Under the pieces are notes generated by a model. The model saw only the letters and a list, made by a program, of their open reading frames with translations, made no database searches and was not told the DNA's origin. The translations under genes were made by a program, and so were the position numbers. Positions 1 to 43,247 of a DNA stretch of 43,247 nucleotides are shown one piece after another; within the stretch, counting starts at the first letter, position 1, and each line of letters starts with the position of its first letter. The DNA comes from a virus (Duplodnaviria; Caudoviricetes), in the IMG/VR virus record IMGVR_UViG_3300034127_000007, positions 1 through 43,247 of that record; one strand, 5' to 3'.

Positions 1-93
1 TCCGACCCCGATCACGCGTGTCTTCCCCCGTGCCCCTATCCTGTGGCTGGTCCTCGCCTCCTTTGCCGGGAGATTGTCGCTTCCATGGTGAGG

Positions 94-122
94 ATTCTAC
101 AGAGGTGTATCGAGCCTGTCAA
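94..122 (-). promoter_or_regulatory. Leftward sigma70 promoter in terminal repeat (T7 A0-like orientation)
   Basis: Minus strand reads TTGACA-17 nt-TAGAAT, the same hexamers as the three rightward early promoters; both hexamers are conserved in the right repeat copy although the spacer differs. Confidence 0.7.
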
Positions 123-430
123 CCACTTTGTTCATACCATCTGTCGTTCACTGAGAGATTCCACCTTGCGGTGGTGCATCCTCTCGGCTCTACCTCATGA
201 CGGTGAGGATCATGGCGCGTGCGTGCTGGCATACCTTTTTTGCACATTGACTGATACACGAGAGATTACCTATCTGTTTCCTATCAACCATCCTATCTAT
301 TCCTATCAGTCTGTATCCCACTCCCTTACGTACGTGGAGAGCAGGGCTCCGGTTCCGCCCTCTCCTACGGATTCACCATACTGTTCGTTCGCGCTATCGT
401 TCTGCACTGCGTTTAGCTCTCTACCGCTCT

Positions 431-453
431 CTACCATTATATGTCGCAATAAG
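431..453 (-). promoter_or_regulatory. Leftward phage RNAP promoter
   Basis: Reverse complement CTTATTGCGACATATAATGGTAG matches the motif at 504, 21112, 21202, 21508 and 34346. Confidence 0.65.
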
Positions 454-472
454 AACTACGTAAGGATTGTGC

Positions 473-488
473 TGTTAACGTGCTAACT
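473..488. promoter_or_regulatory. Quasi-palindromic operator-like site 1 (TGTTAACGTGCTAACT)
   Basis: 13/16 match to the perfect palindrome at 8390; lies between the divergent phage promoters. Confidence 0.5.
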
Positions 489-503
489 GTAGGCTAGCGG
501 TTC

Positions 504-526
504 CTTAATGCGACATGTAATGGAGA
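504..526 (+). promoter_or_regulatory. Rightward phage RNAP promoter (phiOL-like position)
   Basis: CTTAATGCGACATGTAATGGAGA matches the phage promoter consensus. Confidence 0.7.
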
Positions 527-612
527 GAAGCGTGGAGAGAAGCTACAAGGTAGAACCAGCAGAGACGCTAGGTGACTGCAAGCTGTACCAAGCACAGGCA
601 GAGCTGCGTGCA

Positions 613-813
613 ATGAGCGAACCACCTGCTGTGTACAGTGATGTGCTAGGTGGTGTGAAGATGAACAAGGCAATGGCTACTGCTGTGCTGGGGACGTTGG
701 TAGCTGGTGATAGAGATTACTGGCACGGTAAGCACGACGACATGGCACAGTACAGTGCTGAGACTGTTGCACTCGCAGGCTGTCTAGGCGTTGACCTCGG
801 AGATTACGTATGA
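613..813 (+). CDS. Hypothetical early protein (start uncertain: 508/520/613/661)
   Basis: Part of ORF 508-813; the ATG at 508 lies inside the phage promoter, so a downstream start is preferred; stop overlaps the next ATG (ATGA). Confidence 0.45.
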   Translation: MSEPPAVYSDVLGGVKMNKAMATAVLGTLVAGDRDYWHGKHDDMAQYSAETVALAGCLGVDLGDYV

Positions 814-950
814 GGATCAAACCGTGGGTTAGAGAGCTGTACCGTAGTGTGCCTAAGAGCGTGATGGTAGACGGTTCACGTGGGCAGATGCCTAAGCCAA
901 ATCGAACACCACACAAGCCGTGGAGTATCCGCGACGAGTTGCAACGTTAG
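810..950 (+). CDS. Small basic hypothetical protein (46 aa, MRIKPWVRELY...)
   Basis: GGAG SD at 799-802, ATGA coupling to the upstream ORF, stop just before the promoter at 954; below the ORF-track cutoff. Confidence 0.5.
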   Translation: MRIKPWVRELYRSVPKSVMVDGSRGQMPKPNRTPHKPWSIRDELQR

Positions 951-953
951 GTG

Positions 954-981
954 TTGACAGGGTGGTGGCAGTCTGTAGAAT
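954..981 (+). promoter_or_regulatory. Early sigma70 promoter P1
   Basis: TTGACA-16 nt-TAGAAT, upstream of SD and ATG at 1028. Confidence 0.85.
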
Positions 982-1027
982 GGCAGCCATACCGGTGACT
1001 AACCACCGAACAACGGAGCAAGACAAG

Positions 1028-1228
1028 ATGAACGCCCAAGCCACTGCAAACGCACTGTTCAACCTTAAAGAAGAAATGAAAACCTGCAACGTCAACAAAT
1101 CCGGTTCGTACAACGGTAACGCTCGCGGCAAACGAGTTGACACTTGCGCACAGGCTTTGCAGGAGGCGGGTTGGACTCGCACCGAAGCTTACGAAATGGC
1201 CTACAAAGCAGCGCCAACTAAACCATAA
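1028..1228 (+). CDS. Hypothetical early protein (66 aa)
   Basis: GGAG SD at 1015-1018; first ORF after P1; internal ATG of ORF 920-1228. Confidence 0.75.
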   Translation: MNAQATANALFNLKEEMKTCNVNKSGSYNGNARGKRVDTCAQALQEAGWTRTEAYEMAYKAAPTKP

Positions 1229-1343
1229 CCCGCCCACCTCAAGCCCTTAACTGGGCTTCTTGTATAAAGGGTTGCGCTGCACTCGCACCTGTAGAGTGCA
1301 GCCACTACCAGCGACTTACCGCTGATCTTCTGGAGCTACAGAC

Positions 1344-2441
1344 ATGCAAGCCAAACTGACTACCTTCACCGTCTCCGATGTAATGACCAACGACGTAGTG
1401 ACTGTCTTGTTCAAGGGCCACACCTTCACGTTCAGCAAGGCGCCTGCCACTGACTGGGCGAACTACCAAGTAACCTTCCCTGACGGTACTAAGCAATCTG
1501 ACAACAGCCTGTCGTACCTCAAGCAACTGTGCCGCGAGTTCGTGCAATGCTACGACACCGACGAGCAAACCCGCATTGCAGTACAGAACCACCAGACCAA
1601 GGCGCCACAAGGCTGGGCAGTTGTTGACACCAGCACCGAGGATACACCAGCCGTAGCACCTACCCTAGTCGATGCGAACGCCACCGTGTACACCCTTGAG
1701 CTGGAACTGTCCAACGGGGAGACGGCGAGCAAGGAGTACAACGACTACCGCAAGGCTAAGGCAGCGTACGACTTGGCGGTGGAGCAGGTACAAACCGATC
1801 CGCGTAAGGGTTACGTACGTCGTATCGAACTGTTCAGCGAGGCAGTGGGTAGCATGGACAAGTGGGTGTACGAGGCGCCTGCACTCGCGCCTAAACGCGT
1901 ATTCATCATGACCGTGCGTATCAAGCCCGGCCACTATCGCCCGGTGCGTATCGAGGCGAGAGACGGCACAGAGGCAGGTACACAGGCACAGGCAGCGGTG
2001 GCGAAGTGCGGGCCGGGTGCGTGGGTAACCAACTGGGGAAGAGGTGGCGCAATGATCGACGAGGCACGCACTACAGGCTCCTCCCCTGCGTTTGCAGCGC
2101 CGTACGGTACTCGGATGGGCCGACGTAGCCTTACGCTGCTGGAGGCGCTGGCAGTGCAACAGGAGAGCTTACGGGTATTACGCAGTAACCCACGCGGCAT
2201 TGGCCACCAGCTTGTCGAGCTGGTGCTAGGTGACTTCGCAGAGCTGGAGCGGCGTGTGCTGCACCACGTCGTCAAGGGCCGGTGGTCTAGCCAGTACCCG
2301 AACCCGGCGAACTTACCGAAGGATGGTTATTACGGCAAGTCCGCTGACCTGCTGGCGTACGACGAGGTGGCCTCTGTTCCTTGGCCCTGTACTCGCAAGC
2401 CGCGTAAGCCTAAACCGTACTACCGCAAGGAGCGCTGGTGA
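1344..2441 (+). CDS. Hypothetical early protein (365 aa, apparently multidomain)
   Basis: GGAG SD, long ORF with phage-like codon usage; no recognised family. Confidence 0.8.
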   Translation: MQAKLTTFTVSDVMTNDVVTVLFKGHTFTFSKAPATDWANYQVTFPDGTKQSDNSLSYLKQLCREFVQCYDTDEQTRIAVQNHQTKAPQGWAVVDTSTEDTPAVAPTLVDANATVYTLELELSNGETASKEYNDYRKAKAAYDLAVEQVQTDPRKGYVRRIELFSEAVGSMDKWVYEAPALAPKRVFIMTVRIKPGHYRPVRIEARDGTEAGTQAQAAVAKCGPGAWVTNWGRGGAMIDEARTTGSSPAFAAPYGTRMGRRSLTLLEALAVQQESLRVLRSNPRGIGHQLVELVLGDFAELERRVLHHVVKGRWSSQYPNPANLPKDGYYGKSADLLAYDEVASVPWPCTRKPRKPKPYYRKERW

Positions 2442-2497
2442 TGACCAGCTAGAACGCGAGGCGACGAGCGGTACTGGCAAGACCTGAAACACCGACT

Positions 2498-2534
2498 AGG
2501 CTCCTAAGTACGCAAACCGCGTATCTAGGAGCCT
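2498..2534 (+). promoter_or_regulatory. Long intergenic hairpin (RNase III-like site) sequestering the SD of the next gene
   Basis: AGGCTCCTAAGTACGC-AAACC-GCGTATCTAGGAGCCT forms a ~16-bp stem with one mismatch; the 3' arm contains AGGAG. Confidence 0.55.
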
Positions 2535-2539
2535 TTGTC

Positions 2540-3112
2540 ATGACTACTACCGTGAAAGCCTCTACCAAGTCCCGTACCAGCCGCAAGCCTGCCACCCTTG
2601 CCGGTATCTTCACCGCCCTTGTGAAGTCTCACGACAGCACAGAGAGCATCGCTAGCGGTATCCTCGACACCATCCGCACCACCAAGACCACAGACCTGCA
2701 CCACTTCGACCTACTCGTCACCCAAGCGTACGCACAGAACGGGTGGTCGCAGCGTATGGGCCGCCCTGTGCCCGGTGATGTGGCTGCGCCTGCTGTCATC
2801 AAGGTGTACGTGAGCACCGTCCGCGCTGCCTTCCGTATGCACGTTGACCTGTCGAAGTGCAAGGACATGGCCGCAGTACGTCAGGCGGTGAAGGATGTAC
2901 GGAACGCCAAGCCAGCCGATAAGGTAGAGCCTGCACTTGCAGGTGTCACAGTGACGCAACCCGGCCACCTCACAGGCGCGCTGTTGCATGACCTGTACGC
3001 CGTCCGCCTCGCTCTGCCTGAGGATGCACAATTGGCGCTGGATGCGCAGTTACAGAAGCTCTTGAGTCAGTACGTTAAGAAGGCGCCGCCCGCTCTGCGT
3101 CTGGTGGCGTAA
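2540..3112 (+). CDS. Hypothetical early protein (190 aa)
   Basis: AGGAG SD, clean ORF with typical codon usage. Confidence 0.85.
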   Translation: MTTTVKASTKSRTSRKPATLAGIFTALVKSHDSTESIASGILDTIRTTKTTDLHHFDLLVTQAYAQNGWSQRMGRPVPGDVAAPAVIKVYVSTVRAAFRMHVDLSKCKDMAAVRQAVKDVRNAKPADKVEPALAGVTVTQPGHLTGALLHDLYAVRLALPEDAQLALDAQLQKLLSQYVKKAPPALRLVA

Positions 3113-3196
3113 GTGAGCGACCTAGTGTTGGCCGTGCTTATAGGAGTGGGTGCGGGGCTGATGATAAGTGCCTTTAATCTTTTGCTTATTTGGGTG

Positions 3197-3224
3197 TTGA
3201 CACCGTGTATCTAATCTGTAGAAT
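3197..3224 (+). promoter_or_regulatory. Early sigma70 promoter P2
   Basis: TTGACA-16 nt-TAGAAT with T-rich upstream sequence. Confidence 0.85.
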
Positions 3225-3346
3225 GGCCGACACAACGAAGCGACACAGCCTTACAGCGTGAAGCGGAGTTGCCCGGAGTGTAGTAGCTTCTGACTTGCGA
3301 TCCCAAGGGTGCCAAGAGTCATTAAGGAAGACGAAAAACAAAGGGG

Positions 3347-3374
3347 TTGACACACAGAAACAACGCTGTAGAAT
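3347..3374 (+). promoter_or_regulatory. Early sigma70 promoter P3
   Basis: TTGACA-16 nt-TAGAAT with an A-rich UP-like element (GAAAAACAAA). Confidence 0.85.
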
Positions 3375-3379
3375 GCGCA

Positions 3380-3745
3380 ACATTGAAACACGGATCGCCT
3401 GAACGGATGTCACGGGTAGGGCGGTTCGGTAGTAAGTTAGCTGCGGACTTAGGTGATTTTCCCTCCCGCTGCTGACCGTAACAAACGGTACTAGCCACCG
3501 ACGTGCAAGGCTGAGTAACAAACACGATGACAGGTAACGTGTGAATCCTGTCCGGCGCTGAGAACTAGCCGGGAAATAGTTCGAGCGGGTGCCTCCCCGT
3601 CCACGGTTAAGCAGTGGGTTTAGAGTGTCAGCAGGCCGAATCGAATCCGTAAGGACAAAGGCGTACGTGGTTGACTTAGGTGTCCACTCAGACGAGCGGG
3701 CAACCTAAAGGGTTCGGATCGAACCTTTTAGATTGCAACCTAACA
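3380..3745 (+). ncRNA. Putative large structured non-coding RNA / leader
   Basis: No + strand ORF of 60 aa or more. Many hairpins, a long-range helix CTGCTGAC(3469)/GTCAGCAG(3627), and a terminal 12-bp stem at 3705-3731; directly downstream of P3. Confidence 0.55.
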
Positions 3746-3758
3746 CGGAGACTGGCCG

Positions 3759-4049
3759 GTGGCTGTATTCGCAAAGCGCAAATCATCGCAGCAACAAGCG
3801 TTCGAAACTGAGGCGCAGCAATGGCAGGAATGGGAAGCGAAGCGCAACAAGCTGATAGCAGCGGGCGACGTAACCTCTAGGGCTGAGCTGCGTAAGATGC
3901 GTGATGTGTACTACGACACAGATGCAGAGGCCGGGCCGGGTGAGTACTTCAACCCGAGCGGACTACGCCGGGTTCGTGGGAGCGATGGTAAACACCGACG
4001 TATTATGAGCGGGCAGCGAGCCCGACAGATGCAAGGAGCTGGTTTGTAA
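3759..4049 (+). CDS. Hypothetical protein (96 aa)
   Basis: GGAG SD at 3747-3750, GTG start, TAATG coupling to the next ORF. Confidence 0.75.
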   Translation: MAVFAKRKSSQQQAFETEAQQWQEWEAKRNKLIAAGDVTSRAELRKMRDVYYDTDAEAGPGEYFNPSGLRRVRGSDGKHRRIMSGQRARQMQGAGL

Positions 4050-4312
4050 TGGCCCGTATCAACGAACTGTCTTTGACAGAGCGCAATAAGCGCAAGAACA
4101 AGAAGTACCCGAAGTACCTCAAAGGTAAGCCGGGCGCGGTAAGCTACATCGGCGGAGAGGGCGGCACCGACCGCGCTATCTCTAACGCCGAATCCCAACC
4201 GTTGCGTAAGGCACCGGTACGGGTAGAGCCACGGCCTAGCGTGGCAATCATCACACCTAAATCAGACGGCTACTTAGCCGCGAAAGCAATCTTGGAGCAA
4301 CGCCAACAATGA
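4049..4312 (+). CDS. Hypothetical basic protein (87 aa)
   Basis: AAGGAG SD; overlapping stop/start with both neighbours. Confidence 0.75.
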   Translation: MARINELSLTERNKRKNKKYPKYLKGKPGAVSYIGGEGGTDRAISNAESQPLRKAPVRVEPRPSVAIITPKSDGYLAAKAILEQRQQ

Positions 4313-4680
4313 GCCGTATCGTCAGTACTGAATTACCTGCGTTCTGCCTCCTGATGCTCGGCCTCAAGGATGGCCAAGCGGAACGCGCTGCACTCGCTGG
4401 TGCTGGTGTTCGCCATTACATCAAAGGCAACGCACTGCATCAGGATCGTGATAACGTGTACGTTATCGAAAAGGAGCAGTTGACCGAGGATGTCAAAGAC
4501 ATGCTGGCAACGCTCATGGTTCCGCTGGTCGTCCATGTGGACAGCAACCGCGCAACTGACACCGGGTTCAAGTCTGACGACTACAAGCCTTCCGGTACAA
4601 TGACCGGGCAGTGGGTTGCCGCTCCCAAGGACGCGTCGGTGGGGTTCCACATCAAGGGGCGCAACTTCTGTCTAGTATGA
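4309..4680 (+). CDS. Hypothetical protein (123 aa)
   Basis: GGAG SD, ATGA coupling. Confidence 0.8.
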   Translation: MSRIVSTELPAFCLLMLGLKDGQAERAALAGAGVRHYIKGNALHQDRDNVYVIEKEQLTEDVKDMLATLMVPLVVHVDSNRATDTGFKSDDYKPSGTMTGQWVAAPKDASVGFHIKGRNFCLV

Positions 4681-4751
4681 GCATCGGTCCGTCACACATC
4701 ATATTCGGCGTACTCGTAACGTACGCCATCGCTAAAGCACTGGGGTTCTAA
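4677..4751 (+). CDS. 24-aa hydrophobic membrane peptide (MSIGPSHIIFGVLVTYAIAKALGF)
   Basis: ATGA overlap with the upstream stop; fills the gap exactly; one hydrophobic segment. Confidence 0.5.
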   Translation: MSIGPSHIIFGVLVTYAIAKALGF

Positions 4752-4753
4752 CC

Positions 4754-4912
4754 ATGAAAGCAATCGTAATCGCTGTACTCGCTGTTCTTATGACTGGCTG
4801 CGTATACCAGCCCGTTCAAATCGACGTGTACGTACCAACTGCGGTAGAGCTGCACGACTCGAATGTCACCCTCGACGCCCACAAGGACGTCAACGGCACG
4901 GTGGCGCGATGA
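4754..4912 (+). CDS. 52-aa putative lipoprotein
   Basis: MKAIVIAVLAVLMTG-C: basic N-terminus, hydrophobic core and lipobox-like Cys16; ATGA coupling to the next ORF. Confidence 0.7.
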   Translation: MKAIVIAVLAVLMTGCVYQPVQIDVYVPTAVELHDSNVTLDAHKDVNGTVAR

Positions 4913-5034
4913 ACTGGCTTAGCCTGCTGTTTATCGCCACTGCTGGTAGTATCATCGGTAACCGCTTCGGCGTAGACCTCGGTATAGCTACCAGTCTCAG
5001 CCTGTACGCCTTGATGCCGTACGAGCTGCGCTAA
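4909..5034 (+). CDS. 41-aa hydrophobic peptide (MNWLSLLFIATAGSIIG...)
   Basis: ATGA overlap; two short hydrophobic stretches. Confidence 0.55.
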   Translation: MNWLSLLFIATAGSIIGNRFGVDLGIATSLSLYALMPYELR

Positions 5035-5047
5035 CTGCGCCTTCTAG

Positions 5048-5063
5048 TGTTAAGGAGTTAACA
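5048..5063. promoter_or_regulatory. Quasi-palindromic operator-like site 2 (TGTTAAGGAGTTAACA)
   Basis: 14/16 match to the 8390 palindrome; intergenic. Confidence 0.6.
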
Positions 5064-5179
5064 CCATTGAGCTAGGGTAAGCCCTCGGGGCCGTGTACAA
5101 CATCAGGATAGCAACACCGTGAACTTGGGATCATCTAGGCGCCTAATCCCACGCCATCAAACCAGATTGGAGTTACACC

Positions 5180-5653
5180 ATGTCCGAAGTACAAACCACC
5201 GCTACCGTAAAACTGTCCGCTACCGAGAAGCTGACCAACAAAATCGCTGCCCTGTTCAAGCTGGTGACCGACAAGACCGCCGAGTACCACGCCGCCGTCG
5301 CTGAACTGGAAGCCATCACCCGCGTTGCCAACGTCGGCGCCGGTGACACCGTCAAAGCTACCGTGGGCCGTGGCGAGAAAGCGCAACATCTGGAAGGCGT
5401 CGTGCTGGGTGTGGTCGAAGACGAGGCCAAGGGCAAGCTCGTCAAGATTCAAACCGGCTCGGGCTTCGACACCATGACGTTCGTGCTCAAGGCAGGCGAA
5501 ATCACCGAAGTAACGCCGAAGGCTGCTGAACCGTCTGCACTCGCTGTTGCTATGGGCACCGAAGCCGCAGGCGTGAGCGAAGCCCCGGCGGTCGATCAAG
5601 ACCAAGCCGACGTGGACGCGTACCTGTCGCAGCCACAAGTGGCAATCGCCTAA
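5180..5653 (+). CDS. Hypothetical protein (157 aa; coiled coil plus beta domain plus acidic tail)
   Basis: GGAG SD; strongly biased codon usage suggesting high expression. Confidence 0.85.
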   Translation: MSEVQTTATVKLSATEKLTNKIAALFKLVTDKTAEYHAAVAELEAITRVANVGAGDTVKATVGRGEKAQHLEGVVLGVVEDEAKGKLVKIQTGSGFDTMTFVLKAGEITEVTPKAAEPSALAVAMGTEAAGVSEAPAVDQDQADVDAYLSQPQVAIA

Positions 5654-5683
5654 CAAACCCACCTCGTACTAGGAGTTCTACCC

Positions 5684-6118
5684 ATGGTTAAACGCATTGG
5701 CCGCTTGTCCTCGTTCTTTGTCCTCGCTGTGGCCGCTCTCGGCACCGTGGCGGCGTTTGTTGGTGCACCGGAAGCCGAGGCCAAGGGGTTCAGTTCGTCG
5801 CGCTCCAGTAGCTCTATGAGCCGTTCCAGCTACCGCCCAGCGGCCCGCCCTGTGACCGTGAACAAGACGTACGTTAATCGTACGACTGTGGTGCATCAGG
5901 CTGCGCCGTCGGCTGGCGGTGGCGGGTTCATGTCCAGCGTGGCGGGCTCGTTCGCTGGTTCGTCTCTGGCGAACTGGTGGAGCAACAGCAACCGTGAAGA
6001 GGACGAGGCGAAAGCCAAGGCCGCTGAGCAAGAGAAGCAAGAAGCGTTGGACCGCCAGCGTATGGACCTCCTGTTGCAACAGCAGGCCGCGAAGCCTGCC
6101 GCTGAACTGGTGAAGTAA
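5684..6118 (+). CDS. Putative exported/membrane protein with Ser/Gly-rich segment
   Basis: AGGAG SD; N-terminal signal peptide ending A-E-A; Ser-rich tract, Gly-rich amphipathic segment, C-terminal coiled coil. Confidence 0.8.
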   Translation: MVKRIGRLSSFFVLAVAALGTVAAFVGAPEAEAKGFSSSRSSSSMSRSSYRPAARPVTVNKTYVNRTTVVHQAAPSAGGGGFMSSVAGSFAGSSLANWWSNSNREEDEAKAKAAEQEKQEALDRQRMDLLLQQQAAKPAAELVK

Positions 6119-6181
6119 GTCAAGTCGATGGGCTGCACTCGCGGCCCATCCGCTGGAACATCTAACCTAGGAGCTTTACCT

Positions 6182-6361
6182 ATGACACGTCGTACCGCAT
6201 CGAACATTAACGCCCTGCGCCTGCGTAGTGATTGGCTGATGGTGAGTAACCGCGACCGCCAGTACGTGCGGCATTTCTCGGCACCCACAGCGAACAAGCT
6301 GGACGGTGTTATTACCGTGTGCCCTGCTGGCGTAGCCTCGGTGCCGGAGTGGATGCAATGA
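6182..6361 (+). CDS. Hypothetical protein (59 aa)
   Basis: AGGAG SD before ATG 6182; ATGA coupling to the next ORF. Confidence 0.65.
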   Translation: MTRRTASNINALRLRSDWLMVSNRDRQYVRHFSAPTANKLDGVITVCPAGVASVPEWMQ

Positions 6362-7041
6362 CGTACCTCGCCTTCGCGCTGGTCGTGGCGCTCATTGTTA
6401 TCCTGTTCCTACTGGCCACGTTGGACAGAGCACGGACACGGTGGTCTGAATTCGTCAACCGCACCGAGGCACGCTCCTTCGCGCACTTGGCCGAAGTGCA
6501 ACGAGTACAACGCGAAGTCGAAGAATGGAAGACTATCGCCGAACGCAAGACAATGGCTTACAACGAACAAAGGGGAATGTATGCAGCACTTGCTAAAAGA
6601 CGGAACGCTGGGTGTGAGTGCACGTTCACATCTGCACCCACGCTTACTGGCACACCTCGACACTCTCGTACGTCTTTCGCGGGAGTTCGAAGTGGACCAC
6701 GATGTACATCGTGTGTTGCAATGTATGAACGATGGAGAGCGCGACACCTTAGCTTGGCTGCGCCTGTGCCAAGTCGGGCCGAGTGCGTACGTGGTCCCGT
6801 TCCTGTCGCCGACGTACTGTGCCGCTTTGTTGACGGAATCCCGTTCGTTACCGTACTCGACGAACGCGGCGGAAGAGGACAAGCTACAGACGGACGAGTG
6901 TGTCTTGGCGGAAGTGTGTCCCCTGTTGGGCCGGACGCTTACAGAACTCCTTGCGGGGTCGCTCTTCCACGTCATGCACCTTGCGCATGGGTGCGTACCG
7001 GAAGCTGTCCATTCGGTGCAGTTGACCCGGTACGCCGCTAA
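6358..7041 (+). CDS. N-terminally membrane-anchored coiled-coil protein; frame runs on over the oxygenase gene
   Basis: ATGA coupling, TM segment YLAFALVVALIVILFLLA, then coiled coil; the 3' 461 nt overlap the next gene. Confidence 0.55.
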   Translation: MTYLAFALVVALIVILFLLATLDRARTRWSEFVNRTEARSFAHLAEVQRVQREVEEWKTIAERKTMAYNEQRGMYAALAKRRNAGCECTFTSAPTLTGTPRHSRTSFAGVRSGPRCTSCVAMYERWRARHLSLAAPVPSRAECVRGPVPVADVLCRFVDGIPFVTVLDERGGRGQATDGRVCLGGSVSPVGPDAYRTPCGVALPRHAPCAWVRTGSCPFGAVDPVRR

Positions 7042-7297
7042 CGGTTCATTCCAAGGCGTATGGCATAACGATCAAGACAGCGACCAGACGGTAATCGTCG
7101 AGCTGGACCCAAGCACCCACACAGGAGGCCGCACCATGTTGATGGACGGCCCCCTGTGTACCGTGGAGGCGCCTGTACTCGCACAAGGCGAGGCGCTTAT
7201 CTTGTGCGGCAAGACAACCTTACATGCTGGCGTGCCATTGAAGGCAGGCGAGCGGAACATCCTCGTGTACTGGACGGAGACAAAACGTAGTGAATAA
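6581..7297 (+). CDS. 2OG-Fe(II) oxygenase (OGFOD2/PLOD-like DSBH domain)
   Basis: RY...HND (HxD) motif, GG turn, distal H (LHAG) and 2OG-binding R (GERNILVYW); AGGGG SD before ATG 6581. Confidence 0.85.
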   Translation: MQHLLKDGTLGVSARSHLHPRLLAHLDTLVRLSREFEVDHDVHRVLQCMNDGERDTLAWLRLCQVGPSAYVVPFLSPTYCAALLTESRSLPYSTNAAEEDKLQTDECVLAEVCPLLGRTLTELLAGSLFHVMHLAHGCVPEAVHSVQLTRYAANGSFQGVWHNDQDSDQTVIVELDPSTHTGGRTMLMDGPLCTVEAPVLAQGEALILCGKTTLHAGVPLKAGERNILVYWTETKRSE

Positions 7298-7934
7298 ATA
7301 TCCCGGTCATTTGACCCAAGCACCGACTACCGGCGACTACGCCGCAGCCAAGAAGAACGCAGCCGAAGTGCTGCGTCAATGTCAAGTGGGCAACGTGTTG
7401 GCGTACATCGCTGGCGGTTGTGCCCGTGACTTCGCGCTGGGTGGCACACCCAAGGACATCGACGTGGTGGTACATGGTCCCGACCGCGACACACAGCGCT
7501 ACGTCATCGGCGAGCTGGAGGCGCTGGGTTATCATGTGATGGCGGACTACGAACGCCAGCTTATCGAAGGCGCGCAGTACCTCGTGGACTCGGTGAGTGG
7601 TGGGCAAGCGCCTGTGACTGACGGGCACGCCATTGACTCCGCGTCAGTGAACGTACTGACCGACGACCGTTGGTGCCGCGTGGTGAAGCTGGAGCGCCAA
7701 GGCCATCTGCCCGTTGACATCCTGTTCACACCGGAGCCGCGTAGCGTGACGCTGGTTATCGACTCGTTCGACTTCAACATTAACCAGTACGCTATCCTGC
7801 GCCCCGGTAACGCCCCGCTGTATCTCGGCACCACACCCGGCGGCACCTTGCACCAGAACCGCAGCGCCTCGGTGTCCCCGTGCCGCATTGAACACATCCG
7901 CAACACTGCCCGCAAATACAACTGGAGTATCTGA
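7290..7934 (+). CDS. Nucleotidyltransferase, CCA/poly(A) polymerase head-domain type
   Basis: IAGGCARD...PKDIDV catalytic motif and FDFNINQ (DFTINA-like) motif. Confidence 0.85.
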   Translation: MNKYPGHLTQAPTTGDYAAAKKNAAEVLRQCQVGNVLAYIAGGCARDFALGGTPKDIDVVVHGPDRDTQRYVIGELEALGYHVMADYERQLIEGAQYLVDSVSGGQAPVTDGHAIDSASVNVLTDDRWCRVVKLERQGHLPVDILFTPEPRSVTLVIDSFDFNINQYAILRPGNAPLYLGTTPGGTLHQNRSASVSPCRIEHIRNTARKYNWSI

Positions 7935-7935
7935 T

Positions 7936-8388
7936 ATGAAATTGAACGCCAACCAATCCCGCTTTATCAATCAATTGTTGCTCAAAGGACCGCAGCGCTC
8001 CGACGAGCTGGCGCAGGCCGTGGGTGTGCAGAACTCGACGATTGGTCACATCGGTATCGAGCTGCGTCAACAAGGGCTCGTATCCAGCACCAACGATGGT
8101 GCCGCGTACCAACTGTGGGCACTCACCGACCATTGCCGCAAGTGCCTGAACGAAGCTGCCTTGGCCGAGCGCGTCAAGGCGGCTAAACCGTTCCGCGTGC
8201 TCGTTGTCAGTGACTCTGGTATCGAGCTGCTGGACAGTAAGTACGGGACGCAGGAGAGCGCACAGAACCGCGCTAACTCAGCTATCGAGAAGACCACACC
8301 GGACACCGTCGCGTACGTCGTTACCTTGCACTCGTCGGTAAAATACGTGGCGCCGGTTGCTGCGGCTCGCGACATCGTGCACTACTAA
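7936..8388 (+). CDS. Winged helix-turn-helix DNA-binding protein
   Basis: N-terminal GPQRSDELAQAVGVQNSTIGHIGIELRQQGLV has a MarR/ArsR-like wHTH pattern; GGAG SD before ATG 7936. Confidence 0.75.
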   Translation: MKLNANQSRFINQLLLKGPQRSDELAQAVGVQNSTIGHIGIELRQQGLVSSTNDGAAYQLWALTDHCRKCLNEAALAERVKAAKPFRVLVVSDSGIELLDSKYGTQESAQNRANSAIEKTTPDTVAYVVTLHSSVKYVAPVAAARDIVHY

Positions 8389-8389
8389 C

Positions 8390-8405
8390 TGTTAACGCGT
8401 TAACA
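8390..8405. promoter_or_regulatory. Perfect 16-bp palindrome, operator-like site 3 (TGTTAACGCGTTAACA)
   Basis: Perfect inverted repeat starting 2 nt after the wHTH stop codon and just before the SD of the next gene. Confidence 0.65.
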
Positions 8406-8418
8406 CCAAGGAGCTACC

Positions 8419-8862
8419 ATGAACCAAGTACAGAAAGCCCGCGCCGCATTCTCTTCCGGGATGGCGTCGTTGAAGAAAGAGCGCGCCGCAGTGCGAGCGG
8501 AGTACAAGCGCGTCAAGGGTATGAACGACCACTTGAACGCAACCATTGTCGAGCAGAACGAGCGGCTGGAGACACTGGCACGGAATTGTGCGCACTACCG
8601 TGAACGTATCAGCGAGCTTAATAACAAGCTGGCCATCCGCGACGACAACGACTCTCGCCAATTTAACGAACTCGGCGAGCTGCGCCGCGCACTGCGTAAC
8701 GAGCGTATCGCTTACAGCAAGCTGGAACGTGAACTCTCCCGCGAGTCGGCTAACAAGCGTACTGCTGTAACCATCGGGTACATGCTCTGCGCTCTGGTGC
8801 TGGGTTACGCTGGCCCACAGGCGTGGGGTAAACTCCAACCTGTTATCGCGTCGTTCATGTAA
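8419..8862 (+). CDS. Coiled-coil protein with C-terminal transmembrane anchor
   Basis: AAGGAG SD; heptad-rich helix followed by AVTIGYMLCALVLGYA. Confidence 0.8.
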   Translation: MNQVQKARAAFSSGMASLKKERAAVRAEYKRVKGMNDHLNATIVEQNERLETLARNCAHYRERISELNNKLAIRDDNDSRQFNELGELRRALRNERIAYSKLERELSRESANKRTAVTIGYMLCALVLGYAGPQAWGKLQPVIASFM

Positions 8863-9665
8863 TGGCTATTCCGGCTCACGAGTTCCTACACCATGCGAAG
8901 TCGTTAGCCGTCGGTCAATCGGGGCGGTTCCCTCACAAGTGCGGACCAACTAGGGTGCTGCATGTAGGGAATGCCCCTGATAGGTATTGGTGCAAGTGCT
9001 ACCGCTGCCATCAGGGCGGCGTGGTCGAAAAGACGCATGTAATCCTTGCGCCAATCGCCAATCAGAAGCGGTTCATGCCTTGGCCCGACGATGCTAAGGA
9101 TTTGGCACTATGGCCTGCGTATACGCAGGAGGTACTGTTTAAACTGCTGTTAGAAAAGGGCATAGACCGACAGGTTATGCTGGGGGATACGCATGTATGG
9201 TACAGTGAGAAACAAGGTCGTTTGTTGTTTGGTACTCGGCTTGGTTGGCTTGGGCGTGCTACGCGGGGACAACTCCCCAAATGGGCAGGCTACGGGTATC
9301 CAGCGCCAGAGTACGGCGCGCATCCTTTGGATACGCCGACTCCCACGGTTGTACTGACCGAGGACTACTTATCAGCAATGAAGGTGAGGTGGGCAATTCA
9401 TGGACTACCCGGTGTATCAGTGCAAGCATTGCTTGGAACGGAGCTTAAGACGCGAACGCTTGCTGACCTGTTGTCAGGAGGCACGACGACGCGGGTTCTT
9501 ACGTTCCTCGACGGGGATAGCGGCGGTTGGAATGGTGTCCCTCTGGTGCATCGTAGGGCTCGGGGTATGGGCCTTTCGGTTGGTAACATCATAACGCCGA
9601 CGGGTAAAGACCCGAAGGACTTAACCAAGCAACACATAATCGACCTTGTAGGAGGTGCGTTATAG
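8862..9665 (+). CDS. DNA primase (phiKMV-type, Zn finger plus TOPRIM)
   Basis: HxC...CYRC zinc ligands, LTEDYLSA and FLDGD TOPRIM motifs, KDPKD; sits before the helicase. Confidence 0.9.
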   Translation: MAIPAHEFLHHAKSLAVGQSGRFPHKCGPTRVLHVGNAPDRYWCKCYRCHQGGVVEKTHVILAPIANQKRFMPWPDDAKDLALWPAYTQEVLFKLLLEKGIDRQVMLGDTHVWYSEKQGRLLFGTRLGWLGRATRGQLPKWAGYGYPAPEYGAHPLDTPTPTVVLTEDYLSAMKVRWAIHGLPGVSVQALLGTELKTRTLADLLSGGTTTRVLTFLDGDSGGWNGVPLVHRRARGMGLSVGNIITPTGKDPKDLTKQHIIDLVGGAL

Positions 9666-10939
9666 AGATTCCAATCCTGCAAGCCTTGCGAGACAAACAG
9701 AAGTACCGCATGCTGCGAAACGCTGTGCCTATGGAAATGCTGGCACAGGAAACACAACTCCTTGTGAACTGGTACGCGCACTATTGGGACGCGTACAAAA
9801 CGCACGAGTTCATTGATCTGGACGCGCTGGATTCTGTTATCAAGTTGCGTTCGGGCTACCCTCCTGAAACAATGTCGTTGGTCATGCGACTGACGGGTAT
9901 GTTGCGAAAGCCGGTTGACGAGTCCGTTATTAACGGTATCGTGGGCCAGCTTGTGGAAATGGACTTCGCCGGTAAGGTGGGTGCGATGGTTGCACAGCAC
10001 CAAGCAGGCGCGGATATGCACCTCGTATACGAGTTGAACAAGCTCGTCACCGAGGCCAAGGAGCGCGGCGAGAAGTCCAGCGCCCACGAGTACATCGACG
10101 AGGACGTGGTATCTATCCTCGACGACGAGGCCGGGGACGTGGGTATTAAGCTGCCCACCTTGCTGCTACAGCAGAACGTCAAAGGACTGCTGGGTGGCGT
10201 GAGCGTTGCTGTAGCTGCGCGACCGGACAAGGGCAAGACCTCTCTACTCGCAAAGATTCTGACGTACGCTGCGCCACAGTTGCCGGAGCACTTCGACGCA
10301 GACCGCCCGATTCTGTGGCTGAACAACGAGGGGCGAGGTCGTCGCATCATCCCACGGGTGTACCAAGCAGCCTTGGATTGTAGCGTAGACGAGCTTTACA
10401 CCATGTCAAATGCTGGTGTGTTGGTCCCGAACTACGAGAAGGCAATCAAGGCACCGCGCAATAAAATCCGTATCAAGGACATGCACGGCGCGACGTTGCC
10501 GGAGCTGGAGCAAGTCATTGAAGCGGTGAAGCCTGCCATTGTCTGCTTCGACATGGTGGCGAACTTCCGCTTACCCGGTGCCGGTGGCAGTGGGAACAAA
10601 GCGGACGAGGTCGAGGAGAAGTGGATTCAGATTCGTGAAATGTCTGTACGTCACGACTTTATCAGCTTCGGTACGGTTCAAATCTCCGACTTGGGCGACG
10701 CCCAACTGTACCCGCCGTACAACGCGTTGAAGGATTCCCGCACGGGTATTCAGGGCGCTACGGATATCATCCTGATGATGGGTGCGCTAAACGATGCGCG
10801 GGCACAGAGCTTGCGCGGACTGAGTACACCTAAGAACAAGTTTGCCATGAGTGGCAAGCAATCCCATTGCATGGGCGAAGTCGTGTTTGACGGCGCTAAT
10901 TGCCAATTCCGAGACGGTCAAGTGGAGTACCAAAATTGA
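9662..10939 (+). CDS. Replicative DnaB-like DNA helicase (probable ATA start; first canonical start TTG 9686)
   Basis: Walker A ARPDKGKTS, LNNEG, Walker B VCFD, KDSRTGIQG; GGAGG SD 6 nt before ATA 9662. Confidence 0.92.
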   Translation: MEIPILQALRDKQKYRMLRNAVPMEMLAQETQLLVNWYAHYWDAYKTHEFIDLDALDSVIKLRSGYPPETMSLVMRLTGMLRKPVDESVINGIVGQLVEMDFAGKVGAMVAQHQAGADMHLVYELNKLVTEAKERGEKSSAHEYIDEDVVSILDDEAGDVGIKLPTLLLQQNVKGLLGGVSVAVAARPDKGKTSLLAKILTYAAPQLPEHFDADRPILWLNNEGRGRRIIPRVYQAALDCSVDELYTMSNAGVLVPNYEKAIKAPRNKIRIKDMHGATLPELEQVIEAVKPAIVCFDMVANFRLPGAGGSGNKADEVEEKWIQIREMSVRHDFISFGTVQISDLGDAQLYPPYNALKDSRTGIQGATDIILMMGALNDARAQSLRGLSTPKNKFAMSGKQSHCMGEVVFDGANCQFRDGQVEYQN

Positions 10940-11916
10940 GTAAGACTAAACCGCGTTTCATGGCAGTAAAGCCGCACCGTGCTGTGGACTGGAACGAGAA
11001 GGCAATCGCCAAGGTGATCGCCGAGCGGGGCTATGTACTCGCAGGTGTCAAGGTTGACGGCATGCGCTGCCACGTCTTGCAGGTGGACGGCAAGGTGCAT
11101 TTCCTGACCCGTTCTGGTATCGAGATTCCATCACTGGCGAACTACGCCGAGTACTTCGAGAAGCGTTGGCGCTCGCAGTTCAATCTGGCGGACTACCACG
11201 TACTCGATTGTGAAGTGGTGTTGCTGGGCGTGGACTTCCAAACCGGCTGCGGTATCCTGCGCCGCGACGAGGTGTTGGCCGAGTACGTCCCGCAGTTCGT
11301 AGTCCTCGATATCGTCACCCAAGCGCATTTGCGCAACGAGTACACCGGCGAACTCCATGCCGGTTTTGAAGCACGCTACGCCGGTATCGTCGGTCGCTTC
11401 CCGGTACACGTTGCCATGAAATCGAACGCGCTAGTTGTCTCTGAATCACTGGCGAAGTTGTCCAGTCTGTCGATGATCGCCGAGCACTACGCCACCGTAC
11501 GCGGTATGGGCTTCGAAGGTCTGGTGGTCAAAGACCCGGCGTGTACAATCAAGAACGGCAAGGTGTCGGGCGCATGGAAGGTCAAGCCGGGCTGCGGTGC
11601 TGACTTCGCACCGGGTTGGGAGGGTGACGGCGTTGTCACTGGTTACGTGTGGGGCGACGAGGACAAGGCGAACGCCGGTAAAATCGTCGGCTTCCGCGTC
11701 AAGCTGGAGAGCGGTGTAGAGGTGAACGTTACCGGCCTGACACAAGAGCAGATGGAAGTATTCACGGACCCGACGCACCCACAAGGGGAGCGCGGCGGCT
11801 ACATCGGGCGATACGTTGAAATCAAGGCAATGGAACTGACCCCAGCGGGCAGCCTGCGGCACCCGACCTTTAACCGCTTCCGTGACCTTGAGTCCGCGCC
11901 GGGGGTGAAGTCGTGA
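10936..11916 (+). CDS. ATP-dependent DNA ligase
   Basis: KVDGMR adenylation motif, EGLVVK, WKVKP, SLRHP; TTG start after GGAG, overlapping the helicase stop. Confidence 0.92.
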   Translation: MSKTKPRFMAVKPHRAVDWNEKAIAKVIAERGYVLAGVKVDGMRCHVLQVDGKVHFLTRSGIEIPSLANYAEYFEKRWRSQFNLADYHVLDCEVVLLGVDFQTGCGILRRDEVLAEYVPQFVVLDIVTQAHLRNEYTGELHAGFEARYAGIVGRFPVHVAMKSNALVVSESLAKLSSLSMIAEHYATVRGMGFEGLVVKDPACTIKNGKVSGAWKVKPGCGADFAPGWEGDGVVTGYVWGDEDKANAGKIVGFRVKLESGVEVNVTGLTQEQMEVFTDPTHPQGERGGYIGRYVEIKAMELTPAGSLRHPTFNRFRDLESAPGVKS

Positions 11917-12221
11917 GCCGCTTCCGTGTAACGACCTGCCCTGAAATGCTGCGGGACGCGATCATGCATAGCACCGGGGCGCAGCTTGGCGCCCTGTACG
12001 ACGGCGTTAAGGTGGACGTGTGGCAAGACCCTGCGATGTTTGACCTACGTATCGAGGTGCGTATCCGGCACCGCCAGCGGGAGTACCGGTACGGTAGTGC
12101 CTTTGACATCTATATGTTCATGGGCCACGACGGCGGGTTCTACAAGGATTACATCCGTACTGAGTTCCCGCGCCTCGTTGCACGGGAAGTTAACGATATC
12201 ATTATGAGGGCTGCACTTTGA
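11913..12221 (+). CDS. Hypothetical protein (102 aa)
   Basis: GTGA coupling to the ligase; fills the gap before the polymerase. Confidence 0.75.
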   Translation: MSRFRVTTCPEMLRDAIMHSTGAQLGALYDGVKVDVWQDPAMFDLRIEVRIRHRQREYRYGSAFDIYMFMGHDGGFYKDYIRTEFPRLVAREVNDIIMRAAL

Positions 12222-12418
12222 CATTCACCATCGTAGATAAGCGGGACGGGTTCCCGCATACCACAGGTAAACGGGCGGATTGGTCCCGTAGCGGTAGCGC
12301 TTTCGAATCCGGGCGCATGTCCATGCACGACTACACAACTGACACCCATGTGTGGGTACAGACCCGCAGCTATCGGGAGGCCGTGCGGCGCCTGCGTCGA
12401 TTCCTCAAGGGACATTAA
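12218..12418 (+). CDS. Hypothetical protein (66 aa)
   Basis: GAGG SD; TTGA overlap; ends just before the polymerase ATG. Confidence 0.65.
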   Translation: MTFTIVDKRDGFPHTTGKRADWSRSGSAFESGRMSMHDYTTDTHVWVQTRSYREAVRRLRRFLKGH

Positions 12419-12419
12419 A

Positions 12420-14777
12420 ATGCGTATCCGTATCCTCGATTTGGAAACGCAGAACCACCCGTACCTAGGCGCGGTCGCTTCTGCGCACTGTCCAGCTAAC
12501 TACATCGTCCTTGCAGGTTGGCAAGACTATGTGGACAATCAACCCGCCGAACGTGTGTGCCACCGTTTCGAGAGCCGGGAAGCAGCGGACGCCGCCGACT
12601 GGTTCAACCTCGACGGGGTAGACATGTTGGTGGCGCACAACGCCATGTACGAGCTGTCGTGGTTCATCACCCGTTACCAGCCGGAGCTGCTGCGCTTCCT
12701 CAAGCGCGGCGGTCGTGTGGTGTGTACGCAGTTGGCCGAGTACCTGCTTAGCCATCAGACGTGGACGTATCCCGCGTTGAACGAGGTGGCACAGAAGTAC
12801 GGCGGTACTGCGAAGGTGGACGCCGTGAAGCTGGAATGGGAGCGGGGTGTACTCACCGCCGACATTGACCCGGCGCTGTTGCACGAATACCTGATGGGAC
12901 CGAGCGGCGACATCGACAACACCACCCGCGTGTTCTTCGGCCAAATGCAGAAGTTGGTGGCGGAAGGTATGTGGCGAATGTTTCTTGAGCGCTGCGAGGG
13001 CATGGTATGCTTCGCGTTCTGTGAAGCTGCTGGCCTGTACGTGAACCAGCAGGTAGCGCAGAAGAACCACGCCGAGCAACTGCAAGAGCTGGAGGGGATC
13101 AACAAGCAGATTGAGAGTCTGCTGCCTGTACTCCCCGATACTTTCGAGTGGAACTGGGGCTCGGACTTCCATATGTCCGCGCTGCTGTTCGGTGGCGAGG
13201 TGAAGTACCAGCAGCGTGTACCGCGTACCGATGCAGACGGTAACGTCATGTACGAGAAGGTCGATTGTTACCTTTTTGATAAGGGTGGCGCGGATAAGTA
13301 CATTACAGCCAGTGACTTCGATACCGAGGACGGTGCTGAGTTGTTCGCGCATTACGTGGAGCGGTACGGCAATGTTGACCGCTATAGCGCGGGTAAGAAC
13401 AAGGGACAGTTGAAGTTACACAAGGTCGTAACGGCGAAGCCTCAGACCAAGTGGGCGGACACCACGTTCAAGTTCCCCGGCCTGTTGCCACAGGACAAGA
13501 TGCCAAAGGTACTGGCGGACAAGTTCGCCTTTGACCCGAACGCACGGCGCAACGGCGAGTACGTCGGTAAGCGGTTTCTGCCTTGCGGTACGCCTGTGTA
13601 CTCCACCGGCAAAGAGGTTCTGGAAGCGTTGGCCGTTCACGGCTTCGCGGCGGGTAAGCTCCTTAACCGTAAGGCGCAACTCGACAAGGACAACGGCACG
13701 TACTACATCAGCCACGAGTACAACCCTGACGGCTCTATCAAGAAGACGAAAGGGATGTTGCAGTACGTTGGCGACGACGGCATTATCCACCACAGCTTAA
13801 ACATCGCTGCCACCACGACCGGACGCCTGTCGTCCAGTAACCCGAACCTGCAAAACTTGCCGCGTGACGGTACGTCGAAGGTGAAGGAAATGTTTACGTC
13901 CCGCTTTGGCGATGACGGCGTAATCATCGAGGTGGACTATACGGCGCTGGAAGTCGTGATGTTGGCCGCGTTGTCCGGGGACCAAGCGCTACTTAAGCAC
14001 TTGATCGACGGCGACGACATGCACTGTCTGCGACTGGCTGCGAAGCTCAAGGAGTCGTACGAGTCGGTGCTGGAGAAGGCGACCAACAAGGAACACCCGG
14101 AACACAAGGCGTACAAGCAGATGCGGACGGACATCAAGCCGCCGTCGTTTGCTGCGCAGTACGGCGCCTCGGCGCATGGTATTGCATTCGCTACCGGTGT
14201 GAGTCTGGAGTACGCCGAAGAGTTCCTAGCAGCCGAAGCGCGCCTGTTCCCGCGTGCGATTGCGTTCCGTGATGTTGTGCGGGCCGAGGTCGTGAAGACG
14301 GGTAATAGCCAGCGCGGTTTGTGCCGGGAGCAGGACGACGTGGGTAACTTCCGCGTGTACCGTCGCGGCTGGTATCAGGCCGACGGTGGGACGTGCTACA
14401 GCTTCCGCCAGTTCGATGTGTGGAACGCGGATACGCGCCGCCGTGAACTGGACTACAAGCCGACGCAGATTGCCAACTACTGGTGCCAAGGTGAGGCCGG
14501 GTTCTTAATGACCCTCTCTGCCGGTCGCGTCATGCGTTGGGCTATCCAGCACCCGGAATTCCTCAAGAAGTTTTTCATCATCAACAACGTACACGACGCC
14601 CTGTACTTCGACTGTCATAAAGACGTGTTCCGCGAAGTCGGCTTGGCGGCGAAAGCAATCTTGGAGGACGCACCGCTCTATATGTCCCGTGAGCTGGGCT
14701 ACAACATCAGCCACGTTCCGTTCCCGGCAGTCGCCGAGGCCGGTCCTAGCATGTACTCCAAATCCGTAATCCAGTAA
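12420..14777 (+). CDS. DNA polymerase, family A, with 3'-5' exonuclease
   Basis: ExoI ILDLET, AHNAMYE, TGRLSSSNPNLQNLP, motif A EVDYTALE, motif B RTDIKPPSFAAQYG, motif C VHDALYF. Confidence 0.95.
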   Translation: MRIRILDLETQNHPYLGAVASAHCPANYIVLAGWQDYVDNQPAERVCHRFESREAADAADWFNLDGVDMLVAHNAMYELSWFITRYQPELLRFLKRGGRVVCTQLAEYLLSHQTWTYPALNEVAQKYGGTAKVDAVKLEWERGVLTADIDPALLHEYLMGPSGDIDNTTRVFFGQMQKLVAEGMWRMFLERCEGMVCFAFCEAAGLYVNQQVAQKNHAEQLQELEGINKQIESLLPVLPDTFEWNWGSDFHMSALLFGGEVKYQQRVPRTDADGNVMYEKVDCYLFDKGGADKYITASDFDTEDGAELFAHYVERYGNVDRYSAGKNKGQLKLHKVVTAKPQTKWADTTFKFPGLLPQDKMPKVLADKFAFDPNARRNGEYVGKRFLPCGTPVYSTGKEVLEALAVHGFAAGKLLNRKAQLDKDNGTYYISHEYNPDGSIKKTKGMLQYVGDDGIIHHSLNIAATTTGRLSSSNPNLQNLPRDGTSKVKEMFTSRFGDDGVIIEVDYTALEVVMLAALSGDQALLKHLIDGDDMHCLRLAAKLKESYESVLEKATNKEHPEHKAYKQMRTDIKPPSFAAQYGASAHGIAFATGVSLEYAEEFLAAEARLFPRAIAFRDVVRAEVVKTGNSQRGLCREQDDVGNFRVYRRGWYQADGGTCYSFRQFDVWNADTRRRELDYKPTQIANYWCQGEAGFLMTLSAGRVMRWAIQHPEFLKKFFIINNVHDALYFDCHKDVFREVGLAAKAILEDAPLYMSRELGYNISHVPFPAVAEAGPSMYSKSVIQ

Positions 14778-14787
14778 GGTAGAAAGC

Positions 14788-15780
14788 ATGACTCAAGCAA
14801 CTATGACCCGCGTTCAACGTATGCAAGCACTGGCCGCGCAGAACGCAGCCGTTACTCAAATCGACATGAGCGAAGTCAGCAAGGGCGGGGCCGGTCGTCG
14901 CCTGCTGCCTGCCGGTATGGCGTACGGTCGTCTGGTACGATACATCGAGTTCGGTAACCACAAGAACGAGTACCAAGGGCAGGTGAAGCAGCCTACGCCT
15001 GTGGTCCGTATCGGCTTCGCCCTGTGGGGTGACGCGGACCCGAGCAACCCCGGCCAAGAGGGTAACCAGTATCACACCATGAAAGACGGTGTGGCGGTGC
15101 CTGCGATCTTGAATAGCTTCGACATGAAGCTGGGTAACAACGAGAAGTCGAAGAGCAAGATTGCTTTCGACAAGTTGAACTACAAGGGGCTTGCCAAGAA
15201 CTTCGCACAGTTCATCGGCGACGCGTTCTTGGTCCCTATCCTCGTGAAGAAGGGCACCAAGGCCGACAGCAAGCCGTACAACGAGATCGACTGGAAGGGC
15301 ATTCTGCCGCCACACTGCCCAATGACTAAGCAGCCCTATGGCATCCCCGAGGCGCCGGAAGACGCCTATCAGATGTTCCTGTGGGACAGCCCAACCCAAG
15401 AGGATTGGGATAGCCTGTTCATCGACGGCCAGAACGACCAAGGGAAGTCTAAAAACTTCCTGCAAGCGAAGTGCCTGGAGGCGTTGAACTTCCGTGGCTC
15501 TATGCTGGAACAGATGCTCGGTGGCGCCCTGCCGGACTTCGGCGGCGGCGTGGAGGGTGACGAAGACCCGGACGAGGCTACCCCAGCGGCAGGCAACGTA
15601 CCGGCTGTACCGAACGTCCCAAGCGTTCCTGCGGTTCCGGCTGTACCTTCGACCCTGCCTGACGTACCATTCGACGGCGGCACGCCTGTCGTGGCTCCTG
15701 CGGTTGCCCCTATCACTGCACCGGCTGGCCTGCCTAACATGCCTGCCCTGCCTGCGGTAGCGGGTATTCCCGGCCTGTGA
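14788..15780 (+). CDS. Conserved phiKMV-type replication-region protein (possible ssDNA-binding), Pro/Ala-rich C-terminal tail
   Basis: Syntenic between polymerase and exonuclease; RLVRYIEFGNH motif typical of this family; acidic then PAVP-repeat tail. Confidence 0.7.
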   Translation: MTQATMTRVQRMQALAAQNAAVTQIDMSEVSKGGAGRRLLPAGMAYGRLVRYIEFGNHKNEYQGQVKQPTPVVRIGFALWGDADPSNPGQEGNQYHTMKDGVAVPAILNSFDMKLGNNEKSKSKIAFDKLNYKGLAKNFAQFIGDAFLVPILVKKGTKADSKPYNEIDWKGILPPHCPMTKQPYGIPEAPEDAYQMFLWDSPTQEDWDSLFIDGQNDQGKSKNFLQAKCLEALNFRGSMLEQMLGGALPDFGGGVEGDEDPDEATPAAGNVPAVPNVPSVPAVPAVPSTLPDVPFDGGTPVVAPAVAPITAPAGLPNMPALPAVAGIPGL

Positions 15781-16754
15781 TGGTCTGGAGAGGTCGAGAC
15801 TTGAGCGGCTTGCCCGCTCAATTCGATCCGAAGCCAGCAGGTTCAAGAACGTTGATTCTTGACGGTGACGGCCCGTGTTATCGGGCCTGCACCACGGCCA
15901 AGACCCTGCCGACTGCCATACGAAAGTTCGTACAGATTGTGCTGGAGATTCAGTACTTGACGAACTGTTCGGATGTTCGGATACACCTCACCGCCAAGGG
16001 GAGCAAGAAGGCGAACCGGGCGCTGTACCCAACGTTTTGGGGTTACCAAGACAAGCGGGGCGGTTCGCCTAAACCACCTTTACTTGAGCCGCTGCGCCAA
16101 GCTGTGTACGATTCGCTCCAACGAGAGAACGGCGAGTTACCACCCGAGTGGTGGTGCGAGCTGCATAACTTTTGGGAAGCGGACGACGGCATTATCATGG
16201 ACGCCGTACGCCTCGGGGATAACGCTGTGGTCTGGTCCGAGGACAAGGACATGCGGCTAACACCCGGCCCGTACTTCGAACTCAAGACAGGTACGACGGA
16301 CTTTATCGACAACCGTTTTGGTTGGATCGGTGAGGACTTCACGCCTGCCGGTAAGCTCAAGGTGGTAGGGCACGGTACTAAGTTCTTTTGGGCGCAGATG
16401 CTCATGGGCGATGGTGCCGACCGTGTGCGCGGGTTGGATCGACTGGACGGTAAGAACATCGCCGAACGTGGCGCGCTGGACTTCCTACAGGGGATCAACT
16501 GCGAGAGCGAGGCAGCCAATGCTGTACTCGCAGCTTATGGCCGGTCGGGACAGAACCCACTGGCAGAGGCGGAAATGATGTGGTTGCGCCGGGGCCAACA
16601 GGACAGCGCGTACCGGTACTTAACAGAGCTGGACTTACTCCCGCATCTGCGGCAATGGATGGACGACCTGCACGGCTACCACCAACAGGTAATAGAAATC
16701 CGGCTCAAAGAAAAGGAGGAACAGGCTCGTGACCGAGACGACGAAGATTCTTAA
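15777..16754 (+). CDS. 5'-3' exonuclease
   Basis: LILDGDG, WEADD, SEDKDM, QMLMGDGAD motifs. Confidence 0.9.
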   Translation: MMVWRGRDLSGLPAQFDPKPAGSRTLILDGDGPCYRACTTAKTLPTAIRKFVQIVLEIQYLTNCSDVRIHLTAKGSKKANRALYPTFWGYQDKRGGSPKPPLLEPLRQAVYDSLQRENGELPPEWWCELHNFWEADDGIIMDAVRLGDNAVVWSEDKDMRLTPGPYFELKTGTTDFIDNRFGWIGEDFTPAGKLKVVGHGTKFFWAQMLMGDGADRVRGLDRLDGKNIAERGALDFLQGINCESEAANAVLAAYGRSGQNPLAEAEMMWLRRGQQDSAYRYLTELDLLPHLRQWMDDLHGYHQQVIEIRLKEKEEQARDRDDEDS

Positions 16755-17175
16755 AAAGATCCCACGCACCAACATGAAGGCAATGACCATCAAGATTCTG
16801 AAGGATCAAGGCGGCTTGTGTCTTCTGTGTCAAAAGCCCATTGATATGTCCACAGCCAAGGAAGGCTGCGTGGATCACGACCACGAGTCGGGAGAGGTGC
16901 GGGGTGTCCTGCATCGAAGTTGCAACGCCGCAGAAGGCAAAGTGGCAAACGCTGCCGGGCGGTGGGGCGCAAAGGGTATGAGTTACGATTTGATCGTGCC
17001 TTGGCTAGAGAACCTGCTGGAGTACTACAAGCGTCCGGGGACCGGGTATATGTACCCAAGCCACAAGACGCCTGAGGAAAAGGCAGCAGCCGCCCGCGTC
17101 AAGCGTAATGAAGCCGCAGCGGCCCGCCGCGCAACGGTACGCGTTAAAACTATGTCTTTCAAAGGTACTGTATGA
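16729..17175 (+). CDS. Recombination endonuclease VII
   Basis: QGGLCLLC...VDHDHESGEVRGVLHRSCNAAEG signature. Confidence 0.92.
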   Translation: MTETTKILKKIPRTNMKAMTIKILKDQGGLCLLCQKPIDMSTAKEGCVDHDHESGEVRGVLHRSCNAAEGKVANAAGRWGAKGMSYDLIVPWLENLLEYYKRPGTGYMYPSHKTPEEKAAAARVKRNEAAAARRATVRVKTMSFKGTV

Positions 17176-18161
17176 ACAAGCAATCCCCTATCCGTTCCCA
17201 TTTCCCCGACGCAGTAATCAAGGCAGCTTACGAGCTGTCGCCCGGTAAGTTCCGCTCTATCGCTCGCCGTCTGGAGCACTCGGCGCGCGGTGTCGAGGTG
17301 TCCCGACAGTTGGCCCGAGCGTGGTGTATTGACCTCGGCCTGTTCGAACCGAAAGCCCGTAAGAAGGCCAAGGCGAAGCAGGACGGCCCGCGTATCCTGT
17401 TGATCGACATCGAGACGGCGCCGGTCATGGCGTACGTGTGGTCGCTCTGGAAGCAGAACGTTGGCTTGAACCAGATTGCCCGCGAGTGGAACATTCTCTC
17501 GTTCTGTGCGAAGTGGTTCGGCGAACCTGAAATCATCTACAAGGACATTCGCGAAACACCGCACGACGATTCGTCGCTGATGCAACCGTTGTGGGATTTG
17601 CTGAATGAAGCAGATATCATCATCGGCCAGAACGGCAAGCGGTTCGACATGCCCAAGATTCAGGCGCGTCTGATTATGGCAGGCTTCCCGCCGCCGCGAC
17701 CGTACAAGGTGATTGACACACTGCTGATGGCTCGCCAACAGTTCATGTTCACCAGCAACAAGCTGGAGTGGATGACCGGCGAAACGGCTGGCCTTACCGA
17801 AACGAGCAAGAGCAAGCACGCCAAGTTCCCCGGCTTTATGCTGTGGGCCGAGTGCATGAAAGGCAACCCGGAAGCATGGGACGAAATGCGGGATTACAAT
17901 ATCCCCGACGTTACGTCGATGGAAGAACTGTACGTCAAGTTGCGTCCGTGGTACGTCGGCCACCCTAACGTGGCTGTGTACACCGACAGCGAGAAGCGCG
18001 CTTGCCCTAAATGCGGCTCGCACGACCTGAAACAAGACGGGTTCAGCTACACCCAATCCGGCAAGTACGAGCTGTACCAGTGCCAAGGCTGCCAAGGCTG
18101 GAGCCGTGGGCGCTACACTCGCAACACAACCGCCGTTCGCAAGGCGACATTGAGCAACTAA
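17172..18161 (+). CDS. RNase H-like (DEDD) exonuclease with C-terminal Zn ribbon
   Basis: LLIDIET, GQNGKRFD, IDTL, YNIPDV motifs; CPKC...CQGC. Confidence 0.85.
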   Translation: MNKQSPIRSHFPDAVIKAAYELSPGKFRSIARRLEHSARGVEVSRQLARAWCIDLGLFEPKARKKAKAKQDGPRILLIDIETAPVMAYVWSLWKQNVGLNQIAREWNILSFCAKWFGEPEIIYKDIRETPHDDSSLMQPLWDLLNEADIIIGQNGKRFDMPKIQARLIMAGFPPPRPYKVIDTLLMARQQFMFTSNKLEWMTGETAGLTETSKSKHAKFPGFMLWAECMKGNPEAWDEMRDYNIPDVTSMEELYVKLRPWYVGHPNVAVYTDSEKRACPKCGSHDLKQDGFSYTQSGKYELYQCQGCQGWSRGRYTRNTTAVRKATLSN

Positions 18162-18199
18162 ACAAGGTGGCGCCTTCGGGCGCCGCCTACGGGGAACGT

Positions 18200-18559
18200 A
18201 TGCAAAAAGAATTCAAGGCGCCCGAGGGGTTCGTATCAACACCAGAGGGCCGGAAGAACGAGAAGGTCCGCACCGACTTGGTAATTATGGCGATGCCTCA
18301 TGCCCTCATTGAAGTTGCCAAGCTCATGACATGGGCGCAGAAGAAAGGCTACAAGCTGGACGACTGGCTACTGGTGCCGGACGCCGAACGTGCGTACACT
18401 GGCGCCGCCTTCCGTCACCAGATGGAAGTCCATATGGGTGACAGCCACGACAAAGAGTCGGGCTTGCACCACTACGTCCATGAGGCGTGGAACGTACTCG
18501 CAAAACTTGAGATCAAGTTGCGCGAACTCAAACAAACCCAACCAACTATTAACGAGTAA
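18200..18559 (+). CDS. DUF5664 / dATP-dGTP diphosphohydrolase-like domain protein
   Basis: K.R.DL...P.AL.EVA...W...Y..A..RH...D.ESGLHH..H.AWN.L pattern; GGGGA SD before ATG 18200. Confidence 0.8.
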   Translation: MQKEFKAPEGFVSTPEGRKNEKVRTDLVIMAMPHALIEVAKLMTWAQKKGYKLDDWLLVPDAERAYTGAAFRHQMEVHMGDSHDKESGLHHYVHEAWNVLAKLEIKLRELKQTQPTINE

Positions 18560-18562
18560 ACA
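18547..18562. promoter_or_regulatory. Quasi-palindromic operator-like site 4 (TATTAACGAGTAAACA)
   Basis: 13/16 match; at the junction before the last ORF preceding the RNAP gene. Confidence 0.5.
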
Positions 18563-18564
18563 CC

Positions 18565-18741
18565 ATGACCAAACGTACCGTATACGCTCAACTGTCCAAC
18601 GACCTGACCGCAGCAATCGACACCGGCAACCAAGCGGAAGCCGACTTGACCGTCAAGCTCGCCCACGAGGCGCTGCAAAACGGTGACATCAGTATCATTC
18701 AAATGGGCGACATTGAAGCCGATTACGACGCAGCGTTCTAA
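18565..18741 (+). CDS. 58-aa acidic protein immediately upstream of RNAP
   Basis: MTKRTVYAQLSND...DYDAAF; fills the gap exactly, and its stop overlaps the RNAP SD; below the ORF-track cutoff. Confidence 0.75.
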   Translation: MTKRTVYAQLSNDLTAAIDTGNQAEADLTVKLAHEALQNGDISIIQMGDIEADYDAAF

Positions 18742-18750
18742 GGAATACCC

Positions 18751-21186
18751 GTGGATTTAACCGCCCAACAAATCGAACTGGAGGTATCCGCCGACCACGC
18801 GGCTACCGCAAACGCCATCAAGGAACACGCCGAGATTGTAGCGCGTGGTGACATCGACAAGCTGCCACGCGGCAACGCCTTGATAGCCCGTATGTTCGGG
18901 GCGGTTAAGGCGCATATCGAAGGCGAGCAGCAGAAGACCGCACGGGGGCAGGGTGCCCACCTCAAGGGGTGGCTACGGCGCATCCCTGCGGACGTTGCAG
19001 CGGTGATCGCCCTGCGGACTACCTTAGCCAAGGTGTTGCAGGACCACACCACGTACACGACGTTCCAGACGCTTACGGTGAATATCGGGCGGGAGTGGGT
19101 ACGCGAGATTCAGGTGCGGGACGCCGAGAGCGTCAACCCTGAGTACTACGCCGAGGCCATGCGCAGGCTGTCCAAGGCGAACGTATCCAGCCCGGTGCAC
19201 ATCAAGAAGACGCTTAGCCGCGTCGTCAAGAACGTACTAGACGGACTGTACGACGACCAGTTGGGGGAGACTGAGCTTGCCCACCTAGGCAAGCACGGGC
19301 TACAAGGCTGTATGGACGCCGGTTTGGTGGAGATAAAGCGAGGGACCAACAAGCGGGGCCACCTCGTCGAGTACGTGCTTACAGAGCCCGTACGGGACTT
19401 CCTACTGGATAGTACCGATATGCAGCGCTTTGCCTCGCCGACCGACTGTATTATGCTGGTGCCACCACTGCCGTGGGAGGCCACGACAGGCGGCGGATTC
19501 CTCACAGAACGCCGGCAAATGCGCTTCCCGCTGATTAACACCCGGAAGGTGCGTAGAGGGCGTACCAAGGCGTACAGAGAGGCGTGCAGCCGCCAGAACA
19601 TGCCGCAGGTGTATCAGATTGCGAACTACTTACAGTCGATCCCGTACCGCATGAACCCGGAAGTGTTCCGCCACGTACAACGTGTGTGGCAGGCCGGGGG
19701 TGGGGCGCTGGGTATGCCGTCGGTGAACCCACCGGTTAAGCCGGGGTTCCCCTTTGGTGACGACTGGAAGCGCGACAACGCCAGCGAGGAGGAGCTAGAG
19801 CAGTTCTTTCTCTGGAAGCGGCGGATGGTGGAGTGGCACGAACAGCGTCTTGTCCACCGTTCGGCTGTGTGGGAAATGGCGAGCTTTGTCCGTAACGTGG
19901 GACGGTGCAGCGAGTTCGATTCGTACTTCCCGGTGTTCATCGACTCGCGGGGCCGCTGGTACTACCGAGGCACGCCGAACCCGCAGGGGAGCGACGCTGC
20001 CAAGGCTGTGATACAGTTCGCCCGTAAGAAGCCCCTAGGGGAGCGTGGTGCGTTCTGGTTGCAGGTGCACATTGCGAACTGCTTCGGCGTGGACAAGCCC
20101 CAGATGGAGGAGCGGGCGAAGTGGACCCGCGACCATTGGTTGGAGCTGTGCGACGCTCTGGCCGCGCCTGAGGTGTCTAACATCTTTCAGCAGGCCGACA
20201 GCCCGTTCTGCGCTATCGCCGCCTGTATCGACCTCAAAGCAGCCTACGACAGCGGTAACCACAAGACGTACTTGTCTGGTGTACCTGTGCACATGGACGC
20301 CACTTGCTCGGGCTTGCAGCACTTCTCGGCTATGCTGCGCGACGAGATTGGCGGGCAGTACGTGAACCTCACACCGGGCGGCACACACAAGGCGGATATC
20401 TATCGCCGTGTTGCTGACTTGGTACTGGCGAAGGCGAAGGCCGACGCAGCAGGCGGTAACGTCTCGGCGCGGTACTGGCTGGAGATTGGTGTAACGCGGG
20501 ACATGGCGAAGTCGCCGGTCATGACGTACGTGTACGGGGCCACGCATATGTCCGTATCGGGCGGTATCATGGCCCACCTCATGGACGAGCATTCGTGGGA
20601 TAGCAAAGAGCGCGGAGTGACTGCCGGTAAGATGGCGGGATACCTCACCACCTTGATATTCAAGGCGATTGAAGAGACGGTGCCCAAGGCAGCCGAGGCC
20701 ATGCGGTGGTTGAAGGAGTTGATGCGCGAGCTGGATCGCGAGAGCCCGGCGCAGTACTGTACGCCAATCGGGATGTTCGTTAACCACGACTACCCGGACC
20801 AAGAGCAAACCCGCGTGGACATGCGCTCGTGTGGGATTACTAAGGTCGTGATGTACAAGCAACTCGACGTGACCAAGCCCCAGCGGATGCAGAACGCCAT
20901 TGCACCGAACTTTGTACACAGCCTCGATGCTGCGCACTTGGGCTTCACGGCGCTGCGTATGGAACACGACGGGCTGGCGATGGTCTGTATTCACGACTCG
21001 TTTGGGACGCACCCGTGCGACGTTGACGCGATGCAGCGGCATATCCGTTTGGCGTTCATTCATATGTACAGCGGTAAAGACCACTTGAACGACCTAGCAA
21101 GACAGCTTGGGGTTAATGCGACATACAATGGTACAGGTAGTTTAGACCTTGCCGGTATTGAACATTCTGAGTTCTTCTTTTGCTAG
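18751..21186 (+). CDS. Single-subunit T7-like RNA polymerase
   Basis: DSRGRWY, HMDATCSGLQH (motif A), RDMAKSPVMTYVYG (motif B), APNFVHSLDA, IHDSFGTH (motif C), C-terminal FFFC. Confidence 0.97.
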   Translation: MDLTAQQIELEVSADHAATANAIKEHAEIVARGDIDKLPRGNALIARMFGAVKAHIEGEQQKTARGQGAHLKGWLRRIPADVAAVIALRTTLAKVLQDHTTYTTFQTLTVNIGREWVREIQVRDAESVNPEYYAEAMRRLSKANVSSPVHIKKTLSRVVKNVLDGLYDDQLGETELAHLGKHGLQGCMDAGLVEIKRGTNKRGHLVEYVLTEPVRDFLLDSTDMQRFASPTDCIMLVPPLPWEATTGGGFLTERRQMRFPLINTRKVRRGRTKAYREACSRQNMPQVYQIANYLQSIPYRMNPEVFRHVQRVWQAGGGALGMPSVNPPVKPGFPFGDDWKRDNASEEELEQFFLWKRRMVEWHEQRLVHRSAVWEMASFVRNVGRCSEFDSYFPVFIDSRGRWYYRGTPNPQGSDAAKAVIQFARKKPLGERGAFWLQVHIANCFGVDKPQMEERAKWTRDHWLELCDALAAPEVSNIFQQADSPFCAIAACIDLKAAYDSGNHKTYLSGVPVHMDATCSGLQHFSAMLRDEIGGQYVNLTPGGTHKADIYRRVADLVLAKAKADAAGGNVSARYWLEIGVTRDMAKSPVMTYVYGATHMSVSGGIMAHLMDEHSWDSKERGVTAGKMAGYLTTLIFKAIEETVPKAAEAMRWLKELMRELDRESPAQYCTPIGMFVNHDYPDQEQTRVDMRSCGITKVVMYKQLDVTKPQRMQNAIAPNFVHSLDAAHLGFTALRMEHDGLAMVCIHDSFGTHPCDVDAMQRHIRLAFIHMYSGKDHLNDLARQLGVNATYNGTGSLDLAGIEHSEFFFC
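21112..21134 (+). promoter_or_regulatory. Late phage promoter inside the RNAP 3' end
   Basis: GTTAATGCGACATACAATGGTAC. Confidence 0.75.
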
Positions 21187-21201
21187 GTCAAGAGGGTAAT
21201 T

Positions 21202-21224
21202 CTTAATGCGACATACAATGGTAG
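21202..21224 (+). promoter_or_regulatory. Late phage promoter downstream of RNAP
   Basis: CTTAATGCGACATACAATGGTAG, intergenic, at the start of the structural module. Confidence 0.85.
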
Positions 21225-21252
21225 ATACAGTACCGAGAGAGAGGGGTAAGGG

Positions 21253-21459
21253 GTGAGAGAGCAAGAAAAGAAAAGTCTTTCTGTACCTAAGTTTACAAGT
21301 GAACAGTACGAGTATCTGGCTAAAGTACATCCCAAGCTAGACGTACATCCTAGTAATACCGATAGACAGCTTATGTACAGTGGTGGTGAACAGTCTGTGT
21401 TAGCTACTGTGCAGAAGAATATCGGTTTTGCCCCTAGCAGGTTACGTCATGACCGTTAA
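21253..21459 (+). CDS. Small conserved late protein (phiKMV gp27 position)
   Basis: FTSEQYEYLAKVHP...GEQSVL pattern; synteny. Confidence 0.75.
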   Translation: MREQEKKSLSVPKFTSEQYEYLAKVHPKLDVHPSNTDRQLMYSGGEQSVLATVQKNIGFAPSRLRHDR

Positions 21460-21892
21460 TACGTTGACGGTTCGACTCCCCTCTGGCGCTCCTACCTACG
21501 CTGTCGGCTTATTGCGACATGCAATGGTAGAGTGTCCAGAGCTGTGCTGGTGTTCGTCCTTGGGCGATGGCCTGCGCAGAATGCGTGAAGCCACGGAGCC
21601 ACACCCACGGGTGGAGCTTCTGGCGATGGACGACGGTAAGCTGGTGGCGTGTACTGTCCTTGTTCCTGACGAGGATATGCACGTTGGGCCATGCCTTACC
21701 GTCATGTGGAATTACGTACTACCTGAGTACCGTGGCGCTATCGGACGCAAGTTCATTCGTGCCGCTTTTCGTGAGGCCGTATTTCAAGGTCTGCCGATTG
21801 TGGCATATACCCACCGTCAGGGTGTTGGGCAGTACACGACGATTTATCGGAGAGTGCGAGCCTATGGGCAAGAAAGTAAAGAAGCTGATTAA
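21449..21892 (+). CDS. GNAT-family acetyltransferase (phiKMV/LUZ19 gp28 Rac position)
   Basis: DMHVGPCL...WNYVLPEYRGAIGRKF acetyl-CoA motif; synteny. Confidence 0.8.
   Translation: MTVNTLTVRLPSGAPTYAVGLLRHAMVECPELCWCSSLGDGLRRMREATEPHPRVELLAMDDGKLVACTVLVPDEDMHVGPCLTVMWNYVLPEYRGAIGRKFIRAAFREAVFQGLPIVAYTHRQGVGQYTTIYRRVRAYGQESKEAD
21508..21530 (+). promoter_or_regulatory. Late phage promoter inside the GNAT gene
   Basis: CTTATTGCGACATGCAATGGTAG. Confidence 0.7.
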
Positions 21893-22247
21893 CAAGGCCA
21901 AAAAGATCACCGAGAAGTTCGACCCATTGGGCGCTGGTGTTCTGAACCCCTACGTTGACGGTTTGTCCGACCAGTTCCTAGGTACGGACTGGAGCGGCGC
22001 AAAGGCTGCACAGTCAGAGGCGCAGCGACAGCAACAGCAATTGCTGGAGAACCTGCGGCAGACGATGGACGATAACGCGCAACAGTTACAGTCGAGTAAC
22101 CGGAACGCGAACGTTGATTTGGCTATCGAGAACGTTCCTGATACTGAAATTGGTGGCACGGCTAACAGCCTGTCCACTGGCGCAAAGGACGGCAAGAAGA
22201 AAAAGCCAGTGGGTGGCGTTGCTTCCTCGTTGGGGCTTAACGTTTAA
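21864..22247 (+). CDS. Virion assembly / small structural protein (gp29-like)
   Basis: MGKKVKK start and KKKK...VASSLGLNV end typical of this family; directly before the portal. Confidence 0.8.
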   Translation: MGKKVKKLINKAKKITEKFDPLGAGVLNPYVDGLSDQFLGTDWSGAKAAQSEAQRQQQQLLENLRQTMDDNAQQLQSSNRNANVDLAIENVPDTEIGGTANSLSTGAKDGKKKKPVGGVASSLGLNV

Positions 22248-23803
22248 TGAGAAAGCCAACCGCGTCGCAATTGTGGGAGCAGTACCGGGACGAGAACGTA
22301 ATCCGTAAGTGCGAGAACTTCGCACGGTTTACGAACCCTACTGTATTCGTTGATCCTTTAAAGAAAGGGCCACAGCAGTTAGAACACGACTTCCAATCTG
22401 TGGGCGCCGTGTTCCTGAACAACCTGTCTTCCAAATTGGTCGCCGCTCTGTTCCCTACCGGTATCCCGTTCTTCAAGAACCAGATAACGGAAGGGTTGCA
22501 GAAGGCAGCCGACGCGAAAGGCGTAGACGACCAGCAGCTAGCGAGTATGCTCGCAGCTATTGACCGCGAGGCAGCGGAACGACTGTTCTTAAACGGCGCT
22601 CTTGCCAAGCTGACCCGCCTCATTAAGTTATTAATCGTGACCGGCAACGGCTTGGCTTATCGTGACCCAGTCACCGCCAAGTTTGTAATCTGGTCGCTGC
22701 GGTCGTTTGTGGTTCGTCGTACTTCGACAGGTGAGTGGCGTTGTATTGTCCTCAAGCAAGCGTTTCAGTTCGACGAGCTACCGCAACAAGTACAGGCCGA
22801 CTATCAGGCCAAGAATCCGGGGCGCATGCGCCCGGACTCGCAGGTGGATTACTTCACCGTGATAGAGAAACAACCGGGCGCTATCAATCCCCGAGTGGTG
22901 GTATGGAACGAGGTAGACGGCATTCGTGTCGGTCCTGAATCGTCTTACCCTGAACACCTCTCGCCGTGGATTCTGGCAACTTGGAACCTTGACGATGGTT
23001 CGCATTACGGTACAGGGCTGGTCGAAGACTTTACCGGTGATTTTGCGAAGCTGAGTCTTGTGTCTGAGCAGTTAGGTTTGTACGAGCTAGAGGCGCTGTC
23101 ACTCCTGAACGTCGTAGACGAGGCAGCGGGTGGTGTCATTGACGAGTACCAAGAAGCCGACACCGGCGACTACGTACGCGGCAAGACAGCAGCGATTACA
23201 TCGTATGAACGCGGTGACTACAACAAGATCGCGGCGGTTCGTGAGTCCTTGGGAGAGGTTATCTCTAGGCTGAGCCAAGCTTTCATGTACACCGGCAACA
23301 CCCGAAACGCAGAACGTGTCACCGCCGAGGAAATCCGAGCGTTAGCCCGTGAGGCAGAGGCAGCACTAGGAGGCGTGTACTCGCTCCTGGCCGAGTCCCT
23401 GCAAACGCCACTAGCTTATCTCACGATGGCCGAGGTGTCCCCACAGTTGATGCTGGGGTTAGTGAACAAGCTGTACAAGCCGTCGGTAATCACAGGCACG
23501 CAAGCTCTGTCTCGCGCCGTCGCCGTGCAGAACCTTTTGGCAGCAACCCAAGAAGCAGCCGCCGTCGTCCCTGCGTTAGCGCAACTGGACAACCGGATGG
23601 ACCCTCAGAAGTTAATGGACCTGTTCTATAACTCCCGGTCGGTGGATGTGTCGAAGCTGTTCAAAGACCCTGAGGTCATGGCAGCAGAGGCGAAGGCCAA
23701 GGAAGAGGCCGCAGCGCGTCAACAACAGGCCAGTGCTGCCCTCATGGACCAGCAGGCCGTAATGGCGGGACAAGTCTCGCAGAACATCCAAGCACTAGGG
23801 TAA
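22247..23803 (+). CDS. Portal (head-tail connector)
   Basis: FQSVGA..NNLSSKL..ALFP, YGTGLVE, RNAERVTAEEIR motifs. Confidence 0.95.
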   Translation: MRKPTASQLWEQYRDENVIRKCENFARFTNPTVFVDPLKKGPQQLEHDFQSVGAVFLNNLSSKLVAALFPTGIPFFKNQITEGLQKAADAKGVDDQQLASMLAAIDREAAERLFLNGALAKLTRLIKLLIVTGNGLAYRDPVTAKFVIWSLRSFVVRRTSTGEWRCIVLKQAFQFDELPQQVQADYQAKNPGRMRPDSQVDYFTVIEKQPGAINPRVVVWNEVDGIRVGPESSYPEHLSPWILATWNLDDGSHYGTGLVEDFTGDFAKLSLVSEQLGLYELEALSLLNVVDEAAGGVIDEYQEADTGDYVRGKTAAITSYERGDYNKIAAVRESLGEVISRLSQAFMYTGNTRNAERVTAEEIRALAREAEAALGGVYSLLAESLQTPLAYLTMAEVSPQLMLGLVNKLYKPSVITGTQALSRAVAVQNLLAATQEAAAVVPALAQLDNRMDPQKLMDLFYNSRSVDVSKLFKDPEVMAAEAKAKEEAAARQQQASAALMDQQAVMAGQVSQNIQALG

Positions 23804-23806
23804 CAA

Positions 23807-24745
23807 ATGACAACTCAGAACGTACAGAACCTACCTGCCGGCCTACAGGGCCGGGTTGCTGCTGCGACCAGTGCCCCGGCTCCTACGCCAGCACCGGCCC
23901 CGGCTCCAGCGCCGTATGTCCCACCAGTGGATCGCGGTCCGGTTGAAGCTCCGCCTGTAACTCCTGCACCGGCCCCAGCGCCAGCAGTGCAAGAACCCGC
24001 ACCGGTTAATCCGATGCTGTCCCACGTAAGCCAGCAACCCGCCGAACCTGCCCCAACGCCTGCCCCAGCAGCGCCACAAGAGCCGGTGCCAGCGCCGCTT
24101 GCTCCCGTGGAAGTTCCCAAGGAAGAGCCCAAGACGGAGCCTGTACAGAACGGCTCTGTTAACGAGCTGGTCGGCGAGTTGTCGCAAGACCCTAACTTGT
24201 CTGCGGCGGTGTCGTACCTCGACGGTATTTGCGTCGAAGGTAAAGTGGACATCATGCGCGCCTTCGGTGTCGCAGCGGAAGAGGGCGATTCTCGCTTCAT
24301 CGACCGGGCGTACCTGCGCGATGTCCTCGGCGACAAGGCCGACGCAGTAATCAAGACCGCTGAAGGTGTCTTGGCGTACACGAACCAGTATGCAGAACAG
24401 ACTGTATCCGCCGTCCATACACTGGCCGGTAGCGAGCAGAATTGGGACGCGGCTATGTCTGTGTACAACGAGCGCGCCAGCAAGGAAGAGCGAGCGATTA
24501 TCGCCGAGCTTCTGGACTCGGGCGTACGTCACAAGGTAGAGCACGCGGCTAAGCAGATTATCCAATTTGCTGTGCAGGCGGGCGGTGCCATTCAACACAA
24601 CGCCCCGGCCCTCGGTCAACCATCCACGCAACAAGGCATGAACAAAGCGGACTACATCGCCGCTATCAGTGTCCGCAACATCAGCGACGCCGAGTACACC
24701 CGTCTGCGCGGTCTGCGCCAGTTGGGTATCTCGCAAGGTCTGTAA
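23807..24745 (+). CDS. Capsid scaffolding protein with Pro/Ala-rich N-terminus
   Basis: Position between portal and capsid; C-terminal RQLGISQGL. Confidence 0.85.
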   Translation: MTTQNVQNLPAGLQGRVAAATSAPAPTPAPAPAPAPYVPPVDRGPVEAPPVTPAPAPAPAVQEPAPVNPMLSHVSQQPAEPAPTPAPAAPQEPVPAPLAPVEVPKEEPKTEPVQNGSVNELVGELSQDPNLSAAVSYLDGICVEGKVDIMRAFGVAAEEGDSRFIDRAYLRDVLGDKADAVIKTAEGVLAYTNQYAEQTVSAVHTLAGSEQNWDAAMSVYNERASKEERAIIAELLDSGVRHKVEHAAKQIIQFAVQAGGAIQHNAPALGQPSTQQGMNKADYIAAISVRNISDAEYTRLRGLRQLGISQGL

Positions 24746-24782
24746 CCGTAACACCTCCCTCAATTCGCACTAAGGATATACA

Positions 24783-25778
24783 ATGACTGTATTGACCGAT
24801 TTGACTCGTCCACAGTGGGGCGGCCCTAACTCTGACGTGGATATCCACATCGAAGAGCACTTGGGTATCGTGGACAAGACGTTCGCGTACTCTTCGCAGA
24901 TGGCTAATGTCATGAACATTCGCAACCTGCGCGGCACCAACACCGCACGTATCGACCGCTTCGGTAACGTGAAGGTCGGCGGTCGTAAGACCGGCCAACC
25001 GCTGAACGCGTCGAAGGTCGTAAACGACAAGTTCAACATTACCGTGGACACCGTGCTGTACCTGCGCCACGAGTTCGACAAGTTCGACGACTGGACCACC
25101 GACCTGCAATACCGCAAGGAAATCGCGGAACTCGACGGCACCGAACTCGCGAAGCAGTTCGACCAAGCGTGCCTGATCCAAGCTGCCAAGTGCGCCGACT
25201 TCACCCCACCAGCCGGTCTGGAAGGTTCGTTCAACGCCGGTATTCTGGAAACCGCGACCATCGCTGGTACTGCCGCTTCCGGTGAAGCTGACGCCGACAT
25301 TCTGGTACGTGCCCACCGTAAGGGTATCGAGAAGCTGATTCTGCGCGACCTCGGCGACCGCGTGTACGCAGAGGGCGTCACTTACGTCGATCCGGGTATC
25401 TTCACGATCCTGCTGGAACACAAGAAACTGACGAACGTGGAGTATCAAGCACTCGGCGGCGTGAACGACTACGCCCGGTCCCGTATCGCAATCCTGAACG
25501 GTGTACGCCTCGTCGAGACTCCGCGTGTCGTTACTGCGGCCATCACCGACAACCCGCTGGGTTCGGCGTTCAACATGACCGCCGCGCAGGCTCGTCGCCG
25601 GATGATTACCATCATCCCTTCGCTGACCCTCGTTACCGCTCAAGTGCACGCACTGACCGGCGACTATTGGGAAGACAAGCGCGAATTCTCGTGGGTGCTG
25701 GACACCTACCAGTCCTACAACATCGGCCAGCGTCGCCCGGATGCTGCTGCGGTTGTTGACGTGACCGTCTCCCCGTAA
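24783..25778 (+). CDS. Major capsid protein (phiKMV-type)
   Basis: DLTRP...DVDIHIEEHLGIVDK, VVNDK..ITVDT.LYLRH, FDQACLIQ, WVLDTYQSYNIG.RRPD closely follow the phiKMV capsid. Confidence 0.95.
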   Translation: MTVLTDLTRPQWGGPNSDVDIHIEEHLGIVDKTFAYSSQMANVMNIRNLRGTNTARIDRFGNVKVGGRKTGQPLNASKVVNDKFNITVDTVLYLRHEFDKFDDWTTDLQYRKEIAELDGTELAKQFDQACLIQAAKCADFTPPAGLEGSFNAGILETATIAGTAASGEADADILVRAHRKGIEKLILRDLGDRVYAEGVTYVDPGIFTILLEHKKLTNVEYQALGGVNDYARSRIAILNGVRLVETPRVVTAAITDNPLGSAFNMTAAQARRRMITIIPSLTLVTAQVHALTGDYWEDKREFSWVLDTYQSYNIGQRRPDAAAVVDVTVSP

Positions 25779-25784
25779 ACCCTT

Positions 25785-25821
25785 AGCCCACTCACCCTAA
25801 CACGGTGGGTGGGCTTTTTTT
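25785..25821 (+). terminator. Intrinsic terminator after capsid gene (T-phi equivalent)
   Basis: AGCCCACTCACC-loop-GGTGGGTGGGCT stem followed by a T tract. Confidence 0.9.
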
Positions 25822-25835
25822 GGTCTGGAGGTTTT

Positions 25836-26390
25836 ATGACCCTGTTAGAAGCGGTAAACTTGATCCTGCGTAAGATCGGGGAGATTCCAGTAACCAGTGT
25901 AGACGAACAGTACAGCACCATCCCGCTTGCACTCGCAGCGCTGGAGGAGGCACGCGTGCGCCTGTTGTCCGAGGGGTACTGGTTCAACACGTTCTACGAG
26001 CACACCCTACAGCCGGACACTGATGGCAAGGTCAAAGTACCCGCCGACTGTTTGAAGTTCTTCCCGGCAGACGACCAACACACTTGGGTGGGCCGTGGTG
26101 TCCGCATGACTGATACCGGCTCGCTATTCGTGAACGCCCCCGTGCCGGGGCGACTGATTATCGACATCCCGTTCGAAGAGTTGAACCAAGTGGCACAGTA
26201 CGCCGTTGCGTACACCGCTGCGTACGACACGTACGTGGCCGACGTTGGGCCGGACGATGTGTCTAAGGACTTGGCGGCCCGCGTCGTCGAGTTCGTGGAA
26301 CAGATGAACGGTGACCACACGGTTAGCCGTAAACAGAACAGCCGCCAGCGTAAGCAAGTGCAACGGTGGCGTCAATCCCTAAGGACTTGA
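25836..26390 (+). CDS. Tail tubular protein A
   Basis: MTLLEAVNLILRKIGE, GYWFN; GGAGG SD before ATG 25836. Confidence 0.92.
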   Translation: MTLLEAVNLILRKIGEIPVTSVDEQYSTIPLALAALEEARVRLLSEGYWFNTFYEHTLQPDTDGKVKVPADCLKFFPADDQHTWVGRGVRMTDTGSLFVNAPVPGRLIIDIPFEELNQVAQYAVAYTAAYDTYVADVGPDDVSKDLAARVVEFVEQMNGDHTVSRKQNSRQRKQVQRWRQSLRT

Positions 26391-26391
26391 T

Positions 26392-28740
26392 ATGGCCTAT
26401 AACGAAAGCGCGTACCCCAACTTACTGTTTGGTGTGAGCCAGCAGGCACCAGAGGCCCGGTTACCCGGTCAACTGGAAGAACAAATCAACATGACATCCG
26501 ACCTTGTGGCCGGATTGCGTCGGCGTGCCTCCGTGGGTATGATCGCCGACCTAGGCGCGTACACTACCATCGGACAGGTGCGCCAGTACAACACGGACAT
26601 GGGCGGCGTGGCTGTATCCGTTATCGTGGACTCTGGCGGTGACGGTACGTTAAAGGTGGTCGAAGAGAACAGCGGTACGGTTCTTGGGACGTTCACGCAC
26701 GCATACCTTAAATCCGCAATCGCCCGTAACCTACGACTCGTCACATTGAATGACGCGGTGTTCATCTGCAACGTAGGCGAGAAAGTCACGATGGACGACG
26801 CCCCGGAGAAGGCCACCATGCCTAACCCGGAGCTGCGTGGTTACGCGTACGTCGTAACCGGAGCGTTCGCCAAGGCGTACACCTTGACCGTAACCAACCA
26901 AGTTACAGGCACGGCATATGACGTGACGTTCACCACCCCGGATGGTTCGGTAGCGGGCCAGTCCTCCCAAGCCACCCCGGATTACATCATGACGCAGCTA
27001 GTGTCACTGTGGGCCAGCACACACGCCGCTACCGGTGTTACATTAACCGGTGTCGGTGCATACGGGCGACTCGTGGCACCGGATACCGGGTGGAAGCTCA
27101 CCGTATCCACCGTGAGTGGCTCGAACTATATGCGGACCAGTAACGCGTCCAGTATCCGCGATGCGGCGGAACTCCCGGCACGTTTACCTGCGGACATGAA
27201 CGGCTATATCATCGGTGTGGGTGCGTCGAACGTGAAGACGTTCTACCGGTACGACGATGCGCGTAAGGTGTGGACGGAAGACTGTAATTGGTCCGACATG
27301 AAACGCCTAGGGAACATGCCCTTACGCCTCGTACGGAACCCTGCGGACGGTACGTACACACTGGACCAGCCGACGTACGAGCGCCGGGCAGCAGGTGACG
27401 CGAAGTCTAACCCGTTCCTCAAGTTCGCTACCGACGGTATCACCGGTATGGCTGCCTTCCAAGGCCGCTTGGTATTCCTGTCGAATGAGTACGCTTGTAT
27501 GTCGGCGAGTGACAACCCTCTGCGGTGGTTCCGTTCGACGCTGGCAGCAGTGGCCGACAATGACCCGATTGAAGTAGCGGCACAGGGTAGCTTGACCGCC
27601 CCGTATGAGTTCGCCGTGAACTTCAATAAAGACTTGGTTATGTTTTCCCGGCGTTATCAGGGGATCGTACCGGGCAACACGCTCGTAACACCCCGGACAG
27701 CTAACGTCGCACTCATGACGCGGTACGAGGTGGACACCACCGCCGAACCCACCGCCGCTGGCCGGTCCATATTCTTCGGTGCGCCGCGTTCCCTCGGGTT
27801 CGTAGGTGCGCATGAAATGGTGCCAAGTCAGTACGCGGATAGCCAGTACGTAGCGGATGATGTGACCTCGCATATCCCGCGATACGTCAAGGGACCGTTC
27901 CGGTTCATGGTGTCCAGCACCACGTCGAACATCATGGTATGCGGTACGGGTGAGCCTAACGAGCTACTGGTACACGAGTACCTATGGTCGGCTGCGGAGA
28001 AGGTACATAGCTCATGGCACAAGTGGGTGTTCGCCCACCCAGTAGTGGATGCGTACTTTTCGGGTGACGTGTTGGTTACGCTGTTCGGCGTAGGCGGGAA
28101 GCTCATTATCTGCCGCCTGGACTTGCAGCGTGGGGCAGGTGACATCAGCCCGACGGTGCCGCGTCTGGACTACTACGTCGAGGCGACTTGCCACACTCCG
28201 GGCGTTATCGTGGTGCCCGCAGCACTAGGTACTATCGGCACAGATATCCGTGCGTTCAAGACACACGGGCAGAATGCGTACCTAGGTCAGAAGGTGTTCA
28301 CAAGTACCCCGGCCGGGCCACTGCTTAATCTGGACGTGCCCGAGGCAGAGGTGGGCGACCAGTACGTAATCGGGTTCATGTTCACCAGCGTAGCCGAGCC
28401 AACCAGCCCGGTTATCAAGGACGCAAAGGACGTACCGATTACCACCAGCCGCGCAGTACTGCACAAGTACCGGGTATCCGTGGCGAACACAGGCGAGTTC
28501 ACGTACACCGTAGGCGACCGCGTACGACAGACTGCGGATACGAACACCACCCCGCTACGCCTGTACTCGCAGCAACTTGGCGCCGGTAAGCCTCTGGCTG
28601 ATACTGAGACGGTGGTTATCCCCGCTCGCGTCGATATGCGTACGGCTAAACTGCGGCTCTCTACCAGCGATTACTACGACATGAACGTACGTAACATCGA
28701 GTACGGGTTCCGCTTCCATCAACGATTCCGAAGAGCGTAA
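26392..28740 (+). CDS. Tail tubular protein B
   Basis: GVSQQ..RLPGQ...GLRRR, FQGRLVFL, SWHKW motifs; 782 aa. Confidence 0.93.
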   Translation: MAYNESAYPNLLFGVSQQAPEARLPGQLEEQINMTSDLVAGLRRRASVGMIADLGAYTTIGQVRQYNTDMGGVAVSVIVDSGGDGTLKVVEENSGTVLGTFTHAYLKSAIARNLRLVTLNDAVFICNVGEKVTMDDAPEKATMPNPELRGYAYVVTGAFAKAYTLTVTNQVTGTAYDVTFTTPDGSVAGQSSQATPDYIMTQLVSLWASTHAATGVTLTGVGAYGRLVAPDTGWKLTVSTVSGSNYMRTSNASSIRDAAELPARLPADMNGYIIGVGASNVKTFYRYDDARKVWTEDCNWSDMKRLGNMPLRLVRNPADGTYTLDQPTYERRAAGDAKSNPFLKFATDGITGMAAFQGRLVFLSNEYACMSASDNPLRWFRSTLAAVADNDPIEVAAQGSLTAPYEFAVNFNKDLVMFSRRYQGIVPGNTLVTPRTANVALMTRYEVDTTAEPTAAGRSIFFGAPRSLGFVGAHEMVPSQYADSQYVADDVTSHIPRYVKGPFRFMVSSTTSNIMVCGTGEPNELLVHEYLWSAAEKVHSSWHKWVFAHPVVDAYFSGDVLVTLFGVGGKLIICRLDLQRGAGDISPTVPRLDYYVEATCHTPGVIVVPAALGTIGTDIRAFKTHGQNAYLGQKVFTSTPAGPLLNLDVPEAEVGDQYVIGFMFTSVAEPTSPVIKDAKDVPITTSRAVLHKYRVSVANTGEFTYTVGDRVRQTADTNTTPLRLYSQQLGAGKPLADTETVVIPARVDMRTAKLRLSTSDYYDMNVRNIEYGFRFHQRFRRA

Positions 28741-28743
28741 ACT

Positions 28744-29274
28744 ATGATCTGGATGTTAGCCGGGATGGCCGCTCTGTCGGCCGTCAAAACCGGCATTGAC
28801 AACAAAGAGAAAGCCAAACAAATCAAGGCAATGAACAAGGTGAAGTACGCCGCTGACCTTGAGACGCTGGCAAACAACGCACAGAACGTCAGTTCGCTTA
28901 TGGTGCAACAGGGCCAGATGCGCGTACAGGCTGCCAAGGAGTTCAACGCAGCCGAGGCAGAGGCGTTCAAGGCCAAGGGCACCGGGCAAGCACAAGCAGC
29001 GGCGGCACAGGTTAAGGGCGCGTCTGTTGACGCCACCCTAAACGATATCGACCGTGAGCTGTACGAGGCCAAGGTATCCACCGTGCAGAACTTCGAAGCG
29101 CAGGAGCAGGACTTGGGCAACCGCCTACAAGGCTTGATTGCGGGCGCTAAAAGCAGCTTGAACGGCTGGATGGACCCCAACACCGGGCGACAGAACCCAC
29201 TGTTAAACGGACTGATGACGGCCGGTTCGGCTTACATGACCTCGGCGTTTCAGTTCGGCGCTAGCCGGGCGTAG
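28744..29274 (+). CDS. Internal virion protein A (ejection protein)
   Basis: Position, size and AAAAQVKGASVDA motif. Confidence 0.8.
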   Translation: MIWMLAGMAALSAVKTGIDNKEKAKQIKAMNKVKYAADLETLANNAQNVSSLMVQQGQMRVQAAKEFNAAEAEAFKAKGTGQAQAAAAQVKGASVDATLNDIDRELYEAKVSTVQNFEAQEQDLGNRLQGLIAGAKSSLNGWMDPNTGRQNPLLNGLMTAGSAYMTSAFQFGASRA

Positions 29275-29290
29275 TATTAATGCGTTAACA
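29275..29290. promoter_or_regulatory. Quasi-palindromic operator-like site 5 (TATTAATGCGTTAACA)
   Basis: 14/16 match; starts immediately after the stop codon, intergenic. Confidence 0.55.
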
Positions 29291-29328
29291 TCCACGGGCG
29301 GTATGTCGCCGCCCAACAGGGGAGCCGT

Positions 29329-31932
29329 ATGGTTCAGCGTAATACACAGGAATTTCAGCTACAACAACAGGGCGTGCGTATCTCGCAGGCTACGAACCTC
29401 GGGCCGGGGAAGGTACAGGACTCCGATTACACCGGGCCGTCCATCGCTACCCAAGCACTCGACGGGCTCCTGTCCGTGGGGCAGCAGGTGCTAGGCAAGG
29501 GTATTCAGCAAGAGGCACAGAACTCATACTTGGAAGGCCGACGGGCGCGTATGGCCGGGCAGGCGCAGGAAGAGGTACAGGGCAATATCTTTAGCCGCCC
29601 ATTCGTGAACGGCGGGTATCAGGACGAGGATTACCGCATTGAGCAGGCGAACATGGCCCGCGAAATGCAAGAGTTGATTGCCACCTCGGGGCAGTCGATG
29701 GACCCGACCGAGTTCGGTAAGCTCGTGCAGCAGCGCGCATCGAAGTACACCGACAAGTTCAGCAGTATGTCCGAGCATGGGCAGTTGGAGGCCATGACCT
29801 CACAAGAGGCTATGGAACGCAGCCTGTTTACCAAGCAGGCCGGGGCGTATCAGAAGTGGTCGATTGACGAGGGCGCTAAACGCTTCTTGTCGCAAGGTAA
29901 CCAAATCATCACCGACCTTGCGGCCTCGTCCGGGGACCACGTACTGTACGCGCAGAACACCGAGCGCGCCGCGCTGCTGTACCGCGACCTCGCGACCAAT
30001 CCGAAGTTACCGGCAGAAATGCGGGAGAAGATTAGTTCGCAGTACCTCGGCGCCCTCATTGGCGCGGATCAACGCGGCGTCGTCGAGACATTGCGAGACG
30101 GCGGGTTCTTGAACAACATGGCATTCGACGACCGTAAGACGTTGGACGCTGCTATGCGGGAGAGCCGTACCCGGACCAGTGCCACCGACAACCTGTCGCT
30201 AGTGGAGCAGAACTCGCAGTTTGAGTACAACGTGGGGACGGGCAACGTCACCGCCGAGGAGTTGGACGCTCACATTACCAACGAGACGTTGGGCGGTCGC
30301 ATGACGACCAAGCAGGCCATGGCGCTGCGTACGTCGTACCTGAAAGGCATGGCGAACCAAGACGACCAACAAGCCCTGCTGGCTGCTGTGGGTAACCGTG
30401 ACTTGAGCGGCCTTGCGAAGCTGGGTTACACCGGGGCCGAGGGTATCGAGGCCATGGACAAGCAACTAGCCAAGAACGGCGTACCGTTACCCAAGCGTAT
30501 CGAGACTGGTATGTCCGTCGGCCTCGACTTGGGGCAATTGCCTAAATCGTTCGGCGACACCATCGGCCAAGCCGTGCGCGCTGTCGCTGCCAACCCGGAC
30601 GGCCAACCGCTCTCGGGCGACCTCGTGGAGACTTTGAACGCCGTTACAGGTACGCTGACGATCAACGAGCAGAAGAACCCCGGCGCCCGTGCGGTGCTGC
30701 TGGGCGCTATGCCCGAGGACACGAAAGCGACTATGGCGTACGTGCTGCGCCAGCAGGATAACGGCGTACCCGCTGCGCAGGCCATCAAGGAGTTCGCGAT
30801 TAACAAAGATGCGTTCGCTAAGCTAGATGCACTTGAGCAGGGTATGCGCACGCAGAAGTTCCGCAAGTCGCTGTACGACAAAGTAGAGTCACTGTCCACC
30901 AGCAACATCGCGAACAAGGCCGGGAACCTCTTTAGGGGGGAGTCCAACCTGTCGGCGAACCCGTACCATCAAGTCGCATTGGCCGGTGCCCTCACCGACG
31001 AGCTGGCGAACATCACGAGCAACCGGGATAACATGGGGTTAAACGAGGACGCGGCGCTAGATTTGGCCGTGGCTAACGTACAGGCCCGTACTATTACCGT
31101 TGGTGAGAAGGGTGTACTGTTTACCGGTGAGGACCGGCGCGGGCTTATCCTGCCGCGTGGTGTGCAGGTTGAACAGGTGTTCGGTTCCAGTAACAAGGCC
31201 ATGATCGGTAAACTACTGTCCGAAGAGTACCCGAAGGCCGCAGACGGTTTCGAGTCTACGTTCTCTTTCAACCGGGCGACCGGGAAGCTAGAGAACTTGC
31301 AGATTGATACGACCGGGCGTGTGTTGCAACGTACGCCAGTGGACCCACAGGCCATCGGCAAGAAGATCAACGACGAGCAGGCGCGCATTCTGGACCAAGC
31401 CCGACAAGCGCACTTCGGCGCGGACATTGACATGGGCGGGCAACCGTTCAAGGTCGACGGCGGTAACTCCTACGGTATCCCTGTCCGCCAAGCCTACGAG
31501 TTCCGCAAGGAGCTTACCGGCATGGAAGGGCTGCGACTGGAGGTGTACAAGGACCGTAACGGCTTGGCCGTGGGTGTCGGTCGTAACGTAACCGGGCAGA
31601 TGAAAGAGGGTGACAAGATCACCCGCGAGCAGGCCGAGAAGTGGTTCCGCGAGGACTCCGACAAGGCCATGCAACAGGGTACGCAGATTGGGCGTCAATT
31701 GGGTGTTCGTGATCCGGGTGCACTTGCAGGCTTGAGTGGTGCTGTGTTCCAATTGGGGGCTGATGGCTTGGCGAAGCATACCAAGACAGCGGACGCTATC
31801 CGCACACAGGACTGGAACGCCTTTGTATCTGAGGTGCGTTCTAGCGATTGGGCGAAGCAGACACCAGAACGAACCGAGTGGTTCATTAAACGTATGGCCC
31901 CGCATTTCTCGGGTACACGCATAACGGAGTAA
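29329..31932 (+). CDS. Internal virion protein B with C-terminal lysozyme domain (phiKMV gp36-like)
   Basis: C-terminal EGLRLEVYKD...VGVG, FQLG..GL, SDWAKQTPER T4-lysozyme-like motifs. Confidence 0.9.
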   Translation: MVQRNTQEFQLQQQGVRISQATNLGPGKVQDSDYTGPSIATQALDGLLSVGQQVLGKGIQQEAQNSYLEGRRARMAGQAQEEVQGNIFSRPFVNGGYQDEDYRIEQANMAREMQELIATSGQSMDPTEFGKLVQQRASKYTDKFSSMSEHGQLEAMTSQEAMERSLFTKQAGAYQKWSIDEGAKRFLSQGNQIITDLAASSGDHVLYAQNTERAALLYRDLATNPKLPAEMREKISSQYLGALIGADQRGVVETLRDGGFLNNMAFDDRKTLDAAMRESRTRTSATDNLSLVEQNSQFEYNVGTGNVTAEELDAHITNETLGGRMTTKQAMALRTSYLKGMANQDDQQALLAAVGNRDLSGLAKLGYTGAEGIEAMDKQLAKNGVPLPKRIETGMSVGLDLGQLPKSFGDTIGQAVRAVAANPDGQPLSGDLVETLNAVTGTLTINEQKNPGARAVLLGAMPEDTKATMAYVLRQQDNGVPAAQAIKEFAINKDAFAKLDALEQGMRTQKFRKSLYDKVESLSTSNIANKAGNLFRGESNLSANPYHQVALAGALTDELANITSNRDNMGLNEDAALDLAVANVQARTITVGEKGVLFTGEDRRGLILPRGVQVEQVFGSSNKAMIGKLLSEEYPKAADGFESTFSFNRATGKLENLQIDTTGRVLQRTPVDPQAIGKKINDEQARILDQARQAHFGADIDMGGQPFKVDGGNSYGIPVRQAYEFRKELTGMEGLRLEVYKDRNGLAVGVGRNVTGQMKEGDKITREQAEKWFREDSDKAMQQGTQIGRQLGVRDPGALAGLSGAVFQLGADGLAKHTKTADAIRTQDWNAFVSEVRSSDWAKQTPERTEWFIKRMAPHFSGTRITE

Positions 31933-31939
31933 ATGACAC

Positions 31940-34900
31940 ATGGCAAAAGGCTCGTTGAACGTCAAGGCAGCAGACGCGGTGCCTCTGGACGAACTACAGG
32001 CGGCGCTTAACCCAGCGCAGCCTACGGGCCTGAATGCTTCGGTAGCAGACGTGGGCGGCGAGATTAACGCCGCCAAAGTCGAGCAGTACCAGAAGATTCA
32101 GGAGCAGCCGATTCAGGTGGAACTTGATACGGCCAAGGACAGCTTGGGCGACAAGATCGCAGCAGCGGCGCAGGAGTCATACACCGGGTACATTGTGCAA
32201 GCAATGGAGCGGAGCTATAACGACCAGTACGCGGACTACGATCCGACGTTCCAAGGCACCCGACGCGCCCAAGAACTGATTACCTCTATGGGTATCGAGG
32301 CGTCCGAGTCCAACCTTGAAATCCTTGGCCGGGCAGGTAACGCCGACGACCAAATGGAACTGGCGCAACAACTGGCGCAGCATCACACCAATCAGGAGAT
32401 ATTGAACCGTCATGGCGGATACGCACTTGCGAGCGGAGTACTTGACCCGACAACTCTCCTTGTTGATTTTGCCACCTTCGGCGCGAGCAAGGCGCTCACC
32501 CTTGGACGACTTGCCTCTGGCACGTTGGGGGCTGTTGCAGGCACGTCCCTCACTGGAGCCGCAGACATGGCGGGACGCTCCACAACCGGATTCGACTACG
32601 TGCTTAATGCGGGCCTTACTGGTGGAGCAATGGCGCTCTTTGGTGGAGCAGGCGCAAGTCATATCGCCTCTGGTGGTAACTTTGGCGGACTCGGGCGAGT
32701 TAACATCCCCGGCACCAACGGGCGATTGGCCAAGGTAATCAACGACTTTACGTCGGAGACGGACAAGCTCATGTACGCCGCCCCGGACTCCGCAGCGGTC
32801 CTTAAGCCGCTGATGGACGACCCTGTGCGCCGTACAACCAGCCTCACCAACAACAACGCCGCGTCGTTCCTGCGTCGCTACGGCAACGAGTTCGACGGGT
32901 ACATGGCATCCTATGACGGCCTGCTAGAACAGGGGCTCAAGGAGCAACAGGGGTGGTCGTTCGTCTCGCGTAAGCTGGACCTGTCCGGTAAGTACGGTAC
33001 GGCCCGTGACGACTTGAACAAGCGCGTGGCCGAGGAGCTGCTGCGCCGCAATGATGATTGGCAGAAGTTCGGGAACGTCATGCACGACCCGCACTTGGAC
33101 CCACTGGTTAAGAAGCTGGCCGATGAATCCGACCGCATCCACGCCGCTATCGGTGAGAAGGCGCGGGACGCTGGTGTGCGCGGGTTTGAGAACTTCCAAG
33201 CGCAGCCGGGGTACTTCCACCGGAGCTGGAACGAGTCCTTAATCCAAGGGATCGAACGCGCACACCCAGGCACCGCCCGTGCCCTTATTGCGCAGTCTGC
33301 ACTGGCCGGTATCAAGGGCATAGGCGCAGACGAAGCCGACGCCATCGCCACGGCCCTGTTGCAGCGCGTCAAGGACAAGGCTCACGGCACCCGATCCGAC
33401 TTTATGGGCGGCCTCGGGAAGACTGATAACCAGTTCATCCGTGAGGCTATGGAAGCGTCGAAGATGCCCCAACCCAAGATCGACAGCATCATGGCCAAAA
33501 TTGAGCAGAAGGCGAGCGACCAAGGGACGACCAAGTACGGTAAGCACCGTCTGTCGTTCGACATGACCGCGAGCATCAAGACTGCCGACGGCACCACGTA
33601 CCGTATGTCCGACTTGATCGACACGGACTTGGACCGTGTAATGGAGAACTACACGTCGTCTATGGCGGGCCGGACTGCGCTCGCGAAAGCAGGTGTGGCA
33701 GGCGACGACGCCGAGCTGGAGGCATTGAAGCGTAACTACATGGCGACGCTTAAGGACTTACCGCTGGCGAAACAGAACGAACTGATGGACCAACTGGAGG
33801 GGCTGATAGGCGACTTCACCGGGAACCGTCCGGCGCAGAACGTCTTGGGGCCGGTTGCACAGCGCGTAAAGGCTATCGCTGACGCCACCATGCTGTCCGG
33901 TTCCGGGTTGTGGCAGGTTGCAGAGTACACCACTCTGGCGCAGCGCCACGGGCTCGTGCAGACCGGCAAGGCGTTCTTTAAAGCGTTCCCCGGCGTTAAG
34001 CAGATTCTCCACAGCGCCAAGCAGAACCCGGACCTAGCGGACGAGCTGGCTACCGTGCTGCAAGTTGACCTTGCGCGGGACGTGCGCGTGCGCCCGTGGA
34101 AGCGCCAACACGACGTAAACCTGTCCTCGTCGGATACCAAGTTCGACCGCCTGCTACACGCGGGTAAACAGGCTGTGCCGTACCTTAACGGTATGAAATA
34201 CATTCAGGCAAACCAAGCCCGAATGAACGCGAACTTAGCCCTGAATAAGCTGGCCCGAGCCGCCCAAGGGGACGCGGGTGCGCTCAAGCAAATCATGGAG
34301 TACGCGCCCGATTTGGACTGGCCGCGTGTTAAGCAAGCCCTGTTGGATAATGCGACATACAATGGTAAGAACGCAACGTCCATGAATTGGGGCGGATGGG
34401 CAAAGGCCGACATTGATAGCACTATGAACGTCGCGCTTCGCATAATGGACGACGCCCTGTTGTTTGGGCGACCGGGTCAAGGCTCGTCGTTCTCCCGTTC
34501 TGCCGTGGGCCAAGTGCTCGGGCAGTTCCAATCATTCGTTGCGCTTGCTCATAACAAGACGCTGCGCGGCACGCTGAACACAAGCGGCGTGGGTGCCCTA
34601 GCGACTGTGCTTGCCTACCAGTACCCGGCCACCTTCCTAATGGTAATGGTGAACGAGGCACGTAAGGGCCAGCTTGACACCAGCGACGCCGGGCTAACGA
34701 AAGTTGCCAAGGGCGCGTTGGGCTACACCGCTGGCCTCGGGTTCTTCTCGGGCGCGGCTTCGATTGCCGGGCTGACTGGCGGTCGCGCCGGTATGTCCGT
34801 CCCCCTTACCGGGATCATGGACGCACCGGCCCGTGCCTTGGGTGGCATAAACAAGATGTACGAGGGTGAGTACCGTTCCGGCTCGGCTGATATTGCCAAG

Positions 34901-34978
34901 TCTGCGAGTATGGTTATCCCATTCATTAATGCAATGCCGGGCACCGCTGCTGTGTTGGATGCTTGGCGAGGAGAGTAA
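31940..34978 (+). CDS. Internal virion protein C (large ejectosome protein)
   Basis: 1012 aa, position, hydrophobic Gly/Ala region, GQVLGQFQSF motif. Confidence 0.85.
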   Translation: MAKGSLNVKAADAVPLDELQAALNPAQPTGLNASVADVGGEINAAKVEQYQKIQEQPIQVELDTAKDSLGDKIAAAAQESYTGYIVQAMERSYNDQYADYDPTFQGTRRAQELITSMGIEASESNLEILGRAGNADDQMELAQQLAQHHTNQEILNRHGGYALASGVLDPTTLLVDFATFGASKALTLGRLASGTLGAVAGTSLTGAADMAGRSTTGFDYVLNAGLTGGAMALFGGAGASHIASGGNFGGLGRVNIPGTNGRLAKVINDFTSETDKLMYAAPDSAAVLKPLMDDPVRRTTSLTNNNAASFLRRYGNEFDGYMASYDGLLEQGLKEQQGWSFVSRKLDLSGKYGTARDDLNKRVAEELLRRNDDWQKFGNVMHDPHLDPLVKKLADESDRIHAAIGEKARDAGVRGFENFQAQPGYFHRSWNESLIQGIERAHPGTARALIAQSALAGIKGIGADEADAIATALLQRVKDKAHGTRSDFMGGLGKTDNQFIREAMEASKMPQPKIDSIMAKIEQKASDQGTTKYGKHRLSFDMTASIKTADGTTYRMSDLIDTDLDRVMENYTSSMAGRTALAKAGVAGDDAELEALKRNYMATLKDLPLAKQNELMDQLEGLIGDFTGNRPAQNVLGPVAQRVKAIADATMLSGSGLWQVAEYTTLAQRHGLVQTGKAFFKAFPGVKQILHSAKQNPDLADELATVLQVDLARDVRVRPWKRQHDVNLSSSDTKFDRLLHAGKQAVPYLNGMKYIQANQARMNANLALNKLARAAQGDAGALKQIMEYAPDLDWPRVKQALLDNATYNGKNATSMNWGGWAKADIDSTMNVALRIMDDALLFGRPGQGSSFSRSAVGQVLGQFQSFVALAHNKTLRGTLNTSGVGALATVLAYQYPATFLMVMVNEARKGQLDTSDAGLTKVAKGALGYTAGLGFFSGAASIAGLTGGRAGMSVPLTGIMDAPARALGGINKMYEGEYRSGSADIAKSASMVIPFINAMPGTAAVLDAWRGE
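34346..34368 (+). promoter_or_regulatory. Late phage promoter inside internal virion protein C, upstream of tailspike
   Basis: GATAATGCGACATACAATGGTAA. Confidence 0.7.
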
Positions 34979-34979
34979 C

Positions 34980-37979
34980 TTGGCTCAAATCCCACCGGTA
35001 AGTAACTCTTACGTCGGGGATGGTATTACTAAGATTTACGACATTGATTTTGTATTTCTCAAAAAGTCGGAAGTCTTCGCGAACGTGAACGGGGTTCCTG
35101 CCCCGTTCACTTGGTTGGCCGGTTCGGACTCGTCTATCGAGTTCGTGACCGCGCCGCCTGCACTCGCAATCATCCGTGTATACCGCTCCACCTTAGCGTA
35201 CACCACGCTACACATCTTTCAGAACGGCGTACCCTTCCTACCTCGTTACATCGACGAGAACAATAAGCAAATGTTGTACGTTGCGCAGGAAGCCACGTTT
35301 GTGTCTACCGCCGCAATGGACATCGCTAACGAGGTGTTGGTACGTATCAACGCTGCGGAAGACGTGGCAGACCTCGCGCTGCTTACCTCCAACGAAGCCA
35401 AGTCAATCGCGAACAACGCGAATACCAACGCCGGTATCGCCCTCACGCAAGCCAGTCAAGCGAAGACAATCGCCGAGGGTATCGACGCGAAGGCAACGCA
35501 GGCGCTCACCACCGCGAACGCGGCAGACGCCAAGGCCGACGAGGCGCTGGAGGCAGTACAGCAGGCAGGTGTGGCATCCTTTAACGGACGTGCCGGCATC
35601 GTGGTGCCGGGTAACGCCGACTACACGTCCGGTATGATCGGGTACAAGACGCGCGATGTGCAAGCACGCCTAGACGAGTTGGTTAGTGTTGTCGATTACG
35701 CGGACCTGCGCAGCGCCCTCGCAACTGGTGCTATGGTCCGCGTCCCGGCCACCGTGCCAACCCTGACTGTATCCGCAGCAGACACGCCGTTCGTGTTACC
35801 CCAACTGTACCGCATCAGCGCAGAGGGTGACTTGACTATCTATCTGGAGGCAGGTACACATACGGTCGCAATGGGTGACCTGATGCGCGTGGGTGTCCGT
35901 AACTCCACCATTAAGGTTGTCGGCGTAGCCCCTACCGAGACAAAGGCCACAGCGGTAGCGAGTATCACCGGTAGCGCTAATGACTGGTCCATTACGTACA
36001 ACGTACCGGACACTGTCGGCGCTGCTGTCGGTGATTACGCCAAGCTGTTCGACGCCGGGCCGTTGCCTGTACTGAACGGGGATAACGCCGCGTCGTACGT
36101 GTTGCGCGAGTACCCGCAGAAGGGTGAACTGTCGGCACCGCCGTCGTTTAACGTCGGCCCTGTAAGTATCGTAGCAGGTACTAACGTAGCGACATTCCTG
36201 TCCGTTGGAGCTGGTAAAGCCCTAACTGACTTTATGAAAGTCGGTGACCTGTTGACGGCTTACGGTCAAACCCGCGAGATTCAGACAGTAAGTACCACAT
36301 CTGTAACGGTTATCGGCAACTGGACTAAGTCCACGGCTAACTTGCCAGCGTACTACATCACCCGCGCAAGTGCTGGTACTATCGGTACAGGTGGCGTAGC
36401 TAGCGCAACAGTCACCGGTACTGGCTCCAACTTCGCAGGTGAAGGTAACCCCGGCGACGTGTTGTTGGTAAACGGCGCACTAGTTAGAATCCTCACCATT
36501 ACTGGTGCAGGTACTATGCTCGTGGACATGCCCGTTACTATCACGAACGGCACCAAGTACACGATCCTACAATCCGCCGCCTGTCTCCACGAGGGTGTAC
36601 ACGAGATTACCGCCGTATCGGGTTCGACTATTACCGTACGCAACAGATGCCCGATTAAGCCGCCAATTGTCGGCGTGACTGTGGACGAGTTCCGTATTAT
36701 CAAAACCGTGTTGAAGCAGACAGGGGCCGGTGACGGTATCGTGTGCGACCAAAACGGCTCGCTACGTGAACTTAATAACGTGGTACTGTGCGGCCCCGGT
36801 TCCGGTGGTGGTGTTGGTCTGTTGCTACAAAGCCGTATCCCTGCCGAGGTATCTAGCGGCGGTACTTCTTTCGGCGACGTAACACAGCACGGTCTGCGGG
36901 GTACTATCCTGCTGGGTGAGAACGTAGGTGTAACACGATTCCTACGCGGGGCGATGGTCGGTCACGGCTGCCTGTTGAACGGACGTAAACTAGCTGTCAC
37001 GAATAACCAAGGCTTCGGCGTATGGGTAATCGACGGTGGTTACGCCAACCTGCGACGTGCATGTATCTCGGGTGGTAGCATCGGGCTGCTGGTTAACTCC
37101 GGTGGTGGTGCTGTTATTACTGAGGTCCGTCTGTGCGGCACAACCGGCGACGGTCTGCGCTCTGACGCTAACGCCAGCGTGTACGGTGAAGCACCTATGG
37201 CTGTGGCCTGCGGTGGTATGGGTTACCGTGTAATGGACTCGTCCAAGGCCCACTGGACAGATGGCGTCGCGTTGCTGTGCCTCTCCGGGTTCTACTTGGA
37301 CGGCGGCAGTGCGCGTATCGACCGTACAGTGGTCGGTGCCAATACCCGCTGCGGCTTGGAAGGCACCGAGCAAGTCGATGTACGTGCGTCCTACGCTTGG
37401 GTATCCGGTACGAGTAACACAGCCGGGCCGGGTTACGGTGTGCAGTTGGGTTCCGGTTCTACACTCGTGGCCGTGAGTGCCACTATCACAGGTAACGAGG
37501 TGGCCGACGTGGCTATCCCTGCCATCGCGGCGGGTGCTACGGCTATCCTACAGACGTGTAACTACGGTACATTGTCCGGTGTTGTACGGGTGAACAGCCC
37601 GAACAACAACGGCTCTGTGGTGTGGGATACTTCCGGTGTGGATACCGGTAGCTCTGTGCCAACCATCGGTGCCGCTAGCGGTACAGGTGGTACGGTTAGT
37701 GCCGTGGGGTTCAAGTGGACTCGTGACAAGGATCGTTACTACTTCGACGGGCGTGTAACAGTGAACACCCTAGGTACATGGGCAGGTTATCTGACTATGA
37801 GCCTGCCATTCACTGCGGCCGAGGTAACTCCGTTCATCGGTGTAAACCTCACCACCGGCGCCGTTGTTAGCGGACACATCAGCGGCAACGAGGCACGTAT
37901 CTACGCGGCCAGCGGCGCGCCTACATTCCCTGTAGCAGCCGGAGCCACACTATCTATTGGCGGCAACGTACGCGCCTAA
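34980..37979 (+). CDS. Tail fibre / tailspike (T7 gp17-like anchor, beta-helix receptor-binding region)
   Basis: AGGAG SD plus TTG; N-terminal GDG..YDIDF.FL...IRVYRST anchor, coiled coil, SFNGRAG motif, Gly/Cys-rich beta-helix-like repeats. Confidence 0.9.
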   Translation: MAQIPPVSNSYVGDGITKIYDIDFVFLKKSEVFANVNGVPAPFTWLAGSDSSIEFVTAPPALAIIRVYRSTLAYTTLHIFQNGVPFLPRYIDENNKQMLYVAQEATFVSTAAMDIANEVLVRINAAEDVADLALLTSNEAKSIANNANTNAGIALTQASQAKTIAEGIDAKATQALTTANAADAKADEALEAVQQAGVASFNGRAGIVVPGNADYTSGMIGYKTRDVQARLDELVSVVDYADLRSALATGAMVRVPATVPTLTVSAADTPFVLPQLYRISAEGDLTIYLEAGTHTVAMGDLMRVGVRNSTIKVVGVAPTETKATAVASITGSANDWSITYNVPDTVGAAVGDYAKLFDAGPLPVLNGDNAASYVLREYPQKGELSAPPSFNVGPVSIVAGTNVATFLSVGAGKALTDFMKVGDLLTAYGQTREIQTVSTTSVTVIGNWTKSTANLPAYYITRASAGTIGTGGVASATVTGTGSNFAGEGNPGDVLLVNGALVRILTITGAGTMLVDMPVTITNGTKYTILQSAACLHEGVHEITAVSGSTITVRNRCPIKPPIVGVTVDEFRIIKTVLKQTGAGDGIVCDQNGSLRELNNVVLCGPGSGGGVGLLLQSRIPAEVSSGGTSFGDVTQHGLRGTILLGENVGVTRFLRGAMVGHGCLLNGRKLAVTNNQGFGVWVIDGGYANLRRACISGGSIGLLVNSGGGAVITEVRLCGTTGDGLRSDANASVYGEAPMAVACGGMGYRVMDSSKAHWTDGVALLCLSGFYLDGGSARIDRTVVGANTRCGLEGTEQVDVRASYAWVSGTSNTAGPGYGVQLGSGSTLVAVSATITGNEVADVAIPAIAAGATAILQTCNYGTLSGVVRVNSPNNNGSVVWDTSGVDTGSSVPTIGAASGTGGTVSAVGFKWTRDKDRYYFDGRVTVNTLGTWAGYLTMSLPFTAAEVTPFIGVNLTTGAVVSGHISGNEARIYAASGAPTFPVAAGATLSIGGNVRA

Positions 37980-37997
37980 CAAAAGGAGTACCAAGGA

Positions 37998-38282
37998 ATG
38001 GCAGCTAAACAGTCATTCCTTGGGGAGCTGCACGAGTTCCTGGCAGAGCAAATGCTGTTAGAAATGAAATGGTACAGGGACAACGAAATCCCTGTACCCG
38101 CAGCGGATAAAGCCGCTGTTGCAAAGTTCCTCAAGGATAATCTCATTACTTGCGACCCAGCAGACCAAGCCGACTTGGAGAAGCTGCGTAACGAGTTCCA
38201 AGAAGCCCGTAAACTGCGGCAGTCGAAAGCGCTGGAGTCCGTCAAGTTGGCGGAGTCTGATATCGAGGCGCTGTACGGTTAA
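37998..38282 (+). CDS. Terminase small subunit (DNA maturase A)
   Basis: LGELHE...IPVPAADKAAVAKFLKDNLIT motif; position. Confidence 0.9.
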   Translation: MAAKQSFLGELHEFLAEQMLLEMKWYRDNEIPVPAADKAAVAKFLKDNLITCDPADQADLEKLRNEFQEARKLRQSKALESVKLAESDIEALYG

Positions 38283-38290
38283 GGAGAAAC

Positions 38291-40078
38291 ATGGACAATC
38301 GCCAGCGTTGGGCTAAGGCCCAGCTTGTGCGGGATATGTACCCTGAGTTTGTAGACTTCTGCCGCGAGGCTATGGAATACCTCGGGTTCAAGTTGACGTG
38401 GATGCAGGCCGATATGGCGCACTTCATGCAACACGGTCCCAACGAGCAAATGGTACAAGCCCAACGAGGCGAGGCCAAATCCACCGTCGCATGCCTGTAC
38501 GGCGTGTGGTCCCTGACCCAAAACCCTAGCGTTCGCGTGATGCTCGTATCTGGTGCCGAGGACAAGGCCAAGGAGAACGGTATCCTGATGAAACGGCTTA
38601 TCATGCAGTGGGAAATCCTCGATTACCTGCGCCCTGATAAGTCTGCGGGCGACCGTACGTCAGACCTTGAGTTCGACGTGCACTGGTCGCTGCGCGGCGT
38701 GGATAAGTCCGCATCGGTTAACTGCCTCGGCCTTACTGGCTCGTTGCAGGGCTACCGGGCAGACATACTAATCCCCGACGACATCGAGACAACCAAGAAC
38801 GGTCTAACGGCCACCGGGCGCGAACACATCGCCCTGCTGTCCCGTGAATTCTCGTCAATCGTGACACACGGTCGTATCATGTACTTGGGCACCCCGCAGA
38901 CGCGAGAGTCCATCTATAACGGCCTGCCGCGCCGGGGTTACGAGGTCCGTATCTGGCCGGGCCGCTTCCCTTCCCACGAAGAGGAAGAGCGCTACGGCGA
39001 ACACCTCGCACCGAGCATCACCGAGCGTCTAGCGATCCTTGGCGACAAGTGCCGCAGCGGTCGCGGGCTGGATGGCTCCCGTGGTTGGAGTACCGACCCG
39101 GAACGCTACACCGAAGAAGACCTTTGCAAGAAAGAGCTTGACCAAGGGCCGGAAGGCTTTCAGTTGCAGTTCATGCTGGATACTACGCTGTCCGATGCCA
39201 TGCGTCAACAGCTCAAGCTGCGCGATTTGATCTTTGGCGACTTCGGGGACATGGTTCCTGAACGTCTGTCGTGGGCCGCTGACAAGCGCCTGCGCATGGA
39301 CATCCCTAAAGAGTTCCCGCTAGCCAAGGCAGAGCTACACCTTGCGGCGCATATCTCCGAAGCCTTCTGCCCTGTGCAAAACGTCACAATGACCGTTGAC
39401 CCTGCGTCTGACGGCGGTGACGAGCTTGCATTCGCAATTGGCGGTGTATGTGGCCCGTACGTGCATCTTTTGGCGGTGGGTGGCTTCCGTGGTGGCTTCG
39501 CAGAAGACAACCTAGAGAAGTTGGTAGAGCTGGTTATTCGCTTCCGTGTCCGCGTCGTGCTCGTAGAGCGCAACATGGGTGCCGGTGCTGTAACTAAGCT
39601 GATTCAAAACTACTTCAATGGCATTGACGAGGTGACGGGTAAGCGCCGGGTAACTGGCTGCGGTATCGACGAACGTTGGGCATCCGGTCAGAAAGAGAAG
39701 CGCATAGTGGACACCCTGCGGCCTGTTATTCAGCGCCACCGGTTGATCGTTCACAAGGCGGCTCTCGACATGGACTTGGACATGTTGAAGCAGTACCCGA
39801 TGGACAAGCGCTCTGTTCGCTCGTTCTTCCACCAGTTGCACAGCATCACGACGGACAAAGGCTCTCTTGAGAAAGACGACCGACTGGACGCCGTAGAGGC
39901 ACTTGTACGTGAGCTTGTCGGCTTCCTTGTCGTGGACGAGGAACAGGAGCAACGCAAGCGGGAAGCAGCCGAGGTCAAAGACTTTATGAATGACCCGCTA
40001 GGCTCTAACGCCCGCAAAACCGCACCACCTAAACAAACACAACGCTCACACCGCGCAATGAGGCGCAGAGGTATGTAA
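38291..40078 (+). CDS. Terminase large subunit (DNA maturase B)
   Basis: QAQRGEAKST Walker A, LQGYRADILIPDDIE, YLGTPQ, VDPASDGGDE, DDRLDA nuclease motifs. Confidence 0.95.
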   Translation: MDNRQRWAKAQLVRDMYPEFVDFCREAMEYLGFKLTWMQADMAHFMQHGPNEQMVQAQRGEAKSTVACLYGVWSLTQNPSVRVMLVSGAEDKAKENGILMKRLIMQWEILDYLRPDKSAGDRTSDLEFDVHWSLRGVDKSASVNCLGLTGSLQGYRADILIPDDIETTKNGLTATGREHIALLSREFSSIVTHGRIMYLGTPQTRESIYNGLPRRGYEVRIWPGRFPSHEEEERYGEHLAPSITERLAILGDKCRSGRGLDGSRGWSTDPERYTEEDLCKKELDQGPEGFQLQFMLDTTLSDAMRQQLKLRDLIFGDFGDMVPERLSWAADKRLRMDIPKEFPLAKAELHLAAHISEAFCPVQNVTMTVDPASDGGDELAFAIGGVCGPYVHLLAVGGFRGGFAEDNLEKLVELVIRFRVRVVLVERNMGAGAVTKLIQNYFNGIDEVTGKRRVTGCGIDERWASGQKEKRIVDTLRPVIQRHRLIVHKAALDMDLDMLKQYPMDKRSVRSFFHQLHSITTDKGSLEKDDRLDAVEALVRELVGFLVVDEEQEQRKREAAEVKDFMNDPLGSNARKTAPPKQTQRSHRAMRRRGM

Positions 40079-40287
40079 TGAAAGACATGCTTATGGACCG
40101 GGCGGCTACTGCCTCCCCGTCCGTTGGCTACATCGGCGCGACTGTGGCCGGTCTGCCAATTCCCACAATCGTGACCATCCTTACCGGTGTGCTCGTATCC
40201 CTGCAAATCTACAAGGCTGTAACCGAGATTATCGCGGCACGGCGTAAGGTGAAAGCAGATGCAAATCCTACAGAACCGACTGCTTAA
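40078..40287 (+). CDS. Holin (pinholin-type)
   Basis: 69 aa hydrophobic protein directly before a SAR endolysin. Confidence 0.8.
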   Translation: MKDMLMDRAATASPSVGYIGATVAGLPIPTIVTILTGVLVSLQIYKAVTEIIAARRKVKADANPTEPTA

Positions 40288-40759
40288 CCTCGGCGCTACT
40301 GGTGCGATCCTGCTGGCGTCCTGCTTCCTCGGGCCAGCGGAAGAGCTGCGCCTTGTGACATACCCCGACATCGGCGGCGTGCCTACGTGGTGCTACGGCC
40401 AGACCGTGGGCACGCCGAAGGCGCGGTACACCGTCAAGGAGTGCGACAAGGACTTACTGGTGTCCGTCGGTAAGTACGTCGATGGACTCAAGCCGTATAC
40501 TGCTGGGGCTCCTGCCTCGGTGGTGGCTGCCATGGCGTCGGTGCAGTACAACACACAGGCACCCGGTAAACCGCACTCGTTGTTCCTGGCCCCACTGGCC
40601 CGGAAGGACTGGCGGGGCGCCTGTGCCGCTATTACAGCCCCGTGGAAGGGCAAGCACGGCATAGCCAAGGGATTCAAGGCAACGGTGGGCGGTAAGCCTG
40701 TCCGGGGCTTGGAGAACCGGCGAGCCAAGGAGTACGCCTTGTGCGTGAGCGACTTGTGA
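40259..40759 (+). CDS. SAR endolysin (lysozyme family)
   Basis: N-terminal Gly/Ala-rich weak TM segment; E-8x-D-5x-T triad (EELRLVTYPDIGGVPTWCYG); GLENRRAKE...C. Confidence 0.92.
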   Translation: MQILQNRLLNLGATGAILLASCFLGPAEELRLVTYPDIGGVPTWCYGQTVGTPKARYTVKECDKDLLVSVGKYVDGLKPYTAGAPASVVAAMASVQYNTQAPGKPHSLFLAPLARKDWRGACAAITAPWKGKHGIAKGFKATVGGKPVRGLENRRAKEYALCVSDL

Positions 40760-41034
40760 TGCTGGTGGTCATTGTGCTACTGGCTGCCCTATCGTGGTAC
40801 GGCTTCCGTGACGCGCTAGAGCAGCGGCAGGCCGTCACCCGGCTAGAGCTATCCCTAAAGAACGAACGTGCCCGTACGGCGCGTATACAGGCCCAAGTGG
40901 TCAAGGTAGAGACGGAACGTGACAAGGCACAACGCGGCCTTGCTGCGGCTCTTAAGGCAAGCAAGGGGTGGGCTGATAGCCCTGCCCCTGTGCCTGTCCG
41001 TGACGAGCTGTGCAAGCGTCTCAGGTGTAAATGA
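40741..41034 (+). CDS. rz: Inner-membrane spanin
   Basis: AAGGAG SD, N-terminal TM, coiled coil, C-terminal P.P...LC. Confidence 0.85.
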   Translation: MRERLVMLVVIVLLAALSWYGFRDALEQRQAVTRLELSLKNERARTARIQAQVVKVETERDKAQRGLAAALKASKGWADSPAPVPVRDELCKRLRCK

Positions 41035-41230
41035 GTTCATCCCATGTGTCCACCCGTCCGTCGATCTAACGTCGAACGGCGGGTACGCGCAAGGGCTACT
41101 GGACTACCACACGGCGCTGGAGCGCTGTAACGCAATCAATGGAGTTGAAAGTGTCCATATCGACAGCAACGCGGGGAGAGCTGGACCCGTACCTAACCCG
41201 GCTGAAACTGGTGGCGCAGGAGCTATCTAA
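40919..41230 (+). CDS. rz1: Outer-membrane spanin lipoprotein
   Basis: Overlaps Rz in another frame; lipobox VTS-C; C.HP...ALERCN. Confidence 0.8.
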   Translation: MTRHNAALLRLLRQARGGLIALPLCLSVTSCASVSGVNEFIPCVHPSVDLTSNGGYAQGLLDYHTALERCNAINGVESVHIDSNAGRAGPVPNPAETGGAGAI

Positions 41231-41927
41231 GGCCGTACAAGGCCCGCGACGCATTCCGCTGGACGCAGACCAATCTGTGGCAGTTACGAACCTGTCCGCT
41301 GACCTTGCGGCGATTATGGAAGACCTAGGCATAGTGGCTGCGGGTAGCCCGTCGCTGGAGCCTTACGAGATTGTGGTAGACACCCGCGCCCCTGTGCCCG
41401 TCAAGGACACTGACACGGGTGTGACGATCCAATCGAAGATCGCGACCGACGGCGGCATACCATACGTGCAAATCACTGGCGGTAGTACTGCGCTTGTGCA
41501 GGACGGTACGGTGTTCACCGTTAAGGATGGCGTGAATACTCGTGTGAACTTTACCAGCCGTATCGCTAACGGCGTGCCGCTGGAGGGTGCGCTTGAGTCG
41601 TTCACCACTGTGCTAAAGGACGGCGCGGACATCATTGTGTACGACGCGTTGAACGTGGCGACCCCTGCAACACTTAAGGTCGCAGCTAACGGTGGGCGTC
41701 AAGTTGATTTGCCGTTCCCTCGGCGCTTTATCACCTTGGGTAATACGTACCCGGTGAAGAACTCCACAGGCACGCTGTCGGTGAACGCTAACGCTGTGTA
41801 CGCGAGTGGCCTCGGCTTCCAACTGCTGTCGGACGCTGCACTGGTTATCGACGGTGCGGTATTCAACAAACCGGGCGGCGGCACCATGACCGCCAAGATT
41901 GTAAACGGCAACGCAACATTTATCTAA
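41151..41927 (+). CDS. Putative minor structural/decoration protein with beta-rich repeats
   Basis: GGAG SD before GTG 41151 (alternative ATG 41139); position equivalent to phiKMV gp47/48; internal repeats. Confidence 0.7.
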   Translation: MSISTATRGELDPYLTRLKLVAQELSKAVQGPRRIPLDADQSVAVTNLSADLAAIMEDLGIVAAGSPSLEPYEIVVDTRAPVPVKDTDTGVTIQSKIATDGGIPYVQITGGSTALVQDGTVFTVKDGVNTRVNFTSRIANGVPLEGALESFTTVLKDGADIIVYDALNVATPATLKVAANGGRQVDLPFPRRFITLGNTYPVKNSTGTLSVNANAVYASGLGFQLLSDAALVIDGAVFNKPGGGTMTAKIVNGNATFI

Positions 41928-41943
41928 CTCAGGAGCTACAACT

Positions 41944-42135
41944 ATGGCCGGTATCGTATCCGCAACCGTAACGCAAATCGAAGAGGCACACCGAGCGCTA
42001 GTAGCAGCGGCACCCGCCCTGCAACTGTTCAACCAAGGCACCTTCCGCCCTACCAAGATTACACCGGCACAAGTCACCGAGATTGACGCACTGCTGGCAA
42101 CCCTCAAGGCTAAGTTGGCGCTGCTGACTACCTGA
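41944..42135 (+). CDS. Small putative structural protein (63 aa)
   Basis: AGGAG SD; helical; N-terminus resembles both neighbours. Confidence 0.75.
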   Translation: MAGIVSATVTQIEEAHRALVAAAPALQLFNQGTFRPTKITPAQVTEIDALLATLKAKLALLTT

Positions 42136-42168
42136 TACATCCTCGGGCGCTACGGCGCCCATCCCTTC

Positions 42169-42184
42169 TGTTAATGAGGTAACA
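42169..42184. promoter_or_regulatory. Quasi-palindromic operator-like site 6 (TGTTAATGAGGTAACA)
   Basis: 13/16 match; intergenic, overlapping the SD of the last gene. Confidence 0.5.
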
Positions 42185-42186
42185 CC

Positions 42187-42615
42187 ATGTCTTACGCTTC
42201 CGCAACTGGCGCACAACGCGTCGCTGTGAACACTGCTGCAATGAAACTGGCTACTGGCACTCAAGCTGCACGCCACGGCCATAACCCTTCTGGCGTATCG
42301 AACGATGCTGATGTACCGGCGCTGTGCGCTGCAATGACTGCCGCAATCAATGGCGCAGGTGAAGGCACGTCGCCTACTCAGGTGGTTGTATCTGATGGTG
42401 GCGCAGTAACCGTGATGGGTAAAGGTGACACCCAAGGGTACTCGGCTGTCGCTAAGGTGGCTGGCGGTGTGCTTACCAAAGTGGAGTTCGTACAAACCAC
42501 GACCTGCGTAGTTAACGCCGGCCTGTTGGGTGGTGTGACTGTCTCCGGTTCTGGCACCAAGGCTACGGCTGTCGTGACTAATGGCCAGCTCACTGGTATC
42601 ACCCTGTCCACGTAA
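42187..42615 (+). CDS. Putative minor structural protein (142 aa)
   Basis: GAGG SD; N-terminal SATxxQ helical module plus Gly/Thr/Val-rich C-terminus. Confidence 0.78.
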   Translation: MSYASATGAQRVAVNTAAMKLATGTQAARHGHNPSGVSNDADVPALCAAMTAAINGAGEGTSPTQVVVSDGGAVTVMGKGDTQGYSAVAKVAGGVLTKVEFVQTTTCVVNAGLLGGVTVSGSGTKATAVVTNGQLTGITLST

Positions 42616-42622
42616 CACCGAA

Positions 42623-42725
42623 GTGTAAAGGTGCTTGACGAACTGATGGGCACCCGTGCTATGCTGTGCGGTTGCCTGTCGTTCCTGTCTGACCTCCTGT
42701 CGATTCCTGTGTAAAGGTGCTTGAC
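42623..42725 (+). repeat. 17-bp direct repeat GTGTAAAGGTGCTTGAC (x2) flanking short CCTGT(C) repeats
   Basis: Copies at 42623-42639 and 42709-42725; four CCTGT units between them. Confidence 0.7.
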
Positions 42726-42777
42726 TTCCTGCGTGTTCTATGAGCGCCTAAATTTGGCTCACTCGTACGAGAGGCTC

Positions 42778-43247
42778 TCCGACCCCGATCACGCGTGTCT
42801 TCCCCCGTGCCCCTATCCTGTGGCTGGTCCTCGCCTCCTTTGCCGGGAGATTGTCGCTTCCATGGTGAGGATTCTACAGAGGTGTGTCGAGGGTGTCAAC
42901 CACTTCATGAGTACTGTTTGTCGTTCTATCTATCATTCACTGAGAGATTCCACCTAGCGGTGGTGCATCCTCTCGATTCTGTCTGGACTCTTGGCGCGTG
43001 CGTGCTGGCATACCTTTTTGCAGATTGGTGATTGTCTGTCTGTTGTCTGTCATTCCTCTGTCGATCCTCTGTCACTCATTGAGCCAGGTTGGTGCAGCTC
43101 TGTGATTCCACTCCGTTACCTACGTGGAGAGCAGGGCTCCGGTTCCGCCCTCTCCTACGGATTCACCATACTGTTCGTTCGCGCTATCGTTCTGCACTGC
43201 GTTTAGCTCTCTACCGCTCTCTACCATTATATGTCGCAATAAGAACT
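42778..43247. repeat. Right copy of terminal direct repeat (imperfect)
   Basis: See left copy; also carries the leftward sigma70 promoter (42871-42899) and leftward phage promoter (43221-43243). Confidence 0.8.

Follow-up and report, generated by a model that had tools for sequence, protein, structure and literature searches.

The window, the whole stretch of DNA that was analysed, is the complete 43,247-base virus record IMGVR_UViG_3300034127_000007, the genome of a phiKMV-like Pseudomonas phage. Its genes have the phiKMV-type order: primase, helicase, ligase, DNA polymerase, nucleases, RNA polymerase and virion genes. The RNA polymerase is 64% identical to those of the Pseudomonas phages phiB1_1 and the MR series and 41% identical to that of LKD16. 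Three sigma70-type promoters, each matching the consensus at 11 of 12 positions, are located on the + strand at 954, 3197 and 3347. The second and third, promoters P2 and P3, stand ahead of a leader (3375-3758), the conserved core of which is the subject of this report. The region between the first promoter and promoters P2 and P3 (954-3112) is unusual in that it holds open reading frames of 365 and 190 amino acids without a PHROG match. An antisense sigma70-type promoter is present at 122-94, and a 16-bp inverted repeat at 2498-2534, just ahead of the gene at 2540, is a further RNase III-like hairpin. The features of the locus are as follows.

3197..3224, + strand: sigma70-type promoter P2 (TTGACA-16-TAGAAT)
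3232..3335, + strand: separate conserved leader element after promoter P2, outside the core, common to T7-like Pseudomonas phages
3347..3374, + strand: sigma70-type promoter P3, with a start at about 3381 predicted from the -10 spacing
3400..3420, + strand: short conserved GGA-containing module, also found in Pf-10 and other T7-like Pseudomonas phages
3529..3552, + strand: hairpin abutting the core (GACAGG/CCTGTC), not general among homologues
3700..3736, + strand: 16-bp hairpin (z -4.87), by analogy with LUZ19 a predicted RNase III-type processing site between the leader and the first gene
3759..4049, + strand: first gene after the leader, phrog_5722 (function unknown), with the ribosome-binding site GGAG at 3747-3750
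18751..21186, + strand: phage RNA polymerase gene, 15.2 kb downstream of the core

The leader is, to judge from its matches, a mosaic, and no phage record covers 80% or more of 3375-3758. The stretch 3484-3533 matches the nearest relative (L001) only, whereas 3543-3613 matches Phikmvvirus at 78-85%, despite the polymerases being only about 41% identical. The element at 3232-3335 was found in 44 Pseudomonas phage records, mostly T7-like, and its Pf-10 version is able to form an H-type pseudoknot. A 20-nt motif with ACGGATG, which is common to T7-like and phiKMV-like Pseudomonas phages and which we take to resemble a single CsrA/RsmA site, is located at 3400-3420 in the window, at 5817-5870 in L001 (two copies), at 4345 in L002 and at 516 in L209.

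A preliminary description of the same DNA had treated the leader as one structured, multibranched non-coding RNA of about 380 nt at the head of an operon transcribed by the host polymerase. The analysis supports a structured RNA at the head of this operon, in the form of a 68-nt module in a mosaic leader rather than a single 380-nt RNA. The fold of the whole 384 nt is not special (minimum free energy -134.8, z -1.31, with 13 of 100 shuffles as good). All of the hairpins listed in that description are present, and so are the complement CTGCTGAC/GTCAGCAG and the motifs duplicated at 3446/3673, 3700/3735 and 3478/3515, each of which occurs just twice on the + strand of the genome. The number of repeats of at least 9 nt in the leader, three, exceeds chance (reached in 5 of 2000 shuffles); the three pairs are 9-10 nt long and are not kept in relatives. 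TTAGGT could pair with either copy of ACCTAA, in competition with the hairpin at 3700-3736. The TTAGGT/ACCTAA pseudoknot and the long-range helix that had been suggested find no comparative support, because their sequence is unaligned to the nearest relatives. The + strand of the leader has no open reading frame of 60 or more amino acids, as had been noted, and none of 10 or more with a Shine-Dalgarno-like site. Two of the hairpins had been described incompletely. The 12-bp stem at 3705-3731 extends to 16 bp (3700-3736), and in the case of the CCGGC/GCCGG hairpin the pairing of its loop with TAGTTC (3577-3582) and the hairpins at 3585-3617 had been overlooked. Of the checks that the description proposed, a search with the Rfam 15 covariance models, run on the window, on KP34 and on three further loci, had no match over the core even at E values as high as 10, while covariation among relatives was borne out for the core at 3551-3618, with two-sided changes in P1 and P2.

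The core was found by following the match of 3543-3613 to Phikmvvirus. Covariation supports its folding into an H-type pseudoknot, formed by the helices P1 and P2, which is followed by a joint of the bases GA and by two hairpins, P3 and P4, that abut each other. The 5' side of P1 is followed by GCUGA, a 6-nt strand, P1' and an A-rich linker, after which come the complement of the 6-nt strand (forming P2), GA, P3 and P4. Their positions in the window are as follows.

3551..3573, + strand: stem P1, 3551-3556 with 3568-3573; two-sided changes in 5 of 5 pairs
3557..3567, + strand: loop of P1, comprising the conserved GCTGA (3557-3561) and the 5' strand of P2
3562..3582, + strand: pseudoknot helix P2, GAACTA (3562-3567) with TAGTTC (3577-3582); two-sided changes in 6 of 6 pairs
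3574..3576, + strand: A-rich linker
3583..3600, + strand: invariant GA joint (3583-3584) and hairpin P3, 3585-3589 with 3596-3600, with a variable loop
3601..3618, + strand: hairpin P4, CCAC/GTGG, with a conserved GG..GCA loop

When 24 sequences were aligned with MAFFT, 95.7% of 491 cells were paired, as against 34-45% in slid registers, and the covariation score was reached by none of 500 shuffles. A second set of 28 distinct sequences, partly overlapping the first and fitted to the covariance model, though P1 lies outside the model, pairs in 97.4% of cells. Pairing in P3 and P4 was counted in these two alignments, and that in P2 in 46 distinct homologues, among which P2 has 22 different strand sequences and 272 of 276 cells are Watson-Crick. 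In the same homologues 214 of 230 cells of P1 pair, a count lowered by L001, which was parsed with a 6-nt P2 though it is offset by one base. P4 is almost invariant, its variants being CCCC/GGGG and CCTC/GAGG, and in Phikmvvirus an extra hairpin is inserted in its loop. The hairpin abutting the core (GACAGG/CCTGTC) has a complementary 6-bp match in LUZ19, which is absent from the predicted LUZ19 fold. KP34, which was outside the training set, scores 67 bits and has new compensatory changes in P2 and P3. A descriptor consisting of the fold and the GA only has one match in the window and none in 256 kb of shuffles, and all of its matches in 1.13 Mb are at leaders of this kind. The G-U wobble pairs and the A-rich linkers point to an RNA of the + strand.

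The core is carried by Phikmvvirus, by Aeromonas phages of the Ahp1-, Atoyac- and AS7-like types, by Erwinia phage Loshitsa2, by Koutsourovirus and Pollyceevirus, by Pectobacterium phages, by Klebsiella KP34-like phages and by 50-kb Vibrio phages such as IME271; 65 Klebsiella records matched, some over 26 bases only. Its carriers represent two phage families and five families of hosts. A diverged form, with the same threading and other loop sequences, occurs in the Acinetobacter Friunavirus Fri1 and in contigs G014, G024 and G031. The Fri1 stretch is common to 150 Acinetobacter phage records, and compensatory changes in P1 and P4 are present in the three that were compared. Of the core, the diverged variants retain the helices, the A that precedes P2 and the GA that follows it, and nothing else. 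The replication modules of the carriers are unrelated, and at the loci inspected the carriers share no adjacent gene; the neighbour-gene searches gave 1, 1 and 4 loci. L002, a contig that is 60% complete, has an orthologue of the gene at 3759 and no core. Where the distance was measured, the RNA polymerase gene lies 15-19 kb from the core (17-19 kb downstream in KP34 and G046). Three carriers, IME271, G041 and G042, gave no match to a phage RNA polymerase in a search in which the positive controls matched. In IME271 the core heads a co-directional gene block of 25 kb.

The covariance model was run over 50 records (37 of 80 loci picked for length, L002 and 12 named records), of which 13 matched, one of them being rejected on inspection (a weak match in G007 was so rejected). 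The core is present in 11 of 27 near-complete late-polymerase IMG/VR genomes, six of these being in the training set, and absent from the other 16. It is also absent from all 77 T7-like loci, which are close kin with 68-100% identity in the RNA polymerase, and the model found no match in T7, Pf-10, SP6, phi-2, LKA1, RSB3, Axy21, phiNV3, VP93 or VpV262. Because it is missing from the 16 genomes and from phi-2, LKA1, RSB3, Axy21, phiNV3, VP93 and VpV262, the core is not necessary for the late-polymerase genome plan. A pattern scan of GTDB genomes gave seven matches, none with the pseudoknot, and the four that were scored with the model reached at most 26 bits. The corresponding scan of metagenomes gave 34 matches, four of them with the pseudoknot (L099, L101, L106 and L117); most of the others are one repeated gut coding sequence without a pseudoknot.

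The position of the core relative to promoters is regular. In phiKMV, LUZ19, KP34 and the Aeromonas, Erwinia, Pectobacterium and Vibrio-type podophages it closely follows early promoters of the sigma70 type. A promoter was found for 44 of the 46 homologues examined, 38-275 nt upstream of the core in 43 of them and 358 nt upstream in one. Contig G040 contains two cores, separated by 2.4 kb; both have a promoter of their own 38-40 nt upstream, and they precede different genes. A stem of at least 14 bp follows within 200 nt of the core in 44 of 46 homologues, as against 196 of 460 shuffles, with spacings from the core to this hairpin and to the first gene that vary widely. A GCC-GA(A/T)T...CAA-GGC hairpin is also found downstream of the core at 3632-3662 in the window, at 1571-1593 in LUZ19 (L003) and in G031 (L228).

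The T7 leader is released by RNase III before gene 0.3. This precedent and a 3' end in LUZ19 suggest that the leader of the window may likewise be released by RNase III at the hairpin at 3700-3736; the RNA end was mapped in the LUZ19 counterpart of this hairpin only. According to the available part of the LUZ19 transcript data, host transcription starts at 950-1284 and 3' ends lie at 1704 and 1768, so that the core region is downstream of the starts P002-P005 and within the units ending at 1704 and 1768 (PMC10914365). The same part of that source places the sense-strand promoters of the phage polymerase only after the RNA polymerase gene, and lists two non-coding RNA candidates, neither of them at the core locus (PMC10914365). 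Position 1704 falls within the 5' arm of the long hairpin. A nanopore RNA run (X1), which may not be independent of the data of PMC10914365, has a poly(A)-tailed end at the equivalent of 1704, and just past it the summed contig depth, which is no measure of expression, drops more than 1000-fold. This fall may be due to processing in a 5'-enriched library or to real termination. The LUZ19 5' end P006 (L003 1561), mapped just after the hairpin downstream of the core and given without promoter motif or activity in the available data, may be a processing site. The Illumina runs X6, X7 and X9 consist of contigs and show cover only. In X9 many short deep contigs lie at L019 431-508, right behind one host promoter, which suggests an abundant small RNA.

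Other signals are found in early leaders. The boxA core occurs right after the promoter in 59 of the 77 T7-like loci and in T7, Pf-10, LKA1 and phiNV3. To judge from these loci and from Pf-10, early leaders are a place for elongation signals. With up to one mismatch allowed, boxA is absent from the leader of the window, which has a promoter cassette similar to those of the T7-like loci and Pf-10, and it is absent from the leaders of LUZ19 and Loshitsa2. The idea that boxA and the core exclude each other fails, as several carriers have both. In the A1 leader hairpin of T7 (L208, about 535-580) and of L270-L336 the loop GTCAA and a stretch downstream are constant, while the stem varies on both sides; by the model this hairpin is unrelated to the core. 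The contrast between early- and late-polymerase phages is weaker than it appears, because the T7-like loci are close kin and T7 has this leader hairpin of its own. The preliminary description gave about 17 kb as the length that the host polymerase must read, and the distance from promoter P3 to the end of the RNA polymerase gene is indeed 17.8 kb. Of 15 terminator-like sites at 3700-23000, 13 are on the minus strand and two on the + strand, so the host polymerase would meet few intrinsic terminators on its way.

Beyond the fold, the strand, the place behind host-type promoters, the distribution and the transcription of the homologous LUZ19 region, which are established, a function can be proposed for the core. 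We put at roughly 45% the probability that it acts in cis on the host RNA polymerase, which would then resist pausing and termination over 15-25 kb, in the manner of the put RNA of phage HK022. Since the polymerase gene is distant or missing and no adjacent gene is shared at the loci inspected, the core is likely to have some conserved factor of the host as its partner. Action on the transcribing host polymerase is the simplest reading, because the core stands behind each host promoter, is probably cut from the mRNA, has no partner gene and is widely spread. The RNA would fold on leaving the polymerase and dock on it, or on a Nus or Rho factor, via the unpaired GCUGA, the GA joint and the P4 loop. 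The downstream stem would uncouple the core from the downstream mRNA, and the core would still be effective once the leader was cut there, as put RNA is without a tether. Counting against such an activity are the 16 late-polymerase genomes and the other phages that lack the core, the boxA of several carriers, the scarcity of intrinsic terminators on the + strand and the leader hairpin that T7 has of its own; the 3' end at LUZ19 1704, too, could be real termination. A put-like antiterminator had been suggested in the preliminary description; by position, one copy per promoter and distribution it is the best-supported guess, and the core is nevertheless not a put homologue. Slightly more tentative is the wider proposal that the core represents, besides put and without structural relation to it, another class of transcription modifier made of RNA alone, with which lytic podophages of at least two families, the late-polymerase Autographiviridae and the polymerase-less Vibrio-type podophages, would reprogramme the host polymerase for long-range read-through and DNA entry.

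The leader, once freed at the downstream hairpin, might instead act in trans, the pseudoknot serving to inhibit a conserved factor of the host or as a decoy for it; Rho, RNase E, a ribosomal protein and a defence sensor are conceivable targets. Such a role would be suited by the abundance of a leader species whose poly(A)-tailed 3' end corresponds to LUZ19 1704, by the long hairpin after the core in nearly all homologues and by a distance between promoter and core that varies from 38 to 358 nt, but we consider it rather doubtful. Contig depth is no measure of RNA level, the remaining leader is not conserved, and the two copies behind two promoters in G040 fit a role in cis better; the several host families would also fit a core host factor and not a patchy defence system. 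An element that shields the early transcripts from RNase E, or that steers the cleavage of the leader by RNase III, would likewise be a compact pseudoknot near the 5' end of the transcript followed by a long hairpin. The core lies 5' of the predicted cut, however, and could not protect the coding mRNA afterwards, and its distances from the hairpin and the first gene cover a wide range, so that this role is unlikely. A self-cleaving ribozyme of an undescribed class, processing the early leader, is a shade less likely again. Its size, the pseudoknot and the conserved unpaired CUGA and GA resemble small nucleolytic ribozymes, but the hammerhead core and topology are lacking, and besides the helices the diverged variants share no more than the GA joint and the A that precedes P2. 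Ends with a cyclic phosphate could escape poly(A) tailing, which makes the LUZ19 ends a weak argument against cleavage. That argument is that the mapped units run through the core, and that no end is called inside it among the supplement rows (PMC10914365).

Two further readings have very little probability. The preliminary description had offered, as an alternative, a trans-acting RNA such as a protein sponge, and had pointed to several ANGGA motifs. On this reading the whole 380-nt leader, as one multibranch RNA, would sponge CsrA/RsmA-type proteins through GGA. The long-range helix is present in the minimum-energy structure, the GGA module at 3400-3420 is conserved in several Pseudomonas phages and the three repeats exceed chance, yet the z-score of the whole fold is unremarkable, no record covers 80% of the region, ANGGA motifs are not enriched (4 against a mean of 2.0; 269 of 2000 shuffles) and the conserved core is free of GGA. 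A role in DNA entry or replication, as a structured primer, an R-loop RNA or a single-stranded DNA signal, is just as improbable: the core lies near the left end of linear genomes, as such a signal would, but its G-U wobbles and A-rich linkers indicate a + strand RNA, and neither the two promoter-linked copies in G040 nor the unrelated replication modules of the carriers agree with it.

The put-like action on host polymerase would bear on phages of wide use. The phiKMV-, KP34- and Fri1-like phages belong to those most often employed in therapy and as models, and the reading of 15-20 kb by the host polymerase up to a late-placed polymerase gene is unexplained in the literature found. If the proposal is true, an RNA-only modifier had gone unnoticed in phiKMV, KP34 and Friunavirus; it would be an antiterminator consisting of RNA alone, with a fold unrelated to put, and a portable tool of 70 nt. 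If the core does not modify the polymerase, it is still an uncatalogued and widespread family of phage RNAs. Being compact and strongly covarying, and having one helix whose pairing can be disrupted and then re-established, it is directly testable. The literature found does not describe it, and it may be an unnamed candidate among the 10,006 candidate viral RNAs of which PMC10690425, in its available part, gives account.

The core can be compared with several known systems. The left end of T7 (A1-A3) has a similar layout, in which a cluster of host promoters is followed by a gene-free leader and a long hairpin before the first gene. It differs in having boxA and its own A1-leader hairpin, no match to the core, and a polymerase gene less than 3 kb from the promoters. 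The Csr/Rsm sponge RNAs of the RsmY/RsmZ type have many GGA motifs in hairpin loops. The leader has one ACGGAUG in a predicted hairpin loop at 3403 and, in contrast to the sponges, no array of GGA loops. The hammerhead consensus consists of CUGAnGA and a GAAA core around a three-way junction. Like the hammerhead, which is of similar size, the core has CUGA before a helix and GA after it, but its CUGA adjoins P2 directly, with GAR following, so that neither CUGAnGA nor GAAA is present; the helices are threaded as a pseudoknot and there is no Rfam match. The put RNA of HK022, which binds the beta' zinc-binding domain of the polymerase and thereby suppresses pausing and termination, is the closest in its arrangement. 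It is 70 nt long, occurs once per early promoter and is active over 10 kb and without a tether, with putR located 270 nt from its start site, according to the available part of PMC9378689. The core also has about 70 nt, lies downstream of early host-polymerase promoters in one copy per promoter, and, to judge from the neighbouring genes at the loci inspected, has no dedicated protein; the paired copies behind separate promoters in G040 resemble putL and putR. The two are set apart by fold and by type of phage. For put, which belongs to a temperate lambdoid phage, a pair of stem-loops and a short triple helix are described (available part of PMC9378689, a paper in which the word pseudoknot does not occur), whereas the core is an H-type pseudoknot with two hairpins from lytic podophages. 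The blastn matches listed for the core are to podophages, with no lambdoid phage among them. The tests for the folds of put, of the hammerhead and of the Rsm sponges failed, and the core is therefore filed as a new structural family, which by analogy probably works like put.
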